In this document: positions 1 to 32,000 of the stretch, piece after piece
Layout: each line of letters opens with the position of its first letter
How positions within the stretch are numbered: the stretch's first letter is position 1
DNA from: Pseudidiomarina andamanensis
Lineage (GTDB): Bacteria > Pseudomonadota > Gammaproteobacteria > Enterobacterales > Alteromonadaceae
Assembly (NCBI RefSeq): GCF_009734345.1
Contig: NZ_CP032551.1
Location: 1,230,001 to 1,262,000 of the forward strand
Reading direction: 5' to 3'
Length of the DNA: 32,000 nt
Made by a program: the position numbers and the translations under genes
Notes under the pieces: model-generated
Database searches by the model: none
Seen by the model: only the letters and a program-made list of their open reading frames with translations
What the model was told of the DNA's origin: nothing

Positions 1-2
1 GT

Positions 3-98
3 GAAGTTCGTAAAGGCCACATCGCACCACGTGAAGGTGTGAAGTGGACTGACTATTACGAGAAGTGTTTGGCGGGTAGCACCTACTTAAAGGTGTAA
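3..98 (+). CDS. 3' end of an unidentified CDS truncated by the window edge
   Basis: Frame 3 is open from the window edge (EVRKGHIAPREGVKWTDYYEKCLAGSTYLKV) to TAA at 96-98. No family can be recognised from 31 residues. Confidence 0.35.
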   Translation, partial: EVRKGHIAPREGVKWTDYYEKCLAGSTYLKV

Positions 99-164
99 AA
101 CCAACCAAATTGCGTATTTACTGAGCAAACGGTCTGAATTCACCGATTTTCCTTAAAAAAGCGG

Positions 165-200
165 TTGACTCAGACCCGAAAAACTCGTTTAATACGCCCC
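165..200 (+). promoter_or_regulatory. sigma70-type promoter of tRNA-Phe with a GC-rich discriminator
   Basis: TTGACT (165-170), a 17-nt spacer, then TTTAAT (188-193), followed by ACGCCCC just before the tRNA 5' end at 204. A GC-rich discriminator is typical of stringently controlled stable-RNA promoters. Confidence 0.55.
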
Positions 201-203
201 GAC

Positions 204-279
204 GCCCAGATAGCTCAGTCGGTAGAGCAGGGGATTGAAAATCCCCGTGTCGGTGGTTCGATTCCGCCTCTGGGCACCA
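204..279 (+). tRNA. pheV: tRNA-Phe (anticodon GAA)
   Basis: The 76-nt sequence GCCCAGATAGCTCAGTCGGTAGAGCAGGGGATTGAAAATCCCCGTGTCGGTGGTTCGATTCCGCCTCTGGGCACCA is near-identical to enterobacterial tRNA-Phe. It has a cloverleaf, a GAA anticodon loop and an encoded CCA. Confidence 0.97.
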
Positions 280-286
280 TTATTCG

Positions 287-318
287 AAAAGCCTCGCAAG
301 AAATTGCGAGGCTTTTTT
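287..318 (+). terminator. rho-independent terminator after tRNA-Phe
   Basis: A 9-bp stem, GCCTCGCAA (291-299) / TTGCGAGGC (304-312), with a GAAA loop, followed by TTTTTT (313-318). Confidence 0.8.
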
Positions 319-358
319 CGTTCTGGCGCTGTACCAGATTTGTACCAGCAACAAACAC

Positions 359-383
359 AAAAAAAGGGCGCATCCTGCGCCCC
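359..383 (-). terminator. rho-independent terminator of the TonB-dependent receptor gene
   Basis: The minus strand reads GGGCGCA-GGA-TGCGCCC followed by TTTTTTT. It lies 28 nt downstream of the stop at 411. Confidence 0.65.
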
Positions 384-410
384 TCTCCTTTCGTCATTCT
401 GTGCTGCGAA

Positions 411-3128
411 TTAGAACTCGTAGCTGTAGCTTAAGCTGAACACTTGCCCTACTTCACGGGTTTGTACAATTACGTCAGACTGCGTCACTTCTTGGTCTTC
501 GCCAAGCAAGTTCTGCACTTTGAAACTAATTTTCGAGTTAAAGTCTGGGTAATAGTTGTAAACCAAATCAAGTGAGTGGAACGGTTGCTCGTAAGCATCA
601 CCACGACCACCGATACCAGCGGCCAAGATGCGCTCACCAAACACGTTGTACACTAGCGAGCTTGAGTGATTGCCATTCAGCGAGTCGTAGCCTAACTGAA
701 AGTTAGCAACGTACTTTGAATGGCCTGTCATGCGCTTGGTTGGGTTGGTTAAGTTACCCGCTAGCGCTGGGTCAATCACTGCTTCTGAGTCACTTAAGGT
801 TAGGTTACCAGCGGTGAAGAAGCCGTCAGCCAGATAAGCAAGGTCATGTAACCACTCGAATTCCACGCCGTATACTTCAGCTGAAATACCGTTCACGTAG
901 TTCAACGTGTACTCTTCGTCACCAACACTTAGTACTGACTCAATTGGCTTTTCAATATCCTTGTAGAAAGCCGAGACGGTATAGTTATCACCGTTGCCAG
1001 CAAAGTACTCGAAACGCGCGTCTAAGTTCATCATTGGGCTGCTTTCAAGGCCCGCACGACCGATAGTACGAATGTCGGTAATTGGGTCGTAGTAAGCAAC
1101 TGGCACCGTTTCACGAATATCAGGGCGAACAACCGTTTCAGAGAAACCAAAACGTAATTGGTAATTATCGTCGCTGATATAAGTTAATGACAATGCTGGG
1201 TAGAAGTCATCTTCCACGGTTGTACCGTTTAGAATACGCTCGAGCGAGTAGAAGGTTTCCAGATCTTCACGCGTGAAAATCAAGCTTGAAGTAGCCAATG
1301 ACACTTGCTTGAACTCTTCCCAACGCACACCACCAGCTAAACGCCAGCTGTTAGTCAGGAATGCATCAAACGAGCCGTAAAACGCATCGATTTTCTGCAC
1401 CGCCATGTAATCATCGGCATCTGGTGACGTTGGCTCACGGTAAGACAACAAAAAGTTGTTCTCAGCAATGCGCTCGTCAGTCAGATAATCGGTGACGCCC
1501 AACACGTCATTCGCATCTTCGTTAACGGTAACACGCAAACCTGAACCGTTATCCATAGCAAAGCGATCAGTGGTGTAATAACGTGCTTTATCGGTGAAGT
1601 CGTAGCCCGCTTTCAATTCGACATCCATGCCGGCGAAATTAGTTGGTAAGCTAAAGTTACCGCTGTACGATTTCACGTTGTCTTGCATATCCACGTACTG
1701 ATATACCGCACGGTTATCATCACCGGTGACAACCGTGGCTAAGTATTCACCCTGGCTGCCGTACAAATCATCGAAACGATACGAATTATCCGTTGGAATA
1801 TCTGTTTGCGCTTCAGATTCAGTGTACTGCCAATCAAAGCCAATACCCCAGTAATCTAGGAAGGTATGCTGACCACGAATTTGGTCGATATCGAGCGTGC
1901 GCTCTTCGTACTTAAATTCGTGTTCGCGGTTCGCCAAGCCAGAACCAAAGATAGTTTTTAAGTTACTACCATTTGGACTTTGCATGATGCCGAACTCAGA
2001 CTCATCTTCAGAATCAGTCAAATACAACTTGGTATAGCTGACACTGTGCGTATCAAGCTCATAGCCGACACTAAACACACCGTTTAAACGCTCTGTTTCG
2101 GTGGTCAGCGTGGTTTCACTTAACGTGTTGTAGCACGAGTTCGAAACTTCTTCGGCACTGTTCAGTGTGGTCGCACAGCCTTCAGTGGCGTTCTCACTCA
2201 GTACTGCGTTAGTGCGCTCAGACACATCCCACTTGGTGTCGTAGGCGCCAGCCAGTAAGAAGCCGATGCTGCCGCCGAAGTATTCTTCGTCGAAGCTGTT
2301 ACCAATACTAGCTTTAATGCTGTAATTCGGATCTAACGAGTCTTCTTGCAACGCGACATCGCGCGGCAACGATTGCGCTAACTGTGCATTAATAGCACGC
2401 GCTTGTTCACTTGCTGTACCCGTTTCGTTATCAACGAGACCTTCGCGCCCCACAATGTTACGCAGACTAAAATCACCACGATATTTCACAATAGCTTCGC
2501 GAATATTTTGTGGTACGCCAGCTTCGTTACGACTGTAGGTATAACCATCAGAAGCATTGGTGTTTTGACCGATACCAACCTCAAGATTCACTTGGAAATC
2601 AGACGGTAATGATTTGGTACGGATATCAATATTACCGCCACCAAAGGCTGCAGGCATGGCAGGCGAGAATACTTTCTGTACCGCTAAGCTCTCGATAATG
2701 GTTGAGGGAATAATATCGAGTGGAATAACGTTACGGGTTAAGTCAGGGCTAGGAATGCTTGCGCCGTTTAATCGTGCGCTTGAATAACGCTCACCTAAAC
2801 CACGAACATAAACATATTTACCGTCAACAAGGGTCAAACCTGTGACACGACGTAATGCCGAAGCTGCATCGCTATCGCCGGTTCTTGATAACTGTTCAGC
2901 ACCAAGAATATCTGCTACGAAGGCTTGGTTTTTACGCTCATCAACAACAGCGGCAGCGCTGCCTTGTAAACGGGTACCGGTGGTTACAACTTCTTCAATC
3001 GTGGTATCAGCCGCGGTTTCGGTAGTTGTTTGCTCGGTTTCTTGCTGCTGCGCGTACGCCTGACCACTCGCAAGAAGGGCAATACTGACCGCTAGGGCTA
3101 GCGGCTTGAGTTTATAATTGGTGCTCAT
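411..3128 (-). CDS. TonB-dependent outer-membrane receptor (non-siderophore, nutrient-type subfamily)
   Basis: Start moved to ATG 3128 (MSTNYKLKPLALAVSIALLASGQAYA signal peptide, AGGAG 6 nt upstream). It has the TonB-box-like IEEVVTTGTR, the plug motif YVYVRGLGERYSSARLNG and a C-terminal ...SYSYEF aromatic end. Confidence 0.9.
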   Translation of the reverse strand: MSTNYKLKPLALAVSIALLASGQAYAQQQETEQTTTETAADTTIEEVVTTGTRLQGSAAAVVDERKNQAFVADILGAEQLSRTGDSDAASALRRVTGLTLVDGKYVYVRGLGERYSSARLNGASIPSPDLTRNVIPLDIIPSTIIESLAVQKVFSPAMPAAFGGGNIDIRTKSLPSDFQVNLEVGIGQNTNASDGYTYSRNEAGVPQNIREAIVKYRGDFSLRNIVGREGLVDNETGTASEQARAINAQLAQSLPRDVALQEDSLDPNYSIKASIGNSFDEEYFGGSIGFLLAGAYDTKWDVSERTNAVLSENATEGCATTLNSAEEVSNSCYNTLSETTLTTETERLNGVFSVGYELDTHSVSYTKLYLTDSEDESEFGIMQSPNGSNLKTIFGSGLANREHEFKYEERTLDIDQIRGQHTFLDYWGIGFDWQYTESEAQTDIPTDNSYRFDDLYGSQGEYLATVVTGDDNRAVYQYVDMQDNVKSYSGNFSLPTNFAGMDVELKAGYDFTDKARYYTTDRFAMDNGSGLRVTVNEDANDVLGVTDYLTDERIAENNFLLSYREPTSPDADDYMAVQKIDAFYGSFDAFLTNSWRLAGGVRWEEFKQVSLATSSLIFTREDLETFYSLERILNGTTVEDDFYPALSLTYISDDNYQLRFGFSETVVRPDIRETVPVAYYDPITDIRTIGRAGLESSPMMNLDARFEYFAGNGDNYTVSAFYKDIEKPIESVLSVGDEEYTLNYVNGISAEVYGVEFEWLHDLAYLADGFFTAGNLTLSDSEAVIDPALAGNLTNPTKRMTGHSKYVANFQLGYDSLNGNHSSSLVYNVFGERILAAGIGGRGDAYEQPFHSLDLVYNYYPDFNSKISFKVQNLLGEDQEVTQSDVIVQTREVGQVFSLSYSYEF

Positions 3129-3205
3129 CGTCAACTCCTGCGTTATCGGTAATAGCAGGCGTGCCATAAGCACGCCTGCCATAAATTGCTATGCAACAAG
3201 TTTTC

Positions 3206-4792
3206 TTAGTCTTGTTCTGCAGCAGTTAACGCAGCTTCAACCCACTGATACCATTCAGAAGAAGTGTCTGTGCTTGAAACCGCACCTACGTAGTCAACCG
3301 CTTCAAAGAAGCTGTTACCTAAACCACTCAGGTCGTTCGCAGTCACTGTGATATCAGCTGATGACATGTCAGTTGCGAAACCGTCTGAGCCAAATACTGT
3401 TGCGTTACCGCCAAGGCGCGCGTTCACACCACCGTTGTCGAACCATTCTTGACGGCTAGTACCGTCACTGAATAATGCTGCTGACGTGAATTCGTTTTCA
3501 GCAACACAAGCCATCGCTGAGTTGAAGAAGTTCAAATCACCAGCAGTAACACCTAACTCGCCATCACCAGTAAACAAGATGCAGCGGGTATCGTTGGTCG
3601 CAACGTCAGTTTTCACCAATAAGAAGTTATAAAGCTGACCTTGGAAGTTGTCGTCAAACTTCATTGCAGTTGATGGATCGTTGTCACGCGTTGATAAACC
3701 GTCAGTGGTGACAACAGTCACGTTGGCAATGTTTGGACGTGAGGTTGGAGCTTGTGAGTATTCAGCGCCTGAGTTTTTCTCACCGTCAGCTTCGAAGCCG
3801 CCGTTACCCATGAATACGTCAGTTCCGTCAACGTTGACAGTACCGTGTTTAATGTACAAGAACTGTGCATTACCTTGCCAGCCAGCATCGATATCCATTG
3901 AGTCATCTTGGGTGTCAGTGAATACAACGCGTTTCAGGTTTGCTGCGCCACCGAAGAACTCGATACCGTCATCGTAACCTTGGTGAATGTGGATGTACTC
4001 GTAAGAAGAGCCTGAACCTACAGCGTTCAAGGTTAATGAGTTCAAGTCATCACCATCGCCGCCAGCACGTGGGCCTGAACCTGCGTACCAGATTTTTGCA
4101 TAGGCCATAGAGCCGCTGTCATCAGCGTTATCATTACCGCCGTAGTAGCTTACGATACCTTCAGATGCCACGTTACAAGTGCCAGCATCACGCTGTGCAT
4201 CAGTACATTGGTTGGTAATACCTTCACCGTTGATAATAATACCGCCCCAATCCGCAAAACGCGGGCCGTTACCAACCACGTCAAAGCGTGTAAACGCATT
4301 TGCAGAGGTGAAAGTTACCGGCTTATCGAACGTACCAATTGCATTTAATTTTGCGCCTCGAGCAACACGAATGATGGCTTCACCGCTAGTGAATGCCAAC
4401 GTTGCACCTGGCTCAACAGTCATTACTGGGCCATCTTGGTTGATAGTGCATGAGGTGGTGGTGTCACAATCTTCACCAATCAATAATGCGCCATCAAATA
4501 CGTGTACACCACCATCTGGCAATTCAGCGAAGGTAATATCTTCGGTAATTTCAATGTTACGGCTCGCAAACTCAAGGTTGTATTCGCAATCGCGACCATC
4601 AAATGCACCTTGAACACCGTTATAAGTTGCACAAAGGTTATCGTTGCCAGTGCCACCGGTATCGCCACCTGAGCCATTATTCACGACGCTGTTGTCATTC
4701 ACTGTTGGGGTAATTTCGATATCGCCACCACAACCGGCCAATGCCAATGCTGAAGCAACCGCGGTAACTTGGAAAAGAGTTTGCAATTTCAT
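3206..4792 (-). CDS. surface/periplasmic lipoprotein of unknown function, Gly/Asp-rich and possibly a parallel beta-helix, co-transcribed with the TonB receptor
   Basis: Lipobox LALAGC at residues 17-21 and AGGAGA upstream of the ATG. It lies 77 bp upstream of the receptor on the same strand. Repetitive G/D/N-rich segments (GGIIINGEG, DDGIEFFGG, QDDSMDIDAG) suggest a beta-helix, but the fold is only inferred. Confidence 0.7.
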   Translation of the reverse strand: MKLQTLFQVTAVASALALAGCGGDIEITPTVNDNSVVNNGSGGDTGGTGNDNLCATYNGVQGAFDGRDCEYNLEFASRNIEITEDITFAELPDGGVHVFDGALLIGEDCDTTTSCTINQDGPVMTVEPGATLAFTSGEAIIRVARGAKLNAIGTFDKPVTFTSANAFTRFDVVGNGPRFADWGGIIINGEGITNQCTDAQRDAGTCNVASEGIVSYYGGNDNADDSGSMAYAKIWYAGSGPRAGGDGDDLNSLTLNAVGSGSSYEYIHIHQGYDDGIEFFGGAANLKRVVFTDTQDDSMDIDAGWQGNAQFLYIKHGTVNVDGTDVFMGNGGFEADGEKNSGAEYSQAPTSRPNIANVTVVTTDGLSTRDNDPSTAMKFDDNFQGQLYNFLLVKTDVATNDTRCILFTGDGELGVTAGDLNFFNSAMACVAENEFTSAALFSDGTSRQEWFDNGGVNARLGGNATVFGSDGFATDMSSADITVTANDLSGLGNSFFEAVDYVGAVSSTDTSSEWYQWVEAALTAAEQD

Positions 4793-4855
4793 TGTGTTCT
4801 CCTGGAAAGGAACGAATGTAAGTAATTAAACGACGCAGGCAGATTAGTGAGATGG

Positions 4856-4889
4856 CATGACAAATTTGTGACAAATTCGTTTTGTCATG
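4856..4889. promoter_or_regulatory. candidate operator upstream of the lipoprotein/TonB-receptor operon
   Basis: A perfect 9-bp inverted repeat, CATGACAAA (4856-4864) / TTTGTCATG (4881-4889), enclosing a third TGACAAA copy (4868-4874). It lies 65-95 nt upstream of the ATG at 4792. Confidence 0.35.
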
Positions 4890-5028
4890 AAAGATTCATT
4901 GAACCGAAACAGAACTGTCACGGTAAAAATAAAGAAAGAAACACAATGTTTTGTTTAAGAATGTGGAGCACCAACACCGCGAGTGCTACATTGATAACGA
5001 GCAGTAAATAAAATGAGGTAATTATAAC

Positions 5029-6309
5029 GTGCGCTATTTCATTGCTATTGCGGTTGCCATATTGGCCCTGTTGCTGTGGTTTGCACCGGCCGATTCTCAA
5101 ATACGCCTCATTACGTTAAGCAAATCTGATCTTGGATGGACAGTCACGTACCAGCTAAACGAGCCGGTAACGCAATTAGAATTTGTACGCTCACCCAATG
5201 AATCACGCGCTGCTCGCTGGCAACCATTAACCGAGAATATCGAAATTGCTTGGCGTAACGGCTCTGAAGTTATCCGTAGTAAAAATGGCGAAGCGTTTTC
5301 AGAAGCTGCCTTCATTCTTGATGCAACCTACACCACCCTACCCAAAGATTATGCGCCGTTTTCACCCTTTAGTGACGGTGGCATGCTCATTCATACTGCA
5401 CGCTTTTTTGCATGCGCCGACCAGTGTGGTGCAGCCCATCATGAATGGCCGATGGCGGTCAGCTTGACCACAAATGACTATATGTTGGTTGATGGCCAAT
5501 TACGGCTTGGTTTCCATGAGTGGCTCGATAGAGACAGCGGCCGTGCCATTTATATTGGCTCACAACCTCCGGAAACCTTTTCCGCACTGGTTGCGATTAT
5601 CGATCCTGCACTGCCATCTTCATTGCGTCAGGATATGATCACCGAGTTACCGATGATCATGAGTTACTACACCAAACAACTGGGTGCGCTTTCGCAAACG
5701 CCAACCTTGTTCGCCTCATACAGTGATTTTCAGGGAGATTATTACGGGCACCAAGGCGGTGTTCTGCCGCATCAGGTATTTATGCATTGGTATGGCGAGC
5801 AAGCCCTGAAAAACGTTGATGAGCAGAATACGCTTTGGTTCTTTGCCCACGAGATTGCACATTTGTTTCAAGGTGCAGGGTTAAAATACTCAAGCTCAGA
5901 TGAAGCCTGGATTCATGAAGGCGCTGCTGAATTAATGTCGTACCTCTATACCGATACGAAGCTAGCGAAAAGCAATCAACTCGTCCAAGATGCCGTGCGC
6001 AAAGCACAAACCGAATGCGTTGCGTCATGGCCGGCAAGCGAACCTTTTATTAATGTCGGTCGCGTAAACTTTAGAGCACACTACAGCTGTGGCTTGGTCG
6101 CCAACGCTGATCTTCATGCGCAATTACAAGCCAATGGTGTTGGAGCTGGTATTTTTGCACTGTGGGAAACCTACTCAACCATGGTAAGCGACGGTGCGCC
6201 GGCTAACTCCGAGACTTATTTTGCCGCTTTCGAGCAGCTAACGGGTTACGCCTCAATGTCGCTTCGACAATTGATTGATCGGCCAGTATCTGCTTCTATA
6301 GCTCCCTAA
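5029..6309 (+). CDS. secreted or membrane-anchored gluzincin-type zinc metallopeptidase (HExxH-x18-E)
   Basis: GTG start with a hydrophobic N-terminus (MRYFIAIAVAILALLLWFAPADSQ). HEIAHLFQGAGLKYSSSDEAWIHEGAAE matches the M1/MA-clan spacing HExxH + 18 residues + E. Confidence 0.6.
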   Translation: MRYFIAIAVAILALLLWFAPADSQIRLITLSKSDLGWTVTYQLNEPVTQLEFVRSPNESRAARWQPLTENIEIAWRNGSEVIRSKNGEAFSEAAFILDATYTTLPKDYAPFSPFSDGGMLIHTARFFACADQCGAAHHEWPMAVSLTTNDYMLVDGQLRLGFHEWLDRDSGRAIYIGSQPPETFSALVAIIDPALPSSLRQDMITELPMIMSYYTKQLGALSQTPTLFASYSDFQGDYYGHQGGVLPHQVFMHWYGEQALKNVDEQNTLWFFAHEIAHLFQGAGLKYSSSDEAWIHEGAAELMSYLYTDTKLAKSNQLVQDAVRKAQTECVASWPASEPFINVGRVNFRAHYSCGLVANADLHAQLQANGVGAGIFALWETYSTMVSDGAPANSETYFAAFEQLTGYASMSLRQLIDRPVSASIAP

Positions 6310-6333
6310 ATTAAAATTACTCAGGAATTTCAT

Positions 6334-7125
6334 ATGAAACCGCAGCGAATTTTTATCACTGGCGGCGCCAGCGGCCTTGGTTTTGCGCTTGCCCAAATCT
6401 GTGCCAAAGGCGGTTGGCGTGTATGTATTGGTGACCGTGATATTGAGCGCGGTGAAGCGGTCATTGGCAGTCTGCAGAAGTTTCAACACCAAGCCATGTT
6501 CATGCCTTGCGACGTTACCCGTGTGAGCGATATCGAACAGGTTGCCAAGAAACTGGACGACGAATGGGGTGGTGTTGATGTGGTCGTCAACAATGCGGGT
6601 GTAGCGCAAGTGGGTCAGCTGGCTCAAACCACATTGAATGATTGGCAGTGGATCATCGATATCAATTTATTAGGCGTGGTGCGCGGTTGTAAGGTATTCA
6701 CGCCAATGTTCAAACGCCAAGGGCATGGTCATTTTGTCAACGTGGCATCAATGGCCGGGTTACTTGATGTGCCAAACATGAGCGCTTATAACGCGACCAA
6801 GGCGGCGGTGGTTAGCCTGTCTGAAACGCTGCAAAACGAACTGAAAAAAGACAATATTCATGTCACCGTAGTATGCCCAAGTTTCTTCAAAACCAATTTG
6901 GGTCAGGGCATGCGTACCTCGATTGATGGCATGGAACAAAAGCTCGACAAGCTCATGCGCTCAAGTAAATTAAACGCCGTTGATATTGCACGCATGATTA
7001 TGAAAGCCGTAGAGAAGAAGAAAACCCACGTACTGCCGCATCGCCAAGGCCGAATGGCGTGGTACATGAAGCGATTTTTGCCACGAAGTTGGTACCAAAA
7101 ATTGCTCTATTCACGTATGAAATAG
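6334..7125 (+). CDS. short-chain dehydrogenase/reductase (SDR) family oxidoreductase
   Basis: TGGASGLG cofactor motif, NNAG, and the catalytic S...YNATK (YxxxK). AGGAA lies upstream of the ATG. Confidence 0.85.
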   Translation: MKPQRIFITGGASGLGFALAQICAKGGWRVCIGDRDIERGEAVIGSLQKFQHQAMFMPCDVTRVSDIEQVAKKLDDEWGGVDVVVNNAGVAQVGQLAQTTLNDWQWIIDINLLGVVRGCKVFTPMFKRQGHGHFVNVASMAGLLDVPNMSAYNATKAAVVSLSETLQNELKKDNIHVTVVCPSFFKTNLGQGMRTSIDGMEQKLDKLMRSSKLNAVDIARMIMKAVEKKKTHVLPHRQGRMAWYMKRFLPRSWYQKLLYSRMK

Positions 7126-7146
7126 TCAACACATCGGTTTTTATAT

Positions 7147-7176
7147 AACGCCCTCAGCCTGAGGGCGTATTTGTTT
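7147..7176 (+). terminator. rho-independent terminator after the SDR gene
   Basis: ACGCCCTCA-GCC-TGAGGGCGT hairpin (7148-7168) followed by ATTTGTTT. Confidence 0.7.
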
Positions 7177-7348
7177 AAATTTCATTCAAAACACCTTAAG
7201 TCACGCCCTGCTTCGCTAAATAGAACCGTTTAACTTTATTCTATATTCACAAGGTGAATGCCTGTAATGCACTTCATTCATTTGTTGTATTCAATCAATT
7301 CAGTCTAGCCTAGAGTTCGTTAACACACGAACAACAACTGGGTAAATT

Positions 7349-8926
7349 ATGAACGGACTAAAACTCCCAAAACTTGAGCAACCTGTAGCAGGTTTAATTG
7401 ATCAAAATTGCCAACAATTTTTGCTCGACTTGGTACGAAACTTCCGCCCGAAGCTTCAGCGGCTATTAGCCAATCGTCAGCAACGGCAACAGCAAATAGA
7501 CAATGGTGCGTTACCGGATTTTGCTCCAGAAACAAAATCGATTCGTGCCGGCGAATGGCGCGTCGCAAGGCTTCCGAAGGATTTAACCAAACGTCGTTTG
7601 GAAATTACTGGCCCGGTTGACCGCAAGATGGTGATCAATGCGCTTAATGCGAATGTTGATTGCTACATGGCTGACTTTGAAGATTCTCAGTCGCCAACAT
7701 GGGAAGGCGTCATTCAAGGCCAGATCAATTTGTTCGATGCCAATACTGGAAAAATGACGTACACCGACCCTACATCGAATAAGCGTTATCAACTCAATGA
7801 AAACCCTGCCCTTTTGATTGCTCGTGTTCGCGGTCTGCACCTGCCTGAGAAGCACGTTGAAATTGATAACGAGGTGATTCCGGGTTGCTTATTTGATTTT
7901 GCGCTTTATTTCTATCTTAACTATCAGCAACGTGTCGCTCGTGGCACCGGCGTCTATTACTACCTACCGAAACTCGAGCACAGCAGCGAAGCACAATGGT
8001 GGGCTGACGTCTTTACCTTCACCGAAGACTACTTTCAGCAATCACGCGGCACCATTCGTGCAACGGTGTTAATAGAAACCCTACCCGCCGTGTTCCAAAT
8101 GGACGAGATTTTATACGCCATGCGTGAGCACATTGTGGCGCTAAACTGTGGCCGCTGGGATTACATTTTTAGCTACATCAAAACGTTGAAAAACCATCCT
8201 GATCGGGTGCTTCCTGACCGACAGGTCGTCACCATGAACCAGCCATTCTTAAATGCCTATTCTCGGTTGTTAGTGAAAACCTGTCATAAGCGCGGCGCGC
8301 TAGCGATGGGTGGTATGGCTGCGTTTATCCCGAGCAAAGATCCAGCCGAAAACGCCACCATTCTCGCCAAAGTTAAAGCGGACAAAGAACTCGAACGCAA
8401 CAATGGTCACGACGGTACCTGGATTGCGCATCCGGGGCTTGCCGACACCGTCCGCGAGGTATTCGTTGCTGGGCTTGATGGGGATAACCAATTACATGTA
8501 TTGCGCGAAAACGATGCGCCAATAGTCGCTGCCGATCTGCTCGAACCGAGCTCCGGCGAACGTACTGAAGCGGGCATGCGCACCAATATTCGTGTGGCAC
8601 TGCAGTACATTGCCGCTTGGATATCGGGGAAAGGCTGTGTGCCCATTTACGGTCTTATGGAAGACGCCGCCACCGCCGAAATTTCACGCACCTCCATTTG
8701 GCAGTGGATTAAACACGGTAAAACCCTCGATAACGGCGAGGTCGTGACCAAAGATTTATTCCGAAATTACCTGCAACAAGAGGCTAGCGTGGTTCGTAAC
8801 GAAGTAGGCGAGCAACGCTGGGAAGCCGAGAATTTTCCTAAAGCCATGCGGTTGCTAGAAGACATCACCACCGCTGATGACCTGGTCGAGTTTCTTACCC
8901 TGCCAGGCTACGAACTTATTCAATAA
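7349..8926 (+). CDS. aceB: malate synthase A
   Basis: 525 aa. Family landmarks include LEITGP, DFEDS, YYYLPKLE, LNCGRWDYIFS, MGGMAAFIP and DGTWIAHPGL. Confidence 0.95.
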   Translation: MNGLKLPKLEQPVAGLIDQNCQQFLLDLVRNFRPKLQRLLANRQQRQQQIDNGALPDFAPETKSIRAGEWRVARLPKDLTKRRLEITGPVDRKMVINALNANVDCYMADFEDSQSPTWEGVIQGQINLFDANTGKMTYTDPTSNKRYQLNENPALLIARVRGLHLPEKHVEIDNEVIPGCLFDFALYFYLNYQQRVARGTGVYYYLPKLEHSSEAQWWADVFTFTEDYFQQSRGTIRATVLIETLPAVFQMDEILYAMREHIVALNCGRWDYIFSYIKTLKNHPDRVLPDRQVVTMNQPFLNAYSRLLVKTCHKRGALAMGGMAAFIPSKDPAENATILAKVKADKELERNNGHDGTWIAHPGLADTVREVFVAGLDGDNQLHVLRENDAPIVAADLLEPSSGERTEAGMRTNIRVALQYIAAWISGKGCVPIYGLMEDAATAEISRTSIWQWIKHGKTLDNGEVVTKDLFRNYLQQEASVVRNEVGEQRWEAENFPKAMRLLEDITTADDLVEFLTLPGYELIQ

Positions 8927-8955
8927 TAATTCCATAACTTAACAGGACAACAACC

Positions 8956-10293
8956 ATGACAACCATTCCATTACACCAAGCAGAAGCTGCGAAACAGCTT
9001 GAACATGATTGGCAACAGAACCCACGCTGGACTGGCGTTGAACGTACTTATTCGGCGCTCGATGTGGTGCGTTTACGCGGCAGTGTGCAACCTGAATGTA
9101 CCTATGCTCAAAATGGCGCAGCAAAACTGTGGCGCTTAGTGAACGGGGCGGCGCAAGAGAAATTCGGCAAAGACTATGTGAATGCGCTCGGTGCGCTCAC
9201 GGGTGGTCAAGCGGTGCAACAGGTTAAAGCGGGTCTACAAGCAATTTACCTGTCGGGCTGGCAAGTCGCCGCTGATAATAATACCTCGTTGAGCATGTAT
9301 CCCGATCAGTCATTGTATCCGGTAGATTCAGTGCCAACGGTCGTCGAGCGTATCAACAACAGCTTTGCTCGCGCTGATCAAATTCAATGGTCAAAAGGTA
9401 TCGGCCCTGACCAAGACGGCTACGTGGATTATTTCGCGCCGATTGTCGCGGATGCTGAAGCGGGCTTTGGTGGCGTGCTGAATGCCTACGAGCTGATGCA
9501 AGCGATGATTCGCGCTGGCGCCGCTGGTGTGCATTTTGAAGATCAGCTAGCTTCGGTGAAAAAATGCGGTCATATGGGCGGCAAAGTGTTGGTGCCAACC
9601 CAAGAAGCAGTGCAAAAGCTAATTGCTGCACGTCTCGCTGCTGATGTTGCCGGTGTGCCGACGTTGATTCTCGCCCGCACCGATGCCAACGCCGCCGACT
9701 TGCTCACTTCTGATGTTGATCCGAACGACCTCCCGTTCTGCACGGGTGAACGCACCGCCGAAGGCTTTTACCGTGTGAACGCCGGTATCGATCAGGCAAT
9801 TTCCCGTGGTTTAGCGTATGCGCCATATGCCGATTTACTCTGGTGTGAAACCGCCAAGCCTGATTTAGACGAAGCGCGCAAGTTTGCCGAAGCCATTCAC
9901 GCACAGTATCCAGGTAAATTGCTCGCCTATAACTGCTCACCAAGCTTTAACTGGAAGCGCAATCTTGATGATGCCACCATCGCTAAGTTCCAACGTGAAC
10001 TGGCAGCTATGGGCTATAAGTTCCAGTTTATCACCTTAGCTGGCGTGCATAACATGTGGTACCACATGTTTGAATTAGCACATGACTATGCACGCAACGA
10101 TATGTCAGCGTATGTGAAGCTGCAGCAACAAGAATTCGCGGCAGCTGAAAAAGGCTACACTTTTGTAGCGCACCAACAAGAAGTTGGTACGGGGTATTTC
10201 GATGACGTCACTAATGTGATTCAAGGTGGGAAGTCTTCGGTAACTGCGCTAACCGGCTCGACTGAAGAAGAACAGTTCAAAAAACCGGCGTAA
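8956..10293 (+). CDS. aceA: isocitrate lyase
   Basis: 445 aa with the [13 protein letters not shown] signature. It starts 29 nt after aceB, with an AGGA Shine-Dalgarno sequence. Confidence 0.95.
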
Positions 10294-10344
10294 GCAAAGG
10301 TTTACGAATACCTACTTAGCATTACCTCGGAAAATACTGGGTAT

Positions 10345-10379
10345 AAGCCGCCAAGCACAGGTGTTTGGCGGCTTTTTTG
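10345..10379 (+). terminator. rho-independent terminator of the aceBA operon
   Basis: AAGCCGCCAA (10345-10354) / TTGGCGGCTT (10365-10374), followed by a T-run. Confidence 0.8.
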
Positions 10380-10469
10380 TGGTAGTATGCGCGCGCCTGA
10401 ATAGACAATTCATCTCAGAAATTGGGCTGTTCACCCCTGAAGCCTCGCATGTTGAAGGAATAACGACTC

Positions 10470-11909
10470 ATGTGGAAACTACTGCTGTTATTGTTGGGCG
10501 CTAGCCTGTTCTCACCAGCCGCATTTGCGGCCGCTGGTCAACTTGACCTCACCACCGCAAACGTTGGTATTGCCGCTATTATCATCTTTACCATTGCTTA
10601 TATTCTGGTGATGGGCGAAGAGCGATTGCACATGCGCAAGTCGAAGCCGGTGTTAGTCGCCGCTGGTTTAATCTGGATCATGATCGGTTTTGTGTACGTG
10701 CAAAACGATTTACCAGGTGTTGCCGAGGATGCATTTCGTCACAACTTGCTCGAATTTGCCGAGCTCATGCTGTTTTTGCTGGTGGCCATGACCTACATCA
10801 ACGCCATGGAAGAGCGTCGCTTGTTTGATGCTTTGCGTGCATGGTTAATCAAAAAAGGTTTTAACTACAAACAGCTATTCTGGATTTCAGGGTTTCTTGC
10901 GTTCTTTATATCGCCTATTGCCGACAACTTAACCACCGCACTTCTCATGTGTGCCGTCATTATGAAAGTTGCAGACGGCGACAAGAAGTTCATTAGTATT
11001 TCGTGTATCAGTATTGTCATTGCAGCAAACGCTGGTGGTGCCTTTAGTCCATTCGGCGACATTACCACTCTGATGGTGTGGCAGGCTGGTATGGTTGAGT
11101 TCCAAGAGTTCTTTGTCTTGTTCATCCCGTCGCTACTCAACTATTTAGTGCCTGCAGTCATCATGAGCTTCTTTATTGAAGACCGTAAGCCGTCATCGAT
11201 TTACGAAGAAGTTGAACTGAAGCGCGGCGCATTGCGAATCACCAGCTTATTCTTGCTAACGATTGCCACAGCGGTTGCTTGCCACATGTGGCTGCACTTA
11301 CCGCCTGTACTTGGCATGATGATGGGCTTGGGTTACCTACAATTCTTTGGTTACTTCTTACGAATGACCTTACCAGGCTCGCTTGCGCGCAAACGTGCTA
11401 TGGCTGAACGTGCTGGTGATATGGCACGTCTTGAACGCCTTGGTAGCGTGGTGCCATTTGATGTATTCAGCCGCGTACAACGCGCCGAGTGGGATACGTT
11501 GTTATTCTTCTACGGTATCGTCATTTGCGTTGGTGGTCTTGGCTTTATGGGTTACTTATCACTGCTTTCCAATACTTTGTATTTAGACATGAGCCCAACC
11601 TTTGCCAACGTGGCGTTAGGGGTAATGTCAGCGGTTATCGATAACATTCCAATTATGTTTGCGGTGCTGTCGATGCAACCAGAAATGTCGCACGGTCAGT
11701 GGCTATTGATCACGTTAACGGCCGGTACGGGCGGTAGCTTGTTGTCGATTGGTTCAGCAGCAGGTGTTGCACTCATGGGGCAAGCGCGTGGCTATTACAC
11801 CTTCGCTAGCCACCTAAAATGGACACCAGTGATTGCGCTTGGTTACATCGTCAGCATCTTAGCCCACATGTGGCTAAATGAGCACTTGTTTACGGTCTTC
11901 AACCACTAA
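10470..11909 (+). CDS. nhaD: Na+/H+ antiporter, NhaD type (ArsB/NhaD permease superfamily)
   Basis: 479 aa and polytopic. It has an N-terminal signal-like segment followed by EERLHMRKSKPVLVAAGLIW, as in Vibrio NhaD. Confidence 0.75.
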   Translation: MWKLLLLLLGASLFSPAAFAAAGQLDLTTANVGIAAIIIFTIAYILVMGEERLHMRKSKPVLVAAGLIWIMIGFVYVQNDLPGVAEDAFRHNLLEFAELMLFLLVAMTYINAMEERRLFDALRAWLIKKGFNYKQLFWISGFLAFFISPIADNLTTALLMCAVIMKVADGDKKFISISCISIVIAANAGGAFSPFGDITTLMVWQAGMVEFQEFFVLFIPSLLNYLVPAVIMSFFIEDRKPSSIYEEVELKRGALRITSLFLLTIATAVACHMWLHLPPVLGMMMGLGYLQFFGYFLRMTLPGSLARKRAMAERAGDMARLERLGSVVPFDVFSRVQRAEWDTLLFFYGIVICVGGLGFMGYLSLLSNTLYLDMSPTFANVALGVMSAVIDNIPIMFAVLSMQPEMSHGQWLLITLTAGTGGSLLSIGSAAGVALMGQARGYYTFASHLKWTPVIALGYIVSILAHMWLNEHLFTVFNH

Positions 11910-11934
11910 CGAATAACCAATAACGATTAACGTC

Positions 11935-13677
11935 TTACCCCGAAGTCGTGCGCACACAACGCATAAAGCGCACGGCGTCGGGGTACGGAAACACATCGGT
12001 AATCACGCCACGCGCAAGATTGTCTTGCTGTTGCCGCCAAAACTCAGCATCAATCAGTTCCGGATGGTATTTCAGTAAAATATCTCGTAGCTTCGGTTGC
12101 GGCACGGCATACGTCGCGAGTTGCTCGGGGAATACATCATTGGGCGCCACCGTATACCACGGCTCAGGCGCAATCATCTGCTCATACGTTTCTGGCTTTG
12201 GTAACTTGCGGAAGTTCATTTCGGTGAGGTACTGAACCTCATCATAGTCATAAAACACCACCCGTTTATGGCGCGTTAAGCCGAAGTTTTTCAGCAGCAT
12301 GTCACCTGGGAAAATATTCGCGGCCATCATATCTTTGATCGCTTGGCCGTAATCTTTCATCACCATGTCTATTTCAGCGTCGGTGCCGTATTCCAAGAAG
12401 ATATTCAACGGCATCATCCGGCGCTCAACAAACAGTTGGCAAATCACCAATTGTCCGTCTTCGATGGTTAAACTACCCGCCACGGTGCTGGTGAGTTCGT
12501 CGAGCAAGTCAGGCGAGATACGATCAAGCGGAATAGCCACGTTGGCAAATTCATAAGTATCTGCCATACGCCCGGCACGATCATGACGCTTAACCATGCG
12601 GTAGCGATCAATAACCGTTTGTCGGCTCATCTGTTTGCCGCCACCAAACTGGTCTTTAATCACTTTGAATACATACGGGTACGACGGCAACGTAAATACC
12701 GTCATCACCATCCCTTTAATACCTGCAGCGGCTACCAGTTGGTCATCGCTGGCTGCTAAGTGATGCAGAAAATCACGATAGAACTCGGTTTTACTTTGCT
12801 TATGTAATCCAATAGCTGAGTACAGTTCCGCAATTGTTTTCTTCGGCATCAGCCCTTTCAAGAAACGCACTAGCGCCGATGGCGCACGGGTATGCACCAT
12901 AAAGTACGAACGTGCGAAGGCAAAAATAATCGCCATTTGGTCGGTATCGGTAATCAGGGCATCCAAATAAAGTCGCCCAGAACTATTACGTAATACGGGC
13001 ACAATAAATGGAAAAATGCGATTAGCGCTAACAATGCGGCCCACCACGTACGCCGCCTTGTTACGAAAGAATGGTTCTTTCAAAACATCAATGCGCAGCT
13101 GATAGGTTGAGAGCTGACCAGCGGCTGTTTGTTCGCGAAATGCTTTTCGAAGTAAGCGAATATCTTCCGATAAATCATCATATTCTGCGCCAAAATCGAT
13201 ATCGCCCATAATGCGCGCTAACGTGCGGCGCATGCCCTGCACCACCGGAAAATAAGAGCGAAACTCGGTTTCAAGTGCGAGCGGAATGCTGTCGCTTAGC
13301 GTGGTTTCGACGAAAATGTAGGCGTTATTGAAATAGCGACGATGAAATAGATTACAAAATACCGAGTTGTAAAAGGTTTCGGCCAATTCAGCCTGCGGGT
13401 GAAACTGCAAAAACTGCTGATAAATTTTTCGGGTTTCTAGCCATAACGCTTCATTGAGTTCGCCGCCAGTTAGCTTATTCAGAATGGAGGTTGTTTCGCG
13501 CACCCGTTGATCATAAAAGCTAATCCGCACAGTTGCCGCATACTGGCCGGCATGCCAGTCACCTTCGCCGAACCGTTCTTTGGCTCGACGCGTGACTTCT
13601 TGAAACAGAGCATAGTGCTTATGAAAGCCCTGCAGTATCTTTCGAGCAAACATGCCCGCCCGCTTCGCATCGCCCAT
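11935..13677 (-). CDS. aceK: isocitrate dehydrogenase kinase/phosphatase
   Basis: Collinear with E. coli AceK (ILQGF..., FARSYFMV, GMVMTVFTLP..VFKVIKD, HDRAGRMADT, IFPGDMLLKNFG, VVFYDYDE, EPWY). The start was chosen at ATG 13677, 2 nt after the LysR stop, which gives an AceK-like N-terminal length. The in-frame start at 13722 cannot be excluded. Confidence 0.9.
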   Translation of the reverse strand: MGDAKRAGMFARKILQGFHKHYALFQEVTRRAKERFGEGDWHAGQYAATVRISFYDQRVRETTSILNKLTGGELNEALWLETRKIYQQFLQFHPQAELAETFYNSVFCNLFHRRYFNNAYIFVETTLSDSIPLALETEFRSYFPVVQGMRRTLARIMGDIDFGAEYDDLSEDIRLLRKAFREQTAAGQLSTYQLRIDVLKEPFFRNKAAYVVGRIVSANRIFPFIVPVLRNSSGRLYLDALITDTDQMAIIFAFARSYFMVHTRAPSALVRFLKGLMPKKTIAELYSAIGLHKQSKTEFYRDFLHHLAASDDQLVAAAGIKGMVMTVFTLPSYPYVFKVIKDQFGGGKQMSRQTVIDRYRMVKRHDRAGRMADTYEFANVAIPLDRISPDLLDELTSTVAGSLTIEDGQLVICQLFVERRMMPLNIFLEYGTDAEIDMVMKDYGQAIKDMMAANIFPGDMLLKNFGLTRHKRVVFYDYDEVQYLTEMNFRKLPKPETYEQMIAPEPWYTVAPNDVFPEQLATYAVPQPKLRDILLKYHPELIDAEFWRQQQDNLARGVITDVFPYPDAVRFMRCVRTTSG

Positions 13678-13679
13678 GA

Positions 13680-14615
13680 TTAATGGTGTGCTGCGGTATC
13701 GGTAATCAATTGACGGAACCAACGATGGCCGGCGTCATGCTGCAATAAAGGGCTCCAAATCATGGTGAGCTCAAGTGCCGGAATTTCAAATGGCGGCTCT
13801 AACATGACGAGTTCGTCATCGTCTTTGTAAAGCGCTGCAGCCTGACTTGGTAGCGTCGCAATAAGCCCTTGGCGCGCCAAATGCATCGCCACATGATAGT
13901 TACGGGTAAACACACGAATTTCACGTTTATGCCCTAGCATACCTAATGCTTCATCAACCCAACCCAGCTTTTGTACGTCGTGCGGATCCATACCAACCCC
14001 CACACCGAAGCCGGTTTTGCTTACCCACACGTGCTCGCCTTTGAGATAATTCTCAAGCGTATAGTTTTGTACCAATGGGTGGTCTTTACGCACTAAGCAA
14101 CTGAAGTCATCTTCCCACAAGTTTTTCTGATGAAACGACTGCGGTAACCTTTCAAAGCGGTTAATCGCAAGGTCCACTTTGCCGTTTTCAACATCATGAA
14201 AGCTGATGTCACTTGGCGTCATGATATCGAGCGCCACATGCGGTGCTTGGTGCTTCAGTTTTTCGAGTAACCGCGGCATCAAAGTCGATGCGGCATAATC
14301 TGACGCCATAATACGAAAGACGCGGTCGCTGGTAGCCGCGTCAAATTCACGCGCTGGTTGCACCATTTCTTCCACAGAATAGAGAATTTGGCGTACCGGC
14401 TCTTGCATACGCAAGGCGGTTTCCGTTGGCAGCATGCCTTCGCTGGTGCGCACTAAAATTGGATCATTCAACAACGTGCGTAAACGCTTTAAGCCGTTGC
14501 TCATGGCGGGCTGAGTAATATTGAGTTGCGCCGCCGCTTTGGTCACATTGCGCTCGCGCAATAACACATCGAGGTAGACCAACAGATTGAGGTCGATATC
14601 TTTAATGTTATTCAT
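13680..14615 (-). CDS. LysR-family transcriptional regulator
   Basis: N-terminal wHTH (DLNLLVYLDVLLRERNVTKAAAQLNITQPAMSNGLKRLR) plus a LysR substrate-binding domain length of 311 aa. Confidence 0.9.
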   Translation of the reverse strand: MNNIKDIDLNLLVYLDVLLRERNVTKAAAQLNITQPAMSNGLKRLRTLLNDPILVRTSEGMLPTETALRMQEPVRQILYSVEEMVQPAREFDAATSDRVFRIMASDYAASTLMPRLLEKLKHQAPHVALDIMTPSDISFHDVENGKVDLAINRFERLPQSFHQKNLWEDDFSCLVRKDHPLVQNYTLENYLKGEHVWVSKTGFGVGVGMDPHDVQKLGWVDEALGMLGHKREIRVFTRNYHVAMHLARQGLIATLPSQAAALYKDDDELVMLEPPFEIPALELTMIWSPLLQHDAGHRWFRQLITDTAAHH

Positions 14616-14653
14616 AAAAAAAATAAATCCCGCTATAAGAATATAGCGGGATT
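14616..14653 (-). terminator. rho-independent terminator of the S10 / yqaE / amidohydrolase operon
   Basis: A perfect 12-bp stem, AATCCCGCTATA / TATAGCGGGATT (14626-14653), with a 4-nt loop. On the minus strand it is followed by TATTTTTTTT (14616-14625). It lies 50 nt downstream of the stop at 14704. Confidence 0.8.
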
Positions 14654-14703
14654 ATAGACATAATTTTTTCTGGAATGCATCACTTGTGTAATGCGACTAT
14701 CGT

Positions 14704-17700
14704 CTATTCCCAGAAAAATGGTTTGCGTGGCTCAGCTTTTGGCACCAATTGGTTCATGGTTTCCGCATCAAACAAGCGGCCATTCACCATGGTGTGGGTG
14801 ACGCGATCGGTAACAGAAATATCCGCTAACGGATTGCCATCAATCACGATAATGTCAGCCAATTTACCCTCTTTCAGCGAGCCGATATATTTATCCATAC
14901 CGAACTCTTTCGCTGGGTTAATAGTTGATGTTGCGAGTGCTTGCAGTGGTGTCATACCACCTTGCGCCATCATCCAAATTTCCCAGTGCTGGGCTAAACC
15001 TTCACGCTGACCGTGCGCACCAGCCACCACATCAACACCAAGATCTTGCAGTTTCTTTGCAACATCAGCATTGTTGAAGTGGTTGTAGTGATTATGCGGC
15101 GCTTTTTCACGGCGCACAGAACCAACTAACGCATCCTCTGGCACAAACTTCGATAACTTCGGATGCTTCCACACGTCAGTTTCAGCATACCAATAGTTTT
15201 CACCCCAAATACCGCCGTAAGCAACGCCTAAGGTTGGCGTATAGTTCACGTCAGTTTGGCTCCAGAACTGCTCAATATCATCGTAGATTTTCGCAACTGG
15301 AATGGAGTGCTCAATGGTCGTGTGACCGTCGGCAACCATGCTCAAATTATGCTGTAACAATGAACCGCCTTCAGGCACAACCATCATACCTAATTCACGG
15401 CCTGCCTGAATAATCTGCTGACGTTGATTACGACGCGGTTGGTTATAGCTCTTCACCGAGAAGGCACCTACTTTTTTCAGGCGTTCAAGGTGGAACTTCG
15501 CATCCTCGAGATCATCCACATGCGCGGTATAACCTGGACCATTTGCACCATACAAAATGGTACCGGTTGAGAACGTGCGTGGCGCAGCTATTAAGCCAGC
15601 CTTTTGCAATTCGCTCGCAGCAAATATTTCAGTGGTGTCATTTGATGGATCGTGAATTGAGGTCACACCGAACGCTAACGTGGCATAGGTTTTCCAGTTT
15701 TGCTCTGGAATAATCTCATTGTCACCTTGCGGGCCGTGTGCGTGGCCATCGAACAACCCTGGCATGACCGTCTTGCCCGTGGTATCAATCACAGTGGCAC
15801 CGCTTGGCACGGTCACCTCATCGACACTACCAACAGCGACAATTTTGTTGCCTTTGACAACCACAGTGCCGCGCTCAATCACTTGATCGCCTTCCATGGT
15901 AATCACCTGACCGCCAACAAATGCGACGGTTTCATCATGAATGCCAGCATCGGCTTCAAAGCTAATATCGAGGCCATTGGCTACTTTCTCGAACTCTGAC
16001 TCGCCATCAATGCCGAACAAGCCGTTCACTGACGCATGATAAAGTTCAGGGCCCAGTGACCAATACAATGCTTGGCCATCACCGCTCCACGAGATGTTTT
16101 CGCCAGCACGCACCGACAACTGCTCAACCGGGAACTGCTTGTCGGTTGGACTAATTTTGATTGGTGCGCCGCGTTCAACAAATGGCGTCACGAATACTTT
16201 GAAACGCTCAGCAAATGCCAAGTTCTCACCATCTGGAGATACGCGGAATTCAGTTGCGTGTTCTGCTGTATACAGCGTGCGCGATTCCTTGGTGGTTAAA
16301 TCCACGCTCATCAATGACGGCGAGCCATTAAATGCCATCAAATAAACTCGGTCGCTACGCGCGCCGAATTGCGGCGAGCTACCACTTTCGCTAATCAAAC
16401 GTGGTTTCGCGTTTTTGCTCAACGACAAGTGATAAACACCAGGGTTCAAGCCGTAAGTGTCAGAGGTGATATAACCACCGCGGATTTTACGATAAACCAC
16501 GGCGTTGCCATCTGGGCTAAATACCGGTTCAACGAATTTACCTTTGCCGGTTGCCAATACGGTTTCTTTGCCCGATTTCACGTCACGAACAATCAGCTGA
16601 CCGAGCTTTTGGTCATCCCACGTTGCATACACAAGCTTGCTACCGTCACGTGAATAGCTTGGGTACAGTTCCCATGCGCCTTCACGATTGGTTAAACGCT
16701 TCGGCTCACCGTTCGGTAAGCTACGTACGTAGAGCTTACCAAGTGCCTCGTATACCACCTGTTTCGCATTAGGCGCCACTTGCACCATACGCAGCATTTT
16801 CACTTTGAACTGGTCTTCATCTAAGTTGGTTTCAAAGTGCAAAGCGTGCTGAACTTTCTTGGTGGTTTCAACGCTAAACGGAATCACGCGCGTGCTGCGG
16901 CTGGCAACATCCAATTGCATGATTTTACCGTCGGCCCAGAAAATCATTTTCTTGCTATCAGGGCTCCAATCCATGGTCGGATACACGCCATGAATCGCCC
17001 ACGTTTCTTGCATGTCGCGATCAAGCTGATTATACAAACGCGTTTGCTCGCCCGACTCTAAGTCGTACAAATACAAGACGCTATTGAAGTCTTCACGCTT
17101 GATGAATGCCAAGTATTTACCATCAGGCGATGGTGTTGGACGAATCGCGCCACCAGCACCACTTAAAATCACATCGATGTCGCCGGTTTCGCGATCATAA
17201 CGTTTGATTTTATAAATGCCTTCCAGCGAATCTTTGCTGTAGTGGAAGGTTTTGCCTGGGGTGTCGTCTTGCGAGAAATAGATATAACGGCCATCTGGTG
17301 AAAACGCTGGCTCGCCCAAGTCTTTTTGATCATTCGGGCGCTCAGTCAGCATCACACCTGAGCCACCTGAACGGTGATACATCCACACTTCACCAGCACC
17401 TAATGAACGACGCGCCGTAAAGTGTTTACGCGCAACGATAAACTCGCTGTCTGGGCTCCATGCAGGGCTGTTCAACAAACGGAAGGTTTCATCGGTCACT
17501 TGGCGCGGGTTGCTACCATCCGCATCCATGATCCAAATATTGTCGCCGCCATCAGCATCTGAGGTATAGGCAATGTATTTGCCATCCGGTGAGTAAACTG
17601 GCTGCATGTGCCAAGCAATGCCGCCTATTAGCAATTCGGCATCACCACCACTGGCTGGAATACGATAAATGTCGCCGAGCATATCGAAGACAATGAATTT

Positions 17701-17877
17701 GCCGTCGGGGCTCATGTCAACGTTCATCCAAGTACCTTCAGAGGTTTTGATTTGAATGTCTTTGAATTCGCCTTGAGGGTTATTCACGTCCCAACCATTT
17801 TCGGTTTGGGCTAGCGCAGGGGCAGAAACAGATAAAGCGACGCTGACCGCAAGGGCCAGCGTTGATAATTTATTCAT
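14704..17877 (-). CDS. periplasmic TolB-like beta-propeller / amidohydrolase fusion protein
   Basis: Signal peptide MNKLSTLALAVSVALSVSAPALA. There are many PD40/TolB-like repeats (SPDGKYIAYTS, SPDGRYIYFS, SPDGKYLAF). The C-terminal metal-dependent hydrolase domain shows PGLFDGHAHG and GAHG. Confidence 0.85.
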   Translation of the reverse strand: MNKLSTLALAVSVALSVSAPALAQTENGWDVNNPQGEFKDIQIKTSEGTWMNVDMSPDGKFIVFDMLGDIYRIPASGGDAELLIGGIAWHMQPVYSPDGKYIAYTSDADGGDNIWIMDADGSNPRQVTDETFRLLNSPAWSPDSEFIVARKHFTARRSLGAGEVWMYHRSGGSGVMLTERPNDQKDLGEPAFSPDGRYIYFSQDDTPGKTFHYSKDSLEGIYKIKRYDRETGDIDVILSGAGGAIRPTPSPDGKYLAFIKREDFNSVLYLYDLESGEQTRLYNQLDRDMQETWAIHGVYPTMDWSPDSKKMIFWADGKIMQLDVASRSTRVIPFSVETTKKVQHALHFETNLDEDQFKVKMLRMVQVAPNAKQVVYEALGKLYVRSLPNGEPKRLTNREGAWELYPSYSRDGSKLVYATWDDQKLGQLIVRDVKSGKETVLATGKGKFVEPVFSPDGNAVVYRKIRGGYITSDTYGLNPGVYHLSLSKNAKPRLISESGSSPQFGARSDRVYLMAFNGSPSLMSVDLTTKESRTLYTAEHATEFRVSPDGENLAFAERFKVFVTPFVERGAPIKISPTDKQFPVEQLSVRAGENISWSGDGQALYWSLGPELYHASVNGLFGIDGESEFEKVANGLDISFEADAGIHDETVAFVGGQVITMEGDQVIERGTVVVKGNKIVAVGSVDEVTVPSGATVIDTTGKTVMPGLFDGHAHGPQGDNEIIPEQNWKTYATLAFGVTSIHDPSNDTTEIFAASELQKAGLIAAPRTFSTGTILYGANGPGYTAHVDDLEDAKFHLERLKKVGAFSVKSYNQPRRNQRQQIIQAGRELGMMVVPEGGSLLQHNLSMVADGHTTIEHSIPVAKIYDDIEQFWSQTDVNYTPTLGVAYGGIWGENYWYAETDVWKHPKLSKFVPEDALVGSVRREKAPHNHYNHFNNADVAKKLQDLGVDVVAGAHGQREGLAQHWEIWMMAQGGMTPLQALATSTINPAKEFGMDKYIGSLKEGKLADIIVIDGNPLADISVTDRVTHTMVNGRLFDAETMNQLVPKAEPRKPFFWE

Positions 17878-17892
17878 GGGTAGACCTTATTG

Positions 17893-18051
17893 TTATTTTT
17901 TGGCGATAACCCAAACCGCATGAACGATACCCGGAATGTAACCGAGCAAGGTCAAAATGATATTAATCCAAAAATGCTTACCAATACCGACCTGTAAAAA
18001 TACACCCAGTGGCGGCAACAAAATTGCGATAATAATGCGGATTAGATCCAT
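17893..18051 (-). CDS. yqaE: YqaE/Pmp3 (UPF0057) small membrane proteolipid, 52 aa; absent from the supplied ORF track
   Basis: Hand translation gives MDLIRIIIAILLPPLGVFLQVGIGKHFWINIILTLLGYIPGIVHAVWVIAKK. AAGGAG lies 8 nt upstream. The ORF sits between the S10 stop (18070) and the amidohydrolase start (17877). Confidence 0.8.
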   Translation of the reverse strand: MDLIRIIIAILLPPLGVFLQVGIGKHFWINIILTLLGYIPGIVHAVWVIAKK

Positions 18052-18069
18052 GAGTTATCTCCTTAATGA

Positions 18070-19590
18070 TTAATATTTCGCTGCTTCATCCTTAGCAGGA
18101 ATAGTCGCTTTTATGAATTCGCGCAAGTCGTTGTTCGATAATCTCAAATCTTCAGCGCGTAAATACATCATGTGACCGCTGCGATAGCCTTTGAAGCCAA
18201 TACGGTCTGCCATGCGACCGCTTGGGTCGATGTGCCACATATTGTATTTCGCATCGAAATAGTTGGTCGCGCCGTCGTAGTAACCTGATTGAATCAGCAC
18301 ATTCAAGTATGGGTTCTGTGCCATGGCTTGTCGCAGGTTTTCACCAGTATTGTTATTGCTGCGATCCCACGGATGTACTGGGCCAAACATGTTGTATTTC
18401 ACGTCAGTTTTGTAGCCAAGCTCTTCGCGTAAATAGTAGTTGATTGCCGGAGTAAACGAGTGCAACCAAGAAGTCAGTTCTGAGTTGTAATCTGGGCGAG
18501 AGCCAACGTCATCACGGTCAATACCAAGATAACGTGAATCGAGACGACCAATCGTTTGGCCACGATCGCGCAGTAATTCTTTCCAGAAGAACGAGGTGCT
18601 GATATCAAGGTTTGAACGCAACACAGTTTGCTTATCTAAACCAGAATATTTCGCCACTTGCTCAGCAATTTGTTCTTTCTCAGCAGCCGGCAACATCGCG
18701 CCTTTCGCCAATGCAGGCAAGTAAACGTCAAGAGTGTACTTTTCAACTTCTGGCAATAACTCGAGCAAGTCTTTGCTTTGTAGATCAGAGCTCAGGGCAT
18801 CGTGATACCAAGCTGCCGCCGCAAAATACGGTAAACGGTTCGCTGCTTTCACCGGGCCATTTCGTTCAATACCGATATCGGTTGGTGATACCAGAATGAC
18901 ACCGTTCAGGTACATCCACTGACGGTTCTGTAGTTCAAGCGCTAAGCCTGAAACACGGGTGGTACCATAGCTTTCGCCAATCAGATACTTCGGCGAGCGC
19001 CAGCGTTCATGACGAGTTACAAAGGTATTGACCCAATCAGCTAAATATTTCACGTCGGCATTCACACCGAAGAACATTTTCTGCAATTCGTCACGTGAGT
19101 ATTCTGAGCCATCTTTCTTTGGCAACGGACGTGAATAGCCGGTGTTTACTGGGTTCACAAACACAATATCAGCCACGTCGAGCACTGAATGTGGGTTATC
19201 CTTCACGCCATACGGCATGATTGGGAAGCCTTCGTCATCAACGCGCAGTGATTTTGGCCCTGTGTATGCAATATGCATCCAAACCGATGCTGAACCTGGG
19301 CCGCCATTAAAAGAAATTAATAATGGACGCTCTGCACGATTTTTAACGTCTTGACGCTCATAGTAAGTAAAGAACAACGCCGCAGTCGCTTCGCCGTCTT
19401 CATTGAAAACAGGTTGCGTGCCAGTGGTTGCAGTGTATTTAAAACGCTGACCATTAATGGTGGTGCTATGCTCCGTCACAACCGTATCGTCAGCAGCAAT
19501 TTTGGCTTCTGGGAGTTCTGTTGCAGTTGCCGTAACAACCAAGCTTGACCCCATCATCACCGCTAAAATGAGATGTTTCATGCGCTTCAT
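18070..19590 (-). CDS. secreted serine carboxypeptidase, peptidase family S10
   Basis: Start moved to ATG 19590 (MKRMKHLILAVMMGSSLVVTATA signal peptide, GAGGAAG upstream). It carries the NGGPGSAS and GESYG catalytic-serine motifs. Confidence 0.8.
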   Translation of the reverse strand: MKRMKHLILAVMMGSSLVVTATATELPEAKIAADDTVVTEHSTTINGQRFKYTATTGTQPVFNEDGEATAALFFTYYERQDVKNRAERPLLISFNGGPGSASVWMHIAYTGPKSLRVDDEGFPIMPYGVKDNPHSVLDVADIVFVNPVNTGYSRPLPKKDGSEYSRDELQKMFFGVNADVKYLADWVNTFVTRHERWRSPKYLIGESYGTTRVSGLALELQNRQWMYLNGVILVSPTDIGIERNGPVKAANRLPYFAAAAWYHDALSSDLQSKDLLELLPEVEKYTLDVYLPALAKGAMLPAAEKEQIAEQVAKYSGLDKQTVLRSNLDISTSFFWKELLRDRGQTIGRLDSRYLGIDRDDVGSRPDYNSELTSWLHSFTPAINYYLREELGYKTDVKYNMFGPVHPWDRSNNNTGENLRQAMAQNPYLNVLIQSGYYDGATNYFDAKYNMWHIDPSGRMADRIGFKGYRSGHMMYLRAEDLRLSNNDLREFIKATIPAKDEAAKY

Positions 19591-19684
19591 GATTACTTCC
19601 TCTGGTTTTATTGTTGTTCCATTTAATGCAATCACTCACCAAAGCTCAAGGCGAGTGAGCTAAACGCACTTATTTTCAAGATAG

Positions 19685-20929
19685 TCATGAGCCCATGAAG
19701 ATTAAAAAGTACAAATACCCCATGGCAAACACAATTAAGTAGGTTAAACCTAACCAGCCGTACAGCCGCATCAGCGTAGACATCTTATTTTTACGTGCGA
19801 GTTTAAAGTTGAGCCACGCGAAAAATGGCGTGGTTAAAAAGGCGAGCGTCATGGCGAACGTTAACATTGGCCCTAACGCACTTTGAAAGTAAATAATCAC
19901 TAACATGCCAGCGAACGATTGGCCGATAACCCACCAAGTAAGACGCTCTGTTGTCGCCGGCGGTTTATTATCTTGCGCACGCCGCGCTAGTAGCGAACGG
20001 CATTCTTTGAGTGTTCGTGCGTAGCCATCGAGCACCGCAAGCGTGGTTCCGAACATACATAAAAATGCGATACCGCCAACCAAATACTCCGACCACGCCC
20101 CAATGGTATTGCCGTACATACTGACAAACTGCTGCGCAAATTGCGTGCCCGCTAATGCAATGGGTTGGTCACTGCCAAACTGAACTAGCGCGCCAAGGGC
20201 AAGGAACACCACCGCCAAAGCAGCCGTCACCCAGTAACCCAAATTAAAATCGAACAAGCCATGTTTCAGACTAATGCGCGTGAGCTTTTGCTTGCTCTGA
20301 AGCCACAATGAGTTGATTGCCGAAAGCTCGATGGGAACTGGCATCCAGCCCATCATCGCCACCAAGAACGCTAATGCAGAAAGCTGCCACGGTGACGGTG
20401 CCACAAAATCGTCAGGCAGCGGCTGCGCGTTACCCCACGCCATAATCACGGCGACAACAGTTGCCAGACTCAAACTCGCCATAATCCATTTCGAGAGATT
20501 ATCGAGCATGCGGTATTGACCACCGAGAATAACTAACAGGCATCCGAGCAAAATCAGCCAGCAAAGTGCTATCAGCGGCAGCTCAGGAATAAATAACTTT
20601 AATAGGCTGGCGGTCAGCAGTAACACACCGGCGGTATTGACCACCGCAGCGATGGCGTTCAACACGGTGAAAAGCCACAGATAAAGCTTGCCCTCGCCGT
20701 AATAGCCGGCAATTAAATTCTGCTTACTTTCGAGTGTGTAGGTAACGGCGAAGCGGAAAAACGGGTACTTCAACACGTTAACTAGCACGATCACCCACCA
20801 CAACTGCCAACCGAACAGAGCACCGGCTTGGGTAGATGCGACAAGATGTGACGCACCTACAGCCGCTGCAGCTAAAATGATTCCAGGGCCCAGTGCGTGG
20901 CGTCGTGATGATTCTGTGCGTTGTGTCAT
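19685..20929 (-). CDS. NRAMP-related divalent metal cation transporter
   Basis: A polytopic membrane protein with an N-terminal GPGIILAAAAVGASHLVASTQAGA segment typical of the NRAMP-like family. ATG 20929 is preferred over the upstream GTG at 20965, but neither has a strong Shine-Dalgarno sequence. Confidence 0.6.
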   Translation of the reverse strand: MTQRTESSRRHALGPGIILAAAAVGASHLVASTQAGALFGWQLWWVIVLVNVLKYPFFRFAVTYTLESKQNLIAGYYGEGKLYLWLFTVLNAIAAVVNTAGVLLLTASLLKLFIPELPLIALCWLILLGCLLVILGGQYRMLDNLSKWIMASLSLATVVAVIMAWGNAQPLPDDFVAPSPWQLSALAFLVAMMGWMPVPIELSAINSLWLQSKQKLTRISLKHGLFDFNLGYWVTAALAVVFLALGALVQFGSDQPIALAGTQFAQQFVSMYGNTIGAWSEYLVGGIAFLCMFGTTLAVLDGYARTLKECRSLLARRAQDNKPPATTERLTWWVIGQSFAGMLVIIYFQSALGPMLTFAMTLAFLTTPFFAWLNFKLARKNKMSTLMRLYGWLGLTYLIVFAMGYLYFLIFMGS

Positions 20930-21055
20930 CGATTTATTCTTATTGTTTGAAAAATGACGCCCCACAGCATAGCGCCAATTTCGCCCAAGCCAAAATTATG
21001 TTTATACTGCTGATGAAAGTCATTGCGGCATAAGTACTGCATAAGGGATGAGAAC

Positions 21056-22942
21056 ATGAGTAGCAATGAACGGCAGTTGATGGTTGATGGTCACCCCGCC
21101 AAATGGCAGCAGCTATTAAAGTCAGGCGACCGCATCTTCATCGGAACTCACGCTGGCGTTCCACACGCGCTGCTGCATGATCTAGCTGACCACAGCCAGC
21201 ACTTTCATGATATTGAAATTGTGCAGATTTACGCGCTGGGCGACAACCACTGGGTGAACCCTGAATACAACCAAACCTTCAAGGTCAACTCACTGTTTAT
21301 TGGCGGTGAGAAAGTTCGCAAAGCCGTTGCCGAAGGCCGCGCCGATTACACGCCTGCTTTCATGTCAGATATTCCGTCTCTGTTTAGCGAAGAAATTTTA
21401 CCTTTAGATGCCGCGTTAATTATGGTCAGCCCGCCCGATCAATATGGTTATCATTCACTCGGTGTTTCGGTCGATATAGTGTCGTCAGCGCTGCGGTCAG
21501 CCAAGAAAGTGATTGCACAGGTGAACCCCAAAATGCCGGTCACCTTCGGCCAAGCCTTCGTTCATAAAGGGCAAATTGACGCCTTTTTTGAAGCCGAGCA
21601 AGATTTACCGGAAATCACCGCGCCAGAACTTGACGCCGTGACTGAACGCATAGGCCAGTACGTGTCGTTGTTAGTGGAAGATGGCGCGACCATTCAAATT
21701 GGCTTTGGCAAAATTTGTGATGCCGTTTTGCGTTACTTAGGTAATCACAAAGATCTTGGCGTACACAGTGAGCTGATCACCGACGGCATTATGGAGCTGA
21801 TGCTGAGCGGTGTGATTAACAACCGCAAGAAAACCTATCACCAACACAAAGCCGTCACCAGCTTCTGCATTGGTAGCAAAAAACTCTACGACTTTGTGAA
21901 TAACAACCCACACATTGGCTTTTACCCGTCAGAGTATGTGAACTCGCCCGCTAACATTGCGCGCAACGAAAAAATGGTCTCGATTAACAGCGCCATTGAA
22001 GTGGATTTGACCGGCCAAGTGGTGTCAGACTCCATCGGCCATCACTTTTACAGCGGTATTGGCGGCCATGTGGATTTCAGCCGTGGCGCCAGCATGAGTC
22101 CCGGCGGTAAACCAGTGATTGCCCTGCCCTCAACCGCGAAAAACGGTACTGTGTCACGCATTGTGCCGTTTATAAGCGAAGGCAGCGGCGTGGCGACCTC
22201 GCGAGCGCATGTGTATTACGTGGTCACCGAATTCGGCGTAGCGTCGTTACGTGGTAAAAGCATTCGCGAACGCGCACTTGAATTAATTCGTGTGGCACAC
22301 CCGAAATTCCGCCAACAATTATTAGAAGAAGTTCGTAAACATTACTACGTGCCGCACTATCAAATTCTGCATTCGGTAGAAGTGCCGGAACTTGGCCCCG
22401 TTGGCTTCAAAGAAATTGTGATTAACGGTGAGTTTTTCGATTTGCGCCCGCTGAATCCCAGTGACGAGCGACGCCTGCAAGAATTCTTCTACTCGCACAC
22501 CAAAGAAACCCTGCAGATGCGCTACAACACCGTGCCAACCAGTATGAGTCGGGAGAAATCCTGTACCTTGGTGAGTGTGGACCAGTCGCGTGATTTAGCG
22601 CTGTGCATTGTGCGACAAAAAGGCTCGATGGCTCAGATTCAAGCCGTTGGTCGCTATTATCTGCTACACGACGAAAAAAGCTGTGAAGTTGCCTTTGTGA
22701 CGCGAGAAACTCAGCACGGTAAGGGCATGGCAACCCGCCTACTTGATGAAATGAAGCGCATTGCCCGAGAACGCCGACTTGAGCGCATGCTGGCTTATGT
22801 GCGCGCTGAGAATGGCAAAATGCTAGCGGTGTTTGAGCGCGCTGGTTTTGTGCGTAAGCCTTCTGAGGAACCGGGTGAGGTTTATTTGCAGCTTGATTTG
22901 CACCAGCCCACCGTGGTTCAAGAACCTAAAGACAGTGAGTGA
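21056..22942 (+). CDS. bifunctional acetyl-CoA hydrolase/transferase-family domain fused to a C-terminal GNAT N-acetyltransferase
   Basis: About 430 N-terminal residues look like an acetyl-CoA hydrolase/CoA-transferase. The C-terminal roughly 180 residues have a GNAT core (VAFVTRETQHGKGMATRLL). ATG 21056 is preferred over the TTG at 21023. Confidence 0.75.
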   Translation: MSSNERQLMVDGHPAKWQQLLKSGDRIFIGTHAGVPHALLHDLADHSQHFHDIEIVQIYALGDNHWVNPEYNQTFKVNSLFIGGEKVRKAVAEGRADYTPAFMSDIPSLFSEEILPLDAALIMVSPPDQYGYHSLGVSVDIVSSALRSAKKVIAQVNPKMPVTFGQAFVHKGQIDAFFEAEQDLPEITAPELDAVTERIGQYVSLLVEDGATIQIGFGKICDAVLRYLGNHKDLGVHSELITDGIMELMLSGVINNRKKTYHQHKAVTSFCIGSKKLYDFVNNNPHIGFYPSEYVNSPANIARNEKMVSINSAIEVDLTGQVVSDSIGHHFYSGIGGHVDFSRGASMSPGGKPVIALPSTAKNGTVSRIVPFISEGSGVATSRAHVYYVVTEFGVASLRGKSIRERALELIRVAHPKFRQQLLEEVRKHYYVPHYQILHSVEVPELGPVGFKEIVINGEFFDLRPLNPSDERRLQEFFYSHTKETLQMRYNTVPTSMSREKSCTLVSVDQSRDLALCIVRQKGSMAQIQAVGRYYLLHDEKSCEVAFVTRETQHGKGMATRLLDEMKRIARERRLERMLAYVRAENGKMLAVFERAGFVRKPSEEPGEVYLQLDLHQPTVVQEPKDSE

Positions 22943-22945
22943 TGT

Positions 22946-23869
22946 ATGTCGATAACCGTGTTTAGTCATCAATATTGCAGTTTGCACCGTGTGTCAGAGG
23001 TTCACCCTGAAGAGCCAGCGCGTATTGCGGCGATTAATGATCAGATTATTCGCTCGGGCATGGAGTTTGCGCTCACTCAGAAAGACGCCAAGCCGGCCAC
23101 ACGCGAAGACTTACTTCGCGTACACGCCGCGAACTACATTGATGACGTGTTTGAACGCGCACCAACCGAACCCGACCAACACATCTGGCTTGACCCTGAC
23201 ACCATGATGACCGCAGGCACCCTGCGCGCCGCCTTGTATGCCGCCGGTAGCGGTATCTGCGCCGTGGATGAAGTGTTTACTGCCGAGAACCGCCGAGCTT
23301 TTTGTGCCGTGCGTCCGCCAGGGCATCATGCCACTTGGGATGCAGCTATGGGCTTTTGTATTTTCAACAACATTGCGGTGGCGACCGCCTATGCCATGCA
23401 TACCTACGGCATTGAGCGCGTGGCTATTGTGGATTTTGATGTGCACCACGGCAACGGCACCGAAGACATCTTTCTAAACGACGAACGTGTGCTGTTTTGT
23501 AGCTCGTTTCAGCATCCGTTGTACCCGAATTCAGGTACCGAAACCATTAGCCATGAAGTCATTAACATCCCACTACCAGCCGGCTGTGATGGCCCCACCT
23601 GGCAAGCCGCTGTGCGCGAACGCTGGTTCCCTGCCATTGATGCCTTTGAACCGCAACTAATTATGGTTTCCGCGGGCTTTGACGGGCATTTAGAAGATGA
23701 CATGGCACAGTTTAAACTCACGGAAACTGACTATCACTGGATCGCTCGCGAGCTGAAAGAGCTGGCTGAACGCCATTGCGACGGTCGCATTGTAGCCACG
23801 CTTGAGGGTGGCTATGACCATAGCTCGCTGGGGCGCAGCGTGGTCGCATTTTTGAAGGGCATGCAGTGA
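22946..23869 (+). CDS. Zn-dependent histone-deacetylase-family (HDAC/AcuC/APAH-like) deacetylase
   Basis: RPPGHHA, DFDVHHGNGT, SAGFDGH and EGGY motifs. The start is 3 nt after the upstream stop. Confidence 0.88.
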   Translation: MSITVFSHQYCSLHRVSEVHPEEPARIAAINDQIIRSGMEFALTQKDAKPATREDLLRVHAANYIDDVFERAPTEPDQHIWLDPDTMMTAGTLRAALYAAGSGICAVDEVFTAENRRAFCAVRPPGHHATWDAAMGFCIFNNIAVATAYAMHTYGIERVAIVDFDVHHGNGTEDIFLNDERVLFCSSFQHPLYPNSGTETISHEVINIPLPAGCDGPTWQAAVRERWFPAIDAFEPQLIMVSAGFDGHLEDDMAQFKLTETDYHWIARELKELAERHCDGRIVATLEGGYDHSSLGRSVVAFLKGMQ

Positions 23870-23875
23870 CGTCAG

Positions 23876-25825
23876 CTACTTGGTCGCTTGACGCTGCTTG
23901 AGAAAGAACACGCTAAACACAATCAGCACAAGCAATTGCGCACCAAGACTCTCCCACGTGGCTGCCATACCGAGCCAGTCGATATTTGACGGAACCGGGA
24001 ATGGGGTTGCGTTTATCCAGCCGGCCTCTTGGAATGCGATCATTGCTTTACCGGCTAACACGAACGCAAGTATCAGCAGCAAGTACGTGGTGTAAGCAAA
24101 AAACTTGGCAATTGGCAGTTTCACGCTAAAGCGTAAGATACCCCACGTGATCATTGCCAATACCACGGCGGCTGCGATAAATCCGCCCCAAACGCTGGTG
24201 TGCTGCGCGCTTTGCGCTTGAGTCAGCAATGACTGATAGAACAGCACGGTTTCAAACACTTCGCGGTACACGGCAATAAAGCTCAACAGCGCAATACCCC
24301 ACAGCGTACCTGCCGCTAAATGAGCATTCAGATTTTGCTTGATGTATTGCTGCCAAGCCTGTGCATTGGTTTTGCTGTGCATCCAAATACCGACATACAC
24401 CAATACCACTGCGGCAAGACCCGCAGCCACACCTTCCATAATCTCGCGACTCGCACCACTAATCGAAATCAGCGACTGCGCCGCCCACCACGTCAAACCG
24501 CCGAGCACAAGCGCAGCAAGCCAGCCCGAATGAACATATTTCACGGCATCGTTTCGTTCAGTGCGACGTAGCACGGTAATCAGCGCCAGCACCACCAACA
24601 GCGCTTCCAAACCTTCACGTAGCAAAATCACAAAACTTGCTGTGGCTAATGCCGTATTTGAAAGCTGTTGCTCATTCATGGTGTCTTGAGCACGTTCCAG
24701 AGCCGCTAAGATGTCACTAATCGCGGCGCTCACTTGTGCTTGCTGATCAGGCGTTGCGATAATGCGGCGCAAGTTCATCATTTGCGCTTCAATGGCTTTG
24801 GTTTGAGCTGCATCGTAGGCACTCAAACCATTCTCTATTAACTCAAAGCCATCTAAGTAAGCACTGACTGCGAGGTGGTTCGCACGCTTTAAGTCACCTG
24901 CTTTGTAGGCTTCTTCCGCCGCTTGTAAGCGCGCTTTTGCCACCGCGAATGGTGATATTTCAGCTTGAAAAAGTTGCTGTGGGTTCGCCCGTAAAATATT
25001 GACCAAATTCGCTTGAGAACTCGGTAGCTCAGCGCGTAATTGGGCTGGGCTCGTATTCACCATTTGCTGTAAATCAATCACATCCATGCTTGCCTGTCGC
25101 GCAACCTCAGTGCCATGTTGAAACGCGAGAGAGCCCACATAAAATGCCAGCGACCAACGCTGCTGCTCGGTCAGGTTGGTAAACGCCATCATGGCGGTGT
25201 CGTCAATGCCCTTCGTAATGGCATCGTATAGACCAAGCAACGAGCGATTTTCAGCGCGCTCTAAATCAGTAAAGTTAGTTGGGGCAGGTTCTAGGTTTTG
25301 CCCTGCTGGACCATCACCCTGACCTTGCTGACCATGACATGCACTACATTGCGCTTGATATATTTCTTTAGTTTGTGCGGTTGGCAACAATACTTCGGGG
25401 AGTTCGACTTTCGGTAATTGCTGCAAGATTTGTGCGCGCAATTGTGAGGTTGCACCGCGCACTTCAGCCAAATTCGCTTTACTCATGATTAATTCGCGTA
25501 GCTGTTGCGCCGGCTGGATTAACGTTTGTAGTGCTGGATTGTCAGTTGCTAGCGTGTTGATATTGCGCAGAATAATTGCCGAAAACTCTTCCATTTCGGC
25601 ATATTCGCCAGCGTTAACCACCTCACCGTTGGCGACCGCCTCGCTGTAATCCACCCCAATGTATTCCACCAACTGCGCAATTTGGCGCATGTATTCTTGT
25701 TGGAGTTCTGGTTGATTGGCTGTTTGATTCGCTAGGGACTGGGCTTGCGTCTGCGGGCTCAATACTGCCAACGTGGCAAAAACAACAACCGCCAACGCGG
25801 CACGAGTAATGGCTTGAAGCGTCAT
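23876..25825 (-). CDS. cytochrome c domain fused to an FTR1-family high-affinity iron permease
   Basis: Signal peptide, a CSACHG heme-c motif, then a polytopic C-terminal half with two RExxE motifs (REGLEAL, REVFETV). Confidence 0.85.
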   Translation of the reverse strand: MTLQAITRAALAVVVFATLAVLSPQTQAQSLANQTANQPELQQEYMRQIAQLVEYIGVDYSEAVANGEVVNAGEYAEMEEFSAIILRNINTLATDNPALQTLIQPAQQLRELIMSKANLAEVRGATSQLRAQILQQLPKVELPEVLLPTAQTKEIYQAQCSACHGQQGQGDGPAGQNLEPAPTNFTDLERAENRSLLGLYDAITKGIDDTAMMAFTNLTEQQRWSLAFYVGSLAFQHGTEVARQASMDVIDLQQMVNTSPAQLRAELPSSQANLVNILRANPQQLFQAEISPFAVAKARLQAAEEAYKAGDLKRANHLAVSAYLDGFELIENGLSAYDAAQTKAIEAQMMNLRRIIATPDQQAQVSAAISDILAALERAQDTMNEQQLSNTALATASFVILLREGLEALLVVLALITVLRRTERNDAVKYVHSGWLAALVLGGLTWWAAQSLISISGASREIMEGVAAGLAAVVLVYVGIWMHSKTNAQAWQQYIKQNLNAHLAAGTLWGIALLSFIAVYREVFETVLFYQSLLTQAQSAQHTSVWGGFIAAAVVLAMITWGILRFSVKLPIAKFFAYTTYLLLILAFVLAGKAMIAFQEAGWINATPFPVPSNIDWLGMAATWESLGAQLLVLIVFSVFFLKQRQATK

Positions 25826-25897
25826 GAGATTCGCTCGTCAATTTGAGAAAATTAGAAAGATAGAAACAAAGTGCATTTTATGATGAGCGATGTTACT

Positions 25898-25926
25898 ACT
25901 AATGCGAATGATTCGCAATAATGATG
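25898..25926. promoter_or_regulatory. Fur-box-like palindrome upstream of the FTR1 gene
   Basis: ACTAATGCGAATGATTCGCAATAATGAT contains the near-palindrome GCGAATGATTCGC. By eye it matches about 12 of 19 positions of GATAATGATAATCATTATC. It lies 73-100 nt upstream of the ATG at 25825. Confidence 0.35.
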
Positions 25927-25944
25927 GTGGGTATTTTTAGCCTA

Positions 25945-26013
25945 TTCCTACATGCGATTTAAAGACCACGCTGCCATCGTTTTGGGTAAATACCTTTAAA
26001 TATGATGTTAATA
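25945..26013 (-). repeat. candidate terminal attC site (69 nt) with a degenerate R' box
   Basis: Geometry is 7-5-8...8-5-7. The plus strand reads TTCCTAC ATGCG ATTTAAAG ... CTTTAAAT ATGAT GTTAATA. The L-box pairing is a perfect 8 bp, but R' reads GTA rather than GTT on the cassette strand. Confidence 0.3.
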
Positions 26014-26135
26014 AGTTCCTTCTTATTGAGGTGCCCTTTTCTGAACTTAATGCCAAAGAAAATGAAAGAAGATAACGCACAAAACGCGTATAGCAATAAG
26101 CAAAGAACTAAAAAACACAGCACTTCCTGAATTTT

Positions 26136-26618
26136 TTATTTGCTATAAACCGTTTTCGGCTTACCTAATCCCGCCCACAATTCAGTCAGAACCGATTGCC
26201 AAACTACTTTTTCTTCTGAACCGACCGAGAGCATTTCTGTTTCAAACTGGTCGAGGTCTATAAACGTCGAACAGCCGCCTGTTGCGTGGAGTCCATCTTT
26301 AGATACGTGCGAAAACACGATAAATCTATTACCAATAGTTGGGGCTGTTGTACCACAAGAATTCTTTTCAGTATCTGTTTTAATATATACGAAGTCAGTT
26401 ACGGCTTTATCTTTCCATACTTCTATGACTTGCATTTTTGTTTTGTAAAATGAAGTATCCCAATCTCCCGGAATTATCTCTGTATCGATAGCGATACCCG
26501 TGAAAATTGCGTCATGCTCCTGGATTACTTCTTCGAAAGTCTTTGCTTCACTGAAACAAGAGCATCCGAATGCAGTTATTGGGGAAAGCATCAGAGTAAA
26601 TAACATAACCCTTAACAT
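26136..26618 (-). CDS. secreted TIMP/NTR-like (OB-fold) protein, candidate metalloprotease inhibitor
   Basis: ATG 26618 has AAGGAG 9 nt upstream. After the signal peptide MLRVMLFTLMLSPITAFG the mature N-terminus is CSC. There are exactly four Cys, placed as in the TIMP N-domain (C1, C3, ..NSCG.., ..GGCS..). FVYIKT...SCG...FIVF...DGLHATGGCSTF parallels TIMP-1 FVYTP..SVCG..FLIAG..DGLLHITTCSF. Confidence 0.6.
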   Translation of the reverse strand: MLRVMLFTLMLSPITAFGCSCFSEAKTFEEVIQEHDAIFTGIAIDTEIIPGDWDTSFYKTKMQVIEVWKDKAVTDFVYIKTDTEKNSCGTTAPTIGNRFIVFSHVSKDGLHATGGCSTFIDLDQFETEMLSVGSEEKVVWQSVLTELWAGLGKPKTVYSK

Positions 26619-26742
26619 GAACCAGACTCCTTCAAACGATGATGTCCAGTTACTTATATCAGCGGTCATACTTCCACACCATCAAAAAATTGCGTAGCTT
26701 CTGCCTCAAAGGTATTCATGTATTTTTTGATTTAGGCTGCAA

Positions 26743-26810
26743 CGTTAACGTTAAACCGAGTGCTGATGCGACCTTCGCGATGGTTGAAGAGTATGGTTAG
26801 TTGGTTAAAG
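26743..26810 (-). repeat. candidate attC site (68 nt)
   Basis: The plus strand reads CGTTAAC GTTA AACC ... ATGCGA cct TCGC[G]AT ... GGTT AGTTG GTTAAAG. R boxes are 6/7 complementary, the L pairing is 4 bp, and an inner 6-bp stem has a bulged G on the expected arm. Confidence 0.35.
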
Positions 26811-26846
26811 ATGATTACGGAAATTGGTGCAGGATAAAAACTTAAT

Positions 26847-26974
26847 ATTTAACTTGGAAGACGCTTTGTCCGCTGTGTGCCAGGAGCGGACGTTGACGCT
26901 GAAATAAGCGGCGGCCCGACAAGGGCGTCCGGTGGAGGCCGCCGGCCGGAACGAACTTAATTGACTGGTTAACT
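26847..26974 (-). repeat. long irregular attC-like element with a GC-rich core; 3' boundary uncertain (26835-26853)
   Basis: The R'' box AGTTAAC (plus gttaact, 26968-26974) is 7/7 complementary to the 5' junction of the SRPBCC cassette and overlaps its stop codon. A GTTAAAT core site lies at 26847-26853. The interior holds several alternative GC-rich stems. Confidence 0.4.
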
Positions 26975-27427
26975 GGCGCTGCTACCATAATAAGACCTTA
27001 GCACCTGATGACGGTGCTTAAAGATGAACCGGTAAACAGGTGCCAGAACATATGCCAACACGGGCAACCTACACTGAAATTCGACGGTATCGGTGACCCG
27101 GCATGATGTCCCGTTTCTACTAATGTCCCGTCGATGGTGCCAGAGCCTATTGGTTAAAGAGCTCGACGCCTCCGCAAAACCACTTTGGCGATCAATGGAT
27201 TGAAAGAAGAACGTGTGCCGATCAATGGGAAAAATGCCGAAAAGGAGTATCCAGCTAGAGAAGAGCACGTTACCCGTAGGCCATTCAAAGATTGGCTTGC
27301 TTGACCATTCTGAGGGAACCGTCATGCGGATGAAAGGGTTCAACTCCGTATTCACGCCCTTCATGGTGAGCAATCCATCGATATCTTCCGGACTGATTTT
27401 AAGGTTACTCGATACTTCAAATTTCAC
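26969..27427 (-). CDS. SRPBCC (START/cyclase-dehydrase-like) ligand-binding family protein
   Basis: GTG start with GGAAGG 5 nt upstream. The C-terminal pattern ...RLWHHRRDI..NGTSCRVTDTVEF......VYRFIFKHRHQVL resembles the SRPBCC W-H-H ... D-V-Y/F ... F-x-R-R pattern. Confidence 0.5.
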   Translation of the reverse strand: MKFEVSSNLKISPEDIDGLLTMKGVNTELNPFIRMTVPSEWSSKPIFEWPTGNVLFSSWILLFGIFPIDRHTFFFQSIDRQSGFAEASSSLTNRLWHHRRDISRNGTSCRVTDTVEFQCRLPVLAYVLAPVYRFIFKHRHQVLRSYYGSSAS

Positions 27428-27443
27428 TGGTGCCTTCCGTGAC

Positions 27444-27513
27444 AGTTAACGTAGAAGTCACCGGCGCTGCGCAGCTTTATCGCGCAGCGTCCGAGTGGAC
27501 TGCCGGGTTAGAA
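27444..27513 (-). repeat. integron attC recombination site (70 nt), canonical architecture
   Basis: The plus strand (the predicted bottom strand) reads AGTTAAC GTAGA AGTCACCGGCGCTGCGC agctttatc GCGCAGCG[T]CCG[A]GT[G]GACT GCCGG GTTAGAA. It has 7-nt R boxes, 5+5 nt of unpaired spacer, and a 17-bp stem with single-base bulges T, A and G, all on the 3' arm. Confidence 0.7.
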
Positions 27514-27537
27514 GTGCTCGGAAAAACTCAACCGCCA

Positions 27538-27930
27538 CTATATTGAACACTTATTTCTTGCCTTCTTGTATTTGCCAAATTTCTCGACTCCTTTCTCAAG
27601 GGTTCGCTCCGCAGTGTATTCTCTGTCACCCATGAATTCGAGAAACCCTTTGATCGTCATTTCCATCGACTCACCCAGGTTTGCCTTGGCTTCTTCTAGG
27701 CATTTGCCTACGACAACCTCATCAAGATCACGTTTTATTGACTGTAAATTTGCAACTTGGGAACTTAGTGCAACTCGGGCAGTTGCTCCAGCAAGTTGGG
27801 TGCCATCAAGCCAACGCTGTTCAATCTTCTTGATTTCAGTCATCCCTTTATCTTTTGGCTCAATCAGTTTTTCGCATCCGACTAAGGCAATTGTAATAAA
27901 GGGAATCGCCAACGCTGTTTTGTATTTCAT
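27538..27930 (-). CDS. small lipoprotein of unknown function (130 aa)
   Basis: Lipobox IALVGC at residues 14-19. GGGAGA lies 5 nt upstream of the ATG. The mature part is predicted helical, and no family was recognised. Confidence 0.7.
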   Translation of the reverse strand: MKYKTALAIPFITIALVGCEKLIEPKDKGMTEIKKIEQRWLDGTQLAGATARVALSSQVANLQSIKRDLDEVVVGKCLEEAKANLGESMEMTIKGFLEFMGDREYTAERTLEKGVEKFGKYKKARNKCSI

Positions 27931-27964
27931 GAAATCTCCCTGTGGTGAAAATTAAGCACAGAAC

Positions 27965-28148
27965 TTCTAACATTTATATATTGTGCGTGCGCACTTCGGA
28001 ACTAGTTTAATTGATAGCTTTAGGTTCTTAAGTTACTGATTAAGCGGGCCTTACCACCTTTAAGAGCTCCGAGTTAGCAATGGCAATTTGAGCATACTCA
28101 GTTACACTCTACCGAGCGCACAATATCTGACCTTTATTTTTTGTTATG
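27965..28148 (-). repeat. 184-bp imperfect palindrome, either an oversized attC-like site or a MITE-like element
   Basis: ATATTGTGCG (27979-27988) pairs with CGCACAATAT (28117-28126), and interrupted complementarity continues inward for about 45 nt per arm. The flanks are TTCTAAC (27965-27971) and GTTATGT (28142-28148). Confidence 0.3.
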
Positions 28149-28347
28149 TCATTGACAGTATACGACTTAAATACACAACACAACAACAAAACGTGCAATA
28201 TCGCCGAAGTGAATGTGCCGTGTATGGCTAGCGACATCCACATTTACTAATAACGCGACGGCTAGTCACCAACTGGATTAGGCAGAAGGTCCGCTCCTCG
28301 CTCAAAGCGGAAGCAATCCCAAGAACTTGGTCATATTTGAATCTCTT

Positions 28348-28599
28348 TTAGCAGGCAGCGTTCCGCTGATTCTTCTGCTCTAAACTCAGCCGTTCTGCCA
28401 ACCAAACTTTAATGAGTGATTGCCGCGTCACGCCAATACGAGCAGCTTCTTGATCTAAAGACTCGACAATCCACAGTGGAAAATCGACATTAATTCGCTT
28501 AGATTCCTGATTTACTCGCCGTGCCGTTGAGAGATCGAGATCGTCAATAATATCTTCCTTATTGGCATCAAATTTTTCTTCAAATTTCTTGGTTTTCAT
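28348..28599 (-). CDS. brnA: BrnA-family antitoxin (ribbon-helix-helix/CopG-like)
   Basis: KRINVDFPLWIVESLDQEAARIGVTRQSLIKVWLAERL is typical of BrnA. ATG 28599 has AAGAGG upstream, and the gene overlaps the end of brnT by 20 nt. Confidence 0.8.
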   Translation of the reverse strand: MKTKKFEEKFDANKEDIIDDLDLSTARRVNQESKRINVDFPLWIVESLDQEAARIGVTRQSLIKVWLAERLSLEQKNQRNAAC

Positions 28600-28876
28600 A
28601 AAGCTCAACCTCTTTCTTTCGTGAGCGTCTCACCGAAATAATGCGGATTTTCTCGCCGCGAAACGTAATGATTGCTGACCAATGCTTTCTTCCAATCATG
28701 CCGATGACTATGTATCGCAATTCTTCAGTGTATTTTGTCTTTATTTCTAATAGGTTAGGGTCATCCCAAAGTTTCTGGCCACATTCGAAATCAATGCCAT
28801 GCTTTAATAAATTCGACAAACTTTTTTCGCGATCATAGTCGAAACTATGAGTATAATGTATTCCTTTTTTACTCAC
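28580..28876 (-). CDS. brnT: BrnT-family (DUF497) ribonuclease toxin
   Basis: FDYDREKSLSNLLKHGIDFECGQKLWDDPN...YIVIG......IRIISVRRSRKKEVELYE matches the BrnT pattern. GTG start with AAGGAG 9 nt upstream. Confidence 0.8.
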   Translation of the reverse strand: MSKKGIHYTHSFDYDREKSLSNLLKHGIDFECGQKLWDDPNLLEIKTKYTEELRYIVIGMIGRKHWSAIITFRGEKIRIISVRRSRKKEVELYENQEI

Positions 28877-28921
28877 TTCGCAAATCTCCTTATTTGCTGA
28901 CGTGAGAACATTAGCATTGGT

Positions 28922-28941
28922 TTTGAGTGCATTAGCTCAAA
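28922..28941. promoter_or_regulatory. inverted repeat upstream of brnT, candidate BrnA operator
   Basis: TTTGAG-N8-CTCAAA lies 46-65 nt upstream of the brnT start. RHH antitoxins typically autoregulate through such repeats. Confidence 0.3.
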
Positions 28942-29003
28942 GCTATAATTGCTCCCAGCTCTCTAAGATTTCTCTGTTTCAAAAATACGACTTTTCAACG
29001 CTC

Positions 29004-29033
29004 ATAAAAAAGGCGAGCTAAAAAGCTCGCCTT
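29004..29033 (-). terminator. rho-independent terminator of gcvP
   Basis: The minus strand reads AGGCGAGCT-TTTT-AGCTCGCCT followed by TTTTTT. It lies 21 nt downstream of the gcvP stop at 29054. Confidence 0.8.
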
Positions 29034-29053
29034 CTTCATCACATCAAAACCAA

Positions 29054-31939
29054 TTAACGATAAGTATCAACCGCCGGGCAACTACACATCAAATTCCGGT
29101 CGCCATACACGTCGTCAATGCGGTTCACGCTTGGCCAGAACTTGTTCGCCTTAACGGCAGCTACAGGGTATGCAGCAAGTTCGCGGCTATATGGGCGTTC
29201 CCAGTTCGCATCAACAATGTCTGCCAACGTGTGTGGTGCGTTGTGCAGTGGGTTGTTGTCTTCTGGCCACTCGCCGGCTTCAACGCGTTTCGCTTCTTCA
29301 CGAATGTTGATCATGGCTTCAATGAAGCGGTCTAGCTCAGCTTTCGATTCAGACTCGGTTGGCTCAACCATTAATGTGCCCGCTACTGGGAAGCTCATGG
29401 TTGGGCTGTGGAAGCCGTAGTCTTGCAAGCGTTTTGCCACGTCCATCTCGGTCACGCCACAAGCGTCTTTTAATGGGCGCAAGTCGATAATACATTCGTG
29501 CGCAACGCGGTCGTTACGGCCTTTGTACAGAATTGGGTAGTGCTTGCTTAAGTGCTTCGCAATGTAGTTGGCGTTCATAATAGCCACTTCCGTTGCTTCG
29601 CGCAGGCCACGTGAACCCATCATCACAATGTACATCCACGAAATTGGCAAAATGCTCGCGCTACCAAATGGTGCTGCAGATACCGCGCCGTTTTCAGCAT
29701 CGGTGTCCGCAATTTTCACCACACTGTGGTTCGGTAAGAATGGTGCTAAGTGCTTCTTCACGCCAATTGGGCCCATACCAGGACCACCACCGCCGTGCGG
29801 AATACAGAAGGTTTTGTGCAAGTTTAAGTGCGATACGTCGGCACCAATGTAACCTGGTGAGGTGACGCCCACTTGCGCGTTCATATTGGCACCATCAAGG
29901 TAAACCTGACCACCGTGCGCGTGCACAATGTCACAGATGTCTTTAATGCCTTCTTCGTAAACGCCGTGCGTTGACGGGTAAGTCACCATAATGCATGACA
30001 AGTTGTCGCCTGCTTCTTCAGCTTTCGCTTTCAAGTCAGCCAAATCAACGTTACCGTTCTTGTCACAGTCAACCACTACCACGTTCATGCTCATCATTTG
30101 CGCTGAAGCTGGGTTGGTACCGTGTGCTGAGCTTGGAATTAAGCAGATGTTGCGATGCGCATCGCCACGGCTTTGGTGATATTTCTGAATGGCTAACAAG
30201 CCAGCGTATTCGCCTTGTGCACCTGAGTTTGGTTGCATCGACATCACGTCGTAGCCAGTGATATCCACTAACCACTCAGACAACGTGCTGAGCAATTCAG
30301 CGTACCCTTGCGCTTGGTCTGCTGGGCAGAACGGATGCAACTGACCGAATTCCGGCCAAGTGACTGGAATCATTTCAGCGGTGGCGTTGAGCTTCATGGT
30401 ACATGAGCCCAACGAGATCATGCTGTGGTTCAATGACAAGTCTTTGTTTTCAAGCTGCTTGATGTAACGCAGCATTTCGGTTTCAGAGTGGTAGCTGTTG
30501 AATACTGGGTGTTCCAAAATCGCGCTTTCACGGCGAAGTGCTGCCGGAATTGATTCAATTTCACCAGAAGCCACACGTGAATCTAACACGTCAATTTCTA
30601 AACCGTGATCAGCACCGAATAACGCTGCGAACAAGGCGTCAACGTCTTGGCGGGTTTTCGCTTCATCTAAGCTCACGCCGAACTGGCCGTTGCCGTCAAC
30701 GCGCAAGTTAATTTCAGCTTTGTCTGCGCGCGCTAATACGTCAGATGCGTCGCCTTCAAGTTTGAAGGTTAAGGTATCGAACCAATGGTTGTTCAATACT
30801 TTCACGCCCTTCTCTTTTAAGCCAAGCGCGACGATGTCGGTCAAACGGTTAATGCGTGATGCGATGGTTTTCAGGCCTTGTGGGCCGTGGTAGACCGCGT
30901 AGAACGATGCCATGTTGGCAAGCAATACCTGCGCAGTACAGATGTTTGAGTTCGCTTTCTCACGACGGATGTGCTGTTCACGAGTCTGCATAGCCATACG
31001 CAATGCTTGGTTGTCACGGCTGTCTTTTGACACACCGATGATACGACCTGGCAGTGAACGCTTGTATTTGTCACGGGTTGCAAAGAATGCAGCATGCGGG
31101 CCGCCGTAACCCATTGGTACGCCGAAACGTTGTGCTGAACCCAGCACCATGTCAGCGCCCATTTCGCCTGGCGATTTCAACAACACAAGGCTCATGATAT
31201 CTGCGGCAACGGCAACAATACCTTTGTTCGCTTGAATATCAGCAATCAGCTTTTCAATGTTGTGTATTTCACCGTTGCGGTCTGGATATTGCAACAACGC
31301 ACCGAATACGTCGTGGTTATCGGCTTCGCGCGCTGGTCCAACAATTACGTCAAAACCAAACTGCTCGGCGCGCGTTTTCACCACATCAATCGTTTGTGGG
31401 AACACGTTGTCAGCAACGTAGTACGTGTTTGATTTGCTCTTGCTCACACGCTTCGACATGGCCATGGCTTCGGCTGCTGCCGTTGCTTCGTCAAGTAATG
31501 ACGCGCTCGCCAGTTCAAGGCCAGTCAAATCCATGGTCATTTGTTGGAAGTTCAAAATGGCTTCTAAACGACCCTGAGCAATTTCTGGCTGGTACGGCGT
31601 GTACGCGGTGTACCAACCTGGGTTCTCAAGTACGTTACGCAAAATAACGTTCGGTACTAGGGTGTCGTAGTAACCCATACCGATAAATGACTTGTACACT
31701 TTGTTCTTGCTCGCGATACCTTTGAGTTTGGCAAGCGCTTCACGCTCGTTCATTGGTTCGCCAACAGACAAAAATGGGTCGCGACGAATCGCGCCAGGAA
31801 CGGTGTCACGCGTTAGCACTTCGAGTGAGCTAACACCCAACTCAGCCAACATCGCCTTGGTTTCATCAGCACTTGGGCCAATGTGGCGGGCAATGAATTC
31901 ACCGTGATTTTCTAACTGCTTCAGCGTAGTAGTCGTCAT
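29054..31939 (-). CDS. gcvP: glycine dehydrogenase (decarboxylating), glycine cleavage system P protein
   Basis: A 961-aa single-chain P protein. It has the PLP-lysine region [18 protein letters not shown] and an N-terminal [14 protein letters not shown]. Confidence 0.95.
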
Positions 31940-32000
31940 TTACTTCAGGTCCCCTAGCTTCCGGGTGGATACAAGACATTTGAAACACAAAACCCCGGTG

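Follow-up and report, generated by a model that had tools for sequence, protein, structure and literature searches.

A probable integrase-less integron cassette array between gcvP and the FTR1 iron-permease gene of Pseudidiomarina andamanensis

The accessory DNA between gcvP and FTR1 in Pseudidiomarina andamanensis is very likely a real integron cassette array with no integrase nearby, i.e. a CALIN. Within the 32-kb stretch analysed (hereafter the window), two genuine integron cassettes lie in tandem on the minus strand, encoding a lipoprotein and a DUF8410 protein respectively, and each ends in a folded attC site. The central inference of the original prediction, a cassette array without an integrase in view, is upheld by these two attC sites, by the lack of intI in the window and by a cassette shared with an intI-linked integron. 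The array is smaller than was envisaged, with two demonstrable cassettes rather than four or five, and the BrnTA genes and the terminal 160-aa gene appear to be flanking modules without a recognisable attC. The block is a known kind of element, which IntegronFinder would probably flag, and reveals no new kind.

The accessory block, its borders and its flanking modules

The block (approximately 25953-28998, about 3 kb) separates the gcvP terminator from the cytochrome c/FTR1 iron-permease gene. Homology to related genomes ends at about 28998, just past the gcvP terminator, and returns at about 25953 (alignments A7 and A8), limits that match those originally placed almost exactly. The left border (28999..29053, minus strand; alignment A7 of six loci and inverted repeat I10), common to all related loci, is the gcvP 3' end with its intrinsic terminator, the hairpin of which occupies 29004-29039; accessory DNA begins directly after ...TTTTTTATG on the gcvP side. 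The right border (25937..25953, minus strand; alignment A8) is the final 17 nt (ATGTAGGAATAGGCTAA) of a 169-aa gene found here in related species, and core sequence is continuous from there to FTR1. A relationship between the 169-aa gene of locus L062 and that adjoining FTR1 in L002 was considered and rejected. The anticipated AT-richness of the block is real but modest (GC 0.429 versus 0.489 in the remainder of the window), and the ORF list bears out five ORFs, all on the minus strand, which encode BrnT, a BrnA-like antitoxin, the lipoprotein, the DUF8410 protein and a protein of 160 or 177 aa.

The first gene of the block is brnT (28580..28876, minus strand), the toxin gene of a type II toxin-antitoxin pair, whose product is named as the BrnT family toxin of P. 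andamanensis and matches Pfam PF04365 (82.8 bits, E 2e-23). It overlaps a gene for a BrnA-like ribbon-helix-helix antitoxin (28348..28608, minus strand), assigned from its position and this overlap, matches of its product to Pfam CopG_antitoxin and RHH_5 being weak and under the cut-off. A conserved non-coding tail of about 377 nt follows brnA on its 3' side (27971..28347, minus strand), as defined by comparison with L062 and with L064, a near-identical metagenomic contig. The tail terminates in G(27971)|TTAGAA, and the variable cassettes begin at its 3' end. It gives no attC model match and its fold has z of about 0. In L064 the tail is identical (alignment A9). Against L062 it shows about 88-90% identity up to the junction and is unrelated beyond (alignment A4); with flanks that are 97.8-99.1% identical between the two loci, the difference suggests that homologous recombination has also brought about some exchange.

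At the other end, the last unit (25954..26868, minus strand) consists of a leader, a gene and a 3' tail, as delimited by comparison with L062, where it is contiguous, and with L058, where it is partial and adjoins FTR1 (alignments A5 and A6). The gene (26136-26618/26669) encodes a secreted or lipoprotein-like protein of 160 aa, or 177 aa from an upstream ATG, with no Pfam or NCBIfam match; an earlier 'TIMP-like' label was abandoned on this ground, the best PDB sequence match having an E-value of 0.08. No attC model match was obtained in this unit. Directly past the crossover point lies a recurrent leader or hairpin, TCAACGTCCGCTCCTGGCACACAGCGGAC (26869..26896, minus strand), a motif that also trails attC sites in L002, L004, L051, L056, L058 and L064. 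No attC could be detected in BrnTA or in the 160-aa unit, which together make up about two-thirds of the block, and the greater part of it is therefore not demonstrably cassette DNA.

Two cassettes and their attC sites

An Rfam scan of the window matched no attC family, returning a single tRNA only, and we therefore trained our own covariance model (R1) on 19 attC sites taken from Pseudidiomarina integrons, none of them from the window. Covariation in the R1 alignment is strong, with 86% of cells paired as against 32-41% when the alignment is slid, and with 58 compensatory cells. A mixed alignment of class 1 and Pseudidiomarina sites (A2) was dropped as a model basis because the L-box register differs by one base. 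Applied to the 32 kb with filters off, R1 finds exactly two sites, both on the minus strand, at 26891-26974 (25.1 bits, E 9e-4) and 27444-27513 (23.7 bits, E 0.002), so that the covariance-model check proposed for the block returned two matches, albeit with a surrogate for the IntegronFinder model attc_4 and with E-values that are rough. The next-best match in the window, at 8.8 bits, lies outside the block. Across 579 kb of unrelated control loci there were no matches at E<=1, and all eight of the class 1 attC sites outside the training set were recovered, at 23.7-38.1 bits. Among true sites, the scores of the two window sites are low.

Cassette 1 (27450..27970, minus strand; 521 nt, TTAGAA...G) contains the lipoprotein ORF (27538-27930) and its own attC, and cassette 2 (26897..27449, minus strand; 553 nt, TTAACT...CAGCG) contains a DUF8410/SRPBCC-like ORF (26969-27427) and likewise its own attC. 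The DUF8410 label derives from L001, a contig identical to the window here, whose ORF carries PF28469. In both cassettes the first six bases (TTAGAA and TTAACT) complement the cassette's own R'' box (TTCTAAC and AGTTAAC, respectively), as would be expected had each once existed as an excised circle. The left junction of cassette 1 is confirmed by the comparison with L062, and the same cassette is present in L064.

The attC of cassette 1 (27444..27513, minus strand) has the full architecture of such a site: R'' TTCTAAC, a spacer, L'' AGTCCAC, a 9-bp GC stem, L' GTGACT, a second spacer and R' GTTAACT, with AAC and GTT in the R boxes and with the spacers unpaired. Its DNA fold is canonical (-17.3 kcal/mol, z = -3.06), three bases bulging from the bottom-strand '' arm, which is the correct arm, and the site ranks second among the 2622 AAC..GTT pairs of the window. 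The attC of cassette 2 (26891..26974, minus strand), left out of the R1 training set and with its boundary taken from alignment A1, comprises R'' AGTTAAC, overlapping the stop codon, L'' AATTAAG, a GC-rich centre, L' CTTATT and R' GTCAACG. Its R and L boxes fit; the deviations are an asymmetric centre and the R' box, a variant of GTTAACG that lacks the GTT. The original prediction had made this site too long, placing R' at GTTAAAT (26853-26847) and not at GTCAACG (26897-26891), and the long version (26847-26974) is ruled out by both fold z-score and model.

Other sites and units of the original prediction fared less well. The 7-mers said to bracket the ORFs are present at the positions given, but taken on their own do not exceed chance: the block contains two exact GTTNNNN/reverse-complement pairs at a spacing of 300-900 nt, against a mean of 1.9 in shuffles and 3.0 in other 3-kb tiles of the window. 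A palindrome was also said to follow each ORF, a claim that is sustained for two sites only. The remaining proposed attC sites (26743-26810, 28248-28366, 27965-28037/28106 and 25940-26013) have z-scores of -0.6 to +0.5 against shuffles and no R1 match, and candidate pairs from the remaining units rank 595 and 1887 of 2622. Even at E<=10 with filters off, R1 finds no attC ending BrnTA, the orf44 region, the 'ORF-less unit' or the 160-aa gene. Neither that unit nor the proposed sites following BrnA, orf44 and the last ORF represent attC sites. The chance frequency of the brackets and the shuffle-like folding of four of the six proposed sites might suggest a simple island gained by lateral transfer and unconnected with integrons, its palindromes being common terminators or inverted repeats that arose by chance. 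This reading is already refuted by the detection of two sites with R1, a model built independently of them and clean on its negative controls, and by the cassette held in common with an intI-linked array.

Cassette gain and loss, the missing integrase and alternative histories

Related loci were obtained by an FTR1 search of genome contigs, which gave two Pseudidiomarina loci, and otherwise by exact-protein look-ups. Homologues of the DUF8410 protein (at least 90% identical) occur in the P. atlantica array that adjoins an integron integrase and in a further six arrays, where their neighbours differ, and the identity of the cassette stops exactly after ...CAGCG|T in eight of eight contexts (alignment A1). 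The DUF8410 unit thus behaves as a gene cassette: it is found in different arrays, its identity ends at G|TT and its first six bases complement its R''. Along the roughly 680 bases aligned through cassette 1, its attC included, L064 has three mismatches to the window. Cassette 2 is then missing, with the break exactly at the G|T crossover: the attC of cassette 1 is followed by G|TCAACGTCCGC..., the very sequence that trails cassette 2 in the window. This exact presence/absence polymorphism between near-identical strains, with cassette boundaries exactly at G|T, offers only indirect support for a recombinogenic attC array. In L062 six other genes replace both cassettes. Variation in content at gcvP-FTR1, named beforehand as support for an array, is seen both within and between species; same-locus arrays in relatives have from one to seven attC sites, all on the gene strand and each directly after an ORF, and some of those with seven carry anti-phage genes as cassettes.

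Neither intI nor a remnant of it was detected in the window, whether among its large ORFs or by tblastn with P. atlantica IntI (best E 1.3), in agreement with the original prediction, and eight related gcvP-FTR1 loci gave no IntI-like sequence by tblastn (E>1). A tyrosine recombinase of 203 aa encoded within the array of P. maritima (L004) was rejected as an IntI remnant, matching Xer/invertase families only, with no TIGR02249 at E<=0.01. IntI was found in P. atlantica (TIGR02249, 411.9 bits; cut-off 265), P. maritima, P. donghaiensis and P. mangrovi. In sister species it adjoins glmS, far from their own gcvP-FTR1 arrays, and in P. maritima IntI and the array are on different contigs. Named members of the IntI clusters include none labelled P. 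andamanensis, and a search with a GlmS C-terminal fragment for the glmS/intI locus of this species returned short fragments only. The array may be inactive in the P. andamanensis genome.

We suggest that an integron integrase acting in trans would have put cassettes into a non-canonical genomic site, for which insertion at an attG site is a plausible route, and that later growth and change would have come about through attC x attC insertion and excision. Positioned at the upstream end, BrnTA probably has a stabilising effect on the array and may contribute to its transcription. A more ambitious proposal, possible but on balance doubtful, is that gcvP-FTR1 is a second active cassette platform without an integrase, conserved across Pseudidiomarina, with IntI supplied from elsewhere or transiently and with a fixed landing point. 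The latter would lie either where the conserved BrnA tail ends or at the leader that recurs as GT(T/C)AACGTCCGCTNNTGGCAC / GT(T/C)AACGTCCGC, and would serve as an attI-like or preferred attG-like site. If so, the locus would be a satellite integron stockpiling anti-phage systems.

Two further histories compete with that of an array seeded in trans. The first, which we consider improbable, is a general genomic-island or defence hotspot, in which homologous recombination in the flanking core genes swaps the content and the attC sites are passive, with no integrase acting. The islands of relatives do hold large defence genes (SIR2+DUF87, TIR/SEFIR, AIPR, DarT-NADAR and AbiJ) and an IS110 transposase, the BrnA tail is more diverged from L062 than are the flanks, and the IntI clusters name no P. 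andamanensis member. Whole-cassette gain and loss between near-identical strains exactly at the attC G|T crossover is, however, not predicted by recombination in the flanks, and the cassettes sit at different positions in different arrays. Somewhat less probable still is the fossil of a complete integron at gcvP-FTR1 whose intI and attI were deleted in place. Loss of intI is a recognised route to CALINs (PMC4889954), and the orientation of the cassettes would place a lost intI on the gcvP side; yet accessory DNA begins immediately past the gcvP terminator in six of six aligned loci, the tblastn searches of the window and the eight related loci revealed no IntI remnant, and the integron of the genus adjoins glmS, another locus.

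The block constitutes a documented CALIN with cassettes whose source can be followed to complete integrons of sister species, and one in which gain and loss events are resolved to the base pair between near-identical strains. A single chromosomal site in a small-genome marine genus has repeatedly hosted integrase-less arrays, some with anti-phage genes, and this bears on the origin of CALINs and on their activity in trans.

Comparison with known integrons and related elements

IntegronFinder defines a CALIN (PMC4889954) by two or more attC sites that a covariance model detects less than 4 kb from each other and in the same orientation, with no integron integrase gene close by. The block agrees with this: by the surrogate model it has two attC sites on the same strand, 470 nt apart, and it has neither intI nor an intI pseudogene nearby. 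It differs from a complete integron, with intI, attI and Pc, in that intI is missing and the head of the array abuts the gcvP terminator. The cassettes of unknown function and the lack of resistance genes are also shared with known CALINs, most of which are likewise small, as is the existence of sister genomes with both a complete integron and a CALIN. What sets the block apart is the reuse of its site across several Pseudidiomarina species with differing content, and the large proportion occupied in P. andamanensis by modules without a recognisable attC.

The sedentary chromosomal integron of P. atlantica (intI adjoining glmS; L048) shares with the block its attC family, marked by TAAC AAG ... 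GC GTTA motifs and by the CACTCGGACGC core, as well as the DUF8410 cassette and an interspersion of toxin-antitoxin cassettes. It differs in possessing IntI and more than 20 short ORFs, whereas the window locus lacks both an integrase and attI and has just two cassettes. The attG insertions or SALINs of Loot et al. (bioRxiv 10.1101/2022.09.11.507474) resemble the block in that cassettes lie off the integron platform, near housekeeping genes and just 3' of a gene end; the window array, in contrast, is multi-cassette and recurs across species, rather than being a single isolated cassette. Finally, the arrays of class 1 mobile integrons (aadA2, aadB, aacA4, arr-3, blaVIM-2) share the attC architecture, the fold and the '' arm bulges, and are detected by R1 at similar scores, but, unlike the block, they are plasmid- or transposon-borne arrays of resistance genes equipped with intI1, attI1 and Pc.

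The gcvP-FTR1 block and its attC sites

Within the 2.41 Mb P. andamanensis chromosome, the minus-strand order at this locus is gcvP with its terminator (gcvP, 29054-31939), brnT (28580-28876; Pfam BrnT_toxin, E 2e-23), a ribbon-helix-helix antitoxin gene (28348-28608), some 377 nt of non-coding DNA following the antitoxin gene (27971-28347), a lipoprotein ORF (27538-27930), a DUF8410/SRPBCC-like ORF (26969-27427), a 160/177-aa ORF (26136-26618/26669) and the cytochrome c/FTR1 permease gene (23876-25825). The GC content of the block is 0.429, compared to 0.489 for the remainder of the window. In all loci compared the accessory DNA has the same left border, immediately past the gcvP terminator; in the window its right border falls 17 nt short of where a 169-aa gene, retained here by relatives, has its stop codon. 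An imperfect palindrome at 25950-26008 (15-nt arms, 29-nt loop) ends exactly at the start of homology to the 3' end of that gene (25937-25953); neither its fold nor the covariance model revealed any attC likeness. Elsewhere in the window, a tRNA gene (204-276, plus strand; Rfam RF00005, 69.7 bits) is followed by a strong terminator-like hairpin.

The original prediction deduced a cassette array from 7-nt inverted repeats bracketing the ORFs. Each quoted 7-mer is present where it was placed; a shuffled block would be expected to contain around 1.9 exact GTTNNNN/reverse-complement pairs spaced 300-900 nt apart, a 3-kb tile from the rest of the window contains about three, and the block contains two. 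Since the count is at chance level, the brackets alone carry no statistical weight. The palindromes proposed to follow the ORFs survived in part: when the six proposed sites were folded as single-stranded DNA, that at 27444-27513 was attC-like and the sole outlier (-17.3 kcal/mol, z = -3.06), the others having z values of -0.9 to +0.5. In this site the R box TAAC/GTTA is paired, the spacers are unpaired, the stem is long and three bases bulge from the 3' arm of the bottom-strand stem. A scanner folding all AAC...GTT pairs of 50-150 nt with R-box pairing enforced, which recovered attC sites already known from class 1 integrons with energies between -0.29 and -0.32 kcal/mol per nt, ranked it second of 2622 window pairs and best among unbranched hairpins. 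The proposed sites at 26743-26810 (rank 1887) and 28248-28366 (rank 595) were rejected.

A covariance model, R1, was built by aligning 19 attC sites picked by the scanner from related Pseudidiomarina arrays; no window site was included and the DUF8410 attC was excluded. The hand-drawn R-box/L-box structure is 86% paired across the 19 sites; slid versions reach 32-41%, and the alignment has 58 compensatory cells. Searching both strands of the window with filters off, R1 found two sites, at 26891-26974 (minus strand; 25.1 bits, E ~9e-4) and 27444-27513 (minus strand; 23.7 bits, E ~2e-3), the next best match (8.8 bits) lying outside the block. R1 yielded nothing at E<=1 in 579 kb of unrelated loci and found all eight untrained class 1 attC sites (23.7-38.1 bits), so that the two window sites score like true attC sites of a different integron class. 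The feature is real and was correctly classified as an integrase-less cassette array, of lesser extent than originally drawn.

Cassette boundaries

Homologues of the DUF8410 protein at least 90% identical are found in other Pseudidiomarina species. In P. atlantica the gene belongs to a lengthy series of short ORFs in one orientation, including the pairs RelB/ParE, CcdAB and VapBC, which begins beside a divergent recombinase adjoining glmS, identified by TIGR02249 as an integron integrase (411.9 bits; cut-off 265). This chromosomal integron beside glmS is complete (L048, 503-1477 on the minus strand plus 1780-12459) and has more than 20 short co-oriented ORFs after IntI. The DUF8410 gene also occurs in P. 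woesei, P. aestuarii and metagenomic arrays, with different neighbours each time. On alignment of eight contexts, identity spans ...CCAGTTAACCAGTCAATTAAG...CTTATTTCAGCG and ends after the G|T crossover point, which is a cassette-boundary signature; the true window R' is therefore GTCAACG, 26897-26891.

Cassette 1 (27970 to 27450) starts TTAGAA, complementary to its own R'' TTCTAAC; cassette 2 (27449 to 26897) starts TTAACT, complementary to its own R'' AGTTAAC. These boundaries are confirmed by three related contigs (L062, L064 and L001). L062, whose flanks are 97.8-99.1% identical to the window, has brnTA and the non-coding tail in common with it through the base preceding TTAGAA, diverges beyond, and rejoins it in the 160-aa unit from the hairpin CGTCCGCT... 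onward; between these points lie six other genes, among them those for ThsB-TIR, a caspase-like protease and an AAA_13 protein. L064 has three mismatches in ~680 aligned bases (tail, cassette 1 and its attC) and then reads ...CTACG|TCAACGTCCGCTCC, an exact match to the window sequence 3' of cassette 2. Cassette 2 is thus present in one and absent from the other as a unit of precisely 553 nt, with the change falling at the crossover point. In L001 the gene order is the same and the flanking genes compared are identical.

Downstream of the lipoprotein cassette, L064 carries large genes (1005-8536; 189, 752, 974, 406 and 163 aa), the one of 974 aa encoding a Phage_integrase domain; they may belong to a further mobile element that entered at the array. 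The BrnA tail (window 27971-28347, L062 2406-2815) is ~88-90% identical between the two, compared to 98-99% for the flanking core genes, a divergence suggesting that the BrnTA module has had a history of its own.

The locus in relatives

The gcvP-FTR1 interval differs in each relative examined: P. tainanensis (L002) has NERD, an IS110 transposase and an AAA_30 helicase; P. maritima (L004) NERD, DarT-NADAR, AbiJ and a short recombinase; L058 genes mostly without family assignment; and L059 SIR2+DUF87, TIR/SEFIR and AIPR. R1 sites in these intervals are always on the gene strand, each immediately 3' of an ORF: seven in L059 (26.6-58.1 bits), three in L004 (36.3-57.9), four in L058 (23.3-50.2), two in L006 (32.9-39.8), one in L002 (60) and two weak ones in L062 (18.4 and 14.8). 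The position of a 165/169-aa cassette in the array is not the same in L004 as in L062. Anti-phage-type genes (SIR2+DUF87, TIR/SEFIR, AIPR, DarT-NADAR, AbiJ, ThsB-TIR with caspase-like protease, AAA_13) are bounded by attC sites in the integrase-less arrays of L059 (599-9264), L004 (2016-9210) and L062 (2827-8922); phage-defence integron cassettes have already been described (bioRxiv 10.1101/2024.07.02.601719). P. tainanensis also has, between FTR1 and a histone-deacetylase-family gene, a MazE/PIN toxin-antitoxin pair (L002 12019-12707) absent from the window.

A leader, GT(T/C)AACGTCCGCTNNTGGCAC, recurs 3' of attC sites in the window (26869-26897, minus strand) and six independent related loci: L002 (9258-9290), L004 (6988-7020), L051 (6531-6560), L056 (3776-3800, minus strand), L058 (4463-4495) and L064 (677-710). 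It takes the form GT(T/C)AAC GTCCGCT NN TGGCAC (N3-5) AGC..., often with a 7-bp hairpin, and numerous distinct attC sites have it directly past their crossover point, with unrelated genes downstream. It may serve cassettes as a common leader, or recombination as a favoured partner site. Inside the BrnA tail (28286-28311) lies a related hairpin in inverted orientation.

Integrase and origin of the array

As originally noted, no integron integrase was found in the window: tblastn with P. atlantica IntI gave no match at E<1, nor did it in thirteen related loci. The P. maritima array contains, on the opposite strand, a 203-aa tyrosine recombinase consisting of the catalytic domain only (L004 7979-8590, minus strand); it was rejected as an IntI, matching Xer/DNA-invertase families and no integron-integrase family. 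Annotations of IntI exist for P. atlantica, P. maritima, P. donghaiensis and P. mangrovi, as well as for Idiomarina and Aliidiomarina; the P. maritima IntI and that species' gcvP-FTR1 array are on separate contigs. The IntI matches listed include no named member from P. andamanensis.

Because cassette differences between near-identical strains are base-exact, we infer that an integrase probably acted recently in this population. The array could have lost intI in place, or its cassettes could have been inserted at a genomic attG-type site by an integrase encoded elsewhere. We favour attG-type insertion, since an intI remnant is absent and the array starts sharply behind the terminator. Among the several origins listed for CALINs (PMC4889954) is secondary-site insertion by an integrase whose gene lies elsewhere; integrases have been shown to place cassettes at numerous 'attG' sites in genomes, and small CALINs have been proposed to arise by this route (bioRxiv 10.1101/2022.09.11.507474).

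Follow-up and report, generated by a model that had tools for sequence, protein, structure and literature searches.

The gene analysed here lies on the minus strand of the window (the whole 32-kb stretch of DNA that was studied), in an island that varies between strains and is flanked by genes assigned by Pfam. It was delimited from the list of open reading frames and the translation. The features of the locus are:

25826-29053, minus strand: strain-variable island between the FTR1/cytochrome c gene and gcvP
27444-27513, minus strand: attC-like site (TCTAAC ... GTTAAC), which separates the lipoprotein ORF from the 152-aa ORF
26891-26974, minus strand: degenerate attC-like site at the end of the cassette of the 152-aa ORF (R'' AGTTAAC, R' GTCAAC)
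26716-26788, minus strand: 3'-end remnant of a HigA-like HTH antitoxin gene, which is intact in the sister strain (locus L005)
26627-26633, minus strand: ribosome-binding site GAAGGAG, 8 nt 5' of the ATG at 26618
26136-26618, minus strand: TIMP-like coding sequence, 160 codons plus TAA
26565-26618, minus strand: signal peptide, residues 1-18 (MLRVMLFTLMLSPITAFG), with a predicted signal peptidase I cut AFG|C
26139-26564, minus strand: mature protein, 142 aa, 15.8 kDa, pI 4.7
26556-26564, minus strand: codons TGC TCT TGT for Cys1-Ser2-Cys3, the predicted N-terminal reactive motif
26352-26360, minus strand: codons for Ser-Cys70-Gly, corresponding to V-C70-G of the TIMP C-D connector and aligned with VCG of TIMP-2
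26271-26273, minus strand: codon for Cys98, counterpart of Cys99 of TIMP-1 and predicted partner of Cys3

The island contains, in this order, BrnT/BrnA, conserved non-coding DNA, the lipoprotein ORF and an attC, the 152-aa ORF and an attC-like site, and finally the TIMP-like gene. With the attC covariance model R1, the site at 27444-27513 scored 25.9 bits (E 4e-5 over all sources, or 2e-6 when the region is taken by itself) and the degenerate site at 26891-26974 scored 12.6 bits (E 0.029 within the 3.3-kb region, but 0.56 over all sources). The latter lies ~270 bp upstream of the TIMP-like gene and resembles the attC that is found 5' of the gene in two other loci (L006 and L011). The 310 bp 3' of the gene contained no attC (best R1 score 8 bits, fold z-score -0.9). 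No integrase was found among the ORFs scanned in the window, and the island is therefore likened to an integrase-less (CALIN-like) cassette array; the TIMP-like gene ends this small array and lacks an attC of its own. Homology between the window and the sister strain resumes at 26788, while 26789-28285 is replaced relative to L005, in which the antitoxin gene (1114-1416) matches PF21716 and HTH_3. Judged from this alignment, the HigA-like remnant is the trace of a rearrangement immediately 5' of the TIMP-like gene.

The coding sequence starts with the ATG at 26618-26616 and stops with the TAA at 26138-26136. The ribosome-binding site is conserved along with the cassette 5' leader of the homologues (TTCAAAGGAGTTTGGT). 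Close homologues of the protein numbered 14, and an MLR or MLK start and a length of at most 160 aa were found in 12 of the 12 that are full-length. An in-frame ATG at 26669 (177 aa) was rejected as the start, since the additional stretch, which follows another gene's remnant and precedes the conserved ribosome-binding site, occurs in no homologue.

The N-terminus of the precursor reads MLRVMLFTLMLSPITAFG|CSC, and in all there are four cysteines, residues 19, 21, 88 and 116 of the precursor. In the mature numbering these are 1, 3, 70 and 98, to be compared with 1, 3, 70 and 99 in TIMP-1. The preliminary description had proposed this placement, together with a signal peptide followed by Cys-Ser-Cys and a common register of short segments (CSC, DAIFTG, VWK, KNSCG, FIVFS and GGCS) with TIMP. 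These proposals were borne out: the motif follows the predicted signal peptide directly, and the register was recovered both by hmmsearch against TIMP-2 and by hhalign. The cysteines are also kept in close and remote homologues, as the same description had required of its reading. C19, C21 and C88 are invariant in 15 of 15 aligned family sequences; no family sequence that extends to C116 lacks it, and full-length close homologues have all four. The same pattern is seen in 135 of the 137 remote relatives. CSC is invariant within the close family and aligns with Cys1-Ser2-Cys3 of TIMP-2, as do the four cysteines with those of TIMP-2 in the profile comparisons. In TIMPs, the disulfides at the retained positions tether the N-terminal segment, and by analogy Cys1-Cys70 and Cys3-Cys98 are the likely disulfides here. 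The third disulfide of N-TIMP (Cys13-Cys124) is absent, and so is the whole TIMP C-terminal domain with its three disulfides; the protein, a single 142-aa domain with four cysteines, resembles an isolated N-TIMP. The NTR module (PF01759) is characterized by six conserved cysteines (three disulfides), a YLLLG-like hydrophobic motif and an OB-fold. The TIMP-like protein has an F-[IL]-V-F-[AS] motif and the predicted OB-fold, with four cysteines versus six.

Direct scans of the protein against Pfam, NCBIfam, PADLOC and PHROGs gave no match. The gathering score of Pfam TIMP (PF00965, 23.1 bits) was not reached, with no match even at E<=10, nor was there a direct match to Pfam NTR. Searches of the PDB yielded a chance-level S-layer match with phmmer (E 0.08) and nothing with the close-family profile. 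When the close family was aligned by hhalign with a single TIMP-2 sequence, the register was correct and the match was not significant (E 0.12); the homology is therefore transitive. The family profile finds at least 359 remote bacterial clusters (at 50% identity), and 67 of 137 aligned relatives match PF00965 (best E 2.3e-10), as against 3 that match NTR (weakly) and 2 that match NtA. Among ten relatives tested singly, four exceed 23.1 bits; the Pfam TIMP scores were 15.8 bits for intermediate relatives and 26.9-36.6 bits for remote ones. The close family aligned with 26 Pfam-TIMP-positive bacterial proteins at 98.5% in hhalign (E 1.6e-15, 132 columns), and the superfamily profile matched TIMP-2 with an E of 9e-14, beginning exactly at Cys1. 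These profile comparisons support TIMP/NTR homology of the protein.

The superfamily spans Bacillota, Bacteroidota, Planctomycetota and Gammaproteobacteria. In part of the superfamily the domain sits on proteins that are anchored to the wall or built of several domains (LPXTG, dockerin, T9SS tail or CarboxypepD_reg-like), and automatic annotation has already labeled some members 'Tissue inhibitor of metalloproteinase'. The gene is classified as a mobile member of an already known bacterial TIMP-like superfamily. Of the earlier statement that a bacterial TIMP-like protein would be unusual, the TIMP-like character stands; the rarity was overstated, given the number of clusters. Auto-annotated relatives such as the Planococcus halotolerans 'Tissue inhibitor of metalloproteinase' and the Winogradskyella luteola 'NTR domain-containing protein' (P0186 and P0219) belong to the same superfamily (hhalign 98.5%) and have in common with the present protein a signal peptide, C-S-C and four cysteines, at 20-30% identity. 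They differ in that P0219, P0166, P0194 and P0250 reach the Pfam TIMP threshold, which the cassette family does not, and in that they are chromosomal at the loci examined, whereas the cassette family travels in integrons. In the literature that could be searched, no experimental study was found of these auto-annotated TIMP/NTR proteins or of any bacterial C-x-C TIMP.

The fold was assessed from two AlphaFold2 models, with pLDDT values of 76.7 and 83.8 and pTM values of 0.73 and 0.79; the first ~10 mature residues were modeled with moderate confidence (pLDDT 58). Both show a single TIMP/NTR-type OB-fold of five beta strands plus C-terminal helices. The best Foldseek matches in the PDB were TIMP-1, -2 and -3, agrin NtA, PCOLCE NTR and complement C345C (E 3e-5 to 1e-3), with meteorin NTR also among the matches; the best 22 at E<=1e-3 were all TIMP, NtA or PCOLCE NTR structures. 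For N-TIMP-3 the TM-score was 0.65 (target-normalized) with an rmsd of 3.2 A over 108 columns. Sequence identity to the matched chains, TIMPs included, was ~11-18%. The models thus support the OB/NTR fold that had been put forward for the protein.

In 135 of the 137 remote relatives, C-x-C directly follows an AxA-type signal peptidase I site and there is no lipobox. Position 2 of the mature protein is Ser in 115 and Thr in 9 of these 135, as in TIMPs. This arrangement implies a free N-terminal cysteine, which TIMPs need. The following mode of action is proposed as the most likely. Signal peptidase I would remove the 18-residue signal peptide after Ala-Phe-Gly, leaving a free Cys1-Ser2-Cys3, and the mature 142 residues would fold as a single TIMP/NTR OB domain, a five-stranded barrel packed by the C-terminal helices. 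If the disulfides are formed as in TIMPs, Cys1-Cys70 and Cys3-Cys98 would pin the N-terminal segment to the Ser-Cys70-Gly connector and create a rigid wedge. This wedge could enter the active-site cleft of a zinc endopeptidase, where the alpha-amino and carbonyl groups of Cys1 would chelate the catalytic zinc and Ser2 would face the S1' pocket; the result would be a tight-binding, N-TIMP-like metalloprotease inhibitor. Chelation, inhibition and the class of target are extrapolated from the TIMPs. The gene spreads among marine Alteromonadales as a promoterless integron cassette, and here it ends a small, decayed array without an integrase. We regard an exported inhibitor of this kind, encoded on a mobile cassette, as the best explanation of the data, and rate its chances of being correct as even.

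The protease that would be inhibited was sought in the neighborhood of the gene. No adjacent metalloprotease gene was found in the window, in the loci of the close homologues or in those of four remote relatives. The last of these held no secreted neighbor with HExxH; two HExxH-type strings occurred in proteins without a signal peptide, which look cytoplasmic. An M23 peptidase next to the gene in Pseudoalteromonas sp. SG45-1 (L001) was rejected as a partner: it belongs to another cassette, which carries an attC of its own, and the other loci lack it. A gluzincin-like ORF in the window (5029-6309; HEIAH...EGAAE) has a weak flagellinolysin match (24.9 bits versus a cutoff of 205). It was likewise rejected, lying 20 kb away among core metabolic genes of the chromosome; the preliminary description had seen no link between the two genes either. 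As no partner protease is encoded adjacent to the gene, the target is probably reached in trans, and it could be one of the cell's own secreted proteases or those of competitors, predators or hosts.

The missing partner is also one of the arguments for the strongest alternative, in which the protein is a secreted or periplasmic binding module of NTR fold that does not inhibit proteases. It would recognize a glycan, a matrix or cell-surface ligand or a protein, comparable to agrin NtA, netrins, sFRPs and the NTR domain of PCOLCE. Many domains of NTR fold, among them netrin, agrin NtA, PCOLCE and C345C, are not known to inhibit proteases, and agrin NtA, PCOLCE NTR, meteorin NTR and C345C score about as well as the TIMPs in Foldseek; a binding module would also suit the wall-anchored and multidomain members of the superfamily. 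However, the profiles match TIMP far better than NTR or NtA (67 relatives versus 3 and 2), and C-[ST]-C abuts the cleavage site in 135 of 137 relatives, the multidomain members included. Without a role for the free N-terminus, the latter would be difficult to account for. In non-inhibitory NTR modules, by comparison, the domain is internal, so that there is no free alpha-amino group of Cys1. We therefore consider a pure binding module possible, yet rather unlikely.

Lipidation of the N-terminal cysteine was considered as well, a question that the preliminary description had posed. In that case the Cys of AFGC would be diacylglycerol-modified, signal peptidase II would cut the precursor, and the TIMP-like domain would be anchored in the membrane, either becoming active once it is released by proteolysis, as in Listeria Tim, or having a structural role. 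The cysteine does come immediately after the hydrophobic region, and A-F-G-C would fit the permissive PROSITE-type lipobox. In addition, the sole studied bacterial TIMP-like protein, Tim of Listeria, is a lipoprotein with an LTAC lipobox (PMC8235301). The family statistics point the other way. The close family shows [AVT]-[FIL]-G-C before the cleavage site, with A, V or T at -3 and the bulky F, I or L at -2, which departs from the lipobox [LVI]-[ASTVI]-[GAS]-C. Among the 135 superfamily members, -3 is A, V, S or T in 122 and Leu in just 4, -2 is mostly aromatic or bulky (mainly F, L or Y) and -1 is A, G or S in 131, in keeping with the AxA rule. A canonical lipobox of this genome, LVGC, is seen nearby in the lipoprotein ORF of the same island (27538-27930). 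The statistics favor cleavage by signal peptidase I at the predicted site AFG|C, with a free Cys1, and make a lipoprotein improbable.

Several known systems can be compared with the proposed inhibitor. The vertebrate TIMPs (PF00965; MEROPS I35; 2tmp, 1uea, 3cki) share with it the signal peptide followed by Cys1-[Ser/Thr]2-Cys3, cysteines at ~70 and ~99, the x-C-G connector, the hydrophobic Y/F-L/I-V/I-x motif and an OB-fold barrel with terminal helices, and they are its best structural matches. The present protein differs by lacking the C-terminal domain, Cys13-Cys124 and a direct Pfam match, and by being a bacterial, integron-cassette-encoded, putative inhibitor. Listeria monocytogenes Tim (LMRG_00714) is the TIMP-like partner of the metzincin Mtz (PMC8235301). 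It is likewise bacterial, associated with a mobile element and predicted to have a TIMP-like fold, but it has the lipobox mentioned above, its TIMP-like part is freed by cleavage ~50 residues into the protein, and it is always paired with a metzincin gene (PMC8235301). The window protein, in contrast, has a canonical N-terminal C-S-C, a signal peptidase I-type site and no adjacent protease. In the serralysin inhibitors (APRin of Pseudomonas and Inh of Erwinia; MEROPS I38), the free N-terminal residues enter the active site of a metzincin and coordinate the zinc. These small periplasmic bacterial proteins would thus share N-terminal zinc coordination with the mode of action proposed here, and differ in having an unrelated eight-stranded barrel, no C-x-C and a gene beside that of their protease. 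They are mentioned in the Listeria study (PMC8235301).

The gene had been described as cassette-borne. This is correct for the homologues in Pseudoalteromonas, Psychrosphaera and Colwellia, where it is a canonical integron cassette; it does not apply in full to the window, which has attC-like sites further upstream, but no 3' attC and no integrase. An attC is present on both sides of the gene in L001, L002, L003, L004/L019, L008 and L009, the cassette's own attC scoring 87-111 bits with model R1, while in L012 the upstream attC alone is found (74 bits), since the contig ends within the gene. Two additional loci came from a metagenome scan and four from a genome scan. As in the chromosomal integron cassettes of Vibrionales and Alteromonadales, the homologue cassette consists of a single promoterless ORF between a core site, G|TTA, and an attC of its own that is ~100 nt long. 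The alignment of these attC sites shows R''/R' and L''/L' pairing with compensatory changes at 18 pairs. In Pseudoalteromonas sp. SG45-1 (L001) the gene is the second cassette after the integron integrase (TIGR02249, 491 bits versus a cutoff of 265), and both IntI and attC-targeting IS110 elements were found near homologue cassettes. The identity of 97.8% between the Pseudoalteromonas (L001) and Psychrosphaera (L009) copies is confined to the 644-bp cassette, and the neighbors of the gene differ in every locus examined. The cassette is passed on as a self-contained unit, from array to array and from genome to genome; tblastn of the plasmid and phage collections gave no copy.

In the literature that was searched, TIMPs are treated as metazoan regulators of extracellular-matrix proteases (PMC4860685, PMC10755359), and the authors of the Listeria study found no earlier record of bacterial TIMP-like proteins (PMC8235301). 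The present data place a canonical C-S-C domain of N-TIMP type in bacteria, under purifying selection and within a superfamily of several hundred sequence clusters; among the Alteromonadales it is exchanged on integron cassettes. Should it prove to inhibit zinc proteases, a function could be assigned to a family of 'hypothetical' cassette proteins, protease inhibition would join the known adaptive cargo of integrons, and a minimal two-disulfide scaffold of 142 residues would be at hand for protein engineering and for studies of how the TIMP/NTR module arose. Even without inhibitory activity, the protein would be a clean case of a bacterial NTR-fold domain. A bolder reading, which we hold tentatively and at somewhat less than even chances, is that the protein is a true mobile TIMP, which would bind metalloproteases tightly through the free-Cys1, zinc-chelating wedge known from vertebrate TIMPs and which integrons would shuttle among marine bacteria as a shield against the zinc proteases of competitors, predators or animal hosts. 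The breadth of the superfamily would then mean that the TIMP mechanism, usually credited to metazoans, either goes far back in bacteria or has passed from one domain of life to another.

The gene lies 310 bp upstream of, and is codirectional with, the FTR1-cytochrome c gene (23876-25825), both here and in the sister strain L005. This adjacency could suggest a periplasmic metal- or redox-handling protein that uses C-S-C together with the neighboring iron permease. It was rejected as a functional clue because it is confined to this species: in all other genera the gene is found in cassette arrays with unrelated neighbors, and the gcvP-FTR1 island itself varies between strains. Moreover, the four cysteines align with the disulfide cysteines of TIMPs, and a role with the permease is very improbable.

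A chance ORF or a pseudogene decaying in a degraded cassette array is hardly credible: the window cassette lacks its attC, a rearrangement scar lies upstream and a consensus scan of the gene's strand gave no sigma-70-like promoter, but the frame is intact, the ribosome-binding site and all key residues are kept, and the copy in the sister strain has 98% protein identity. The reading frame at 26136-26618 is a real gene under purifying selection, with pairwise dN/dS values of 0.16-0.34 among 8 orthologues (two near-identical pairs, for which the ratio is uninformative, being left out) and of 0.16-0.22 for the window copy versus its relatives.

The TIMP-like protein is encoded on the minus strand of the window, and its precursor begins with MLRVMLFTLMLSPITAFG followed by CSCFSE..., with cleavage predicted between the two. 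The gene comprises:

26136-26618, minus strand: TIMP-like ORF, ATG at 26618, TAA stop at 26138-26136, 160 codons
8 nt upstream of the ATG at 26618, minus strand: ribosome-binding site GAAGGAG, read in the sequence and conserved

Cleavage before the CSC would leave a mature protein of 142 residues (computed mass 15.8 kDa, pI 4.7), with cysteines only at positions 1, 3, 70 and 98, counted from the first Cys. The coordinates, the CSC start at the signal peptide junction and the four cysteines agree with the preliminary description as written. A 177-codon version of the ORF, starting at ATG 26669, is unlikely, since every full-length homologue starts with MLR or MLK and the added codons fall in the interval that separates a remnant of another gene from the conserved ribosome-binding site. 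A protein search yielded 14 close homologues (55–98% identity) from Pseudoalteromonas, from MAGs of Idiomarina and Colwellia, and from marine metagenomes, all of them lacking both a Pfam domain and a name that hints at function. The proposed cysteine pattern held in the alignment of this family: all 15 sequences share the G-C-S-C junction and three of the cysteines, and the fourth cysteine is kept in every sequence that is complete there. The Nei-Gojobori dN/dS among eight orthologous coding sequences was 0.16–0.34 (two near-identical pairs were uninformative), which indicates purifying selection. The gene is real and conserved; a decaying pseudogene is hardly credible.

Compared directly, the protein had no significant match in Pfam, in NCBIfam or among PDB sequences, and the close-family profile alone did not reach a match in the PDB. 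The fold was predicted with AlphaFold2, using a 15-sequence alignment (pLDDT 76.7) and, for the mature sequence, a 90-sequence alignment (pLDDT 83.8, pTM 0.79). Both models show five long beta-strands, then helices. The TIMP/NTR fold suggested earlier was borne out by Foldseek, whose best PDB matches were TIMP-1, TIMP-2, N-TIMP-3, agrin NtA, PCOLCE NTR, meteorin NTR and complement C345C (lowest E-values for these types 3e-5; TM 0.65, target-normalised, and rmsd 3.2 Å for N-TIMP-3). A search of 1.84 billion representatives with the close-family HMM retrieved 359 proteins at E≤1e-3, of which 136 were aligned with the window protein. Among these 137 sequences, 67 matched Pfam TIMP (best E 2.3e-10) and a few matched NTR or NtA; in individual scans four remote relatives (P0166, P0194, P0219 and P0250) exceeded the TIMP gathering score. 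Three intermediate relatives (P0017, P0018 and P0021) scored 15.8 bits on Pfam TIMP, with the alignment running from profile position 2. In a profile-profile comparison the close family aligned with 26 Pfam-TIMP-positive bacterial proteins over 132 columns (98.5% probability, E 1.6e-15). This alignment keeps all four cysteines in register, as well as the SCG and FLVFA/YLVYA motifs. The profile of the whole bacterial superfamily matched TIMP-2 structures with E 9e-14 and TIMP-1 and TIMP-3 with about 1e-8, and its alignment begins exactly at Cys1 of the mature inhibitor. The hand alignment to TIMP in the preliminary description has the same register as these profile comparisons; the close family against a single TIMP-2 sequence also gave this register, but with an E of 0.12, which is not significant alone. 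Predicted structure, profile search and profile-profile comparison are three independent lines that converge on TIMP/NTR, and we consider this fold and homology highly probable.

The type of cleavage was judged from the residue statistics of the 137 superfamily members, in 135 of which C-x-C stands immediately after a hydrophobic signal sequence at the N-terminus. Position -3 is A, V, S or T in 122/135 (Leu in only 4), position -2 is for the most part F, L, Y or Q, and position -1 is A in 111, G in 11 and S in 9 of 135; the window family has [AVT]-[FIL]-G before the Cys. As judged from these residues, the superfamily follows the AxA rule of signal peptidase I and not the L-[AS]-[GA]-C lipobox, whereas the ORF at 27538-27930, close by in the window, carries a canonical lipobox (LVGC). 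The residue after Cys1 is Ser in 115/135 and Thr in 9/135, the same choice as in TIMPs. The TIMP-like domain always occupies the extreme mature N-terminus, even where the protein is multidomain or wall-anchored and has additional LPXTG, dockerin, T9SS tail or CarboxypepD_reg-like domains. Such placement would be expected if the free alpha-amino group of Cys1 were functionally required, as in TIMPs, and we infer from it, as the main argument, that the protein may be an inhibitor.

The best-supported model is an exported, single-domain analogue of N-TIMP. By analogy, its disulfides would be 1-70 and 3-98 and would hold the C-S-C segment at the N-terminus against the S-C-G connector; the segment so held would act as a wedge, Cys1 chelating the catalytic zinc of a metalloendopeptidase. 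In TIMPs the N-terminal segment is tethered by the two disulfides whose positions the bacterial proteins retain; the third N-domain disulfide and the C-domain of TIMPs are absent. This full inhibitor mechanism is the best explanation, for which we put the chances at about even. A non-inhibitory NTR-type binding module is possible though less likely, and the constant extreme N-terminal placement would not be expected of a generic module of this kind. The residues before the Cys make a lipoprotein improbable, and a metal or redox partner of the adjacent FTR1 is more improbable still.

No linked protease gene was present in any locus examined (the window, the loci of close homologues and those of four remote relatives), so that any target must act in trans; this calls for caution with the inhibitor reading. 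Two peptidase or peptidase-like genes were considered:

L001 (locus of Pseudoalteromonas sp. SG45-1) 6599-7186, directly after the TIMP-like cassette: M23 zinc peptidase cassette, secreted, 195 aa, own attC
window 5029-6309, plus strand: gluzincin-like ORF, 426 aa, N-terminal hydrophobic segment, HEIAH...(18)...EGAAE

The M23 cassette is separate, with its own attC, and is not found in the other loci; its adjacency is thus probably coincidental. The ORF at 5029-6309 has no Pfam match and only a weak NCBIfam flagellinolysin score (24.9 bits vs a cutoff of 205), and may encode an orphan gluzincin-like peptidase. As already noted in the preliminary description, nothing links it to the TIMP-like gene: it lies 20 kb away among core metabolic genes, in an unrelated context.

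Automatic UniRef labels on remote relatives, such as 'Tissue inhibitor of metalloproteinase' (Planococcus halotolerans) and 'NTR domain-containing protein' (Winogradskyella luteola), show that annotation pipelines already know the bacterial superfamily. The searchable literature yielded no experiments on a canonical C-x-C TIMP from bacteria. The one related paper concerns Listeria Tim, a lipoprotein from which a partner metzincin releases the TIMP-like part; its authors could find no TIMP-like proteins recorded earlier in bacteria (PMC8235301). Bacterial TIMPs are not discussed in two papers on TIMP evolution (PMC4860685, PMC10755359). The window family, annotated 'hypothetical' and missed by Pfam and NCBIfam, is a divergent Alteromonadales branch that is mobile as an integron cassette. 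It is at present of moderate interest; inhibition through a free Cys1, if true, would make it considerably more interesting.

The TIMP-like gene of other genera is carried as an integron cassette. In Pseudoalteromonas sp. SG45-1 an integron integrase (TIGR02249, 491 bits vs a cutoff of 265) precedes it, and the TIMP-like gene is the second ORF behind this integrase. In L001, L003 and L008 the gene is flanked by intergenic elements of ~100 nt whose alignment is that of attC sites: the TAAC...GTTA ends are invariant, and 18 of the 31 consensus pairs show compensatory changes. A covariance model built from these flanking elements (R1) found attC sites flanking the gene in L001, L002, L003, L004/L019, L008 and L009 (Psychrosphaera aquimarina); in L012 (Colwellia), whose contig ends within the gene, it found one upstream. 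The neighbouring cassettes differ in every locus. L001 5941-6582 and L009 4941-5582 are 97.8% identical in nucleotides over exactly the 644-bp TIMP-like cassette and nowhere else in 10 kb, with zero synonymous differences in the coding part; this is direct evidence of recent transfer between genera and indicates that the cassette moved between Pseudoalteromonas and Psychrosphaera very recently. Separately, an IS110-family transposase gene (NF033542, 153.6 bits) occurs in two unrelated arrays (L001 7227-8489 and L003 2722-3984), each time after a truncated attC start of almost the same sequence, GCCTAACAACACGCCCTGAGGTGGAC...; this resembles an IS1111-type element that targets attC sites.

The window itself is core chromosome (aceBA, aceK, gcvP and a TonB-dependent receptor, among others), and the closest genome match for the TIMP-like gene is a Pseudidiomarina MAG (81%). 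A 3.2-kb island, bounded by gcvP (29054-31939) and the FTR1/cytochrome c gene (23876-25825), holds the gene together with other small genes, all on the minus strand:

28348-28876, minus strand: overlapping pair of BrnT toxin (PF04365, 82.8 bits) and BrnA/CopG-like antitoxin, at the gcvP-proximal end
27538-27930, minus strand: 130-aa lipoprotein ORF, lipobox LVGC, followed by the next site
27444-27513: attC-like site, R1 25.9 bits
26969-27427, minus strand: 152-aa ORF, its stop overlapping the next site
26891-26974: degenerate attC-like site, R1 12.6 bits

Toxin-antitoxin pairs such as BrnT/BrnA are typical cargo of cassette arrays; the 152-aa and 130-aa ORFs matched no family library. R1 detected no attC 3' of the TIMP-like gene in the window, the 200 nt downstream have no unusual structure (z = -0.9), and the window ORFs that were compared with Pfam or NCBIfam include no integrase. 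The term 'cassette-borne' of the preliminary description is thus right for the family but only partly so for the window; here the gene stands last in a small, decayed array without an integrase.

The sister strain (contig L005) has a 98% identical copy of the protein. It shares 28685-28286 and 26788-23800 with the window and has other genes in between; window 26716-26788 is a remnant of its HigA-like gene. Hairpins TCCGCT-N10-AGCGGA at 26869-26894 and 28286-28311 constitute a 26-nt inverted repeat (85% complementary). The latter starts exactly at breakpoint 28286 of the segment that differs from L005, the former is about 80–105 nt from the second breakpoint (26788), and the hairpin is also found after the attC R' box in two homologue loci, L006 and L011. 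The non-coding stretch at 27968-28311 (~340 bp), between BrnA and the lipoprotein ORF, is 77–82% conserved at L006 1274-1599 and L011 4153-4504, where the gene that follows is another one, of 90 aa. Rfam gave no match for this stretch; a promoter or leader, an sRNA and the end of a mobile element are candidate roles. Elsewhere in the window, a 528-aa ORF (3206-4792, minus strand) adjoining the TonB-dependent receptor has no Pfam or NCBIfam match. R1 also gave a weak match at 112-197 (minus strand; 22.1 bits, E 6e-4), where an imperfect palindrome lies immediately upstream of tRNA-Phe (204-279); a chance hairpin or a terminator is more probable here than an attC.

Follow-up and report, generated by a model that had tools for sequence, protein, structure and literature searches.

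Described attC sites, the recombination sites of integron gene cassettes, are 57–141 bp long, have spacers of 5–6 nt and carry the extrahelical bases G16, A20 and T24 (PMC5027507). The rule given for these bases confines them to the bottom strand's R''/L'' arm, with a G at position 16, an optional base at position 20 and a distal T at position 23 or 24 (PMC5027507). The pattern G16, A20, T24 was assigned to attC_oxa2 by Nivina et al. (PMC5027507), who also reported that IntI1 requires a 6-bp stem separating the first bulge from the last, and that the recombination frequency of attC_oxa2 with IntI1 is about 4x10^-1 for the bottom strand and five to six orders of magnitude lower for the top strand (PMC5027507). 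At the level of whole loci, a cluster comprising two or more attC sites within 4 kb, with no integron integrase nearby, is termed a CALIN (Cury et al., 2016; PMC4889954). Mobile integron arrays are known to contain sites that derive from attI and lie apart from intI (PMC12901181).

The window analysed here is a stretch of 32,000 nucleotides from the chromosome of Pseudidiomarina andamanensis. The sequence at 27444–27513 of this window is a genuine, canonical integron attC, with the plus strand as its recombinogenic bottom strand. It is read as the attC of a 521-bp lipoprotein cassette, the first of two cassettes in an integrase-less chromosomal array of P. andamanensis, and the probability of this reading is put at roughly 93%. 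The features of the locus are as follows.

25954–29005, no strand: variable island between gcvP (29054–31939) and an FTR1/cytochrome c permease gene (23876–25825)
26868–26890, minus: hairpin TCCGCTCCTGGCACACAGCGGAC, directly after the last R' box
26891–26974, minus: attC of cassette 2, 84 nt, homologous to attCs of a Providencia IncC array and of Salinivibrio
26897–27449, minus: gene cassette 2, starting TTAACT; its ORF (26969–27427) encodes 152 aa and is of unknown function
27444–27513, minus: attC of cassette 1, with the minus strand as its top (cassette-sense) strand and the plus strand as its bottom strand
27450–27970, minus: gene cassette 1, of 521 bp, which begins TTAGAA and ends with the G of its own R' box
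27538–27930, minus: ORF of cassette 1, encoding a predicted lipoprotein of 130 aa with a signal peptide ending LVGC
27965–27971, minus: junction box GTTAGAA, made up of the G of the upstream attI-like site and the first six bases of cassette 1
27971–28311, minus: ORF-less element of about 340–345 nt, heading the array, parts of which are homologous to an intI-attI intergenic region
28348–28608, minus: CopG/BrnA-like antitoxin gene, upstream of the element
28580–28876, minus: BrnT toxin gene, upstream of the element

Anatomy and identity of the attC site

Read along the plus strand, the site consists of an R' box AGTTAAC (27444–27450), a spacer GTAGA (27451–27455), a 17-bp stem formed by 27456–27472 with 27482–27501 and closed by a 9-nt terminal loop AGCTTTATC (27473–27481), a second spacer GCCGG (27502–27506) on the R'' side and an R'' box GTTAGAA (27507–27513). 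The stem is broken by three single-base bulges only (T27490, A27494 and G27497/G27498), all on the 3' arm. This 70-nt architecture had been proposed in a first-pass annotation of the sequence, and its R' box, stem, loop and R'' box were reproduced by direct reading and by DNA folding. All three of the bulges named there (T27490, A27494, G27497) were found as well; the G bulge is degenerate, as positions 27497 and 27498 are both G, and homology to attC_oxa2 identifies G27498 as the extrahelical base. With the numbering from the 3' end used in PMC5027507, the extrahelical bases become G16 (G27498), A20 (A27494) and T24 (T27490), and a 6-bp stem (3+3 bp) separates the first bulge from the last, which places the site in the three-bulge class.

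The top (minus) strand of the site reads TTCTAAC ... GTTAACT and contains both the invariant AAC and the invariant GTT triplet, with the crossover predicted between 27449 and 27450. Each R box is one position off the RYYYAAC/GTTRRRY consensus. The length of 70 nt and the two spacers of 5 nt fall inside the described attC range.

DNA folding of the plus strand gave this structure at a dG of -17.3 kcal/mol (z -3.06), with one of 200 shuffled sequences folding as well. Folding of both strands, a check suggested in the first-pass annotation, produced a mirror structure for the minus strand at -17.0 kcal/mol, and the bottom strand is thus favoured by 0.3 kcal/mol only in predicted folding; in attCs it is favoured on average by about 2 kcal/mol (PMC5027507). 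The top-strand skews of the site are both negative (GC -0.12, AT -0.03), and negative skews have been reported for attC top strands (PMC5027507). Two strands that fold about equally well are compatible with a chance-like intergenic hairpin, e.g., a terminator or a REP-like repeat, and the site does follow closely on the end of an ORF, an expected place for a terminator. However, no T-run follows the stem and a terminator scan had no match there, and this explanation becomes highly improbable in the light of the geometry, the covariance score and the sequence relatives of the site.

The geometry was searched for with a strict template (NNNNAAC, a spacer of 5–6 nt, a bulged stem, a second spacer of 5–6 nt, GTTNNNN), in which the stem comprises 3 bp, a bulge, either 3 bp-bulge-3 bp or 6 bp, a further bulge and at least 3 bp, and every bulge is required to be on the R'' arm. 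A general dynamic-programming score for hairpins had proved too noisy, with many false pairs within genes, and was replaced by such fixed templates. The template recovered known attCs (aadA1, catB3, aac(6')-IIa, arr-3, GES, oxa2 and others) at 0–1 mismatch, and the known resistance-cassette attCs passed it in the cassette sense only. Across 1,092,820 control strand-bases of unrelated genomic DNA no site was found at 0 mismatches, which argues against an ordinary hairpin, and a single one at no more than one mismatch. In the window, 27444–27513 was the sole match, at 0 mismatches and with the minus strand as top strand only.

A covariance model was built from 27 attC bottom strands of mobile integrons and marine arrays, leaving out the oxa2 family and the window. 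It matched 27444–27513 on the plus strand over its full length with 35.3 bits and an E-value of about 2e-6. The model is a surrogate for the attC model of IntegronFinder and its E-values are rough; the test is also not fully independent of the template test, because the training sites were picked with the template. This was the one significant match in the window. The highest control score (517,560 bases) was 12.7 bits, which argues against an ordinary hairpin; in the covariance check that the first-pass annotation had called for, the site thus scores above noise with the surrogate model. The two R46 copies of attC_oxa2 scored 33.0 and 30.7 bits. Rfam had no match in the region at the gathering threshold or at E<=1, so that no Rfam attC family could be used; elsewhere in the window, the Rfam search returned a tRNA gene (204–276, 69.7 bits) unrelated to the attC.

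When the cassette was compared with the PLSDB plasmids by blastn, the last ~64 nt alone were matched, in 81 records and at 90–95% identity. Among the records listed, all matches but one were to the 3' end of blaOXA-2 or blaOXA-21, and the identity to attC_blaOXA-2/21 of class 1 integrons was about 92–94% over 63–64 nt, again hardly to be expected of an ordinary hairpin. In R46, with the array order intI1, blaOXA-2, aadA1, blaOXA-2, orfD, qacEdelta1, the matching stretch is flanked by blaOXA-2 and aadA1. The Thauera plasmid pTha01 supplies a third member of this attC family, situated behind an HNH endonuclease gene in a cassette array.

The attC call is thus supported by the geometry filter, the covariance model and the identity to attC_blaOXA-2/21. 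The assignment of the plus strand as bottom strand, as originally proposed, is supported by the position of all bulges on the R''/L'' arm and by the fit of the bottom-strand model to the plus strand, and the filter likewise accepted only the minus strand as top. The cassette ORF that this orientation places on the minus strand is found there.

Mobility of the lipoprotein cassette and state of the array

The R'' box was examined for its partner. TTCTAAC at 27965–27971 is the exact reverse complement of GTTAGAA at 27507–27513 (7/7), and the R' box present in the array pairs with R'' at 4/7 only, which verifies the counts given in the first-pass annotation. TTCTAAC occurs three times on both strands of the window, two of these occurrences being the R'' box and the junction. 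Once reconstituted in circular form, the attC folds at -20.4 kcal/mol and has an R box of 7 bp. The further suggestion that the partner of R'' is the beginning of its own cassette is correct and is confirmed by the relatives of the cassette: the homology to contigs L011–14 and L006–10 starts at GTTAGAAGT.

The 130-aa lipoprotein has no Pfam family. Seven homologues were found, the 100% match being named Pseudidiomarina andamanensis; exact-sequence look-ups of the window protein returned no matches. Wastewater metagenome contigs (L011–14) hold a copy of cassette 1 that is identical at 501 of 528 positions (~95%). In these contigs the cassette is preceded by another attC, ending GTTAGAA; after it come G/TTAGAT and a stretch that matches the R46 3'-CS and the start of qacEdelta1 at 100% identity. 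As the 3'-conserved segment comes directly after it, the copy is the last cassette of class 1 integrons. The upstream cassette in L011 (913–1638), which carries an attC of its own, codes for a protein of 241 aa containing a Y2_Tnp domain (IS91-like transposase).

Homology to L011–14 ends at both predicted G/TT crossover points, and that to L006–10 starts at the 5' crossover point; such breaks, exactly at the crossover points, are not accounted for by an ordinary hairpin. The proteins of L006–10 and L001–5 share 72 and 65% amino acid identity with the window protein and are followed by a DUF6694 gene and a 187-aa ORF, respectively. In all four contexts (the window, L001–5, L006–10 and L011–14) the homology breaks at or beside the R' box, and a different gene follows the lipoprotein cassette in each. 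The cassette encoding the lipoprotein is therefore mobile. A BrnT pair is likewise present in L006, ahead of the lipoprotein cassette there; homology between the two BrnTA regions was considered and rejected, as DNA alignment of the window with L006 gave none upstream of the junction.

The recombination mechanism is established for attC_oxa2, and we infer that the window site would follow it. In single-stranded DNA the plus (bottom) strand would fold to the hairpin, and two integron-integrase monomers would bind the paired R'/R'' and L'/L'' boxes. G16, A20 and T24 on the R''/L'' arm would then lead the integrase to accept the bottom strand and to reject the top. The bottom strand would be cut between A27449 and C27450 of the AAC triplet, corresponding to G/TT on the top strand, the cut strand would be exchanged with attI or another attC, and replication would resolve the intermediate. 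In the circle produced by excision, R'' (TTCTAAC) would match G+TTAGAA with 7/7 pairs, and insertion at attI would place the ORF in the sense orientation. No integrase is encoded in the window, and any activity must come in trans, with a Pseudidiomarina-type IntI elsewhere in the genome or an incoming mobile integron as its source. IntI1 has evidently handled cassette 1 in other settings.

The absence of an integrase, which the first-pass annotation had not noticed any more than the atypical nature of the neighbouring sites, holds for several searches. Pfam analysis of the ORFs flanking the array revealed no tyrosine recombinase, and tblastn with IntI1 and a Thauera recombinase found no intI or remnant in the whole 32-kb window or in the corresponding loci of P. 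tainanensis (L022) and Pseudidiomarina sp. EA13-11 (L023). This result can be taken in favour of a different reading, in which the site is an attC by descent and now an inert relic, with no integrase acting on it and the array a decaying leftover.

The second cassette can also be taken in favour of an inert relic. Its R'' box AGTTAAC (26968–74) is 7/7 complementary to G plus its own first six bases. The R' box of its attC (26891–26897) is GTCAACG where relatives have GTTAACG, and the invariant GTT is thus mutated. The site scored 10.7 bits, below the noise of the model, with its Salinivibrio homologue at 22.1 bits. Such a point mutation in the crossover triplet should block recombination at this attC, and with the core of the neighbouring attC mutated the array may be decaying. 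Degraded sites on the same lipoprotein cassette elsewhere point the same way, with ATTAGAG replacing the GTT box in L001–5 and a partly degraded 3' site, shortened to 49 nt, in L006–10. On the other hand, all 64 nt of the attC itself are identical between the window and the class 1 copy in L011–14, even though the ORF differs at 23 of 393 positions (370 identical). This conservation, together with the first cassettes and integrases described in the next section, makes an inert relic less likely than not.

The position of the second attC was initially set at 26847–26974, which gave no fold, and was corrected to 26891–26974 by homology to plasmid attCs. Cassette 2 itself shares 75% DNA identity with an unannotated stretch of the Marinobacter shengliensis plasmid pMAD49a (L019 6001–6445), and the homologue begins at the same GTTAACT box. 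It is located among metal-transporter genes with attC hits nearby (7399–7470, 51 bits), and is close to a truncated tyrosine recombinase gene.

The array ends in relatives show the same hairpin motif after GTTAACG. A 23-nt hairpin of the form TCCGCT-N10/11-AGCGGAC was observed after the R' box GTTAACG at array ends, with sites in the window (26868–26890 and 28289–28311), in L022 (~7265), in L023 (~7267 and 5737) and in L074, L077, L090, L095 and L108. The attI-like element, too, opens with the TCCGCT...AGCGGAC motif; the hairpin may be the right half of an original attI, or a terminator.

The ORF-less element heading the array

In minus-strand direction the island comprises, one after the other, BrnT/BrnA-like genes, ORF-less element, cassette 1, cassette 2, hairpin and a 177-aa ORF. 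No attC was found for the BrnT/BrnA-like pair (28348–28876). P. tainanensis and Pseudidiomarina sp. EA13-11 share both flanks of the island and have ~5.5 kb of other content between them. The sole island sequence common to the window and these two genomes is 27965–28290, in the region of the element; the element occurs at 5301–5624 in L022 and at 5871–6107 in L023. In L022, an IS110-family transposase gene (4014–5258) ends just upstream of the element. Some IS110/IS1111 relatives target integron sites.

In all three genomes the element ends with ...GCGCACGCACAATA, 2–3 variable bases and AAAT G/TTAG, after which a different cassette begins; the consensus of this end is ...GCGCACGCACAATATA(T/C)AAAT G/TTA. 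The first cassettes of L022 and L023 carry canonical attCs (7193–7264, 65 bits, and 7195–7266, 40.7 bits, respectively), and each R'' box there is likewise complementary, at 7/7 positions, to G and the opening six bases of its own cassette. Three Pseudidiomarina genomes with three different first cassettes at the same junction speak against an inert relic, and since each R'' is fully complementary to its own start they point to recent insertion. A homogeneous family of ~72-nt attCs was observed in these arrays (L022 7193–7264; L023 5666–5736 and 7195–7266; L070, L092, L117 and others), with the pattern xxCTAAC AAGGC GCTGCTGTCGGACAA...GCTGCGCTCCAAA...GAGCGCGGC GTTA. It looks like a host-specific type of the Pseudidiomarina arrays and is distinct from both window attCs.

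A metagenome scan with the last 26 nt of the element recovered 57 copies in 54 contigs (L065–L118), largely marine. These copies are followed by many different sequences consisting of a leader, an RBS and a start, the few repeats being overlapping contigs. In six contigs (L068, L073, L091, L092, L104 and L107) the core is 29/30 identical and lies beside a bona fide intI, the last 30 nt and a 121-nt block (28084–28204) being situated in the ~300-nt gap between the first cassette and the divergent intI. These integrases share 47–50% identity with IntI1 in all six contigs, and the two full-length copies tested (L092 and L107) matched TIGR02249 with 391–396 bits. The closest named relatives are Pseudidiomarina donghaiensis (79%), Idiomarina and Aliidiomarina, which again disfavours an inert relic. 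In the four contigs that extend far enough, greB and a Tex-like gene adjoin intI. From its position beside a bona fide intI, the core appears to be the attI of an Idiomarinaceae-type chromosomal integron. The upstream region of the P. donghaiensis intI, which lies at a contig end, has no attI core.

The window element itself is not adjacent to intI. Its segments 27967–27996 and 28084–28204 are homologous to the Idiomarinaceae-type intI-attI intergenic region, and we read the element, from this homology, as an orphan copy of an attI region. Of the 61 copies whose downstream sequence is long enough, 50 are followed within 3 kb by a correctly oriented attC and none by a wrongly oriented one; an attC within 150 nt upstream was seen for two of 40 full-length copies only.

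Two origins may be considered for such a copy. According to the first, the array is the remnant of a complete integron that stood at this locus and lost its intI by deletion, as opposed to a satellite seeded by a dispersed attI. Loss of intI is an accepted origin of CALINs (PMC4889954), the 3' 240 nt of the element are homologous to the intI-attI intergenic region, and the locus is common to three related genomes. However, complete integrons with the same attI core are found at another locus (beside greB and the Tex-like gene), the ~345-nt element has a constant 5' boundary in about 40 copies, with two or three copies on some contigs and one divergent pair, and no fragment of intI was detected beside any full-length copy in the metagenome contigs. 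A deletion at this locus is accordingly doubtful. The second possibility, which is put forward tentatively and at somewhat less than even odds, is that the element is a dispersed, integrase-less copy of the attI, probably with its promoter, of the Idiomarinaceae chromosomal integron, that it nucleates satellite arrays at secondary chromosomal loci, several such platforms being served by one IntI in trans, and that in the window it captured a cassette with a blaOXA-2-type attC. A promoter scan found no minus-strand promoter in the element at the thresholds of the scan.

An inverted repeat, ATATTGTGCGC ... GCGCACAATAT (28040–28135 and 27972–27990), encloses ~150 nt of the element, and short versions in L094 and L108 are without the interior of this repeat. 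The top strand of the element has four TAAC boxes. With the inverted repeat and these boxes the attI region could fold like a giant attC. The covariance model had no match in the element, and 27965–28150 was rejected as a long attC, there being no significant fold, a candidate R'' located 16 nt from the stem and no model match.

The locus among known integron systems

The attC is nothing new in kind, being a well-formed example of that class of integron recombination sites which is understood best, and as it is very close to a bench-tested site the degree of surprise is low. It does link a marine Pseudidiomarina chromosomal array with wastewater class 1 integrons and the clinical blaOXA-2 attC family, and provides a data point for tracing the origins of mobile-integron cassettes and attC families. 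The context of the element may matter more than the attC. If the attI-like element is a dispersed platform used in trans, the integrons of this bacterial family would be organised as one integrase with many arrays, and, if true, this would also explain at least some integrase-less attC clusters.

The window does not hold a complete integron in the sense of an intI beside attI and an array. As in a CALIN, there are two attCs 470 nt apart, all ORFs run in the same direction and no intI is present in the window. The locus differs from a CALIN in that the second attC is below model noise with a mutated core, and in that the array starts with an attI-like element, which is outside the CALIN definition. 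The first attC is unambiguous, and the second is supported by homology to array attCs of Providencia and Salinivibrio and by cassette logic; given its 10.7 bits and GTC core, a standard tool might call a single attC (SALIN). By the definition of Cury et al. the array may be classed as a small CALIN or, leaving the second site aside, as a SALIN with one attC.

In a literature search, a chromosomal orphan attI heading an array was not found described. The nearest counterpart is the delta-attI-type cassettes (PMC12901181), in which a copy of attI away from intI likewise bounds cassettes in an array. In those cassettes the attI copy lies behind a resistance gene, whereas here it forms a unit of ~340 nt that has no ORF and heads arrays lacking an integrase, and the copy is that of a chromosomal Idiomarinaceae-type integron.

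The first-pass annotation had likened the site to attC_aadA7 and VCR. The analogy is sound for the general architecture, as attC_aadA7 and VCR2 also have R and L boxes, an unpaired spacer and bulges on the R''/L'' arm with G16 and a distal T. It does not extend further: attC_aadA7 has two extrahelical bases (G16, T23) compared with three here, VCR2 is 133 bp long with its T at position 20, and both are without sequence similarity to the window site. On account of the three-bulge class G16/A20/T24, the closest characterised site is attC_oxa2 and not attC_aadA7.

The window site was aligned by eye with attC_oxa2 (e.g., In1 of R46). The latter belongs to a beta-lactamase cassette and is found in class 1 integrons, whereas the window site belongs to a lipoprotein ORF and is chromosomal with no integrase nearby. 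The cassette-specific R'' is GCCCAAC in attC_oxa2 and TTCTAAC in the window site, an A-T pair of attC_oxa2 is replaced by C27459-G27497 (a compensatory change), and two loop bases and one spacer base are changed. The two sites are alike in being 70 nt long with 5-nt spacers and the bulges G16, A20 and T24, in having an almost identical inner stem (CGCTGCGC/GCGCAGCG) and L boxes, and in their covariance-model scores.
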